DNA of 64,000 bases, from the NCBI GenBank assembly GCA_001643675.2, contig LSRY02000001.1, positions 2,108,001-2,172,000 on the forward strand. Direction: 5' to 3'. This DNA is from Monocercomonoides exilis PA203. Taxonomy: Eukaryota > Protista > Preaxostyla. Under the pieces are notes generated by a model, which searched no databases, was not told the DNA's origin, and worked only from the letters and a program-made list of their open reading frames with translations. Shown piece by piece: positions 1-64,000 of this stretch (its first letter is position 1; each line of letters begins with the position of its first letter). The translations under genes and the position numbers were made by a program.

Positions 1-594
1 TTTTAATGTTGACACTGAGGATAAAAAGTACATAATCACCAATTGGCTTCAATAGCCCAGCTGAATTGCTAAATGCTTAGAATAAAGCAAATTAATTCCG
101 AAGAAAAAATGGCTTCTAAAGAATGTAAAGTTGCAACTTCAAGCAAAATTATTAAATCAAATAAATATGACTTTTCAGAGGCCGAGAAAAATTGATAACA
201 ACTGATGGAAGATGGAGAAAATGTTGATTTTCAAACATATTTTTCAGGAATCTTTTGTTGGATTTAGAATGGAAAATGAATCATGTAACATTCACAAAAT
301 GATATAAGTGGCAACCTTTGAAAACGCAACGCTGATTAATAAAATACAAAAAACGTAGAGCAAATAGGAATATGCAATAAATTCCAGCCTTGAAAACATA
401 GTATTTTATGGAATAAATTAATAATTCATCATAAAAAATATATATTAATTATGGTTAAATAATCTTTGAAGGTTTTGCCAATGAAAATTGCAATGTTGTA
501 ATTGTGAAACGATAACAAACTCACAAGTTTGATATCAAGAATACGATCTTAAGCCATAATATTGTCACTAAATAATTGAAGAGGTTGAAATTTC

Positions 595-3091
595 ATGTTA
601 AAATCGAGAGTGTATCTTGTTTTAGTTATTTTTTGCGCATTGTTTTAAACAAAAGAAGCACAAACAATAACTTCTATTTATAATGTTAAAAATGGAGTAG
701 ACAGAGCATCAGCAAATAAAACAAAAGAAATTTCATTGAAGCATGTTGCTATTTACGTGGGTCAAAGTGGCACCTCAGATGCAAATGGGGAAACATTTGA
801 AACACCAGTGAATACTCTGGTAAAAGCAAACACTTTGCTTACAGGCGATCCAGCTGAAGGGGGATATCACATTGAAGTTATTGCAACTGGCGAAGTTCCT
901 GCAAGTGAAGCTGTAACATTTAACAAAGAAAAGGGAATCACTATTGTGGGAGTCGAAGAACAGGGAAATGAAGGTGAAGACCAAACAGAAATCGAAGCAA
1001 AGGCAACAATTGTTTGCTCTATTGGAGATGACGTTGTTCTTTTCACTTGCACGCAAACAGTAGAATACAGGAAAATCTCTTTTAAGTTTGGAACACTTAC
1101 AGGAACGAATTCATTGATTCATGCAACAGATGCTTCAGCTTCGCTGAGTTTGATTAGCTGCGATTTTGTGCGACCTACCCCACTGAAATCTGGAAGAAAT
1201 ACTGAAGGAGACGAACCACAAGCACTGGGAACCATTCTTGTGAAAGTGGAAGCAGGCACATTGACGATGGAGACAGTTATAGGCACAGCCTCTTATAATC
1301 CAGCTTTGTTTTTAACATCGCCGTTTTTGATTACCGGAGTGAAGACGGTTTCTTTGAAAATTTACAATTGTAAGAGATTACATCGAAAACAGGCCCTGTG
1401 ATGAAAATTGTTGGAGGAAGTGGGAAGAGCATTGCAGTGACGTTGGACGGCTGCAAATTTCCAAAATGTGCATCAGAAGAAGAAGCAGCAGAACCACAAA
1501 CGGCAAAAAGCGGAGCGTTGTATATTGAAAGCAGCAATCTCGCCAGTACATTTGCAATCCTCGATACAGCCGCGACAGCATTTGTTTCATGCGCCTGCAC
1601 CAATGGGAAGTCTGGAGGAATTTATCTGAAAATGACAGGAATTATAGAAGCTTCTTAATTGGTATGGCCAGGTACAGAAAGCAATTTGGTGTTTAGTGGA
1701 TGCAAAGCTTACAATAATCCATTGCAGATTTGTTCAACCACATGAAAATGAAAGCGAAAAAGAGAATGTTGTTGATTTTCATCTTGTGAAAGTGAATGGA
1801 GGCGCTTTAAATATGAGCAACGTGGAATGTGTTGATGAGAGCAACAAAGCTTCATTTCAAAATCCTCTGATTGATATTGAATGAGCGAAAGAGGTAACAC
1901 TGAAAGAAGTGAAGGTGAGCAATGTTAAAGTTGAAGATGGAGCAGCGATCAGTATAGCAGATGGAAGAGAAGAGGCATCGAGTGCGGTGATTGACGGGCT
2001 GAACATGGAATGTATTGAATCGAAGAATTCAGAAACAGCAGGGTTGAGTATCATTCTCAGTTCAGAAGAATCTTCAGTGTCGATTGGAAGGGAAAGCAAG
2101 TGCACATTCAAATCTTGCTCAGCGCAAGAAGGGAAAGCAGGAGCAATGTATATTGAGATGGAGAAGGCGATATCGAACTTGAAGCTTCCAGCTGAGGGCA
2201 ATCTGGAGATTGACGAGACAAACACAGGGAAAGATTCGTCAGGAGCGTCGTTGTGCATTGTTTCTCCAGACTTTGAGGAGTTCAGCCAACAAGAAGATGC
2301 CTTTGAGTTTGCGAAAGATTACAGCGATGAATCTACAGCTGGGTGGATTGTTGGAGCAGCTGATGCGGATGCAAAGCCCATTGATGTGTTTGAGAAATAT
2401 CTGAAGGACGAGAAAGATGAAGGAAAGAAAGAGGAAGATGGGAAGGAAGAAGGGAAGGAAGAGGGGAAGGAAGAAGGGAAGGAAGATGGAATAGAAAAAC
2501 AGGAATTTGAGGGAAGCAATGAATCAAAACCATTTGCTTGGTGGATTGTTGTGATTGTTGTGCTGGCTTGTATGATTGTTGTTATTGTGGTTGTATTTTC
2601 TGTTCTTCTTTTTGTTGAGAAGAAGAAGAACTCAAAGAAGAGGTGGGTGAATGAAGAAGAAGATGATGAAGAGGAAGAGGAAGAGGAAGAAGAAGAGGAA
2701 GAGGAAGAGGAAGAGGAAGAGGAAGAAGGAGAAGGAGAAGAAGAAGATGATAAAAAGAAGACAAAACGCAGAATGCAAAGAGAAAAAGAAAGAAAAGAAA
2801 AAGACAGAACAGCTAATAATCCTGTGAAAGAAGCAAATTCAAATGGAAATGGAAATGCATCTGTCAAACGAAATTTGAGCGGCACAAGAAATAACATTAA
2901 CAAATCTGAAGAAAAATTGCAGAAAGCTGAAAGAAAGGAAGGAATTAGTCGTGAATTTATTGAAGAAACATTAAGACAGGCTTTATCTCCTTCTTCTTCT
3001 TCTTCTTCTTCTTCTTCTTCTTCTTCTTCTTCTTCTTCTTCTTCTTCTTCTTCTTCTTCTTCTTCTTCTTCTTCTTCTTCTTCTTCTTCTT

Positions 3092-3122
<31 letters not shown>

Positions 3123-3531
3123 TTCTTATTCTTCTTCTTCTTCTTCTGCAACTTCTTCTGTGTTTAATAAAGAAGGACTGCAAGCAAACCAAATGAATGT
3201 GAATTTGAAAGAATTTGTGATAGAAACAAACACTTTTTCGCTGCAATCAAACAAACAAAATGAAGAAACAAGAATGAAAGATGAAGAAATCTATGAAAAT
3301 AGCTCAGAGGAAAAAGAGATTAAGAAAAGAAAAAAAGGAAAGAAAGCGAAAAGAAAGAAAGAGAAAAAAACAGAACATTTAATAGCGAATATCGAATTGG
3401 ATAATGAAGAAGCAATGGAGGAAGAACAAGAAGAGAGTGAAGAAGAAATTAAACAGGAACAAAAGAAAAGGAAGAAGAAGAAGAAGAAGAAAACAAAGAA
3501 ACTCGAAAGAACTGAAGAAGAAGAAATATGA
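595..3531 (+). pseudogene. Disrupted single-pass surface protein gene, paralog of 10384..12852
   Basis: ATG at 595 gives a signal-peptide-like MLKSRVYLVLVIFCALF, then in-frame TAA (646-648), then reads in frame into ORF 736..1401. Further defects: frameshift near 1370, TAA 1656-1658, frame jump/deletion near 1705, TGA 1882-1884. ORF 1909..3531 shares GAAISI, SEESSVSIGRESKCTFKSCSAQEGKAGA and QEDAFEFAKDY motifs with the 845-aa paralog, followed by a TM helix and an acidic/poly-Ser tail. Confidence 0.8.
2988..3148 (+). repeat. (TCT)n microsatellite encoding poly-serine
   Basis: Near-perfect TCT run with two TAT interruptions near the end. Confidence 0.95.
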
Positions 3532-4670
3532 TGAAAAAGAATATTAAACAGCTAAAAAAAATAAAAATAAAAAACGAATTTTGATCAAAAAATATGTGTT
3601 GAATAAGAAAGAATTAGAAGGCAATTTGAAGATTACTTGTTTCGAATGACTAATTTATTTTTCCCCCAAATTTTCTTGAATTCTGGATGATATTTGCGAG
3701 ATTTCAATGAAAGATGATTATTTGCACTGAAAAGAAAAAGAAAGAAAGAAAAAGATTTGGATGAACAAGAAAGAGCAAAGATGACAAAATGCATTGAGGA
3801 AGAGAAAAATTAATTTCGCATTGAAAGAAAAAAAAGAAAGAAAACTGACGAAAGATTTGAAGAAAAGACTATTTTCAGAGCATGAGAGAAGAATTTGACA
3901 GAAATGGAAAGACTTCATAAGAAGAAAAGAAGAAAAGGAAAGAAAATGAAGAAAGAAATGAATTTATATCGAAAAATACGCGAAGCGGATGAAATTTCAT
4001 CTTAAGCACGAAATTCTGATAACACATAATATAACATTGTTATTAGCTAAGCTCTTTTAATCAAAATTTTCTTATCTTCTTCTTTTTTTCCCCCTTATCA
4101 TTCAATATTTGTTGTATTAGCTAGTTTATCTCGTTTGATATGTTTCCCTTCTTGAAAGAGAGCTTCATTGCAATTCACAAATTCCAAAGGTTGAATTTTT
4201 GATTTTCTCATTGAAATATCAACAGATTTTCTTTGAGAAGCTCTTCATTGTTATTGCAATGAAGCTTGTTTTTTGTTAACATTACATTCTTTGCTTTGGT
4301 TTTCTTATTCATTTCTTTTTTTTTTCACCTTTATTTTTTCTGATTTGTTCAAAGACGATTTTATTTTATGAAAATTGAGAAATTTCTTTTGTCTCAATTT
4401 GATTGAAATCACTAATTTTTTTTTAATTAACATGTGCTTTTTTCATTGAATGGCTTCCTTTGTTGTCCTTCTGTGTAACTCATCTCTTTTATTCTATTTT
4501 GTGTTCAATCTTTGTTTAAAAGAATTTTCATTTTTCTTTTTTTGAAAAAGAAAGCAAAACCATCATTTGAAAAAGCTCATTAATTTTCGATTTCACACAT
4601 TGGAAAAAAAAATTAAAAGAAAAGAAAAAAAATAATTTTTGAGCAACAAAACAAATAAAATCACATTTCT

Positions 4671-5997
4671 TCAAATATTCACAAAATAATCAGAAATATT
4701 TATTGACATTCCACGATAATATTTGAAGCGAATTGAAATTACTCCATGAAAGCTTGCGATGATATCTTCGTATCCTTCTTCTTCCATCTTTTCGAATACC
4801 TCCATTTTTATTGATTTTCGTCTCGCTTCTTCCATTTCATCTTTCTCCTTTGCTTTCAATCTTTTTGAAATATTCAAAAAGAAATACAAGCAATCAGACA
4901 TAATTTTATCATCCAAAGTTGATTGCTTCATTTCCTCCAAATAGAGATCAATAACTCCACTTTTCAAAAATTCATCAATTTTAACAAATGAATTATTTGT
5001 AACTGTTTGAAATGCATAAATGCATTGATTGCTAATTTCTCTGTGATTATCCTTCGCTGCTCGATATACCTGAACAATGCTATTGATAAATCGAGCAAAT
5101 TCTTCATTCTGCAATTGGCACCCGCCAAAATAAATGCTCGATGTTTCGAGCCATCTCATCAATGCAAATTCTTCTTTCGCTTCTTCTTTGTTCATTTCTT
5201 CTTCTTTCTTCTTCCAGTTCGCACACTTTGTTAGCTCTTCCAATTCTCTTCTTGCTTCTCTTCCAAAATGCAGCTTATTCACAATTATCTCTTCTAAGCT
5301 ATTGTCAGCCCAAAGTCTGGAAACTAAAAACCTCCAAGCAGACTGACAGGCAAGACGGGTGAGGTTGTGATGCTCTTGATGATATTTGATGATCTCTCTG
5401 ATTTCATTCAAAAACAGTTTTGTTTCCATTTCCTATGCAAAAAAGGAGGAAAAAACAATTCAATTACGTCAAAAATGAAAAATAATGACTCAAACGTTAT
5501 ATTGGCTAATGTTGCACAAAGCTAACAAAGCCATTTCCACTTCCTTCTGAGCCTCATCATTTTCCTCTTTTACCGATGCAGCTTTCAAAAGGCAAGGGAC
5601 TATAATTGAAATTATTTCTCCAATTTCACTGGAAATAAGATGCAAAGAAAGATAGCATTCGCAAAGATCAACAAGAAGAGTTTTATCTTTTTCTTCTTCT
5701 TTCTTTTCTTTTTCTTCAATCATCTTTTCAAATCTTCCGTTTAACTGAGATTCTTCAAATCCATAAATCCACCAGCCAAAAAGAACTTTACAATATCCAA
5801 TGTGTTTCAGCAACAACAATGTATTTTCCATTGAAAGTTTCTCTTCTTCGATCATTTCGTTTATTTTGTCGAACGGTTCTTCTCTGAAAATTGATTCGAA
5901 TTCTTCTTCATTCATTCCATCAACTATTTCATTCATTTCTTCAATTTTCTGCTTCTGTTCTGCTTCAGTGAATTGTTCCAACTGTGAAAGTTTCTCT
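4671..5997 (-). CDS. Lineage-specific alpha-helical protein of an expanded family (function unknown), at least 2 exons
   Basis: ORFs 5490..6053 and 4671..5429 join in frame across a 63-nt GT-AG intron 5433..5495 (AAC|gtttgag...catag|GAA). Motifs EKLSMENTLLLLKHIGY and KEVEMALLAL. The 5' exon is uncertain (possible ATGGAATACGAAGAC|gtatgg near 6240). Confidence 0.7.
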
Positions 5998-8337
5998 AAA
6001 AAATGTGAAAAATCAAAAGAGAAAAAAGAAGCATTTATTTTTAAAACCAACAATTTCTTATAACATTTTGCAAACTAATAAATATTTGCTTTTTTGAATG
6101 TGACTGTAAAATCGCAAAATACACCAAAACAAATAATAAATTCGTTTTCGAAATATTCGTGTTTTGTTCAAATTAAAAGAATTAAAAAAAATCAAATCAA
6201 TTATCAAACAACATTAAAGTCCATACGTCTTCGTATTCCATCAATGGTTTTTGCCTCAAAACAAGAAAATATTTGAATAAAATAATCCTCTTTCTTGGAA
6301 AGTAAATAAGGGTGACCAACCTATAATTTTATAAGTGAAGATTTTTGATTGGTGATTTGCCGCAGCAAGAGCATGTTTGAGCTGCTTATGAGCACAACTA
6401 CAGATGCATCCATGCGAGATATAGCAATGCAGAAGAACAGGGATTTTGTTTCCAGATGGAGGAGCGAGTGGCTGTTTGCATCGATTGCTTGCGAAAAGTG
6501 AATTGTGAAGAAAACCAGCATGAAATTAGAACTAGGTTGTATATTGCAAAACATATGATGCAACACCAGATGCAATAATTTGAATGAAAAATAATTTAAG
6601 CAAGATGCAGAAAAAGCGAGGAGAATAACCGAAAGATTGAATTGAACCGCTTGTTCATTTCGAGGGAAATGTGTTTCACTTGGTATTTCTTTTGCTCAGG
6701 ACTTGTTTTGCGTGATTTTTTGAGAGAAGGATGATTTTGTGGAAAAGGAAAGGGAATTGGGGGTTTGGACAATGAAGCGAACAGAACGAAGCACTCAGCT
6801 GGTCTTAACAACAAACGCATTGCCATTTACGCGAAACCCGTTGGAAAGCTATCATTAAAGAAATGGCGTTAAATAAGTCTTTGAAAAAGAGTTGATTTCT
6901 TGTTTATTTGGATAATATTAATTTTCACATGACTTCATTATCGGTTTCATAAAGGATTTTTTGCTTTCGATGATGTTCTTTACCAACCATTTGTTGTCCA
7001 GTTGTCTGTTTTTTTATGTGGCAAGAGGCAATTTTGGAGAGCAAAAAAGCCAGCTGGGCCGATAATTACCAATCCATTGGAGATGGGAAAATAATTCAAG
7101 GCCAAAACAATGGTTTGACTTTTTTTTGTTTCATTCATTTTTCTTTAATGGCGTTATTTGAATGAATTCAAAATGACTATGAACAGGAATGCCATAGAAA
7201 GAAAAGCCTTCTTTTTATTTCGCGAAAGATTCAGAAGTTTTGAGATTATTCTTGTTTGCCTTGCATTCAACGATGATATTCGTGGCTTCTGCCTTCTGTT
7301 TTTCATGCTTCATCATCGATTAACTCATCTTCTTCTTCGCATTCATCAGTATTTCCAAGAATTATTTGATGGAAACAGCCATTTTGATGCTTTAATGGAA
7401 AGATTCACAATTCCTGGTGAAATATGCAGAATTTAAGTTGGAATTGGAGTGCTTCCAAAAAGAGAAGAGAAAAAGGAGGGAAGATGCAGCGATGGACAAG
7501 AAAACAAGGAAAAAATGGTTGTGAACAAGAAAAGTGGATTTGAAGAAGAAGAAGAAGAAGAAGAAAAGAGAAAAGAGAAAGAGGAAATAAGCTATTTTTG
7601 AAAGAGGAAAAAGATATTTTCTTATGAATGAAATGAAAGAAGAAAAGATGTTCCTCATAATGAGGAAAGAAAGCACAGAGAAAGAAAGCAAGAGAGAAGA
7701 AGAAGACTTCTTTGAAATCTGCTTTGAGAAAAGAAGAAGAAAATGTTTGGATTAATAATTCCAGCAAACGCACTAAAAGATGAGCCAAAAGGGGGAATTT
7801 TCATGGAATAAAAGGAAAATATTTATGGAAAGAAGAAGAAGCAGAAAGATAAAACCAAAATAGGGAAAATCAATCAAAGAGAAATATTTCTCCGATGCTG
7901 CTAATTCTCCGGATTTGGTTCAAAAATCTTAAAAAGTGATATTTTGAGGATATAAGCAGAAGAAGGGAAGAATAACAATAAGAAGAAGAAGAAAGATGAG
8001 AAAGAAAAAGTATTTCATCAGATGATCAGAGCGAAGAGGGAGAGAATTTAATTGGGGAAAAGAGAGAATGAGTGAAAAGATTGTCCTGTGAAAGATGAAG
8101 AAAGAAGGGAAAAGATAAATGGAGATGATGAAAAATGAAAAGAGAGGGAAAATTGATTTGAAAAAGAAAAACAAAAAACAATATGGCATTTTTTTCATTC
8201 ATTGAACAACAGCAATATGCTCGGAAAATAACATTTCTTTTTCTTTTCCATATCATAATCATAATCATTCTCTTCTCCTTCGTCTTCGTCTTCTTCTTCT
8301 TCTTCCTTTTCTTCCTCTTCTTCCTCTTCTTCTTCAG

Positions 8338-9188
8338 CACCTCCAGCCGACTCACCCTATCTTCTGGGCCGTTGCTTCAATCCGTGGGGCAACGACATCA
8401 GCTGGTCGTGCGACAGCCGCTTTTTCGTGTCTGCCGTGTGCACGCCAAGACTGCGTGTGGACAACTTGTTTATCCTCTTCAATGTGAAAGGCCACCGCTT
8501 GGCTTCGTTTGGGGTGGAGACTTTGTTCGACGTGAAGTTCCAGCCGGCGCTGTTTGCGTCGGCGAAGGAGAAGGAGAGGCAGATGGTGAAGTGGAGAGAA
8601 GCTGGAGTTAATTCCTCATCTGCTTCATCTTCTTCACCTGCTTCTTCTTCACCTGTATCATCATCATCTTCTACTTCTTCTTCTGATTCTGCTTTAGATG
8701 GGCCAATAACCATCGAAAAGCAACCATTTCGCCTTCTCTTCCTTCTTTCCCCTTCTTCTTCTTCTTCCTCCTCCTCCTCTTCTCCCTCTTCTTCTTCTTC
8801 TTCTTCATCTTCTTCCACTTACTCATCAGGAGCTGTCCAATCATCTGATGCGTCCACTGCCCCTCAGCCGGTTGGGGTGTATCGAGTGAAAGGTGCTTCT
8901 TCCTCATTTGCAGAGCGACTGAGAATGCAAATGCAAGGCTCTTCATCATCACCTTCTTCTTCTTCTTCATCACGTTTTTCCTCCTTCTCCACTCCTTCTC
9001 CTTCGTTCTCTTCTTCTTCTTCCTCCTCTTCTTCCTCAATTAGCGATGCTTCTCTATTTGTGAGAGGAGGGCGGAAGCAGAATGAGAAGAAAGACAGTGC
9101 TGGAGAGCCTCAGGGAAGATACATTGCAGGGCTGGGATTTGTGAATTCAAAGAACAAGAGAGGGAAGAAGAAAGGGAATCCGAAATAA
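8338..9188 (+). CDS. EIF2A: Eukaryotic translation initiation factor 2A, 3' exon
   Basis: After a polypyrimidine tract and cag acceptor (8337) the frame reads ISWSCDSRFFVSAVCTPRLRVDNLFILFNVKG...VKFQP, matching the eIF2A WSPDG..T.PRLRVDN signature. It continues through a YR motif and a basic KNKR tail to TAA. Confidence 0.75.
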
Positions 9189-10383
9189 AGATTGAGCTTT
9201 ATTTTATTTTCGGGGAGCTTTCTTTCTAATTTTTTAAAAACATTTTTTTTTAACTTTCCAAAAAAAAGTGGGTTGCATCAAAGGGAGAATTTGAAAAATT
9301 GTAACAAAAATAATAACTTTAGAATAATAACAAATTAGATTGTTTCATGCTCTTTGCAATTTTAAATGATAAGACAATTTTGAATTAAAACAGTCAATTC
9401 AAAAAGATGTGATTCTTTTCTATTAAGTTCATCTTATTCAAATTTTCTCAATCTTGGTTCAGTTTTTTATCATTATTTTGATCAATTATAAAAAAGTTAT
9501 ACACCAAAATTGATCTATTAGAAACTTGTAATTCCCTTCTGAAAGTTGAGAAAATGCAGTAAAAGTTTTTACAAGAGCTTTATTTCATTTCAAAACTGTG
9601 CTTTGATTTAATTGCTTAACGTGACATGTGCAAAAAGAAATGGTTCGATATTTTATGTTTTCAGAATTTTGTTCCACTAATTATTTTCTAAAAATTTTCT
9701 CAATTAAATAAATTAATTTTTCATTTTTAACATGAGAATGAAAGACAAATAATGATGTGATTGCTGAAAAAGTCAGGAACAAATTGGTATTTTCACCAAA
9801 AACGACAAAAAGTTTGTCCAAATTACACATGTTGCCATATTTGTTTTGCTTATTTCTTTGATCATCAACAATCACAAAACCAACTGTCCCATATCATGTC
9901 ATCAAAGATAAGAATTTTGTTCACAGTTGGTTCGAACAAAAACCTGAGAACACTTTTGCAAAACTGTTCTTTTCAAATTGAATGGGGCAATTTCATCGTA
10001 GGAAGAGAAGTGAAAGAGAGAAAGAAAAGAATATATGAGTGGAAAAAGCCAAAATCAAACAAAAAATAAAAAGAAAGAAAGAACTGGTATATAAAGCTCA
10101 AAAAGGAACCAGATAACATTATCAACAACACAGAAAAGTAAAGAAGATTCGAAGTGAGGAAGAAGCAGAAGAGAGAATGGAGGAAAAGAAAAATCCTTAT
10201 TCTGAACTAACCTTCATCAATTAGATTATAAAAAAAGTGGTTCTTGCATTTTTATAAATCAATCCCAATATTATCATTAACTTCAGAAAGGATTATTATT
10301 TTGACCAACGTTTTATGATCTTTTTCTTTTCAAATAATGCAAACATTGATCAAACCATTTTTCATCGAGTAGCGCTTCAAAGA

Positions 10384-12852
10384 ATGTTTCTGGGATTAAT
10401 TCTTTTCCAAATTGTGATATCGATTTTCTCACAGGAAGAGTCATCAGCAATATCAACAGTGTTTGTAAAGCAAAGTGGGAAAGATGAAAACAGTGGATTG
10501 GCAATCGATCAGGAAAAGCAATCATTGAAAGTTGCACACAGTATGTTGAGTGGTGAAACGGAGCATAGTATAAAAATTATTTGCGATACAGATCCATTGA
10601 CAGCCGAAGCCGTTGTGTTTGACAAAAAACCGGCAATGACAATTGAAGGATGGAAAAGTGATGGAAGAGGAAACACTGAAGTGGCAATAGACTGTGACGT
10701 TCATCCGGGAAGTGATCTATTCAAGTGTGAAGGCACAGTGGAATTCAAATTCTTGGCATTTCATTTTCCAACATCGTTGGAAAAAGAGAATCAAGATTAT
10801 TCAATTTACTCATTAATCAAAGGTGATAAGGCATCGTTGTCAATAAGAAACTGCAGATTTGTTCGACCAGATGTCGAAGATAGTTTGGTCAATTACAGGC
10901 TTATCCGAGCATCTGAAGGAACATTGAAAATGGAGAATTTTGAGTGTCTGCACGAAATAAATTGGTTTTCATTCGATGGTATTTTGTTTCAGACTTTAGA
11001 GGAGAAAGTTGTTGAATTATCTAATTTCACTTTGAGAAAGATAAAGTCACGTGGTAATTCCGTTATGAGTATTACTAGTTCAGCAAATGTTGAATCTGAA
11101 ATCACGCTGAATCGGAGCATATTCTCTGAATTGAAAAGTTCTGATGCAGCTTTGAATATCGCAGCCACAAACGATAAAAGCACATTTTCAGTTGGCGATG
11201 GAGGAGCTACAACTTTTTCATTGTGCAGTTGCAGTGATTTTCATAGCTCAGGTGGAATATATCTGCAAATGCCAATTATCAAATCTGCAACTCAGCTCAA
11301 ATGGCCCCAAGACGGAAGGAATCTGATGTTTGACAGATGTTCAGCAGGAGAAGGTGAGTCAAAAAGGAACATTGGATTATTCATAAGGATGATCAATGAC
11401 TCATTATTTGAAGACATAGCAGCATCAATGAAGAACAGCTTTGCGTCCGATTACAACAGAAGAGATAACAGATGGAATGTTGTTGGATTCGACAATAGTG
11501 ATCAAAGTGAGTGTGATTTTGTTTTCCAGTTTTTTGATCCACTTCCTCCAAGGCCAGAAAACATGCAAAAGGCTTTTGTGAAGAATGGTGGAAAAGGAAA
11601 TGGTTTCAATATTGAATTGGCAATTGATTCCATATTCGATGCTTATGAATATTTGGACAAAAGTGAAAAATGCTTCATAGACATTGTCAACACAGAAGAT
11701 CCAATCAGAGCCGAAGTCATTTCGTTTGACGTTGACAATGGGATTACCATCGAAGGAGTGAACAGTGATGGAAATGGAAATGTTGAGGTGGCGATCGATT
11801 GCGATGTGAGCGCTTCAAGTGCTTTATTCATGTGCGAAAAGGAGGTGGAATTCAAGTATTTGGCATTCAACATTCCCACATCAGAGAAAAAATGGGATTA
11901 TTTAATTTTTGGAAATGAGATGTCAACATCACTCACAATCAGCAATATCCGATTTGTCAGAGTTGGGATCCAATCACCAGAAGGAGGAATTGCTTCAAAT
12001 GACCATGAAGATGATTTTGCTGTTGGGAGTCTTGTGAGCGTTCTTGGTGGGAAAGTTTCTGTGAATACTGTCACATGCACAGACGAAAAGAATACAATTT
12101 CATTTCTGTCATCACCGTTTTCATTCTCTGGAGCCAGTGAAGTGTCTTTGAACGGAGTGGAGATCGGCAAAGTGAAAGTGAAAGAAGGAGCAGCGATTAG
12201 CATCAACGATGGGATAGAGACAACTTCGAAAGTGTCAATTGAGGGACTGGATATCAAAGATTCAACTTTGGAAATGGGAAATACAGCTGGATTGCAGATT
12301 GTTTTGTTCTCAGAAGAATCGACAGTGGCAATTGGAAGGGGAAGCAAATGCTCATTCAAATCGTGTTCAGCACCAGAAGGGAAAGCAGGAGCAATATTCA
12401 TTGACATGCCCAAGGCAACATCGAATCTTCAACTTCCCACAGCCAGCAATTTGGAGATAGACAGTTCAAACACAGCTGGCTCAAAAACAACTTCTCTGTT
12501 CATCCTTGCCCCAGATTTTGATGAGTTCTGCAAACAAGAAGACGCATTTGAATTTGCAAATGATTATGACAATTCGACATCTGGATGGATTGTGGGAGCA
12601 AAAGACTCTGAATCAGAGCCGGAGGATGTGTATGTGAAGTATGTGAAAGTGAGACAAGATCGAATCGCTGAGCAAAACAGAAAACAAAAAGAGAAGAAAA
12701 GAAGGACAATTGTTGCCATTGTTGTCCCAATAGTAGTCGTTGTTGTTGTTGTTGCAGTTGTTGTGATTGTGGTTGTTGTGATTATCAAGAAAAAGAAAGC
12801 CAAGCACAACACAGATGTGAACAAAGAACAAGAAATGAGCATCCAAGAGTAG
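10384..12852 (+). CDS. Type I membrane surface protein with two tandem ~380-aa extracellular repeats (adhesin-like)
   Basis: Uninterrupted ORF. Likely start MFLGLILFQIVISIFS (signal peptide). Repeated block TIEG..SDG.GN.EVAIDCDV...LF.CE..VEFK.LAF. Val-rich TM helix followed by KKKK. Confidence 0.88.
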   Translation: MFLGLILFQIVISIFSQEESSAISTVFVKQSGKDENSGLAIDQEKQSLKVAHSMLSGETEHSIKIICDTDPLTAEAVVFDKKPAMTIEGWKSDGRGNTEVAIDCDVHPGSDLFKCEGTVEFKFLAFHFPTSLEKENQDYSIYSLIKGDKASLSIRNCRFVRPDVEDSLVNYRLIRASEGTLKMENFECLHEINWFSFDGILFQTLEEKVVELSNFTLRKIKSRGNSVMSITSSANVESEITLNRSIFSELKSSDAALNIAATNDKSTFSVGDGGATTFSLCSCSDFHSSGGIYLQMPIIKSATQLKWPQDGRNLMFDRCSAGEGESKRNIGLFIRMINDSLFEDIAASMKNSFASDYNRRDNRWNVVGFDNSDQSECDFVFQFFDPLPPRPENMQKAFVKNGGKGNGFNIELAIDSIFDAYEYLDKSEKCFIDIVNTEDPIRAEVISFDVDNGITIEGVNSDGNGNVEVAIDCDVSASSALFMCEKEVEFKYLAFNIPTSEKKWDYLIFGNEMSTSLTISNIRFVRVGIQSPEGGIASNDHEDDFAVGSLVSVLGGKVSVNTVTCTDEKNTISFLSSPFSFSGASEVSLNGVEIGKVKVKEGAAISINDGIETTSKVSIEGLDIKDSTLEMGNTAGLQIVLFSEESTVAIGRGSKCSFKSCSAPEGKAGAIFIDMPKATSNLQLPTASNLEIDSSNTAGSKTTSLFILAPDFDEFCKQEDAFEFANDYDNSTSGWIVGAKDSESEPEDVYVKYVKVRQDRIAEQNRKQKEKKRRTIVAIVVPIVVVVVVVAVVVIVVVVIIKKKKAKHNTDVNKEQEMSIQE

Positions 12853-15800
12853 AAATGAGATTTCCAATTCTTTCAGAGCAACTTTGCTTTTTTTTATTTC
12901 ATACAGCATATATATTTGTGAATTTCATAGAATTTTTTTCTTATTTTTTCTTCCTCATTAATCGCATTGATAATGTGACTTAAAGTCAAAATGTGATTCA
13001 ATTATTTGTTTCATTTCATTCACAAATTTCTATTCAGCATCAAAAACATGCAAAACTCTTTCTTTCTGTTTGTTTGGAAACAAAAATTGAACAATCACTG
13101 AAGATAAAAAATCAAGTGAAATAAGTTGATCTTTTTTTCGTATTCTTGAAATAAAGTGGATCGTTAACAATTCACAAATCTGATCACATTTTCAGTAACA
13201 ACAAAAATTTTGTGTTTGAGGCAAAGTTCTTTGAAACTCTCATTGAGTCAATTGACAATATTTCATATAACCAATTTGAAAATGTGAAGAATTCTTTGAT
13301 AATGAAGTGTTTAGAGACCACTGTATGTGGATTTAAGGATCTGAAAGATTGAAAGGAAATAACATTTGTTCTTCATTTGTCGATATATGATAGTTCGATA
13401 AAACAAACCTGGTTTTTCAGTACACAAAAGACTGTCTTTTTTTGTGGAAAACGAAATCTTTCTTCATCCTCCTTCTTTTCGTTTTTTCAATCAGATTATG
13501 TTCACATGATGAAATCGTATTTATCTATTTATTCAGTTTGACATTGTCTGAAAATAAAACAATGAAAGTCATAGATTTTTTCCTTTCATCAATCTTTTCT
13601 CTCTTTTTCCTGTTTCACTTGAAGTTGAATTGAAAATCAAATGTGCTCCTTTTTATTATTTCCAACTCATTATTCATCAAGTTGTTTCACAGCCTCAATT
13701 TCAATGTTGCTCTTTGATCAACTTTTCATTTTTAACTGACATATCACTGTCATTGATTTTTTTATGAAGGAAAACAAATTCTTTCACATGCATGAAGTCA
13801 GTTTAACTTCAAACTGACACTTGATCAATGAATTCGTTTCTGTCAAGAGATTGGAAATCTTTGCTATTTGTGCAACAGAAATTGCAGATGAAGAAAGAGT
13901 CAACCATGTGTTGGATTCTTTGTGAAAAAATGCAGTGTTTGAGGAATCTGTTTCAGTTTGTTGTTTCTTTTCAAAGAAAAGATTTAACACGAACAATATT
14001 TGTGTAATATTGTTCCCAAATTTTATCGTTATGTTGAAATCATTCCATTTTTGAATGTTCCATTATTTGGAAATACCTCAAAAGATAATGCCAAACAAAT
14101 TATTAATAATACCATCTCTCAAAAAGCAACAATCAAATTTGCTATGAAATGAAATATTCCATCAATAAACTTCGAAAATAGATCTCATGAAATCCAATTC
14201 TCACAAATATTCAATTCCATCGTCAATCGAGCATATGGAAACTGAAGATAATTCTTAAAGAATGAATAACTGTTATGTGTGAATCGTTAACAAGAATAAA
14301 TCTTTTTCTCAGAGGAATTTAGAGTGAGATTTCAATATTCACCAATTCTCAACTGATGTTTCAGAATAAAAGTGACAAGAAATCCTTCATCCAATATCGA
14401 GAGGTTTCTATCAGAAAAAGTTATTGTTCCTCAATTGCTGAAAGAGATAAACACAAATAGATAGTACTGATATGTTGATGAATCAATTCAAACATGAATC
14501 ATTTTTTGTGATTTTTCGATTTTCAAATATTCAGCAATTTCTTTTTGAAACCATCTTTCTTCAAACTCACATGTTGATTGATCTTCATATTCGTCAATAA
14601 ACAAAAAGGAATTCACACTTTCTTTGTTTTCATAAATAACTATTGATTTGCTTTTTCTCCTCTTTTCTATGATTTCCTCCAAAGAATAAACGATTTTGTC
14701 TTTTCACACAATAACACACAAAATATGGTTTTTTTTCGGAAAAAAAAGAAATCAAACTGAAACATTTTCCACTTCAACTTTTGAAAAAGGAGTTAGAAAA
14801 CATTCTGAAAACACTTTCATGTCTCTCACAATTAACAACGTGTGCCAAAATTAACAGTGTTTCTGTGATAGAAAACAACAAAATCTTGAATTATCAAGTT
14901 CGTAGAAAATGAATCTATTCCATTTTCAAAATCCATTTCAATCACTTGTATTTTGGTGGAGTGTTTTGATGTGAGATTCTGTTCTCCAGTGTTTGAATAA
15001 GAAATGTTCAAACTCAACTGATAACTCTCTGCCAACTTTGTGTGCAATGAATGTCGTCTGTTTCAACTGCTCAGGAATTTGGAATTTCATTTTGATGACT
15101 CGTTTGAAATGAGCAGCATTCGTCTCCATGAAACATCCAAATCATCATCTGTTGAATCAGTAAATTGGATATCATCATGAATTTGAGTTTAATTTGTGAA
15201 TATGATTATGAGTGACTTGAATATTTATTGTTTTTATTGTGTTTGTGTTCCAATGATTTTTGAGTTTATTTGTTTGTCCGAAAAATGAAGTTCGAATATC
15301 AAATGTTTGTGCAACAATTATGACACTTATGAAAAGGATAAAAAAAGTTATCCACACTTCAAAGAAATATTAAACATTTTTTTGAATTTTCACAACTTAT
15401 TGTCCAGTATTTTGAGATCATCCAAATGATCCACAAATTGAGAAAATGAAGTTTTTTTAAATGGAAGCTCAAACGCCGTCAATCCATTTCCTTCTTCTGC
15501 AACATTTGAATCGATATTATGAGTTTTTTCTGATTCTTTTCATATGAGGATAATTCTTAAACAGAACACCTGAAAATTTTATTCTCATATTATTTGATAA
15601 TAATGATGGTGAACACTTCCAATTGCTGTGGACCATATGATAATTTCAATGAATGCGGATTATTGCATTTTTGTAAATACCAAATTAATCTCTCACTAAA
15701 TCCAGTTTATTGGAAATAGTTATTGACAACCATTCAAAAAAAAGAAAATATATCAGATTGGGTTATTTTTTTGAAAAGTCTCAAATAGATGACACAAAAT

Positions 15801-17229
15801 ATTATCAAACAGAACATTTTCATAACAATTTTTACAGCAAAATCATCAATCTACTCCACAAAGAAATGAAACTCTTATTTATTGTTGTCATATGGGACAA
15901 AATATTTGACTTCAGGCATTTTCATTGAAAAATTATGCACCTTTGATGATCTTTTTGTGATCAAAAAATTTGAAAAAAATGGGTTTATTTTTTGAAATAC
16001 ATGAGAGATCACACAACATAATGTCATTGCATCAATAACGTTTGTTTACAGTAATGATAGTCTAATTTATTTAGAAATATGATTATGTTTAATAATGTTA
16101 TAAGTAAAACAATTTTTTCAAACTTTGTGCATAAAAAGCTTGAAAGTCCGTATTTTCCCCCATATGTGCTTATCTGCTCAATAGAGTAATTTGATTGATT
16201 TGTTGCTAAAATGATTTTGAAAAGTGCTCTGTTTTGTTCAACTCAATTATTTAAGATCAGTGGCTTTTCAAAATAAATGCACAATAATATTTTTTCTTTT
16301 CGGAGAAACTTGGAACATTATCCAAACAGGATATTTTCACATAGAAATTTGCTCAACTTCAATTGAAAATGTTCCATTGTGATAATGTGCAATGTTTCTT
16401 ATAACTGAGAAAATTCAAATGGAACATAATATCACAAAATAATTTTGTGTCAAATATCTTTTTTCAATGAGATTTATCATGAAAACACATTTTCCACCTG
16501 CAAAAACTATTTTCATTATGACTTAGAATCGTCTTGATTTATATTAGCATTCATTTTTATAAACAGAAAAACAAAATTGTTAATCAATATTTCGGTTTTT
16601 TTTTTTGAAAAGACACAATTTATTATCAAAAAATAGTGATTATAAGTGTGATACTTTGTGATTTAATAAAAAAGAAAATGAATGAAAAATAGGCAAAATA
16701 TGTTCGTGCTCGGAATAATGTGTATATTACTGTTGTTGATTTTTGTCGAAGTGATTTAATCCGGTTTAGACTGTTATCAATTCAATTTCTTCACTTCACA
16801 TTTGAGAGACTGCAATTAATTTTTTGTTCTGTTTGTGATTCTTTTCTTCTTTAATTGATGTCCTCGTCATGACTCTCATTCATATTTCCAAGCTGAGTTT
16901 TTGTTCTGATGATGAGTGTGTTTGATAGCTGAGTCTTCTTCTCGCATTCTGAAGCCGACGTCATCAATAATTCCTTTCATTCCACTTTAACGTTATAGTG
17001 CTCTGTTTTTTTTTCATTTTCCCCAATAAATTCGTGTGATTCAATTAACTTCTGTCTCAATTCGTTCCATTGTTTCTCCTTCCGAATCGGCCTCTGTGTA
17101 TGTACACTTGGTCGTTTCAGTTTTCTTGGCTTCTGATTCTCTGTCTGTTGAGTCTCTCTCGTCTTCCCCATTTGCATTTTCCTTCAAATTGTTTCAAATT
17201 CATTTTCCACTCTGGTTAATAACTGGTTA

Positions 17230-19449
17230 TTGAAACAATGCTTAACCATGTATTTGTTCTTGGTGACAGTCGTGCAAACTATGAAATCTGCGCTAGTGGT
17301 ATATTGGCCATCGTCAACGCAAATAGAGTTGCTGATTTTAGATAGAAAGGTGTGGATATGTTTGAAATTCCTGATTTTTTCATAGCTTCTTTCTCCAGCT
17401 TTCTTATTCCCGAAACAGTCAGTGATACAAACTTTTCTGTGTCGAGAAAAAAATGAGAAGTTCTTCTATTCTTTTTTAGAACAATTGTCCATTACATCTC
17501 GATTGCTGGAACAGGGCAAATGAAAGGTTCTTCTGACAGAAAAGGAACTGCGATCTCAGTTCTTGTATTTGATGTTTTTAGGGAGGTACACAAATAAACA
17601 CCATCCTCTGTTATTCTAGACTGGGACATGTCCATCCTTACCAATTCACTGAACATGCAGGCAGAGAGAAGCTTTGTGAGAGCAATAACTTTCATGGAAA
17701 TATTTTTGAAGGAAAAAGTTTGGTTGGATCCGAGTTCATTGTAGAATTTTGGCAGTATTTTTGGATTCCATATCTCAGGCGCTGTCTTCTTTCTTGCAAT
17801 TTCTGTTTTCTTGAAAGAGCAAAAGAGTGTTCCAATAATTAAGATCTCTCCCAAGGCTGTGTTGAATCAGAGCGATGAGAAAAATGAAACCGCTGCTCTG
17901 ATCATTTGAAGGACAGAAACTTTCACCCCTTTGTTTTTAATGATAATAACACGTCTGCACATATTGCAGTCCACTCTGGTAAGTTGTCTGGTATTTCTGT
18001 GTGTCCGCATAATTTCCATTGTTCAGCAAAACGTGCAAAGCCGAAAAGGTATCCATCCCATGTGGATTGTGCAACGCCTTGTCTGCATTGCTCACCAAGC
18101 TCCTCCGAAATCTATCGTTCCTGTAAGGCTTGTTTCCAAAACTGTTGACCTTTTCTTTTGAGGGGTTCAGAAGAATGAGCCTGAGCTTCCCAGGAGGAAG
18201 ACATGCTCCTGTCTTCTTCATCGATGGACACTCCTTCAACTCCTTGAAGTTTTAATTCAGCTCCCAATTCTAGAAGTTGCAGCCACACAGAAGAACTTCC
18301 CAGTTCTGGACTTTCCAGTTTGGCAGGAGTTGAACAACCTGAGCCTTCTCCAACTGTACTTCCCGAACCACCATCTATATCAGCGGAACAGGATGATGAG
18401 CAAGAACACATTTTGAACTCCAAGGAACTGACTGCCCGTTTTTTGCAATGGGGCTTCAAAAGCCATACCATTTTTCCAGCTAGTGATTGTGATAAGCGCC
18501 AATGCATAGAGTGTTGATCTGACTTTTGTTAATGCGATAATTCCTTAAAGAGCTTCTTCTGTCATTCAATAATCCCCCACCTGCTCAAACCAAGATAGTA
18601 AATCCGCTGTGCTATTCTTCTGTCCCGGAATGTGACGAGCTCTCAACTGAATTTCCATCTTCTCTTTCCATGTCAATATCCTGTGAAGGACAGGACTGAG
18701 ATTATTTCCCTCATTCCACCGATTAGTATTGAATACAGCCGAGCTGTTATCTGACCTCAACAATAGGTTCTTGATCTTGTGATATTTGATTGCTGGCGAG
18801 AAATGTTGAAGAGCCAACTGCACAGCCAACTGTTCCCTGTTGTTTGATGATTTGCTGCGAGCGTGCTTGTTGAATTTTGCATGCCAGTCCAGAATCATGT
18901 TGTTGATGCGAAGTGTTGCTCCCATTGCTAACTCCGATGCATCCGTTGTTAACGTTGCTTTAGGAGATGCATCGTTAACATTGTCGAGACTTGTTCAGGA
19001 TCAATACGCATTGACACTTCTGAATCTCCCTCAACACAAAAACATTCATCTTCGTCATCCCGCTCCATCCATATATCTTGGTATTCTTCTGAAGGAAACG
19101 ATGAAGAGCTATGAGGGAAAGTGACGCATCCTGGAATACGAATCTTTCTGTGCAGAGCCTTCCATTAATGAGGCAAAATCCTTTATTCGGACTGTTTTGG
19201 CTCTTATTGTCTTCACTCTCCATTGACTCAACATCGCTTTGAGGGATCCCAACCTCTCCTCGCACAATTGAACCGTGAATGCTTCCGTGTCCCATGCAAA
19301 CCCCAGAAAAGAGAACTTTCTCCTCGGAGTTAATGAACATTTGTTTTTGTTGACAATAAAGCCCAGATTTTCCAAAAAGGAAGTCATCTCGCTTGCGATT
19401 TTTTTCAACATATTGAATTCTTGATGCAGGAGAATCAGATCGTCCAAGT
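17230..19449 (-). mobile_element. DIRS-type (tyrosine recombinase) retrotransposon, 3' part: RT C-terminus, RNase H, methyltransferase-like domain, YR; decayed
   Basis: RT: LDDLILL..LGFIVNKNKCSLTP..FLGFAWDT. RNase H: TTDAS..GATL, NNREQLAV, SDNSSAV, HIPGQKNSTADLLS. MT-like: PWSSKCVLAHHPVPLI*..LLPNWKVQNW (~18290-18445). YR: IWNP..KVIAL..FSEL..KTS..ICPV and a SATL..FARLS C-terminal box. Confidence 0.85.
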
Positions 19450-22400
19450 GATCCTGTGTGACATGACACGAAAAATTGGAAAAAACTCAAAAATGACAGA
19501 CATGATCTTTTCAATTTGTCATTTTTTTTGTCACTCAAATTAATAAAGTGAAAATAAAAACAATTGCTTATCATTTCGTTTTGATACGACAATTTTCTTT
19601 TTTATGTTTTAATATCTTATTAAACTCGACTTTCCATAAAAATCAAACCAATTTCAAATCTTTTTTTGGAAGTGACAAATTGATCAAATAAATATATTGT
19701 GGTTTTGCCACTTGTCAGATCTATCACTGACAAGTCAGATCTGTCATTTTGTCATTTTTGAAAATACTCCTTCATTTGATCTAAAACCGAAAAGCCATTG
19801 CATTTTATAAATTTGTGAGGGATATTCTCATTTGTCACAAAACGATCTGACAAATTGAAATTTATTTTGTTTTTATTTTATAATAATCTTTTAAATTGTT
19901 CAAATAGTTTTTTGTTTCTAGAATTCTTTATATTGATAAACATTTTTTGTTCATTGTTAATTCGAAATCATAGAGCACTAAATATTTTGCAGATTTACAC
20001 TTTATCGCTTTTATTTTCACTAAAAGTCTTTCCAAACATTTGCAGTTATACAAAAAAGACTTATTTGTGAAGTTTACGAAAATTATAATAAATTAACGTT
20101 TTTTGAACAATTTTTCATCAGCAACGTTAAACAAGTGCCAAACATATATCTTTTGATAATTAAAAATTAATTTTCTTTTTTCGATTTTAGCAAGAGTTTT
20201 TGAAAAAATATTTTTTGAAAAAGAAAATGATAATGCTGAAATCATCGTTCCATGAATAAAATTTTAACATGTTTTTTATTTATAAATAAGCATTCCATCT
20301 TTAAAGCTCCCTCTCTTTATCTTCTTTGTCTTATTTCTTTTGCACAGCAGCATGAACAGAGAATCTCGCAGATCAACAATCAGCTTCTTATGAGGAGAAG
20401 AACAGGCCATTGCATCCACCAGATTCGACATCGATGAGGTGGTTGGACACAGATCCTCCCCACGAACAAATGTTGAATCTGAATCTGTTGTTGAAGTGGA
20501 TGAAATGGATGGTGATGGTGATCTCTTTCGAATCTCTTCTTCTTCTTTCTCATCCACTTTCTCCAGCATCCATTGTGGGATCTTATCTGAATCTCTTCCC
20601 AATATGTATTCAGTCGATCCGCTCTCTGACAGAAGATGCTCAGATGACTCTGAATGTTCCATATTCGTCTCATACACTCTCTTCTTTATCCTCTCTTCAT
20701 TCTTCTTCTCTGCTTCTCTCTCCGCTCTCCTCCAATGTTCCTCATAAGACATTTCCATCGCAATCGTCTCAAACGCCTTTGGATCGTTCTGCACCGCTTC
20801 AGCCACGATCCGCTTCAAGCTTTTGTTCTCGTTCAACTCTTTCAGCTGACGCACATCCAGAAGCTAAGAAAAGCTAGCAGTTGTCATCGATTAGAAATAC
20901 CAGCCAGAGTGGAGGTGCCGGTGTGGCTGCTTCTGCCAAATGGCTCGTTCTGGCAGTCTCTGACCTGTTTTTAAGGACGAGGTGTGGTGTTGCACACTGC
21001 TAGCCATCAACAACGCCAAACATAAAAAAAACGGCGAGATCACATGAAAGGAGTGTGCAAAGGCAAATATGGCCAGCAGGGACGAGCTCACGAGTTTCAT
21101 TCTCCAACTTTCACATATCATCTGCGAACTCGTGTTTTTCAATCACATTCGCGCCATCAATGCTTGTGACGAGAAGGAAGGCGAATAATCTGGGCAGGAG
21201 GAACGAGTGGCCGAGGGTGAGTTCCATGTGGCTGCCATTCTCCTGGTCTGCAACAGACGACAGCATAAGGAAGAAGAATGTAGGGTTGAGGTTGGAGATG
21301 ATTCCGGTCATGATACACTCCTCGTTGTGGATCCACTAAAAAAAGATGTTGAAGTGTAGTCACATTTTATCAAACTCACCAGTGTTAGTGATTCCTCATC
21401 GGAGCTAATGACATTTCGGAATACAGATGGATAGTCACTGGCTAAAGTGTTGCTGCAAGAAAAGGGCCAGTTGCTTACAAACTTTGCTTTGTAGATGTGA
21501 AATGCGTCACAAGAGACAGACGACGCTCCATTATATGCGCTTGTCATTAAGTGATTGCTGATGGAGGTTGTTAAGTTGAACAGAAAAACTGATTATGCAA
21601 TCTCCGCTGCTTCCTTTTATTGCTGTTGGACATTTGGTGGGAGCTCTCCTAAATCGCAAATCTCGTTATCGATTGGCTGCTTTGTTTAAACTTTCAACAC
21701 TTCATTGTTGTGGCTGTTCTTATGCTTCGTAGGTGGAAGATGGAATACATTGCAAGGATGAGGGAAAGTCGCAGAACATACAGAAGATCGGAAGTTTGTT
21801 CGAATAAATTTTTCAATAGAAAGACGAGCCTGAAGAGAAGCAATATGCGCTGCGGCTGTCGCACGGATACAAAAGATACTGAACAACAAAAACACCAGAT
21901 GCTCAGCTTACACGCTTTGTGCCGAGGATCTCTTGAAGCGGCGTATCTTAGAGGTCTCGGCAAACAGATGGACGTATTTTAGTTTCATCTTTGAGAGGGT
22001 GATTTGTTCGGAGGCGAGGAAAAGGAAAGGCAGGAGAGCAAACGCGATGTGCAGGATGGATCCATTATCGAATCTCAAGTGTCCATTCTCGACAGCGATC
22101 AACGAGGAGTTGAGGAGCACTTTGCATGCAGCTGGCGAGGTGGTTGATGAGGAAACTGAAGAAGAAGCAAACCAAACAACGAAGATCTAAAGAAGAACAT
22201 CAGCGTTAAGCATTACACCACTGTTTAAGTGCGAAAAAAATGGGAAAAAGAGGAAGAAGAAACTTTCGTTCTTTATGTTTGAAGAGATTGCGAGGACGGT
22301 GTGTATGCGCTTGATTGTGGAGCAGAGGGGTCCGAGAGCAAATGAAAGAGGCTCGAGCAAGTGGATACTCAATAAGGATGTTCCTCGCATTTTTGTTAAA

Positions 22401-23814
22401 TTTAGGAAAACTTCTTGGTAAAGCTCAACTCAATAACAATAATCTGCCCAACTTCACTGATCCATATTTTTCCTTCATCTGTACTCTTCGCTATATGCAA
22501 TTCGCACTCATTCCAGCTAAATACTCTTCAGTGTCACATTTTTCAAATTCAATTTTGTTGATAATTGTGCAGAAGCAATATCAATTGATAATAGCAGCGA
22601 TTGAATAGTCACAAATTCTGATTGAGCTGTGCCTCCTTCTGCCTTGATCAGCCCATGATCTGTCAATTCTTCTCTCTCATCTCCTTTTTTGGTGAATGAG
22701 CAGTCTTTCACAGTCAACAATCCCTCGCTTGATCCAACATGCATCAAAACATCCACTCCACTTGCGAATGAAGATGGAATCACAAACTTCATCAGTTCGA
22801 AATTGGTGATGCCACAAATCTTCATTGCTGCTCCTTCTGCTCCTTCAAGCGATGAGACACATTCCAATGAGCACATGCTGCTCTCATCCGATTTCACTGA
22901 TATTCCACTCACATCAACACTCTTCCGAAGATACCCTTTTCCAATGATGCTGACATTCCTTTCATTTCCTTCTGGCAATCGATCCAATGAATAATCCATC
23001 GACAGACACGGATAATCTGAGAATCCACACACACACACATCACAACCTTCGCTCCCAATAAATATCTCTGATCCAATTGCTCGCCAGAAATTGACCAGCG
23101 GAATGGCATTCGTTGTGTCACTCCCATCAAAGCCTCTCATAGAATCCAACGAAATATCTGCCAGATGCCCAGTCACATATGGAAGAGAGGTGTTTGTGAT
23201 GCTCTTTGTCAAGTTTGGCGATTCAACAAACAGGTCATTTCCATGTCTGGCAACATTCGGCTTGTCTGCCTCAAAAACAGGGGATGAGATCACAAATGAA
23301 GAAAAGCCATCAATCAGCTTCAGTGCCATCCCTCCCCCAAACCCAATCTTCCGTTCTTCTGCTGGTGCTGTGCATCCTTTCATCTGAAAATAACAACAAC
23401 CAATAAAATATTTCAATCGCTTATGTCATGTGACTTATTGCATTTGTTCGGCTTATAATTAAATATTCGAAAAGTGTGCTGAATGAAACCTTGACTTCAT
23501 CAACTACAAAATAGTAAATATTGTATTGATTTCCAAAGGCAATCTTGCAACTTAAGAGATTTATGACTTTTTGAACCTGCATTCTATCAGCGAATAAAGA
23601 ATTTTTCAAAAACATTTGAATAAAATTTTTAAAAAATGGTTTTTTGAACAAATTAAAAAACATTGAAAAAGAAATATTTAGGAATGACCAAAGATAATTA
23701 TGTTGTTTCCATTTTTTATTTATCAATAAAAATTATTATATAAAATTCACAATGGGTTTTATTGATCAGAAATGACTGACAAAACATTCTCGATTTGTCA
23801 TGTCACACTGGCTT
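19450..23814. mobile_element. Non-autonomous TIR element (Pack-MULE-like) with captured gene fragment
   Basis: Imperfect 19-bp TIRs: left GATCCTGTGTGACATGACA, right reverse complement AAGCCAGTGTGACATGACA. Flanking direct repeat TCGTCCAAGT(G) at 19440 and 23815. TGACA/TGTCA-rich subterminal arm. No transposase inside. Confidence 0.8.
20295..23383 (-). pseudogene. Captured, decayed C-terminal fragment of a beta-helix receptor family member (paralog of 30967..38754)
   Basis: Colinear matches to the 2595-aa protein: GCTAPAEERKIGFGGG...; LLNSSLIAVENGHL vs VLNSTLLSIANGIL; YPSVFRNVISSD vs YPSLRRNIICSD; WRRAEREAEKKNEERIKKRVY...LIVDLRDSLFMLL. Contains stops, frameshifts and deletions. Confidence 0.85.
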
Positions 23815-25300
23815 TCGTCCAAGTGTGATATCACTCTCACATTCCATTTTCTTTTGATTTCTGTTGTGACTTTCCTCATCACTTTTGTGAAACACCTTGG
23901 AGCATCTGTGTATCCAAGCAGCATGCCGTTGAAAGCGTAGTCGATTCCTTCGAATCTGAATGTAACATTCTGTCTGAGTTCCTTCGAAACTGGAATTAGA
24001 TGATAGGCTTGAGACAAATTTATTGTTACCGCGAAATCGTTCTTCATAATCTAACTTTCTTCTGATATTTCGTTCAAGCATTTGAGATTAGATTTCTTGG
24101 TTGCTGCATTCAGAATTCGACAATTCAAAATCTGCTTCCAGGCTCCGGACTTCTTCCGAATGAGGAAAATATTGTTCCGAAAATTCCACCTCCTTTGGAA
24201 AAATCCTGCTTTCAATCCATGTTTCCAGCTTTTTTTATTCTGCCTTTCAAAAATCCATCTTTTGGTTCCTGCTCATAAAAGATGCTTCGTACATGAATGT
24301 CATTTTTTTCCATTCCATCTTTTGCTCTGCGATTGCGCCAATAAGCCTTGACTCAATTTATTTATTAATTTTCCCCCGTCCAATTTTCTCCATTCTTGAT
24401 TATGGTCCAATATCAAACCTCCAATCTTTTCTTCCTCTGGATTCTTTCTCGTCTGTATTTCTTCAAATTCTTCTGCAGTCCAGCGGTTCGTCTTGTTGAG
24501 CTTTTCTTCCAATAGTCTCTCCTTGCTCCTGTGCTTCGAAACATGGACGACAGGGGTCTTCCCTGAAAAAACTTTTTCCCTCTGGAAATTTGAAGCCTCT
24601 GGTTATGTTTTTTAAAATGAACTGCTCTTTGAAGAAGAATATATATACACATGTCCCTGTTGTCTTTTCTGTTCTATCTAAAGTTCTCGCAGTATCTGTT
24701 CATGATGCTGGGTTTGCAGGCCTCCTGATATTTCTGATTCAATCTTTTATGTCGAGCGAAAACTGAATCTTCCTTCGATTCTGCACTTCCTTGCTTCATG
24801 AAGTGCTTGGGATACCATTATAATTACATCCTTGATCATTTGTTCGCAGCTCTCTTCCTCGTCGCTCTTGATTTGAATTGACATTTGTGATGCCTTTTAT
24901 GATGGATATAAAAAATTTTCAACACGTTCGTCTGCTCTATCAAAGGCATCCCGATTCCAAATGGACGTTCTGCTTGATGCTGGAGGAGATGCTTGTGAAA
25001 CCGGGCTGAAATCCTGTTCGTTGTAACAGGTTGCAATGTCCTCTTTCATTGTCTTTGGTATTTGTTAATCAAAAAGGGAAGCTGTTGGTTCGACACCAAA
25101 TATTGATTTGAACAAATCATCAATTGTTCGAGAATCTGGTGCTTCGGGTGAGATGGGTGAAGGCTGTAGCTCTAATTCAGATTGTGAGAAAATATTTGAA
25201 GAAAGATGTTGGGATCTGGGAGCTTCTGCTTTGGAAACTCGTTGGCCCACCGATCTGCATAGCAGAACAAGTCAAAAGTGCAAGTTCAGCTTGTAATGGT
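23815..25300 (-). mobile_element. DIRS-type retrotransposon, 5' part (gag-like remnant plus RT N-terminus)
   Basis: IGGLILDHNQEW; KKSGAWKQILNCRILN; INLSQAYHLIPV..FNGMLLGYTDAPRCFTKVM..VISHLD, which continues at 19449 as DLILL. The upstream boundary and gag identity are approximate. Confidence 0.8.
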
Positions 25301-25478
25301 ATTCGCGAGGAGCCAAACATTTTTGATCACGAAAAGTGACATGACCCTTTAAGTGGCATCTCTTGACAAGAAGAAAAGAAAATGATTTGAAGATTATCTT
25401 TTCAATAAAACTGTTCTTCATTTAAATGCTGAAAACAATGGCTCTCAATTTATTCAACGCTATTAAAAAAGGTTATGT

Positions 25479-25718
25479 GGGTGATTCTTTTTGAAAAGTC
25501 ACAAATGCTTTGTTTTCAAATATATCAAAAATTTCCTAATTTGCTCAAATTTCTGTTTCAGCTCACAAATCTCCTCATGAATGTTTGAAATAGCTTAATC
25601 AAGTTATAGATTCCATTTAAGTTTAGTTTGATATTTGTTAATAAAATATTTAGCAGATTATGAAATTTTAGATTTATTTGAAAATTTAACATCTGTGACT
25701 TTTCAAAAAGAATCACCC
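25479..25718. mobile_element. 240-bp MITE, copy 1
   Basis: TIR GGGTGATTCTTTTTGAAAAGTCACA at both ends. Same length as and similar interior to the copy at 53255..53494. TSD not conserved here. Confidence 0.9.
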
Positions 25719-26332
25719 AAATTATTGATCGTTAAAAAAAATTGTTCTGTGTATGCCAGAATTCTTAAAAATGATTAAAACTTAAAAAATATCACTTTAT
25801 CAGTTTTCTGTCTTTTCGAACCTTCCAAATCGAAACAAAAAAGTTCCACTTATCCCTGTTTTGCACCTGTTCGAAACAAGAACACTTTTCTTTTGCGGAA
25901 ATATCTTTGAAATTGTGCTTCGAAATATTTAATTTATTTCATTTTTTTTTATTTCTATTGATTATTTTTTCATAATTTTTTTTCTAATTTCTCATCCAAA
26001 ACTGGTGAGTGTGAAATTCAAAAATATATCTGTTCTCTCATTACCATAGGATTTGCATTCATTTTTGTTTTTTCATTTATGTTTTGAACCATGAATTAGT
26101 TTCAGATTTTTTGTTTTTTATCTATCTTCTTTTTTCCTTCAAATTTGATTTTATTTAACCATTTATTTTTTGTGAACTTTAAATAATTCAGATGGATCAA
26201 AAATCAGCTGTATTGAAACTCTGAAAAAACATGTTAGATAGACGTTTGCATTATTTAATTTTTAATTTTCATCATTATTGAATTTGACTCAACCGTGAAG
26301 TTTTATTTGCGGAGGGTCAACTTTAAAATGGG

Positions 26333-27311
26333 ACTTTTTCACTTATTGGCACTTTTTTTGTTTTTGACTGCCAACTTTCAACAAACGTTGATTGGCTTTT
26401 TTCACTTTTATACAATGTTTTAACAAATTTTTAACAATTCAGTACTTGTTTGTTTTATTATTTTTAGTTTGTTTCTCACTGAGTTATCACGTTTTTTTGT
26501 ATTTTTATAAGTCACTTTTCTCAGCGAATCAGGCAACTCACAAAAAATTGATGAGTTGTTTTGAATAGCATAAACTATAATCTAACTATTTTTAAATTCC
26601 TTTTTTTCAAAAACAATTTTTTCTTGTTTTTTTCACATTTCATTTTTCATAACAACTTGCAAGTTCAAAACTGATTGTTTCTTTGCAAAAATGATGAAAC
26701 AAAAAATATAAAAATTTGATATGAATTTCAAATGCACTGATAAAGAAGTGTTACAAATTACAAAACATTGTTTTTTATTTGTCTGGAAAAGCCAAATGGC
26801 ATTAACCAAAAATGATCTGAGATAACAATTATGATATTTTGATGAGTTCTTGACAAATAGAAAATGTTAGTGTTTTATTTTCTTTCAATACTTTATTATC
26901 AGAGCATTTGTTTTTCATTTCAATTTTTTTTTAATTTTTTTTCATTTCATCATTTTTGCAAAGAAACAATCAGTTTTGAACTTGCAAGTTGTTATGAAAA
27001 ATGAAATGTGAAAAAAACAAGAAAAAATTGTTTTTGAAAAAAAGGAATTTAAAAATAGTTAGATTATAGTTTATGCTATTCAAAACAACTCATCAATTTT
27101 TTGTGAGTTGCCTGATTCGCTGAGAAAAGTGACTTATAAAAATACAAAAAAACGTGATAACTCAGTGAGAAACAAACTAAAAATAATAAAACAAACAAGT
27201 ACTGAATTGTTAAAAATTTGTTAAAACATTGTATAAAAGTGAAAAAAGCCAATCAACGTTTGTTGAAAGTTGTCAGTCAAAAACAAAAAAAGTGCCAATA
27301 AGTGAAAAAGT
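26333..27311. repeat. ~980-bp foldback: two ~367-bp near-perfect inverted arms around a partly symmetric ~245-bp spacer
   Basis: 26333..26699 is the reverse complement of 26945..27311 (one mismatch noticed). Degenerate symmetry extends outward (GGGTCAAC/GTTGACAC) and inward. Confidence 0.93.
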
Positions 27312-27746
27312 GACATCGAAATGTTGACACTATTAAATTTTGGATGAATTATCTGTGAAATTTTTGCAATCAACTGATGAGTGCGGGGTGTTCAGTGCAA
27401 TGAAAGAAAATAATGAAAAGAACATTTTGAATCGTTACCATTTTGAAGACAAATTCCATTTGGCAAATGAACAAATTAACTTGAAGCTTTCGAAAGCGAA
27501 AACAATCAAAAGTCCAAATACTGAAAACATTGCAGAATCAACATACGATGAAGATAATAACATGCACATTTTTTTTTGAGTGCTGTGAAGGAACTTTTCT
27601 GCAAGACGATGTTGAGAAGAGAAAAAAAGAAGAGGAATGCTATTCAAATGAAGTTTGCATTTTTCATTCATTGACAAGATTTAATCTGCAATAAAAAATA
27701 TAGTATTAACAAAAAAATTTTTTGAAATTTCTATTTTTAAAAAAAG

Positions 27747-28419
27747 AATTGTGGACCATCATATCAGAACTTTTGCTGGTGCTTTTTGAATATGTCAAGG
27801 TGGATTTGAATCATGGTAACATTTTCTTGAACAACATTCTTCTGACGCCTGACGGACACGTGAAACTAGGCATGAAATAAAGTTTACCATTTATTTTGTA
27901 TATTCATCACAAATCTGTATGTGAAAACATTTTTGATTTAAACAATCAGGCTTATTTCGAATCAAGAGGCTATCATCTTCATTGGGACGAGCATCTGCTT
28001 CGTCTTCGAGTTCATCGTCATCAGCAGGACATACATTTTCAGGTTCCTTCACTGATCTTCAGCAGCTTGGAATGGTTCTGTTTGAACTGTGCATACTCCG
28101 TCCTCTGACGCATGCTGACAATGATGAGTTGTTTAAACTGTCCGTGCAGTCAAAGCAGTCGAAGCCATCTGTGAAAGGCGTTAGCGATTTCATTGAAAGC
28201 CGTATGAGCTCAGCAGTCGACAAGGAGACAGTCGCACTCACGACTGATTTGCTGAGGATGCCTATGACAATGATGACGGTGAGTGTGAAGATGAAGAAGA
28301 GGATGATGGTGAATGAAGAAAGAATGACAGAGAAAGAAGACATTGTCAGCGTGCTTTCTCGGCCGAGCTTTGCGAAGAGGCAGCAGTTGCGAGTGGGAGA
28401 AGAGCTGAGGGAAATTTAA
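27747..28419 (+). CDS. Degenerate protein kinase-like (pseudokinase) fragment, possibly a pseudogene
   Basis: ELWTIISELLLVL..NHGNIFLNNILLTPDGHVKL|GLF resembles subdomains VIb-VII without HRD/DFG. DLQQLGMVLFELCILRP resembles subdomain IX. Joined by a putative GC-AG intron 27870..27949. N-lobe exons not found. Confidence 0.55.
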
Positions 28420-30966
28420 AGGGAATGCTGTGAATTTTGGGAGAGAGACAGAAGGGAAAAGAAAGAGAAAGAGAAAGAGAATGAGAGAAAGAGAAAGAGA
28501 ATGAGAGAAAGAGAGAGGAAGAGGAGAAAGAGGAGGAGGAAGAGGAAGAGCAGATGAAGAGCAGAAAAAGCATGCAAAGAAGCAGACAAGAAGAGCAGAT
28601 GACGAAGAGGCAAAAAAGAACAAAAAGAAGAATGCAAAGACTGCTTTTTTGATGGGCAGAGAATCAGAATCTGTTTTGTCTTCTTTCTCGTCAAATTCTA
28701 TTAAGTTTCTATCATCGCCAAAGCCATCGCAATCGTTGTTATTATCTTCCTCCTCCTCCTATTCCTCCTCATCTTTATCCTCCTCCTCCTCCTCCTCTTT
28801 TTCTTCTTCTCCTTCTCCTTCATTTTCTTCTTCTTCTTCTTCTTTATTACCATCTTTTTCTTCTTAAAAGTTCTTAACTTTTTCTTCGTCTTCTCCTTCT
28901 CCTTCTCCTTTTTATTCTTCTTCTTCTTCTTCTTCTCTATCATCTGGTTCCAATCAATCAATTTTCTCACAAGTCTTCGAAAATTTTGTTGCAGTTAATA
29001 TTGGCTTAATTGTTTTGATGAGAACTTACATTCATCCTGTTTATCCTTCATCACGTCTTCACTCTTCAGTTGAAGATTTTCTTGTTCCTTTCAAAATTTT
29101 ATTTCGTTTTTCTTCGCTTTTCCACTCAAGCGTTAGCGATGAAAGTTCTTTTCTTTTTCAACTTTTAATAATAACGCAGTGAGTCAGGTTTGCTCCGAGA
29201 TAATGAGTATTGATCACAATTTATGGGAGGTTAAAGTGAGAACTTCGCCCTCCAAAATATGAAGTGGAAAAAAGAGCGAGATGAAAATATAGGCAATGAC
29301 ATTAAAACAATAAAAAGTGTATAATGAATTGTCCGCTTCACTTCATCACAGACTTCGCCTTTTTGCTACGGTCACGAAGACCAGAGGGCAGGGGACATTG
29401 ACCCTCGGAGCTCTCTCCTGCAGGCCGTGCAGGGATCTGGTGAAGCGAGTTCGATCAAAGGAGTAGAAAGAATAACTACTCTCGCTTTCGCGAGGCGTGG
29501 AAAAGAAAACTGCCTGTGCAGTGCTCTGCCTCCTGCTCTTCTGCTGCATCAGCAGAGCAACACCAATCAACACACACACTGCATATTGAGGATCTTGTTG
29601 TCTTCTATGCGAATCATTCACAATCGATATCAGGAGTACTCTCTCGATATGAGCAATTTCTTAATCCCTGTGTATCTGCGTCGTTGTCAGGAAAAGAAAA
29701 ATCTCTTCGAGCGGTTGATCTTTAGTCTTTCCTTCTCTGTCTCGCCATTTTTTCTCGTCATCTCACCCCAAACTTCTGTCTCGCCTTCGCACCCAGCCAC
29801 CTATCGTCTCTCCATCCGCGTTCGTATTATCTCGGAGAAAACGTGTCTCTCTGCGTTCTATCAAAAATCTGAGGTAATTCTCACTGTTCAAAAGATGTTT
29901 GGTCAGAATGAAATCGAGTCAAATGAACACAGAGAATGAATTCAAAGGAGATTTTTCTTCAGATAAATAAATAGAACAGCTCATTTTTCAATATAAAAAA
30001 AAAATTATTTTCTTTAAAATTCCTTGTTTTGAAACATCACATTTTATCTTTCAGATTCCACAAAAAAAGGAAAAAAAAACAATTCTTTGTTCATGAAAAT
30101 TTCAATAACAACAAAGAGATGTCAACAATTCAGTCCCTCCTTTCATGAAGCTGAATTCACATTGTTCTTTTCTTCAACAAAGAAAAAAGAAAGTTGAGAG
30201 AGGAAATTACAAAAGAGGTTCTTGAGCATGAACAATACCTGATCCTCACAGTCAAGAAACAACAAAGCCAACAGATTGAATGAGTTTCTCTTGTTCTGTT
30301 TAATTCTCTTCACAAATAATATGTTTCACAGAACAATGATGTTCATTGGTGGAGGAATTGATTCTTCTGATGCAATCGTTGCAAATGAACAAACTACTAT
30401 ATTTTTCCTTTCTGAGACAAAAATAGAGATATATCTTTTATCGTCTGTTGTGAATGTTGTGATTGCTACAAATAAAGAAAAAATCGCTTGGAAAATTGAA
30501 AAAAACAAATGGAATTGATAATACAAATGGAGGTACACAAAATAGGAAATGAAATAATGAATGTTGATGTTTGCAATGAAAAGAAAAGAAAAGAAAAGAA
30601 TCAACTGAAAAGCCAAATTAGAGATTAATGAAAAATTTCATTTGACAAGATTCACTCAAAATAATTGTGTGGTGGAGATTCAGCGAACACAAAAACATGA
30701 ATATATAAAAACACAACAAACACTGCTCATCCAAAATCTGCATTCAGAATCGGTGAAAGAAAAAACAAAGTGAAACACAACAACCAATGAAAACAATGAA
30801 ACAAAAAAAAAAAAGGTTGATATCAAAAACAAGAAGAAATGTGCTGATGAACAAAAACAAAAAGGGAAGAGAGATCCTCTCTCAGACTGATAAAAGATAA
30901 CATTGAGGCGGCTTTGGAAACAAATACATTTTTCCAACAAAAACACAATTGTCACCAACTCTTCAT

Positions 30967-33900
30967 TCACTTCTCTGTCTTCAAAGTTCCTGTGATATCT
31001 GAAGAATTCACACTCGTCATGTGTTCCCCATCTTCTGTTGTCTCCTCCAGATCAATCGCATCTGACATCGTCAGAATTGCTGCTCCTGCAGGAAATCGCT
31101 GGATGAACTCTCGCTTCAGCCCTGCCAAGCTCAGTCTGTCTTCTGGCTGAGCAGACAGGCAAGCTCGGATGATTTCAAAGAAATTCGACTCCTTCACAGC
31201 TGACATGTTCGGTCGTTCGTGATTCACTATCTTCTGCCCTGCCACCTCACCCTCATACTCATCAAATGGAATCTCCAGTGTCAGACACTCCCACAGCATC
31301 ATCCCAATCGAGAATGCCACTGACTCCTTTGTCGCTCCCATCTTCTTGTTCATCTGCAGCTCTGGTGCTTTCCACCTCAGACACTCTTTTCTTTCTTCAT
31401 CTTCATCATCCTCAAACGCTGATGATGGAGGTGGCGACTTGGTGAATCTCTCGCTCATCACTGAAATATCAGAGGAAGATGTGACCATGGTGGAGCTTGA
31501 AGAGATAGATGAACTGTCAGAGTCTGATGAAAAGTCGGAGTGCAAAACAATACAGATCACCATGTGTTCCGAGAACAGCACAATGTGCGGAGTGAGATTG
31601 GCAAGCGATGACAGAGGATTCTCCATTTCATTGAACGAGTGGAGTGCCAGATTCGCCACCCAGAACAGGATCTGTGCAGCTGTCACCTCCCTCTCCTGCA
31701 GAGTGCCTATTGCCATCTCTTTTGTCTTGTTCCTTCCATGAAGCAGCATGAACAGTGAATCCCTCAAATCCACAATCAGTTTCTCATGGGGAGACGAACA
31801 CGCCATCACATCCACCAGATTCGACATCGACGACGTGGTGGGGCACAGTTCTTCTCCCCGAACAAATGTTGAATCTGAATCTGTTGTTGAAGTGGTGGAA
31901 GTGGATGAAATGGATGGTGATGGTGATCTCTTTCGTATCTCTTCCTCTTCAACCTTCTCCAGCATCCATTCAGGGATCTTGTCTGAATCTCTCCCCAAAA
32001 TATACTCAGTGGAACCACTCTCAGAAAGAAGATGCTCTGACGATTCTGAATGTCCCAAGCTTTTTGCATACACCCTCTTCTTTATCCTCTCTTCATTCTT
32101 CTTCTCTGCTTCCCTCTCTGCTCTCCTCCACTGTTCCTCGGGCGATGGCTCCATTGTCACCATCTCAATCAGCTTCGGATCCTTCCTCACTGTGTCATTC
32201 ACAATCTCTCTCAGATCTTTGTTCTCATTCTTTGCCTTTCTCCATCGAACAGCAAACAAAATAAATCCAATCAGAACAATCAAAAACAAAACAACAAATA
32301 TTATGGCAATTATCACAGCCCATGATGATTTTCCTTCTTTTCCTCCTTCAACAACTTTATCATTTCCAGTCTTTGGTTCTGTTTTGTTCTTCACAATCTG
32401 CGGAGAGGTTGCAGCCAATTGCTTTCCAAACAGAATCATCACTGATACCTCTGCTTCATCTGCAATATTTGATATATTTTCTGATGGGATTCTTCCAATC
32501 ACTTCTGTTTCTGAAACAAAACTGTCTTCCTCAAATGGATATGTTTCAACCAACTCCACATCCCCTGTTTTGAATATCAATCTGAATAACAAGTCACAAG
32601 GAAGAAGAAGTGATCCCTTGAATTTCACAACAACATTGCTGCCATTCTCATTCACTGAAACATCTTCCAGTTTGGGAATGAAAAATGGAGATGACCTTTC
32701 TCCTGCTATCCCTCCAAGTGTGCATCCATCATTCAAAATCCAAAATGAAGAATTTTCTTTCAATCCATCTCCTCCTTTCACGCTAGAAATGGTCAATGAT
32801 GCAGAATCTGAACAAATGATGTTTCGACGAAGAGAGGGATATTTTTCAATGAATGGATTGTTGTTCAAAAACTCCCCTTTCTCAATCGTCACATCACCTG
32901 CAGACACTGACAATCCACCTTGTGAAGCATTCGAAACAATCACATCCTTCATCATCAATGAAGAATTCGCTGAGTGAACAAGCGATCCATTCCATTTGCA
33001 AATTTCTTCAAAATTATTATTTCTCTCACTCTCACTCTCTTTTGAAAGAATTCCTTCAAATTCACACATTTGCAACGAAACATCTTTTGCATTGCTTATC
33101 TCCATAATGCTTCCTTTAACAGAGAGAGAATCACAGTTTGAACAGGAACAATTTGAAAGAATTATTTGAGCTGGAGTTGAAGAAGCAGTGATAACAGAAG
33201 CTCCTTTTGAATTCCTCGAACAGTTGTCGAATGAGGAGATTCCAATTGAAATTGAACTCGAAGACGAATCGTTTATCGCAATGACACAACCTTCAGACAA
33301 TTTCACTCCATCTGCAGACACTCCATTAAATACAACACTTCCACATTGTTCAATCTCAAACACATCTGTTGTCGATTCAATTTGTTCCAGTTTCACATTT
33401 GTAATATTTATCTCATCTCCATTTAACAAAAACGAAGGCTTCTGGAATGAAAGCATTGATATTGAGCAGTTATCAACATGAAGAATTCCATTTGCAATGC
33501 TCAACAATGTTGAATTGAGAACAATAGATTCAATGCTTTCTGATTGGCCAACAGATGAAAAATCAACAAATGAAAGAGAAAGCTGTCCACTTGCCTCGTG
33601 AATGATTGAACTGCCTGAATATGAAAATAACTGACCAAAGTTGAATTTCAATCTCTCAATCCGAACATTCTCTGAGGTTGTGATAATACTGCCCTCGTTG
33701 GTTATTGTTGAGTTCAGGTACACCAAAGCAGATGAGGGAGATTGAAGCGAGCGGATGGTCACATCAAGAACATCACACTTCCCAACAATTTCTGTTTGCT
33801 CCAAGATCAGCAGCTGTGAATACAGTGATGGAATGATGTGCTGCACTCCAAAGCTCAATGAGTGGCATGGTGTGTCCAATTCTCCACATTGCTTGCTGTC

Positions 33901-36900
33901 TGCGCGATTCTCTGCAACTGATGATACAAATATCGTCTCGCTCTGGTATCTCATAACCCTCAGCAGCAGATCCTCTTCCCCCGCAAACGAGTCTGTTGTG
34001 CATCCCCATATTGCCTTGTCTTTCACAAACGGTGCTCTGAAATCCAGCAAGAATTGCTCATCAACAATTTGTGTCTCGATTGAGTGGCATCGAATATACA
34101 CATCGCTCCCTCTCAATGCAGAGTTGTCTCGGAACGTGATATTCGACAGCACAAACTTCAGAGGCTTCTCATCCATTGAGGTGCATTCAAGAAACAGCCA
34201 CCCACCTCTTCCTGCGGTCGAGCAGAAGCACTCAGAAATCTTGCAAAATGAGCACTCAAAACTTCCTCCCTCATTCAACTCACAAAACATCCCTCCTCCC
34301 TTTCCACACTTCAACCCTCCGCATCTCTTCATCGTTGTGTTCCGAACCACCATTTTCAATGGCTCATCATTCTCATTTCGAATGATCGAGATGTTTTCTG
34401 TTGTGTCTTGGGTGACTTCTTCAAACAAACTCCACTCAATATTAATGTTTTGTTCTCCTTCATTGCTCCCTCTCTTCTCTCCAGCTGATCCCTTTGATAT
34501 CCTCAATCCACTTGCTCCTTCAAGCTCAATATTCTTCATCGTCAGGTTTTTCGCATTCAGCACCGTTGTTGACAACACAGAAATAACATCCTGCGAAAAG
34601 CTCAACAATTGCATCGTCACCAATTCCAGCACAACTGTCCCTCCATCTGCTTTGATCAGCCCATGATCTGTCAATTCTTCTCTCTCATCTCCTTTTTTGG
34701 TGAATGAGCAGTCTTTCACAGTCAACAATCCCTCGCTTGATCCAACATGCATCAAAACATCCACTCCACTTGCGAATGAAGATGGAAGCACAAACTTGAT
34801 CAGTTCCAAATTGGAAATGCCACAAATCTTCATTGCTGCTTCTTCTGCTCCTTCAAGCGATGAGACACATTCCAATGAGCACATGCTGCTCTCATCCGAT
34901 TTCACTGATATTCCACTCGCATCAACACTCTTCCGAAGATACCCTTTTCCAATGATGCTGACATTCCTTTCATTTCCTTCTGGCAATCGATCCAATGAAT
35001 AATCCATCGACAGACACGGATAATCTGAGAATCCACACACACACACATCACAACCTTCGCTCCCAATAAATATCTCTGATCCAATTGCTCGCCAGAAATT
35101 GACCAGCGGAATGGCATTCGTTGTGTCACTCCCATCAAAGCCTCTCATAGAATCCAACGAAATATCTGCCAGATGCCCAGTCACATATGGAAGAGAGGTG
35201 TTTGTGATGCTCTTTGTCAAGTTTGGCGATTCAACAAACAGGTCATTTCCATGTCTGGCAACATTCGGCTTGTCTGCCTCAAAAACAGGGGATGAGATCA
35301 CAAATGAAGAAAAGCCATCAATCAGCTTCAGTGCCATCCCTCCTCCAAACCCAATCTTCCGTTCTTCTGCTGGTGCTGTGCATCCTGTGAATGTGCATGA
35401 AATAACATTCATTTGAATGCTCCCTTTCAACTGACCATCAATGGCTCCTCCTCTGCTTTCATCAGTGAGCACAGAACATCCATCAAAAACACACTCTTCA
35501 ATATTTATTTCTGCATTTGTATTTTCATCATTGCTGTTGTCAATGCTTACACACCCTCCACTTCCAGCTGCTCTTTCTATTTCTGTGAAATTGCTGTTCG
35601 TCATGTTCAACCACAGTGTGCTCATCAACTCGGTATTTGTTCCACTTCCAGACAATGAAATCAGCGGATTTCCACTCAAAGTGATTGATGAAGCTGAGAA
35701 TTTGTCGATTATCAGGATCCCTGACCCAACAGACAAGAACAGAATTGTCAATTCTGATGATGGATTTTGAAGAGAAAGCGAACATTGAGACAGAGTTATT
35801 GATGATGATGAGGATGAAATGAAAGTGGAGTGAAGAGGCAGGGAAGATGGAAGAGAAAAGATGAGTTTTGATAATTCTGTTTCAACACTGGCTGAAATCA
35901 TCGCTGAATTGGATGTCTCACTTGAATCAGAGACTGTCCAACCACTTTCCCCATCTTTTCCTCGGATTTCATGTTTCTGTTCACCAAATGCCAATTCATC
36001 GCTCATCATAATCATTCCATTCACAACAATTTTCTTTGTTCCTGTTTGTCTTGTGAGGGAGTGCTTCATTGTCAAACAAGGGAATTGGACAATTCCACAG
36101 CGCGAATGATTGGATGCCTCAGAATTGCTCACATATATTTCTTCTGGGGTGGGGAGGAGATAGATGCACAGAGGAATAGCCAAACTCGTGTCTCCATTGT
36201 CATATCCTCTCACTTTCTCAAGAGAATCCAAAGAGGCTTCCACGCATGTGATGTTTTCTGATTTTGCTGTTTCTTCCAGATTGGGTGAAATGACAAAGAT
36301 GTCTCTTCCCCATTTGGCTGTGTTTGTTCCAAATGAAGAGGAGATCAGGAAATTGGGATTTTCAGTCGACAATCGAAGAAGGATTCCTCCCCCAAATCCA
36401 TATGTTGCTGAGCAATAGCACCCATCAAAAGATCCGTCTTTCACTTTCACTTCATTTCCATTCCCAACGCACAGCATCATCGATCCCCCATCAGCTGATG
36501 TTCTGCTTCCACATCCTTCAAAAGTGCAACAATTCACATCAATATTTGCCTTGTCATTCGAAAACGATATCACTGCTGCTCCGCTCGTTGTTCTCTCAAT
36601 CCCATCCAAGGCACACTCTGAAAGTGTCAATGAAATCTCATTTGTCGAAGAAAGCGAAAACAGCGAATTTGTGGAAATCGTCTTTGCCCAGTTCACATGT
36701 TCCATCTGAAACATCCCATTCTGAATGTTTAACAGTTCTGTCGAAAAAGCTGTTTCTGCTGATTGTCCGCTCCCAAAAGATATGTTCAGTTTGCTGACGC
36801 TCATTCCTCCTGCTCCACTTATCTCAAACAGCCTTGACCCACGGTTATTCGGATGAGCCGAGTCATGCACAAGAACAAAGTCTCTGGCAGTCAATGTGCC

Positions 36901-38754
36901 TGTCGAAACCGAAAATAGAGATAACCCAGATGCTTCAAATTCTGTATGGATTGCTGTGCTCATATTGCTTTGACCATAAACAGTGAAACTGTCTGTTCCA
37001 CAATCAAAACTATTTGTTTCGATAATCGTTCCCGAAGATACTTCGACATTGGTCACTAAGTCTGGAATAAGCTGAGACAAACAATTGCTGATCGTGCTGC
37101 ATGGATAAGATTCATAAATTCCACATGCATATGTGTCGTTGCCTTTTGGTTGTGAATCAGTTGATGAGACAAATCTCACGTTTCCAAAATCATTGCGAAG
37201 CCAATCACTCCGATAGGTATATGAATTAGAATTTATACAAACTCTGTATGATGTTTGACCGGTTGAATAGCAACTTGGATCAATATTATTAGATGTTGAA
37301 CCATGAAGCAACATATCGTAGCCACACCTTGTGCCTGTGTTATTGTGGAAAAAACAATAATAAAACAAAACTCTTTTGTTATTTGCATTCAGTAACAAGC
37401 AAACTGCTCCTCCTGAAAGCGAAGAGCAATGATAAAATAAACAATTTGAGAATAAAATTTGAATTGTTCCATCCCAATGAATAATTGCGCCTCCGCAAGA
37501 AGTTGAAGAATTTGACGCTTGACAAAATTTGAAGAATGAGTTAATAACGCATTTTTTTTGTTTTTGAGCAGTTTCTTGATAAAAACCAATTCCTCCTCCG
37601 TCATTGGTAGCAGAACAGTTATTAAATAAACAATTGTCAACCATTGGCTGAACATAAATTGTCTCAAACTGAATCCCTCCTCCACCCCAATCTGAAGAAC
37701 CATATGCAACACATTGATCAAATGTTGAATGATGCACAATGCATTCAGCAATTTTCAAAGCATATATTCCTCCACCTCTTGTAGAAGTTGCTTCGCATCT
37801 TGTGAATGAAGAATTCTCAACTGTAAGAATGGCACTTGCATTGTCATGCACATAAAGAGCGCCTCCTTGTGGTGCTGTGCAATCTTCCCATTCACACAAC
37901 GAAAAGGATTGGCTTTCTGTTGTGTTCAGTTTTTCTTTTTTCTGAAGAGCATTTGTTTCTCTTTTCCCGAAGTTTATTGTTGTGTTTTTGCAGACGAATT
38001 CCTGTGAAGAATATGATCCACTCGATATCCCTCCTTCAAAGACATTCACACACGAATAAATGAGGCTGTTCTCCATTGAACTTCGAAAACATGAATGTTC
38101 CACAAAATGATCGCTATTCTTATCAGATTTCACAGACATGTTCTTAAAGGCACAATTATCAATCTGTTCGCTTTTGCTCTTTCCTGAAACAAGAAAATAG
38201 TCTGAAGCTGAAATAGCTAGGTCTGTCATGATAGAATTGCTCAAAACAGCAACATTTGAATCATCAGATGAAAATATGAGACTGGATGGGTTAAGACTCT
38301 CTTGGGGGATCAAAGTCATGTTTGTGAGGCAGATTGACCCGATAATCAAATGAAAAGGTGATTCCGATTTTTGGTGGGAAACACATGAATCCAACACCAC
38401 ATTCGATTTATCTGTTATTAGAATAAATGGGGAGGAAGAATATTCCACTGCCACATTTTTCAGTCCAACTGAAGCATTGGAAAACCGAAAAAATGAATAA
38501 ATCGCTGTGCATGTTCCTGCCATCCATCTGTTCATTCCTGATGCTTTTCTCTGTTCTGAAAAATAAATGTTATTGCCAGTTGTGAAAAACTGTGCATCAT
38601 TTGAGTTGCCTTGACCAAAATAAATACAGTTATGTTTAAAAGTTGTATTTGAAAAAATACCTTGGTTTTCAAATGTGGCTGTTTCATAGATGAATTGAGA
38701 TTTAAATGTCTCTGCCAGAATCAGACATGCTAAAAGAAACAAATGCACCCTCAT
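30967..38754 (-). CDS. 2595-aa type I membrane receptor: parallel beta-helix (pectin-lyase/PMP-like) ectodomain, TM helix, C-terminal kinase-like domain
   Basis: Single ORF with signal peptide, repeated F..C.A...GGG(A)I motifs and CG....PC.S/T repeats. TM WAVIIAIIFVVLFLIVLIGFILFAV. C-lobe motifs LRWKAPE, FSIGMMLWECLTLEIPF, CLSAQPEDR. Confidence 0.92.
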   Translation of the reverse strand: MRVHLFLLACLILAETFKSQFIYETATFENQGIFSNTTFKHNCIYFGQGNSNDAQFFTTGNNIYFSEQRKASGMNRWMAGTCTAIYSFFRFSNASVGLKNVAVEYSSSPFILITDKSNVVLDSCVSHQKSESPFHLIIGSICLTNMTLIPQESLNPSSLIFSSDDSNVAVLSNSIMTDLAISASDYFLVSGKSKSEQIDNCAFKNMSVKSDKNSDHFVEHSCFRSSMENSLIYSCVNVFEGGISSGSYSSQEFVCKNTTINFGKRETNALQKKEKLNTTESQSFSLCEWEDCTAPQGGALYVHDNASAILTVENSSFTRCEATSTRGGGIYALKIAECIVHHSTFDQCVAYGSSDWGGGGIQFETIYVQPMVDNCLFNNCSATNDGGGIGFYQETAQKQKKCVINSFFKFCQASNSSTSCGGAIIHWDGTIQILFSNCLFYHCSSLSGGAVCLLLNANNKRVLFYYCFFHNNTGTRCGYDMLLHGSTSNNIDPSCYSTGQTSYRVCINSNSYTYRSDWLRNDFGNVRFVSSTDSQPKGNDTYACGIYESYPCSTISNCLSQLIPDLVTNVEVSSGTIIETNSFDCGTDSFTVYGQSNMSTAIHTEFEASGLSLFSVSTGTLTARDFVLVHDSAHPNNRGSRLFEISGAGGMSVSKLNISFGSGQSAETAFSTELLNIQNGMFQMEHVNWAKTISTNSLFSLSSTNEISLTLSECALDGIERTTSGAAVISFSNDKANIDVNCCTFEGCGSRTSADGGSMMLCVGNGNEVKVKDGSFDGCYCSATYGFGGGILLRLSTENPNFLISSSFGTNTAKWGRDIFVISPNLEETAKSENITCVEASLDSLEKVRGYDNGDTSLAIPLCIYLLPTPEEIYVSNSEASNHSRCGIVQFPCLTMKHSLTRQTGTKKIVVNGMIMMSDELAFGEQKHEIRGKDGESGWTVSDSSETSNSAMISASVETELSKLIFSLPSSLPLHSTFISSSSSSITLSQCSLSLQNPSSELTILFLSVGSGILIIDKFSASSITLSGNPLISLSGSGTNTELMSTLWLNMTNSNFTEIERAAGSGGCVSIDNSNDENTNAEINIEECVFDGCSVLTDESRGGAIDGQLKGSIQMNVISCTFTGCTAPAEERKIGFGGGMALKLIDGFSSFVISSPVFEADKPNVARHGNDLFVESPNLTKSITNTSLPYVTGHLADISLDSMRGFDGSDTTNAIPLVNFWRAIGSEIFIGSEGCDVCVCGFSDYPCLSMDYSLDRLPEGNERNVSIIGKGYLRKSVDASGISVKSDESSMCSLECVSSLEGAEEAAMKICGISNLELIKFVLPSSFASGVDVLMHVGSSEGLLTVKDCSFTKKGDEREELTDHGLIKADGGTVVLELVTMQLLSFSQDVISVLSTTVLNAKNLTMKNIELEGASGLRISKGSAGEKRGSNEGEQNINIEWSLFEEVTQDTTENISIIRNENDEPLKMVVRNTTMKRCGGLKCGKGGGMFCELNEGGSFECSFCKISECFCSTAGRGGWLFLECTSMDEKPLKFVLSNITFRDNSALRGSDVYIRCHSIETQIVDEQFLLDFRAPFVKDKAIWGCTTDSFAGEEDLLLRVMRYQSETIFVSSVAENRADSKQCGELDTPCHSLSFGVQHIIPSLYSQLLILEQTEIVGKCDVLDVTIRSLQSPSSALVYLNSTITNEGSIITTSENVRIERLKFNFGQLFSYSGSSIIHEASGQLSLSFVDFSSVGQSESIESIVLNSTLLSIANGILHVDNCSISMLSFQKPSFLLNGDEINITNVKLEQIESTTDVFEIEQCGSVVFNGVSADGVKLSEGCVIAINDSSSSSISIGISSFDNCSRNSKGASVITASSTPAQIILSNCSCSNCDSLSVKGSIMEISNAKDVSLQMCEFEGILSKESESERNNNFEEICKWNGSLVHSANSSLMMKDVIVSNASQGGLSVSAGDVTIEKGEFLNNNPFIEKYPSLRRNIICSDSASLTISSVKGGDGLKENSSFWILNDGCTLGGIAGERSSPFFIPKLEDVSVNENGSNVVVKFKGSLLLPCDLLFRLIFKTGDVELVETYPFEEDSFVSETEVIGRIPSENISNIADEAEVSVMILFGKQLAATSPQIVKNKTEPKTGNDKVVEGGKEGKSSWAVIIAIIFVVLFLIVLIGFILFAVRWRKAKNENKDLREIVNDTVRKDPKLIEMVTMEPSPEEQWRRAEREAEKKNEERIKKRVYAKSLGHSESSEHLLSESGSTEYILGRDSDKIPEWMLEKVEEEEIRKRSPSPSISSTSTTSTTDSDSTFVRGEELCPTTSSMSNLVDVMACSSPHEKLIVDLRDSLFMLLHGRNKTKEMAIGTLQEREVTAAQILFWVANLALHSFNEMENPLSSLANLTPHIVLFSEHMVICIVLHSDFSSDSDSSSISSSSTMVTSSSDISVMSERFTKSPPPSSAFEDDEDEERKECLRWKAPELQMNKKMGATKESVAFSIGMMLWECLTLEIPFDEYEGEVAGQKIVNHERPNMSAVKESNFFEIIRACLSAQPEDRLSLAGLKREFIQRFPAGAAILTMSDAIDLEETTEDGEHMTSVNSSDITGTLKTEK

Positions 38755-41098
38755 ACGGAATTAAAATCAGTTTTGATTTGATAAATTAATTATTATGAGA
38801 ATGATCATTTTTTATTTTTTTAACACATTATTGAAAAAAAGAAAATGTGAGTTCGAAATACTTATTATTGTTTTTGAAACTAATTGGAAAAAGTACTTTG
38901 TCAAGATTCTGCTCTTAAACAGCAGTCCAGAATAAAACTGTTTTTTTCTAAAAAAATATTTAACCATGAATCATTCAATCTTTTGAAAGAAAAATTTTAT
39001 AAACCAAATGCAATTTGGTGCTTGTTTGGCAAATAGGTTTGCATTGTATATTCAATCACTAAAACAGACAATTATTTGTAAATGAATTTTTGAAAAATAG
39101 TTATAAGAAAACGTCAAAACTAACTAAAATTTGTTTCTTCATTGTTTGTTATTCATAAAACATTTATGTTTTGATCCCAATTCGCATGGAAAATATCTGA
39201 TAAACCATAGTCATGTTTTCAGATTGAATTGTTTTTTCAAAACTATTGTTGAACGTGCAATCAAGATTTTCAAGGAATCCAATAATCATACCTTCTGTTG
39301 AGAAATGTTTTTTTCATTAAACTGTGGAATTGGATTCAAATATTTTAATGCAAAAGAGTTAACAGTTTGCATAACCATTTGATTAGACAGTTTTGCGAAC
39401 AAATATGAAAGAAATGGTTTATATTATCATTGGCTGACTGAAAAAAAGATAAAAGGTGGAAGATACTTAAAGAATGCCAATTTATATGTTTGCTCATTTC
39501 TGGTTTGTGAATGATTTTTTTATAATATCATTTGTTCGTTTTGCAGGCATTTGATTTGAGAGATGGATAAACAACATTTGAAAATTGCTTTTCGGAAAGA
39601 AATACTGTTGAGAATTTTTGGCAAAGATGAAGTTTGTAATATTTTTTTTTGTATATTTATTTTTTTTAATTGTTCAGAGTGCATGAACCAAATAAACTGA
39701 ATGAATGACTGACATTCACTTTTCTTGGAAGAATGCCTTGCTCGAACAACTGGTTCATGTGGAAAGAATGTCGAGGCGAAAAGATTGGATTGGTGCTGGA
39801 CGAAATAAATTTTTGATTCAATCAGAAGGAATTGTTAAAATTCCAAATCTCTCTTTTTTCAGAAGGATCAGAAACCTTCTCAAACGAAAATGAGAACACT
39901 TTTTGAAATGGATGATTGGAGAATATGTTACAGAAACGATTGAAAAAGGATGGAATGATGAATTTTTATTGAAGAAAATGTGTATTTTCAAATGAACAAT
40001 AATTGAAAATGACAAACAAATCAAAAGGTTTGCTTTATATATATTTTTTAAAAAAAATAAATTTTTTGTATTTTTATTGTTTTTTTCATGCTTTTCAAAA
40101 AGCGAGGGATTTGATGACTTTGAAGAATAAGAACAGAGGAGAAGGAGAAGGCAAAGAAGAAGAAAAACAAAAATTCAAGAAATAATGAAGATGCATTGCA
40201 TTGGGTTTTTGCGAAGAGTTATTTTGGAAGAAAGATTATTTATGAGAAAGAAGTGAAGGAAAAGCGGAAGATTTTGAATGAAAAGAATGGTTTCCAAATA
40301 TTTCATGTTTTTTGTCAGAGAAAAAAAAAGATGGAGTTGAATACGTGAAAGATTGAGAAGACGTTGTTTCTGAGAACACACAAAAATGGAAGAAGAAGCA
40401 AGATAACGTTTGTTTTTGCTGAATTTCAACCAATTTTATTTGATGTTGCTTTTTATTACAATTCCTCCAAGCTAATCATCTCATTTTGTTAGCTTCAATC
40501 GTTTATTTATTAATTTTGCTTCTTCTTCTTCCTCCCCTTCCTCTTCCTCTTCTTTTGCATCTTCTTCACCAATAAAAATGTAATGTTAACAATTCATTCT
40601 TTTCAACTCTTTGTTAATTCTTCTGCAAGTTTTGTTTTCCATTTCTATTCACAAACACAAAGCTAATTTTCTCATCTGTCAAGAAGAAGCAGCCAAAACA
40701 ATTAGGCAATGCAATGGATATGATATTGACATCCAATCAAAAAAGAAAAAGAAAAAGAAAAAGAAAAAGAAACTTGTTTCAAATAAGTTGTTAATAAATT
40801 TTTGCTCACAAAGGAAACATCTTGTTCATCATTGAAAATTATGCTTCTTAGTGAAATTCCAATTAATTTTTGTGATGAACTGTTCAACAGACACATTTCT
40901 TCCTTTCCCATCCAATTTGATTCATTTTGAAAAATATATAAATAAAAAAATACCTGCCATTAAACAAAACGAAATAAAACTTCATTCTGAAATAATGAAA
41001 AAATAAATAATTTTGATGAGATTTGCAAAAATTACGAAAATTAAATAAAATAAAATAAAATCAGCCAAAAGGTATTCGCAATCACCTCATAATTCTGT

Positions 41099-44000
41099 TC
41101 ACTCATTTTCATCAGAAGTTGTTTTGATGTGCTCTTCGTCAACCATCTGGAACTCTCCCGAAGTCGAATGTTCTGAGTCTTCCAATGATGATGACTGTAA
41201 CAACGATGACGGAGAAGATGAAGATAATGTGATGGAAGATGACATTGAAGGTGAAGGTGAAGGTGAAGACGAAGACGAAGACGAAGATGAAAGCGAAGAG
41301 GAGGAAAAAGAAGAAGGCGGAGAAGCAATTGGCGAATCCTGCGCTGCTGAAAAGGGGCTTTTCTGCTTTTTATCGTCCTCCTCCTCTTCTCTCCCTCTCC
41401 CTCTCCCTCTTCTTCCTCTCTTTCTCCATTCATTTTTATTCTCTCCGTCTCTTTCTCTTTCTCTTTCTCCTTCTCCTTCTCTCCTCTCCATCTTCTCCTT
41501 CTTCATTGGTGACGAAAACCAAGAGCCAACTGTCTTGAACATTCCTCCAACAGCAGAAAACGACCACGACACAATCGAAGCTGTGCTGCTCCACCAGCCT
41601 TTCAACGCCTTTTGCGTGTTCACCCAAATCTGCTCCCAGTCTGCTGCATACAAATACACTTTTTGCCCGTTTTGGCTTGCACTATCATTTTTTCTGTGAC
41701 CATTGAAATTTTTATTATTTTTATTATTTTTATTACTTTTATTATTATAACCATTACTATTATTACTATTATTACTCCCTGTTTTCCCCTCTGCCAAATC
41801 TCCAATGAACGACCTTCCAATGCAGATGAACTGTTCTCCTCTCTTCGCATAGCGCTGGCCCAGGGCATCGCTCCATTCTTGTTCAGACAGAACGGATTCA
41901 GTCGCGTTCTGCAGGCGATGGAGAAGAAGATCGCGAGATGGGGGCGGGTCAGAGGAAGAGGAAGAAGAGAAGGAGGAAGAGGAAGAGGAAGAAGAAGAGG
42001 AAGAAGAAAGGGAAGAAGAAAGGGAAGAAGGAGAAGGAGAGGAGGGAGAAGGAGAAGATAAAGGAGACGAAGAAGAAGATGATATTGAATCAATAGATGA
42101 AGAAGAAGAAGGAGAAGAAGAAGAAGCATTTTGCTGCGTGTTCTTTTCTTCTCCATTGATGTCGAAGAAAGGCGGGTGAGGATTAATCAAATTCTCCAGT
42201 TTGGGAATGGCACAGAGCAAATGCTCAACTGTTGGCGGAGTGAAAATTGGAGATATGGAAAAAGAAGAAGAAGAAAGAGGAGAAGAAAGAGGAGAAGAGG
42301 GGAAAGAAAAGGAAGAGAAAGAAGAGGAGGGGGATGATGAAGAAGGAGAAGAGGAGGAGGAGGAGGAAGGGGAAGGTGAAGGGGAAGGGGAGGAAGAAGA
42401 AAGCGTTGAATCAGGTGGTATAGTTGATGGTGGTGATTGAGAAGGAGGAGAAAGATGAATGTCTGAAATGGAAGAAGAGCTGTTTTGAGAGTCAGTTGAA
42501 GTGCTGATAGAATCAGAAGGGTTCTTTGAAGAAGAAGAAGAAGAAGAGGAGGAGGAGGAGGGAGAAGAAGAAGAGGAGGAGGAAGAAGAAGAAGAAGAAT
42601 CCGAAGAAACAGAAGAAGAAGGAGTAATTGGATTGAATTGATAAGAAGTATCCAACGAAAGGAAATTCGAAGGAGGAGAAGAAGCTGGCTTTGCGAACAA
42701 AACAGAAGAAGACATTGTGGAAGAGACAGAAGTTGGGGAGGACATGTTTGTTTTGACTGAAAAGGGAGAGGGAAGGAATTGATGAGAAGAAGAAAGAGAA
42801 AGAGATGAAGAAGAAGAAGAAGAGGAAGAGGAAGATATTGTTGTTGCTGTTGATGATGATGATGAAGTTGTTGTTAATGAATTTGGTGAAACAGAAGGAG
42901 AAGACGGTGAAGTTGCATATTTTTCCACAAAATTTGAAGAAGACGAAGAAGACGAAGATGAAACCGAAGCAACATTGCCAACCCCCTCAGAACCACTCAA
43001 AGAATCTTCCTTCCTTCTTTCTCTTCTCTTCTGTTTTCCTTCCTCTTTCCCTCTCCCTCTCTCCTTCTCTTCTCTTCCTCCTCTTCCCCCTCCTCTTCCC
43101 TTTCCTCCTCCTCTTCCTCCACCACTTCCTCCCCCTTTTCCCTCCAGCCCTTCCTGCAAGCTCCTGAGCGCCTCATGCTTCTCCCTCATCTCCTCTGGCC
43201 ATTCGGCACACACCCTGATCTCCCCCACGCCTCTGTCCCCGACCCACAACTGCCTCAGCGCCTTCTTCGTCTCCAGCGCACAGCCAACAAACGTGCCCAC
43301 GTCTTCCCTTTCAACCGCGGGGAAATGCATCAATAGAGACAGCGCATCATTCACGTCGGTCTCTTCGCTCATCAGCACAGGACGCATCGCAGCCATCATC
43401 GCCACGGCCACTTCGATCACGCTTTCAAACTGAGTGCCGAGAAGAAGAGGGTGGTTGGCAGCGAACAAAGAGTCCCAGAGGATGAATGTGACTTCGAGGG
43501 AGAATTCTCGGAGAAATAGCATGCGGAGCCAGCGGAGCAGGAAAAATTGTGGTTCCACGGAGAAATACAGGAAGCGGTTGTAAAGAGCTTCGTCGCGGGC
43601 TTTGAGGAGGGAGAAGCAGCGCTGGGACTCGAGGACGATGTTGGGGAGGAGGCGGAGAGGAGGAGAAGGAGGAGGAGAAGGAGAAAAGGGAGAAGAAGAA
43701 GAGGAACAGGAAGAAGGAGGAGAAGGAGAATTGAAAGAATTCGACTCAGAAGGCTCTACAGAAGCATCTTCTGAGGTGTTTTTGCTTGAGGCACCTTCAA
43801 CTGAAGAAGCCGAATCTGTGTTTATTGAAGAAGAATTTTGTGTATTGTCATCAGAAGGTGTAGGCTTCACTGAAGAAGAAGTACTTGTGTCATTTTCTGA
43901 AGAGCTGATATAAGCAGGCGGATCAGTTTCTGTATCAGATTTCGGAGAAATGTCAGTTTTTATTTCTCCGTTGCTTGAATTTTGCTCTCCATCTTCACTT

Positions 44001-44878
44001 TTTTGAGAAGTGGATTGTTGTTCCTTTTGTTTTTGCCTTTGTAGTTGCATCTGCTTCTGTCGTTCTTCCTGCATTTTATCGAATTCTGGGTCGAAATACC
44101 AATTTTTAATGTTTGACATAAGCATATCAAACAGTGAGTATGTGTCAGCTTCAACATATGAATCATCGAAAAGAGTTTCCATAAAATTGGGAATCTGAGA
44201 AGGAAATGTCACTTCGTTTGTGGATTTTTTGCCTTTAACAAGCTTGCTGTCTGTTCTATTCTTTGTCAAACCCTGAAGCTGCAATTTTGGTACTGTGTTT
44301 GTCCAAATCACTGCATAAAGACAAGCTGCAAGTTCATGCATCCCTTGTTGATAGCTTTCTTTTGGATTTTCTCTCGCCCAAATGGTTAAAATAGAATTTA
44401 TAGAATCCAAAACATGGTCTTGTCTGAAAAATGGAATTCCAACAAAAAGTCTGTGAAGATCCAATGGAATAATGCTTTCTGCCGAATCTGGTGACTCTCC
44501 AGAAGAAGAAGACGGAGAAGTTGCGGAATCTCCAATATCTATATATTTTTCTATTTTATACTTTGCTTTTAAATGCTGATATTGCTTCCTTGAAGCATTA
44601 ATTTGTTCAATCCATTCAGTTCCAATTTTCCCTGTAAGAACATTTAAAAAATATCTCCAACAAACACCTCGAATAGGACTATTTTGTAGGCCATATTTGA
44701 TAGCATATGCACGAGGTAGTATTTCTGAATTAAACGAATTTTCACCGAATAAAATATCTAATTCAATTCTTGAAAATCATGAATAATTTCACTCTTTTCT
44801 TTAAAAAGAAAAAGTTAAAAAATACTTTGCAAGTTCATATTGCTGAACATCCAATTGTTTGAAAGCCACATCTTCCAT
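41099..44878 (-). CDS. TBC-domain Rab GTPase-activating protein, TBC1D5/Gyp6-like, with long Ser-rich insertions
   Basis: Exon 1 44826..44878 (MEDVAFKQ...), 57-nt intron 44769..44825, then one long exon. Motifs RGVCWRYFL, DLHRL (Arg finger), YQQGMHEL (Gln finger), PQFFLLRWLRMLFLREF..LWDSLFA. Confidence 0.88.
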
Positions 44879-45023
44879 CACAAAAAATACGAATTGAAAA
44901 TTGATCTGAAGCCAGAACATTTTTTTCAAAAGAGCAGTTGCCGTTTTTGCTTTGTTGAAATTTGTTTGACTTCATCTGTAACATTCATTTCTTATTGTTT
45001 AATTGAATCGAATAAATTAATTA
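44879..45023. promoter_or_regulatory. Putative bidirectional promoter (145 bp between divergent ATGs)
   Basis: TBC gene ATG at 44878 (-) and Rpn9 ATG at 45024 (+). Confidence 0.6.
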
Positions 45024-47533
45024 ATGAATGAAGGGACATTCGATCAATATATTGAAAAAATGACAGACTTGGGCCCGCTTGAGGAACTTAAGAGAAAGAA
45101 GTTTATATCTTTTGTATTGATTTGAGAAATTATTATTAATATTGTTTTTATTTTATATAAATCATTCAGGTTGTGGCATCAGTTAACTGAGGAAATTTTA
45201 CAATATATCGATAATCATGAGGAAATGGACTTAACTTCTTTATATGAAACTATTGTTAATGGATTATTTCCTTATATGAATGAAATGAAGTGGGCAAAAA
45301 TTGTTACAACAATTGCAAAAACAACTCCAAGTTTGTTATTTCTCCGCTTGATTATTTTATTGTGTAAATGATTTTTAATATTCTTTTAAAGATCCCGTTT
45401 CATTTTTGGCAAAAATTCGTGGAACTTTCGATGAGCAAATGAAAATGAATCATCTTGATTCTTATTTGATTATCACTTTATCTATTGCACAGCATTTACA
45501 ATTCACCGATGAAGGAACACTTGAGGAATCTTCATCTTCTTCCACTTCATCTTCAACTGGGTTCATTTCAATGCTTAAAGGAAGAGAGCTAGCTGATCAA
45601 TTAATATCTGAAGTAACTCCACTAATTGAGGAACGAATTGGATATGTAAACCCAACAATTCATTTAAGTTTGGAGGCACCAGTTGAAGAACCTGTTGTTG
45701 CATTATATCATTTAGTTATTGCAGAAAAATGTCAGGTACATATTTATTTTATTTCCACCAACAAATATATGAATAATATTTTTCTGTATTTTATAATATT
45801 TGTTATTTAATAAAAAATATTTATACGAAAATAGTTGTCACACGACTTTCTTGGCTTTTATCATCATATGCTTCAATATCTATCTCGAACACCCATGAAG
45901 CAAATCAAACTCAAAGTTCAAAGAGAAATTGCAAAGAGTCTTGCTGTTTCAGCTATTGTTTCTCCATCTCTATACACTTTTGGAGAACTTGTATGAATCT
46001 ATTTTGTTTAAAAGCAATAATCTTTTCTTTTCTTTTTGATTATGAAACGGCGTTATTTTCATTTACATATTTATTTATTTATTTATTTATTTATTTATCT
46101 TTTTATCATTCCTCTCTTCCTGTTATCTAACTTTCAATCTTTCAAATTCATATATTTGATTCAACCTGTCATTTTAGGCTTCGCACCCGCTGTTTCAGTC
46201 TCTGAAGGGAACAGAAGACGAGTGGCTACACGAGCTTGTGCTTATATTCGATGAAGGAGATTCTCAAAAGTACAAAAAATTCATTACAGAACACGACGCA
46301 GTGATGAGAACACAGGTTTGGAGTGTTGTGCTTTGAGAATAGAGAATTGAGAATTGGGGGAAAAGAAAGAGAGAAAGAGAAAGAGAAAGAGATGAAATGA
46401 AAAGAAATTAGAATATATTTAAATATATCTATCTTTCATAAAGAAAAGTTATTGACAATTATTAAAAGTGATCATATTTTTTTTTTAAATGAGAATTTTA
46501 GAAATAAATTGAATGGAGTGAGGAATTCGTCTTTTTTTTTTATTTCGGAAAACATAATCAATTATGCGTCTGAAATAAATTTTGTATAAAACATACTTTT
46601 TTTTATTGTTTTTCATTCTTCTTCTTCTTCTTCTTCTTCTTCTCCTTATTCTTCTTCTTTTTCTTCTCCTTATTCTTCTTCTTCTTGTTCTTCTTCTTCT
46701 TCTTCTTCTTCTTCTTCTTCTTCTTCTTCTTCTTCTTCTTCTTCTTCTTCTTCTTCTTCTCTCTCTTTCTCTTTCTCTTTCTCTTTCTCTTTCTCTTTCT
46801 CTTTCTCTTTCTCTTTCTCTTTCTCTTTCTCTTTCTCTCTCTCTCATCCAGCCAATTCTTCTCGAGCACTCCTCTGTTTTGAGAGACAAGCTGCGTGTGG
46901 CTTCGATTGTTTCGTATGTCTTTTCGCTTCCCGTCGAAAAGCGGGTGATTTCCTTCGAAGACGTCCAGCGTGTGGCGCAGGTTTCTCCTGCGATGGTCGA
47001 ATTTCTGGTTCTGAAGTCGTTTGCAACGGGAATTATAACAGGGAGAATAGACGAGGTTTGTGGAGAAAGAGAGAAAGAGAAAGAGAAATAAGTGATAATT
47101 CATTTTCAATTGGAGATTAGCTAAAAGAAATGGGAAAAGAGAAATGAAAAGAAAAAGTTAAAGAAAAAAGAAAGGAGGGAAAAATGATGAAATTTATTGT
47201 GAGGGTTAAAAGTGAAGTTGAATTTCAAAACTTAATGAAGATTTGTTATAATTGAATGAAAAACGATTAATTATTTAAATTTTTTATTAATATTTTTAAC
47301 GAAATTTGCGATGTATTTTCTATCTTTCTTGATATATTTTCAATTCTTATGTTATTTTTTTTTCTTTTTTCTTTGAAAAGATCGAAAAACTTGTGGTTAT
47401 AACTGACATAAAGCCGCGAATGCTCTCTCGTTTTCACGTTGCACAAATGGAAAAGAAAGTGACTGCCTGGAGTGAAAGAGCTGCTGATTCACTCCATTTC
47501 CTTCAGGCAACAATGAATTCCGCAAGAAACTAA
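45024..47533 (+). CDS. RPN9: 26S proteasome lid subunit Rpn9/PSMD13 (PCI domain), 7 exons
   Basis: Exons 45024-45100, 45170-45330, 45392-45735, 45835-45990, 46178-46315, 46852-47055, 47381-47533 splice in frame with GT-AG. Motifs KKLWHQLT, FYHHMLQYL, LYTFGEL-ASHP, ISFEDV..VEFLVLKSFATGIITGRIDE, KPRML. Confidence 0.92.
46612..46845 (+). repeat. Intronic (CTT)n followed by (CTTTCT)n microsatellite
   Basis: Directly visible, immediately upstream of the acceptor at 46851. Confidence 0.95.
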
Positions 47534-48231
47534 TTGTTGATAATTCTTGTTTTGAATTGATGAGTATAAAAAGGAATTTTAAAAAAAATAAATCGTACTG
47601 AATGAGGTTCGTTTTGTTCATGGGATTTTCATTGTGATTTTGCTGCTGTGTTTTCAGTCTCCAACTTTAGACTTGGCTCAATAATAATTATTAAATATAT
47701 CTTAAACATCCTTTACAGATTTCTTGAGTTGTTAAAGTTAAACTTGAAAGGAAATGAATAAAAAATTTATTTCATCAATGGATAAAATACAAATAAAACT
47801 TATTGATTGAATAATTGAAGTTAAGTTTTAATTAAAAATCACAAAACATCAATGCTGAAACTCATCCTCTTAATTAAGCAACATCAATTTTCAATCAACT
47901 GGATCAAAATTTGGTATATGGTTTCGAAAGATACATGTGCATTACAAAATCGTTTGTTTCGTTTTTGATAACAATTCATAATTATGTATTTAAATGTTTT
48001 CTCTGAAACAAATTTTTTGTTGTTTATTTAGAAAATATTTTTTATTCCGAAAATTTTTATTTCCTCTTTTTCGAATGAAACTCAATAAACTTTGTTGTCG
48101 TTATGAATTTTGAATCAATTCGCAATCAAAAATATATTATTTGTTATCGTTATATAGGGTTATCTTTTTATTGGAACTTTTTTCTTTATTGGCACCAAAA
48201 TGTTTTGAAATGAAAAAAAGTTAAAAACACA

Positions 48232-49790
48232 TCAAAAAAATCCAAAACTCGAATCAATAACTCTTTTAACTTTTCTTTTTCCATTTTCACGTTCGAACGG
48301 GTCAAATTCATCACCTGTTTCATCGTCATCATTCTTAATTTTTCTGTATTTTCTTTTCACTTTTTTCTCCAAAGGCAATTCTTCTTCTTCGATTTCCTTT
48401 TCTTTTTCAACATTTTCTTCATTTTCCTTTTCTTTTTCTTCAATTTCTTCAATTTTCATCTTGTGCTTTTCATTATATTCATTTAGTTCATCAAGAAGCT
48501 TTTCTTTGGTTATTTCTTTTCCGAAGAAGTCGAAACAATGGGAATGAGAAGGAATGGAGTATTGAGAAAACTGAGGAAGCTTCATAAGAACCGATCCAGA
48601 TCCATTGCTGAGGACTCCGCTGTTAACGAAGGCTTTTTTGATAACAGATGTAGCGAATGCTGTGTGAAGGGCTTGTGGCAACACATCAGTGATGGCTGTT
48701 CTTTTTGAAGATGAGGAGGTGGATGATAGAGAGCTGTAATTGTTTAAAAGCTCTGACTTCAACACTGCAATTACTCCTATGTCCAGTGGCTGCGATATGT
48801 GTGCAGTGTGTGGAACGAAGGTAACGACATCATTTTCAGCTTCCTTGAACTGTCTCCATGTCGTTGGATCTGCACGCGATGAGTGTGAATCCAGGAGAAG
48901 AAGGCAATGATGAGATTATTTCGAGATATGTTTTCTTCTGTCAATGATAGCCAACATTGGAACTGTTAAGGCGTATTTTTTGAATGCTGTTTTATCCATC
49001 CAGCCGTTTGTGTTTGGCCAAATGTCAAGCGACGAAGTTTATAGTGTTGCTTGTTCTTTCGGAAGGGTTTCACTCAGCTTAGCACAACAGACGGAAGCGA
49101 GAAGCCATCAGCAGCGATTCCAGCAACGAGAGTAGCATTCGGCATCCTTTCGGCAGTCTTTTTAAATCCAGCTTGTTCATCTGCAGGATGAACTACAACG
49201 CCACGTGTAGGAGTTGGAATTCGAAGCGAAGATTCATCGACATAGAAGATTAATTCCTTTGGATATTTGTTTGCATCTGGTGATACTTGTAATTCGGAAT
49301 ACCACGGCTTTAAAACTTTCTGACAAGATGCTGCAAATCTGTTTATATCAACTTGCTTTGGCGGCGATGACTTCAGTTCCGGATGTCTCTGTATGAAGGC
49401 GTTAACTGTCTTTAGAGTTACTGTCTTTTTAATCTTTTCTTCATTTTCTCCTTCTTCTTCACTATCGTTAATTATATTTTCCATCTTAATACAAATTAAT
49501 ATGCAATTCAAATGACAATTACAAACCAGATCGCGCGCTTTTCGTAATGTGAGGCTTGTCCCAGATCGAGATTCTATTGGAACTTCTTCCAAGAATTGCT
49601 TTTATTTTTCGCCTCTTATAATTGGTTGATGCCCTACTTTTACAATCAGCCTGCCATTTTTTTATAGCTTTAACAGCGTGCTCCAAAGATTTTTTGCTTA
49701 TTCCACCGTATTTGACTCCATCGACCAGCCTGACAATATTTTCATTCACAATGTGTGCAATCCTTTCCAATCTTGTTTCATATTATCTGT
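48232..49790 (-). mobile_element. Decayed pogo/Tc1-mariner-type transposase (DDE_1 family)
   Basis: LIFYVDESSL, TLVAGIAADG, NTNGWMD, LLLLDSHSSR and FVPHTAHISQPLD motifs spread over several frames. Paired TIRs not identified. Confidence 0.85.
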
Positions 49791-51758
49791 AACGCAATGA
49801 ACACATTGCTTCCTTCAGCTTTCTTTTTCACTAATAATTTCATTTATATATTATCGGTGATGATCATATATATGGGATATTATTTTTGAGATCATAAATT
49901 TGTTCATAGATACAAAAAAGTTGAGAAAAACTGTTTTGAATCCGTTGCTTAAAAAAATAGTTCCCGCAGCTCATTTTTTTATAAGAATTTTCATGTTCAA
50001 ATGAAATAATAGAAAATATTCGATTCAAAAAAAAATATTTGAAAAGGATCAATGTGAAACATAAAAAAATATTTTCTCTGTCGAATTTTTCGAAATTCCT
50101 TTCTGAAACAAAACACAACTTTAATGCGGGTCAGCATATTTTTTTTTTGTTTTAAATAAAGAATGATTATAATTATGCTGAATATCTGTTACCAATTTCA
50201 GTGATAAAAATGATTAACTTTGTGATTCAAACAGAGAAAAAGCATGCAGAAATGATCATTTTATTTCTGACCGGAAAAAAGTTCAATTATATCAGTGTTC
50301 AGCAAGATATTCGGGTTTGCTAATTGTTCCAAGTTTTTTTTTAACAATAATAACTTATTGTTTTTAACTGTTTAAAAACCATATTGCTTCTGTAGAACTC
50401 AAAAGGTAATCATTCGAATTTTCGATGATAATCCTTTCACATGTTGTTTATTTCTTTTGCTCAACATCTTTGCTATACGAACATCAATTAACTTTCATCG
50501 CCTATTGAGAATTGTTCGAATCGTTTTTTTATCCCATGAGAAATCGCAAACGTAATCTATGACATGAGACAATAAAGATTTGTTTTTATTGATCACATTC
50601 TGCTGATGTTTCAAATAGGTGAATAATTGATCAAAAAAATCGAAGTAATGTTGAAATTGCCAATATGTTCATTAATAAAAAACTCACAAATCCTGATCAA
50701 AGAAACATTCACAAACATCTACAGACGGTGAAAAGTCCTATATATGATGCAGCTGTTCAACTTTTATAATCAGTCCTTTTCACGCAAATGAACTCGTATT
50801 TCACATTTGATATGTTTCAGAAAATTTCGATAGAAAAGAACTGAAACTGTACATTCTGAATATCAATTTCTTTTTCTATAATTATATTGCAATTATACAA
50901 TCTTTTTTTATTTTATCAATCTTCAATCTGTTCAAAGAAAAACAATATTCACAAAAAGAAATCCATTTTTCATTTTGAAATAATAGCGAACAAACAAACA
51001 AATGGAAACAATCAGAAAAAGATATCACTAATTCAAAAAACAAACAAAAAAGCCAACGAATAATTAAAAAAAAAAAAAATCACCACCAATAAATATTCGA
51101 TAAATCAACGAAAAAACAAAACGATAAATCAAAGATTTTATTTCTTAATCAACTTAAAAAAAATAAGATGATTAAAAAAACTGAAAAATTTTGACATGCA
51201 AACTAATGGAGATCACAAAAAAAACCATGACATATCGATTAATAAATAATAAAGCCACATTACTTCATCAAAAAAAGAAAACTCGTTTATGAAGCAGCAA
51301 AAAAGATTCCAATCCACCAAGTTTGACGAATTCGAAAATTAAAGTTAAAAGAAGATTATGCAAATAAATCACAAAGAATCGAAAATAATCACAAAATTAA
51401 ATGTGAAATTTGTTCAGAAGTTCTATGCCATTGCTCTTATCTAAATTTTGATAGAAAATGCTCACTTCTTTCAGCTCATAAAAATTATATTTTAAATTTA
51501 AAAATGAAAATTAAAAAATAAAAAATAAAAAATAAAAAATAAAAAATAAAAAATAAAAAAATAAATTAAAAATGAAAAATAAATAAGGTTTAATGTTTGA
51601 ATATAGCGTACAATCAATTATGCACCTGGGAGGCAACACGACATATCCAGGTCCGGACAGAAAAGTTAAAAACTATTCTATCAAATTCGCAAAGTCTTGT
51701 CCAGCTTTCTCCCTGTGAAAACTGGCTAAGCATGCATGAAAACACACATTGTTTTAAG

Positions 51759-54700
51759 TTATTTTTTAAAAAATGAATAAGAATTGTTGAAAGATAAAGA
51801 AAAATCTGAGCTTTTAAGAAGTGAAGATCTTCTTTCAAGATTTTGAATAGATTGTTGCAGCAAAAAAGGTTGAGCAAACTCACATTCTGGTTTTGATGTT
51901 ATTTGAATTCTTGCGATTTTTTCGATATTCTCCTTCTTCACTTTCCCCTCCAAATTTATCAATGCCCGCTGTGAAAGAAATCCAACCGCTGAGCCACAAA
52001 TGTTATCTCCCGTTTTCTCGAAGGAAAGATAGTCTCTCATATTTGCAATCGAAAGAGATGGCCAAGTTGTTTGCTGAGTCGGAATATATTCTTCAAAATA
52101 CCGTTCGTGAATTTCAATTGATCCATTTTTAGAATTCGAAGATTTCTGGTGATGGTATTCTTCAGATGATACAGTTGATTTGTTTGTATGCGTTTTAAGA
52201 AATTCTATCATATCTTCTAATGATTCAATATTTTCCGTTGTAATATTTGACTTTATTGCATTGACAAGAACACCAAATTCGCTGTCGCAGATGTTCTTGC
52301 CATGATGTTCGCAGAAAAAATTCAAAATGCATTTCTTTTTCTTTAAAAGGGAAGATTTGTTGGATAAAATGAAGTGCAGCACATATCGATTTCGATTATG
52401 TGGACCTGCATCACAAAAAAATTTGAATGTTTTGGTGTTACGATAACACGATCTACTCAGAACAGATGTTAAACACTCAATAACAAATCTAAAAACATTT
52501 GTGAGGCAGCGAGAAAGAAAGTTGTATGTTCTTTTGTAGGTGATCGAGTTAGTACGTTGAAATGTGATGACTGTGAAATGAGAAAGTTGTTTATATGTGT
52601 AAAATTCTTGTTGCAATTGATCTTTTCGAAGTGGAATTCTCCATTTTTCCTTAAAGTCAAAAACACACAGAACTTCATTTTCCTTCAAAGATGAAAGTGT
52701 ATCGGAATAGTGCTTGCGCTGCATTTCTGCAATTGCGCGATGACGTCCAAGAAGAGATATCAGTTTTTCTTTTTCTTCATGGAATTTATTTCCTATCACT
52801 GGTTGATCTTTTCTGCTCTGAAGTTGCTCAAGTTTATTGCATAATCCGCACATATCAGTTCGACGCTTGGCTCTGCTGAACTGAACCGTAAGCTTATAGA
52901 AATATGAAAGGGAAATTTTGATATTCGTTTCCCTCACAAAATCCTCCCAAAGTTTTGTCTTTGGTTTGTCTATTAGTCTTTTTTCATTAGGTGAAAAAAT
53001 CTTGTATTTTGACTGATATTCATTAAGTTCACTTGAGACATCATGTGTTTAATTATTCAATGCACAAGAAAACTGTTCGCTCATTGTTCTATGTTCAATT
53101 CCCTTCACAACTGATTTGCTTAATGTGTGGCATGTAAAATCTTGATTTATTCGTTTGTGTTTTTCAATTCCTTCATTTACAAATGAGAAATCATTGTGCT
53201 CATCTATTTTGACGTAGTATGTCAGTGAAGATTGATAATTTTTGTTGTTCAAATGGGTGATTCTTTTTGAAAAGTCACAAATGTTTAATTTTCAAATAAA
53301 AAATTATATTCATATTTTGCTCAAATTTTTGTTTCCCCTCACGAATCTTTTTAAGAATGTGTGAAATAGCATTATCCAGAAATAGATTTCATATTAGAGA
53401 AGTTTGGTTGATGTTAACAAAAAAAAGAGCAAAATATGTCATTTTTAATTTATATGAAAATTAAACATTTGTGACTTTTCAAAAAGAATCACCCAAATAT
53501 TGCCAAAAACTATCCCATTTCTGAAAACATAAAGGATGAACACTCTTGTCGTTGCAAAAACAGAAAGGACATTTGAATGCTTTCGGATTTCTTGCTACAG
53601 AGACAAAATGTCCAAGAGAATCATTCAGCTTGGTGTGCAAAACTTGTCCCACAAAAACAAATGCTGAGTGAAATTGCTTCTCAGAGAATTTTTTTTTCGA
53701 ATATTCGTCATAACTGGCAATATTGCAAGCTGAAAAAGTCAAGACGTTATCATCTTCTTTCTGATAAACAGCAAATTGAAGTGGTGGAGGACATAATGAA
53801 TTTGCTTTGCATTCGTGACTCAATATTAAACAATCAGGAAATTGATCAATAGATGCAAGACGTTCTGAGTGGCAGCGTCTCTTGCAGTTTTCACAATATG
53901 CTCTATTGTTGAACGTCAATGTTTCAGTTTTGAAAAATTGATTCAATCCAGATACAACATCATTTGAGTTAATAGGAAAGAATAGATGGTTTGCTTCTGT
54001 TTTGTAAACTCCATGGCATTGTTGGCATTTTGTGCGATATTCAATTCGATTCATAAACTTTTGTTTGATTGATGAATTTTTATCGATAAATGTGTTCAGG
54101 ACCCATTGGTTTGCTTCAAATGCAGATTGTTGTTGGCGATGTTACAACCCGTTTTCCCTTTCAAATTGATCAATTAATTGATGGGACCATTTTTCGGATT
54201 ATTAGTTGCATCAAAAATTTCTTTGAATATGTTCAAAAATTGACTTGATAAACTGAAATCTTTTTCTTGATGAACAAAAAGTGTCTTGTTGAATAATGAA
54301 ATAGACGCAAGGCATTGCAAGATACTTGCCAAGAAGCATGTGTTATCAAGATTATCCAATCCTTTCCTTTTTAATTCAATGCTGCTCAGGTTTTCTCCTG
54401 TTTCTGTTTCACAATGATTTGCTTGTGGGCAATGGTCAATGCGTGAACATTGTATTTTTTCTGAAAGCAAGGGGGATACAACAGAGTCAACTTTTTCCAA
54501 TTGTCCTGGTTTTATTGAATTAAGGATTTTTTCCGTTGCATTTATCAATGCTGGATTGCACAGGAAATGCGGAATATTTTTCGATTCTTTCGATATTTTC
54601 CCCGTTTTAGAAAAATCAGTGCACAGAAATATCTCTTTCCCGCCGAAAGTTTGCTGGCTTTGAATAAATTTACATTTATTCAACTCGACTGATATCTCTG

Positions 54701-55770
54701 GTTTTGCATTCAATAATAACGATTTGAACGTGTTGATGGAAATTATTGAAGGCGAATTTGGATAAACAATTGGTTGGGTTGAATTTGGATCGCATTCGCT
54801 CTTTTTGCACAGAGAATTGGAATTTGTTGAATTATTCTTCTGAAATTGTGCTTCGTTGATTTTTGAAGCGTTTCTTTTCAATTTCCAACTATTGCGTTTA
54901 TGATTTCCGAGTCTGACAGAATTTGGTTTGGAATTATCCTTCGTTTCATATATTTCTTTATATCTTAATCTTTTGTCCGTAGAAACATTATTTAAAGTTT
55001 CTTCCATGTTGTTAAAAGCGGATTTGTTGTGAAAGGTTTGATGCGATTTTTCAGTAATTATTATGTCATCCCATTCTCGTTCTTCAAATAAACTTGTATC
55101 CATAGTCTTTTTTTTGGATTGTTTTAATTTGCCAAATGTTGAAGATGAAGGAGAAGAATGTTCCAGCAACCAACTGTTTCCTTTCATCCATTCGCTTTGT
55201 GAAAGACCTAAAAAAATCATAAGAGTTTTGAAAAATAATGAAAATAATGAAATTTGTATATCACCGAACCTTTTTTGCATGAAGGTGTTGAAGATTTTTG
55301 AGGAGTGAAAATTTTACCTCGATTTTTCTGTAATGTCTGCTTGGCATGGTTTATTTTTCCTTGTGTAATGTTGTAATTGTAAGATAACAAAATCTTTGGA
55401 GAAGAATGACGAGATAAGGCTTGAAGCAACATGGTCTTTGTATGAGTTGGTGCAGCGTTGTATACGATTGATAAATCATGCAAAAGTTCGTCATATGCCT
55501 CTGACATAAAAAAAAAACATTTTCATATTTTTTTCCAAATCAAAAAAAAGTATTAACAATTATTATGTCAATCTTGACAAATCGAAAAAGAAAGAGCAAA
55601 CCGTTTATTGATTTTTTAACATTTTTAACAAACGGTTCTGCTTCTTTATGGTGCAGAAACAAATACGTCAAAACTTGCTCCAGAGATTCACCACAAGTTT
55701 TCTTCATGGAATCAAGCAACTTTGTTGCATGAACAGAAATAGTAGATTTGCTATTTATCTGATTCGACAT
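51759..55770 (-). mobile_element. Sola-like DDD transposase gene with an internal ubiquitin-specific protease (peptidase C19) domain; disrupted
   Basis: Transposase motifs KISLSYFYKL..TDMCGLC, VFDFKE, FFCDAGPHNRN, FFCEHHGKNICDSEFG. USP motifs GLDNLDNTCFLASILQCL, QQSAFEA, CQQC/CENC, LGHFVS..CNDKSV. In-frame introns 55501..55601 and 55208..55269. Defects: frameshift near 54185, TAA 54142-54144, MITE, TAA 53049-53051. Superfamily assignment is from recalled motifs. Confidence 0.78.
53255..53494. mobile_element. 240-bp MITE, copy 2, with AAAT target-site duplication
   Basis: TIR GGGTGATTCTTTTTGAAAAGTCACAAATGTTTAATTTTCA. AAAT at 53251-53254 and 53495-53498. Confidence 0.93.
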
Positions 55771-57334
55771 AATTGTGATGAAGAAAACAATGAAAGACCA
55801 AAATGATCCAAAAAAAAATAATTTGAAAAATTTTTAAAGAGAATTTATTTACAGTAATAATAAATCCGAAAAGACAAAATTCATAATGATATAATATTTG
55901 ATAAGTGTTCTTCAACTGCTTCATTTTTGCTTCTCTTTTTCAATTCATCTTCTTTGTTTTGATTTCTCACCAATTCATCCAAATGGAATCATTTTCTGTG
56001 AATAATCCACGTTTTTTTAACATTTCTATTTCTTATATTCAGGATTATATCTTTTAACATAACACTTATTTTAACTGTTATTTCGTTTTTTCTATTGCAG
56101 AAAAATTCTTAAGAATGGAAAAAAAAGAACCTTTAATGCTTTTGAAATGAATAAGAATGACTTGCAGCGGATATTTGCCTATCAGCTTATGCAAAGAACT
56201 CATTTCTCAAGAGATAAAGTAATGATTATGATTAACAACAACAATTCCAATTGATATATCGATGTATGCTTTTTCAAAAAAATGTTAAAAAAAATACTTC
56301 GAGTGAAAGTGAGTATTCAAATGCATAGCATCAAAAATGTTTCTTTCATCGAAAAAGACACAGCCATTTGTTGTTTCGCATTCTTATGCCTTTTGCCTTC
56401 AGCTTCTGCATTCTTCTTTTTCCTTTCTTCTTTCTTTTCCTCTTCCTTCTTTTCATAATTCTTTTCCTTTACATCTTCTCTTTTGCAAATATCTAGTTTT
56501 ATTCTTGTTTTTTTCCTTCGTTTCCATTATCTCTATGCGTATTTCTTTCTTTCTTTTTTATTAACATTTTCCTTTTCTGTATATGAGGTATATTCTTCTC
56601 CTTCAGATGCATTTCAGGGCAGAGTGCATTTACAGAAGTCTCAGAAGCTATCGGAGTAATGCCGCATGCAATCGAAGCCACTTTTAAAAATGAAACAATA
56701 ATTATTTTTTTTAGAGAAAGAATCTTGAGCATTGGCAGAATAAAAAGCTGAAGTTCATTGAGTGGATCAGATGGAAGTTCGGAAGATGAAAAAGAAAGCT
56801 CATAGGAAGTTGCAGTTGTAAAAAGAGAAGAACAAGAAAAGAAGAAAATTGTTCATATTCTTCATCAACTTTCCTCATCAGTTCTTTTTCATTATTCACT
56901 TTCAACCTCACTCCGCATCCACCTTTCTGAAGAAATTTTGTACCCCTTCTCTTCACTTGTATCTTCTAACATGCCTTTAAAGCTTCTCACCTTCAGCTGC
57001 TCTGCCTTCTCCAGCACCAGTTACAGAATCTCCAGTGTATCCTCAGCGGAATCGTTCACCTCTACATGAATGTTTGAATGGAGAATGCTTTTCATGAGGC
57101 TCTGAAGTTAGAAACTTTATTGGACTGTTTGTTACCAGAAATAAAATTCAAAATTGAATAAAAAACAAAAAATTCAGTTCAAAAAAAAATATAGAAAACA
57201 TTTATTATCATTGGCTTCCGAAAACTTTTCAAATGGCAATAATAAAATAAACATTTGCTTAAAAATTTCTTACGAACATAATAACGAAAACAATCATATA
57301 ATGAGCAATAACAGTTCAGAAAATGCTACAAATG

Positions 57335-58860
57335 TTATTTGTGTGGACACAGAACCAATGAATCTTCTAACAAATCTTGCACTATTCTGAGTGCTTTCAA
57401 ATTATTATCCACAGAATGGCTGATCGGAATGGCAATCTGAAAAAGGATGTCACCATTTATACGTCTCTGCTTATCATCTCTTCGTTTTGACCCAAGACTC
57501 AGTATCTCTACAACAATCTCTGAGAAGCGTATTTGACAGTCAATCACCAGAGCAAATGGCTTACAGAATGAGTTGTGTGACATGGCCATTTCGTTGGAGA
57601 CGAGCGTGGAACGTGCGAGCTCCAGGATGCAGGTTGTTGTTGACTCAACCTCGTAGTCGAACAACATGTTGGAGAGTAAATCATGAAAAGATGAAATCGG
57701 TTCAGGTGAAGAAAACGAAAACGATTGTGGGAATTGTGGTTGTGGTTGGAAAATACCACTGGAGGAGATGGTGGTGGCATCTGTTCCATTTCCGGTGATT
57801 TTTGTATTTGGAGCACGGAATGTGAGAGTTTTTGTGGGAGTGAAAATGGAGACGAGAAGAGAGAGGGAGGCATCGCTGAAGGGAGCAACGCATCCGAAAG
57901 CATACTCCACGGTGGCGCATGGGCTTTGCTGTGTTTTGCCACAGGCATCGATATCACTTCCACCATTCGCAACGATTTTGTTCTGGTTGATGATCGGAAG
58001 CCAACTGTTGTACACATCGCTATCTGCAGTTCCTGCGTTCCACACTCTTTTTGTTGGGGTTGTTGAGCCACATTGCTGGAATGGAGATTGGGTGATATCA
58101 CTTCCGCTGAAAAACACATCATTCCCTCTGCCATTAGTTGCGGAATTGCCATCGAAGAAACAAAATATGATGAATTTTACTCCACTCATCCAAGTGAAGG
58201 TGTTTGTTCAGCAAAGCGCAGCACCTCCCCATGAAGTTGAAGTTGATGTCAATTTATTGTTTATGAACTGGCAATCATTAACCAAAAATTGATTTGGTTT
58301 ATTTTGTGGAGGCCAATGAAATGTGAGAGAGCCAGCAGAATCACCACCAGAATTTGCGATACACTTGCATTTGGAAAATAGGAATTGACCTGATGAAGAT
58401 AAGTCATTTAGCAAGAAATACCAACCAGTTCCACACCAACTTGTTATTGAACAACTTACCACTCTGTTTTCTGAAAATGAATAAACAGAATTTGATTGAG
58501 GATAAGCAAAGCAATTTGCTCCCCCATGAGCAGCTGAGCAAATTGTGAAATTTGATTTTGCAATACTCTCATTTTGCAAACAGAAACTGTATAACGCTCC
58601 ATTATGGCCATCACCTGTGCAAGAACAATTATTGAACGAACAAGAAGTGATTGCAAGATTTGCATTTGTGCAATAAACATCAAGAGCACCACCATTATTA
58701 TTTCCTCCGCTGATTGAATTATTCCATTCACACCATTCGAAGCGATGACTGTTCACATCAAAAGAAGTCAACCTTCCAGGTGATTTTCTGTCGGTTTCAT
58801 TTCCAACATGTACAACAGCAGCATTTGATGAAGAACGTGTTTGATGGAGGAAAGAAGAGT
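57335..58860 (-). pseudogene. Truncated, frameshifted beta-helix surface protein gene (same superfamily as 30967..38754)
   Basis: FEWCEW..NGGAL, FNNCSC, WGGAAL, GRGNDV and ACGKTQQSPCATVEYA motifs in two frames. No TM helix or intact start. Confidence 0.75.
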
Positions 58861-60515
58861 TGAAGGCAGAGAGAGAAGTGAATGGACTGTTGAGGTTGGG
58901 GAGGATGGCCCATCAATGGGGTTGTGGGTGTGGAGGAAGAGGGATGAGTGAAGAGAGAAGGAGGGGATTGTTTTAAGTTGGTTGAAGTGAACCTGAAATT
59001 TGTTTTTACTAAAGCGAAAGTACTTTTTTACTGTTATCAGGTCTCAGTTTGCATGAAATGTCTTTTGATTTTTCTAGCTTTGTTCATTTTTATGACGGTT
59101 GTTGAAACTATAAGTTAGAAAAAGAATTCTTTTTTAACAATTATAATCTGTAAATTATTATTATTCAAATATATTAAAAAAGAGTGTAGAAAAAATTTTT
59201 CTTTTCTTTTTGTTTCTGAATGTTGTATGTTTTGAAATAACTTCATTGCGCTTTGTAAAAAAAGATATCTTAATTAAAAAATGACCAGTCGGAGGATAAT
59301 ACCAAATAAAATATGAAGTACCATTATTTATGTATTTTTCTCACTTTTTTTGTATCCAAAGAATTTTTTGATAAGCTTTTTCGTGAACTGACCGTTATTT
59401 ACTGAAAACGTAAGTCTATTATTTGTTTTCAATTCCTATAACTGAATACATTTGTTTTCTTGTTGTTGATGTCACATATGATGTTTTTTTCTTTTTTTCC
59501 CGTTTTTGGTGGATATAATGCAAAACAATGTTTTTATCAAAAATTCCTTTAACGAATTTTGAAGATAATACGCAATGCCAAAACCGCGTAGAAAATTTGA
59601 TCAGCGTTTGAAAGAAGGAAGCCATGAGCGAGAAAGAGATTCAGGGATTTTTTGGTGCAAAAATTCGGGAAAGCCTTTCAAAGAGATTTTTCCACTAAGC
59701 TTAAAGCTTCATTATCTGCGAGTGAAGTAAAACTTGAAAGTGGAGCCGAAGCTTGAGTTGACGAAGAAAGAAATTTCAGATGATATTTCCTGGCTTGTGA
59801 CAAGTGGCGGGGGTTTTAGCAGCAGAGAAGAAGGACTCCGAACATGGAAGATTAATGGGATATTTCCCACAGTTTTAGGGGGGTCGTCGTTTGCCGGAGG
59901 AGGCAAAATCGAAAGTTTGTGAAATTGATTATGAAATGTTTGATTCGAACCAATTACAGATTATCTTGTCTTTCTTCCTCAGCTCATGCAAGTTATTGGA
60001 ATCTGCGAATCTGTTTCGATGACACTCACGAATCATTTTTTGGAGAGCTATTCAGATTACAACATTCGTTTTCTGAGCCATCAATTGGAGTTATTGTATG
60101 TGTGATGAGAATTTTGTTTCTAAAAAAAAGTTTTTAAGGACTTCTATTTTGACTATTATTTTGTGTTTGTGTGTGCGCTTGCTGTGTGTACTGTTGTGAC
60201 CAGATGAATTTGAAAGCATGTGCTCCTTCGTTTTGTTCTGAATTGGAAGGACGCTTCAAACTATTTCTTGGGACTAATGATAATTACCCCGTGGATAGAG
60301 AAAACTTGGAATGGTTTGCATTTTTGTCATTTTATGTAAACTGATATTTTTGTCAACTCGTTTGTTATTTCTGTTGCTATTTTCTGAATTTCTACAGTGC
60401 TTGGCAAACAACATGCTTTTCACTTCATCAACACAGGCATCAGTCATTTGTTGGGCGTGTTCTTTCTGGCTTCTTCAGCCTAGCAGGTGCTCGGCGTGCT
60501 GCATCATCAGCCTCT

Positions 60516-61535
60516 TTGCAACAGATTGGATCAGAGGCGACCGCGATCCCCATTGCAGAGCGAGAGAGGCGGTTTATTGAGTCGCTGGGGAAGCAGCAAG
60601 AAACACACACAGCCAATGATATACGCTTTCCAGCACAAATTCCTGTTGAGTTACCACTCCATTATGCAGCATGCTCTCCTTTCTTTCCATCAGCACAGCC
60701 TCGCTCTGATTGTTTGGGCAGCTCTTTGAATGGACAAGACAAGACGGACATTTCTCTTTCAGCAGCCAGAGATGGAACATCTGGCTCTGTTCAGATCCCG
60801 CAGATTCCTCTGTCTTCAAACAGATCGTCCTGTTCCTCTTCCTCACCTTCTTCGAATTCTTCTTCTCCCTCTTCTTCTCCCTCTTCTTCTCCCTCTTCTT
60901 CTCCCTCTTCTTCTCCCTCTTCTTCCCATTCTCTTCATTTTTCGTTATTCTCTTCATTGTCATCACCATTAATTCAAACTGCGGATTCACTGGAAGAATG
61001 TTTAAATTGTTTTCATCTTCTTTTTCAGAGGCACATTTTGCTCTGCTTCAGCACTTCGAACTGCTTCCGCGCTCCGGCTGTGCTGAACGGTGTGAATGGA
61101 ATGAATGGGCATCGAATGAGAAATGGCAGTGGAAGAGGGAAGGAGCTTCAAGGCACATTGCGTTCATCAGCTTGCTTTATGTCGCCTCCAAGAAGCGAAG
61201 AGAGAGAAGTTGAAGTTCAAATGGAAGAGGCAAAGAAGGCGGATTTCAGAAGCAAATTGAGCGCAGAGCAGAGCAAAGGGAGTCAGAAAGAAGAGTCAAA
61301 GGCAAAGACGAAGACGAAGGAGAAAGACGGATTTTTCACATCGCAAATTGACATTTTGGACACAAGGCTTGCACAGGCAGCGACAGAAAGGAGGAGGAGG
61401 GACAGGGGAAGAGAAGAAGAAGAAGGATGTGTGAAGATGATGATGAATAACAGCAGACATTCTGCTCATTCGAATGCACACTCTCATCTATTCGGCTGCA
61501 CACTTAAAGTACCACAGCCTCCTCAACATCTGTAA
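60516..61535 (+). CDS. Ser-rich hypothetical exon or relic of unknown function
   Basis: 339-codon ORF with an SPSS repeat and composition like other genes here. No recognisable domain, and flanking frames are interrupted. Confidence 0.35.
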   Translation: MQQIGSEATAIPIAERERRFIESLGKQQETHTANDIRFPAQIPVELPLHYAACSPFFPSAQPRSDCLGSSLNGQDKTDISLSAARDGTSGSVQIPQIPLSSNRSSCSSSSPSSNSSSPSSSPSSSPSSSPSSSPSSSHSLHFSLFSSLSSPLIQTADSLEECLNCFHLLFQRHILLCFSTSNCFRAPAVLNGVNGMNGHRMRNGSGRGKELQGTLRSSACFMSPPRSEEREVEVQMEEAKKADFRSKLSAEQSKGSQKEESKAKTKTKEKDGFFTSQIDILDTRLAQAATERRRRDRGREEEEGCVKMMMNNSRHSAHSNAHSHLFGCTLKVPQPPQHL

Positions 61536-64000
61536 CTCCTCCTTTTTCTCCCTTGCCACACACACAATTATCTGCCCCTTCTTTTCTTGTTGAAACTCCG
61601 TCGAAGCCACTCACTCCTTTATCTCCTGTCACAGACTTTTGTTCACTCACGCAGAAGTCCCTCTGCACATCAAGCCCAATCTTTGCCTCTTCTTCTATTT
61701 CTTCTTCTATTTCTTCCTTCCCTTCTCTGAATATTTCAAACAGTTCTTCATCTTCACCTAACTCTAAGTCATCTTTGCTGTATTCCGCCTGCTGGTGTTG
61801 TATCAGATCATTGACCTTCAAATGCCTATATGTCATTCAATTTGGCAGAGCTGCCATGTGATCCAATAATTATTGCATTTATATTTCTTTCTCTCGATGT
61901 CTATTCGTTATATGCGCCTTTATTTCACTTTTCATTCGCTATTCCCGTGATGAAAAAAAGGCAATTTGAACGAATTGATTTCATTTCATTGAAATCGTCT
62001 TCTTCTTCAACGCCTTCTTTGATGAACATCAAAAATAAGGTTGAATTGTTCATTTCATTCAACTCCCCTCGAATTCAGCTCCAGGCCTTGTCTTTCATTC
62101 TAACTCAGAAATACAAAAGAAATATTTATTCTTTCATTGAATAACGGCTGAAATTATACATCAACGGAAACGACTCTATTTTTAGTCGAGAAAAGCTGGT
62201 CAGAAGGCATGCAAAAAAAAAGGAGATTGCCTCTGACTTTTTGCATTTTGTAGATGAAAGAGGCTCAGATGAAAAGAGCATATTATCGAAGCAATTCTTG
62301 AACGGAATAAATGATTGAAATGATGTTCTTCTTCAGATTTTGCAATGTTCCGAGCCTTCAACGAGCAATCGAAGATGAAACGATGAAGGAAAGCGATTTC
62401 AAGGAAAGACATGTTCAAAGAAAATTTCAATGAAATAACAGAATTTACAGAAGATATATGGTGATTAATCAATCAAATGCAAAAATGAGATGTTTTCTTC
62501 AATTTTGTGTGCCATCTCCCCAACTTTCTTCGATTTTACCGTCACTTGCACATAAATCCACAATTTGTCTGCTCATTCAATATTATTTGCCAACGTTCTT
62601 CACCTTCTTCAGAAAGCCCATCGCATTGTGTGTGCTCTTGCAGGGCATCTTTGATAGCCAGCAATTCACTTCCTTGATGTCAAGCAAACTTTCCACTTAT
62701 TCATTGTCAGCTGAATTCTCGATGAGAAATATAAACAATTCAACATCCCAATCTCCGAATGCTCTGTTCCATCGTACCCAACAACCTAATTATCTTCTGA
62801 GTGATGCTTCTCATTAAGTTGAAGGAAGACTCGTTCACGGAAGCTTCAAGAGACTCGCCTACAAAATACTCATGTCTTCTTCATCCTATTCCTTCGCTCT
62901 CTCACTTAATTGCCAGAACAGTTTATCTTTTCCTTTTAGTGCAACATTTCACAAGCAGTTATAAATGATAATGCTGTGCTGATGCGATTCTGTTCATGGT
63001 TCGATGGTGATATCAATAGAGAGTGTGTGATGATTAACATGGAGGAGGCAAGCATGGAGTTTGATGTGAAAGAAGATAGCGTCATCAGCATTTTCGAAAG
63101 GAGAATTTCGATGAACCAGGCAGAAATGAAAGGAAGATGAGGGGAGGAAGGAGAAGGAAATGAGAAGGACGTGTGATGTGAAGAATAAAAAATTAAAAGG
63201 AGAGATCGAGTTAGTTATCCTCGTTGACTACAATCTCCCGGATATCACATTCTCCGTATGCTGAAGCGTTAGAGCTTGATATCTGGAATTGAAATTTGTC
63301 TATACTGATTAAGATGCAGAAAGGAAAAAAGGAGATAACAAACTGTTTTCATTCTTTTAATATTATTTATAAAATATTTTTCAACATAAAATTCTTGTTC
63401 TCTTTTATGAATGATAATTGTTTTTAGTTTTCATTTTCAAGATTAAAGATTTTTATTTTATGTATTTGTTGAGTTTATTGCTTAATCTTTATTTATTTTT
63501 AGTTCGTTTTTAAGACATTTGATCAATAAATTCATATTCACTTTTATTATAAAAAAATGTATGTTTTTTCGAATAAATTATAAAACAAATGTATATCGCA
63601 CTTGAAAAAGCTTTGAATGAATGAAAAATCAATTTAATATTTTGATCAATTGATACCATAATTATTTTATTTTTTCAATTTTTGATCTTTTTTATGATTT
63701 CAAAAAGAATCTCCCATATATTTTTTTATTTATTAATTCTCATTAATGAATTTTAAAAAAAATATTGAAAATTTCGAATGAATAAGAAAGATTTACAAAC
63801 CTTTGTGCAGTCCAATTTCTCATGAAAGATTAATGGAAGGATTTGAACCCCCCCCCCCCCCCATTTACCCCCCATGAGAAATTAGATTTCTTTCAAAATT
63901 CAAATATAAGAATACTTTACATTTAAATACATACCAAAAGCATATTTTAAAATATCATTTGAGGTTCAGATTAATTTTTATTTATAAAAAAGTGCCAATA

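Follow-up and report, generated by a model that had tools for sequence, protein, structure and literature searches.

Pack-type transposons are non-autonomous elements with terminal inverted repeats (TIRs) that carry host coding DNA. Pack-hATs with 8-nt target-site duplications (TSDs) have been described in maize and rice (PMC8903248). In the frog, a multicopy Pack-hAT (Pack-hAT-N8_XT) is known and single-copy Pack-TIRs mostly take up nearby DNA; gap filling in cis has been described for Pack-TIRs (PMC8277862). A targeted literature search found no description of Pack-type transposons in metamonads, and our literature searches returned neither a description of hAT elements in Monocercomonoides exilis nor a study of conversion in Pack cargo. 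The Nanopore assembly of this organism has protein tyrosine kinases as one of its largest families, and repeats of no assigned class overlap them (PMC8767320).

Here we describe an element in a 64,000-nucleotide stretch of the M. exilis PA203 assembly (the window), which a preliminary description had taken for a Pack-MULE carrying a fragment of a surface receptor. We consider it about 85% probable that this element is a Pack-hAT copy with cargo from a single capture, which was mobilized in trans, inserted into the reverse transcriptase (RT) of a DIRS-like retroelement, and was later gene-converted.

Results

An insertion in a decayed DIRS-like retroelement

The insert in the window is real, and comparison with its siblings fixes the ends of an element of 4,367 bp (Table 1). 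As the preliminary description had recognized, it splits an RT frame at the YxDD motif, with RVT_1 positions 67-149 to the right of the insert and 153-203 to the left, and excision gives ISHLDDLIL. Nesting in a retroelement, probably of the RT/RNase H/recombinase type, was likewise borne out: the RT is clear and the RNase H and Flp_C matches fall below cut-off, a combination consistent with DIRS. Eight uninterrupted paralogs, 81-94% identical to the flanks, contain a single copy of the target. Six of them read ISYLDD, which makes the histidine an independent change, at 23825 and so not within the duplication. Each reading frame of the target copy contains 6-17 stops on either side of the insert, so the retroelement is dead irrespective of the insertion. 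That the insertion fell at the YxDD motif is most likely chance, since the genome has 379 terminal matches and retroelements of this type number in the dozens, so that a landing of this kind would need no special cause.

Contigs from short reads, at single-copy depth, support the assembled sequence in the unique interior of the element. None spans a junction with at least 31 letters on both sides, the best having 29 at the left junction. The empty form of the target is present in the contigs at multi-copy depth and is best explained by the uninterrupted retroelement paralogs. The contigs depart from the assembly at 21136 (T>C in all covering contigs) and by one-base deletions, noted at 19522 and in homopolymers at ~20099-20211 and 23640-23712; these differences are probable assembly errors. 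Elsewhere in the window, open frames at 51762-55313 and 48235-48915 (-) resemble, by eye, transposase-like and ubiquitin-protease-like pieces.

Table 1. Coordinates of the element, its target and the neighboring receptor gene within the window
Feature	Positions	Strand	Remarks
Non-autonomous hAT element	19449..23815	-	Strand from transposase direction in siblings L001/L002
Left TSD, 8 bp, CGTCCAAG	19441..19448	.	Single copy in uninterrupted paralogs
Right TSD	23816..23823	.	8/8 identical to left
Left TIR, 20 bp	19449..19468	+	Base 2 departs from family TA start
Right TIR	23796..23815	-	16/20 vs left TIR; terminal base departs from family TA start
Left arm and AT-rich spacer	19469..20296	.	TGACA/TGTCA motifs, sibling identity
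Receptor cargo, decayed inner fragment of giant receptor-kinase gene	20297..23395	-	Colinear with aa ~1122-2356 of 2,597-codon reference
Conversion tract, 735 bp	22644..23378	-	727/735 to neighboring intact gene, 69% to closest sibling element
Right arm, AT-rich	23396..23795	.	85% to sibling L009
Intact receptor gene, 2,597-codon frame	30970..38760	-	Hydrophobic N-terminus, long ectodomain, TM aa ~2147-2172
Putative tract donor	34652..35386	-	Inside intact receptor gene, 12 kb away
RT part upstream of YxDD	23826..24047	-	RVT_1, E=1.9e-4
RT part downstream of YxDD	19112..19447	-	RVT_1, E=5.8e-7
Decayed RNase H-like (18569-18925) and tyrosine-recombinase-like (17495-17854) regions	17495..18925	-	Weak Pfam, E=0.01-0.08, below curated cut-offs

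Element ends and the sibling family

A direct repeat of 10 bp is present at 19440-19449 and 23815-23824, and the preliminary description had linked the insert to the 9-11-bp TSDs of Pack-MULEs. The repeat exists in the sequence, but the ends of the siblings give a duplication of 8 bp; the apparent 10-mer arises because the first and last bases of the element happen to match the target, one base per side. The family end consensus, read from the termini of the siblings, is TA-NN-CCT-N-TGTGACATGACA, and inverted identity between the two ends stops after ~20 bp, in line with the short imperfect TIRs originally noted. This terminal pattern is not a chance occurrence, as it has 379 matches genome-wide versus 7 for a control pattern. 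We rejected the TA dinucleotide as a TSD, as it is part of the TIR and the 8-bp duplications lie outside it. With terminal bases that differ from the family ends, the window element is probably immobile now.

The description of both arms as rich in TGACA/TGTCA holds for the first 450 bp, which contain 12 such motifs, but not for the last 450 bp, which contain only 4. Those of the left arm would represent subterminal repeats, putatively bound by the transposase. Most siblings match the first ~425 bp of this arm at 77-84% identity, those with a transposase at 84%, and ~17 loci homologous to the arm occur in the genome.

We read ~20 loci of the 379 terminal matches. The search for further elements with the same termini confirmed a multi-copy family with an 8-bp TSD: 13 of 16 members show one (7-8 of 8 positions), as opposed to 0 of 240 mismatched cross pairs. 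The duplication is perfect in the window copy, L002, L004, L007, L011, L013, L014 and three short copies, is 7/8 in three further elements, and is absent from L001, L006 and L009; L016 was omitted from this count because it sits in poly-A. No sibling examined has a 9-11-bp duplication. The three of 16 elements without a TSD count against the Pack-hAT account; each retains both TIRs, and they are candidates for inter-copy recombination or flank deletion. Similar full-length copies lie at separate sites (90-96% identity for L001/L002, 81-89% for L003/L006/L011, 80-85% for the window copy and L009), most with their own TSD, and the cargo has thus moved along with the element.

Other loci differ in structure. 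L016 and L023-L027 (e.g., C1:592143-592634 and C23:115385-115891) form a cargo-free, MITE-like family of 474-507 bp with related TIRs (of the TATACCTCTG type), 8-bp TSDs and 82-88% mutual identity, and many of the 379 terminal matches are probably short elements of this kind. L005 (C91:1389088) and L008 (C91:1161839) are left arms with no right TIR within 9.4 kb; their flanking sequence is identical, and they therefore represent a segmental duplication rather than two insertions. In L012 (C40:663089 onward) the receptor fragment begins 5.3 kb from the left TIR versus the usual 0.9 kb, an offset that suggests a nested insertion. The left arm of the window copy (19449-19873) groups with L003/L006/L005/L008 (95/93), and its cargo plus right arm (20240-23815) are nearest to L009; the window copy may thus be a mosaic of family members, a reading to be taken with caution as the L009 arm is truncated.

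Transposase and superfamily

The window copy encodes no transposase, as first reported: the family's hAT transposase profile found nothing in any of its frames, nor in the other long siblings. Two siblings, L001 (7.1 kb) and L002 (9.8 kb), share both TIRs and the left arm (84%) with the window copy; they code for a hAT transposase, now broken, with D167, D229, C263xxH266, R316W317 and a SEASCERLFS segment. L002 has a stop before the dimerization domain, and L001 has several; such broken proteins were searched in pieces or, in scripted searches, with X at the stops. D167, D229, C263, H266, R316 and W317 are kept in an alignment with 26 homologs. The resulting profile matched only Hermes in the PDB (E=1.6e-12). 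In Pfam, nine of the 27 transposase homologs match PF05699 and one matches DUF659 (PF04937), and none matches a MULE family; the C-terminal piece of L001 also matches PF05699 above cut-off. Pfam gave no match for the L002 core alone and none to a BED finger in the family transposase, and a homologous-protein search with the L002 transposase returned nothing, while a representative-sequence search returned 134 matches. A hAT-like RW motif seen by eye on the plus strand at ~21850-22000 was discarded, as it has no profile match and the region is the reverse of the receptor cargo.

These results place the element in a different superfamily from the Mutator class first proposed, and a MULE transposase between the same ends was not found among the loci read; in its place are the hAT transposases of L001 and L002. 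MULEs can have TSDs of 8 or 9 bp and share CxxH and W with hAT, and long TIRs are a feature of MULEs (PMC5225508). The hAT assignment consequently rests on the transposase and the short TIR and not on the TSD alone. A Pack-MULE with a 9-11-bp TSD would account for the 10-bp direct repeat and would share these residues, but given siblings with exactly 8 bp, TIRs of 20 bp and a cognate transposase that matches Hermes, PF05699 and DUF659, we regard it as barely credible.

No intact transposase was found between these ends among the loci read. The nearest intact transposases (42%) have no family TIRs in the flanks compared, and none was seen within 1.4-1.6-kb flanks of the transposases at C1:837k, C9/C32 and C59. 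Genome-wide, the hAT transposase core has at least 150 matching loci, open frames of 870-1,016 aa are present at many of them, and the loci at C9:557k and C32:128k are 97-99% identical in the compared stretches.

The receptor cargo

About 3.1 kb of host receptor sequence does lie inside the element, and the Pack-type reading of it has held up: the element belongs to a multi-copy TIR family, is non-autonomous and has host receptor DNA aboard. The cargo runs from the late ectodomain to the juxtamembrane region and is colinear with one gene family, with a very diverged middle. Both the signal peptide and the kinase domain are missing, the transmembrane segment is degenerate, and the main frame contains 14 internal stops. 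The intact gene at 30970-38760 has a PK_Tyr_Ser-Thr match (E=2.7e-8).

The same stretch of the gene, in the same orientation, is present in 11 transposase-less elements including the window copy, mostly from aa 1043-1166 to aa 2348-2377; L003 and L006 lack the C-terminal half. L001 and L002 carry aa 2181-2349 of the receptor reference. The long siblings thus all carry host receptor sequence, either the same stretch or part of it, and host homology stops at an identical point in 10 of 10 aligned elements. Since ten elements share one junction, the cargo would have been captured once and then copied, and a single old capture followed by transposition fits the compared sequences best.

If instead empty hATs had each been filled by cis gap repair from nearby receptor genes, L013 and L014, with arms 82-90% alike and cargo below 60%, would find a ready explanation, as would the local best match to part of the window cargo. 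That match, however, is a colinear replacement within older cargo, and repeated capture does not account for the common junction or for the recurrence of one gene stretch throughout the long members. Neither L011 nor L013 has a close or local donor, their best matches (83%) being on other contigs, so that a rule of cis donors is unsupported. Repeated capture is decidedly unlikely.

In L001 and L002, the transposase is separated from the receptor fragment by a low-complexity segment rich in Ser and Glu (~1450-6400 in oriented L002), a possible second cargo, and L002 is ~2.6 kb longer than L001. Contig C1 has a cluster of at least 13 close receptor paralogs between 1.78 and 2.63 Mb (85-91% to query 22400-23390).

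A gene-conversion tract in the cargo

Part of the cargo matches the intact receptor gene in the window at 99% identity; the match is gapless and its edges are sharp. The cargo is 86% identical to L009 ahead of this tract, 69% within it and 83% beyond it. In a tree of the region to its left, L009 is the partner of the window copy (99/99); in a tree of the tract itself the partner is the local gene (100/99), nested in a clade of host paralogs that are 91-96% alike. Sixteen tract sites are common only to the window copy and the local gene among four sampled paralogs. This pattern argues for a recent conversion, with the tree topology pointing to transfer from gene to element. At all eight tract differences the element, and not the gene, has the base of most or all paralogs, and a later change in the gene or a closer unsampled donor must therefore be assumed. 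Six of the eight fall within 54 bp (~34788-34841) where the intact gene departs from the paralogs, possibly a later micro-conversion of that gene. Three of the eight sites match L009 and are uninformative on flow from element to gene.

The tract could also be an artefact of assembly or polishing between nearby paralogs. The element shows no private change anywhere in the 735 bp, ten rounds of Pilon polishing went into the assembly (PMC8767320), and the tract edges have no bridging contigs under our 31-letter rule. Single-copy contigs (21460-22673 and 23349-23717 in X1, 23350-23629 in X2) nevertheless enter the tract for ~30 bp at both edges without mismatch, a reach that falls short of that rule and is what 31-mer unitigs should show where a genuine repeat begins. 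A rise from 69% to 99% through polishing is unlikely, and eight differences remain; we judge an artefact highly improbable.

Gene conversion may have acted on the family before. The cargo patches of L003, L006 and L011 drop to 59-71% in elements with arms mostly 80-94% alike, which on identity levels suggests older tracts.

Exchange between cargo and a live gene might also mean that the family maintains its cargo as a mobile donor cassette, from which variants pass into expressed receptor genes, the more so as several family cargoes keep open ectodomain frames of 200-300 codons. The readable direction, however, is from the gene into the element; in this copy the open stretch and the fresh tract are largely the same, and the remainder is full of stops. 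RNA run X5 (contigs from another study) covers only multi-copy parts, a weak indication in the same sense. A donor cassette is therefore very unlikely. The earlier suggestion that Pack-type elements disperse and shuffle this surface-protein family finds support in its first half, for dead fragments, but not in its second: the cargo is a single stretch, inherited from a single gene family, with 14 internal stops and devoid of signal peptide and kinase domain, and the only readable exchange runs into the transposon.

Discussion

The Pack-hAT history that we prefer would have begun with an ancestral hAT that captured an inner piece of a receptor-kinase gene once, as the common junction implies. 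Its derivatives, without the transposase or with little of the cargo left, would then have been mobilized in trans by a cut-and-paste mechanism that made 8-bp TSDs; that elements were copied together with their cargo is directly visible, and the transposase was presumably supplied from elsewhere. One copy entered the RT of a multi-copy DIRS-like retroelement and then decayed. Much later, non-allelic gene conversion from an intact paralog 12 kb away would have replaced 735 bp of its cargo, which would be a passive pseudogene partaking in the ordinary sequence exchange of the receptor family.

Our analysis corrects the class of the element to hAT, not Mutator, and documents Pack-type transposons in a metamonad. 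Receptor-carrying hATs help to explain the unclassified repeats that overlap kinase genes in the M. exilis genome (PMC8767320). The sharp tract, which links a dead cargo to a live gene, is a clean, directional case of non-allelic conversion in the largest gene family. It is conceivable, if unlikely, that transposon-borne receptor fragments form a mobile pool in M. exilis with two-way tract exchange with intact genes, such that hAT transposition helps to spread and diversify the family; the locus described here would then record such an exchange shortly after the event.

Like hAT elements such as Ac/Ds and Hermes, the family has an 8-bp TSD, short TIRs, subterminal repeats, short MITE-like derivatives and, in siblings rather than in the window copy, a DD-CxxH-RW-E transposase with PF05699. 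Unlike them, its transposase is divergent, with a match to Hermes that is clear only by profile and no Pfam BED finger, and the window copy is non-autonomous with altered terminal bases. With Pack-MULEs it shares a host-gene fragment between TIRs but not the TSD length, TIR length or transposase class. The Pack-hAT and other Pack-TYPE elements of maize, rice and frog are likewise non-autonomous TIR elements that contain host coding DNA and multiplied through later transposition. Here, in contrast, the host is a metamonad, the whole element family carries one fixed stretch from the largest gene family in the genome, transposase-bearing members included, and the cargo has been patched by conversion from host paralogs.

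In the VSG pseudogene archives of trypanosomes, silent fragments of surface genes exchange tracts with intact genes. The M. exilis cargo resembles these in consisting of silent fragments that exchange tracts with intact genes; unlike the archives, it has no known expression site, donor role or switching machinery, and the exchange seen here runs into the silent copy.
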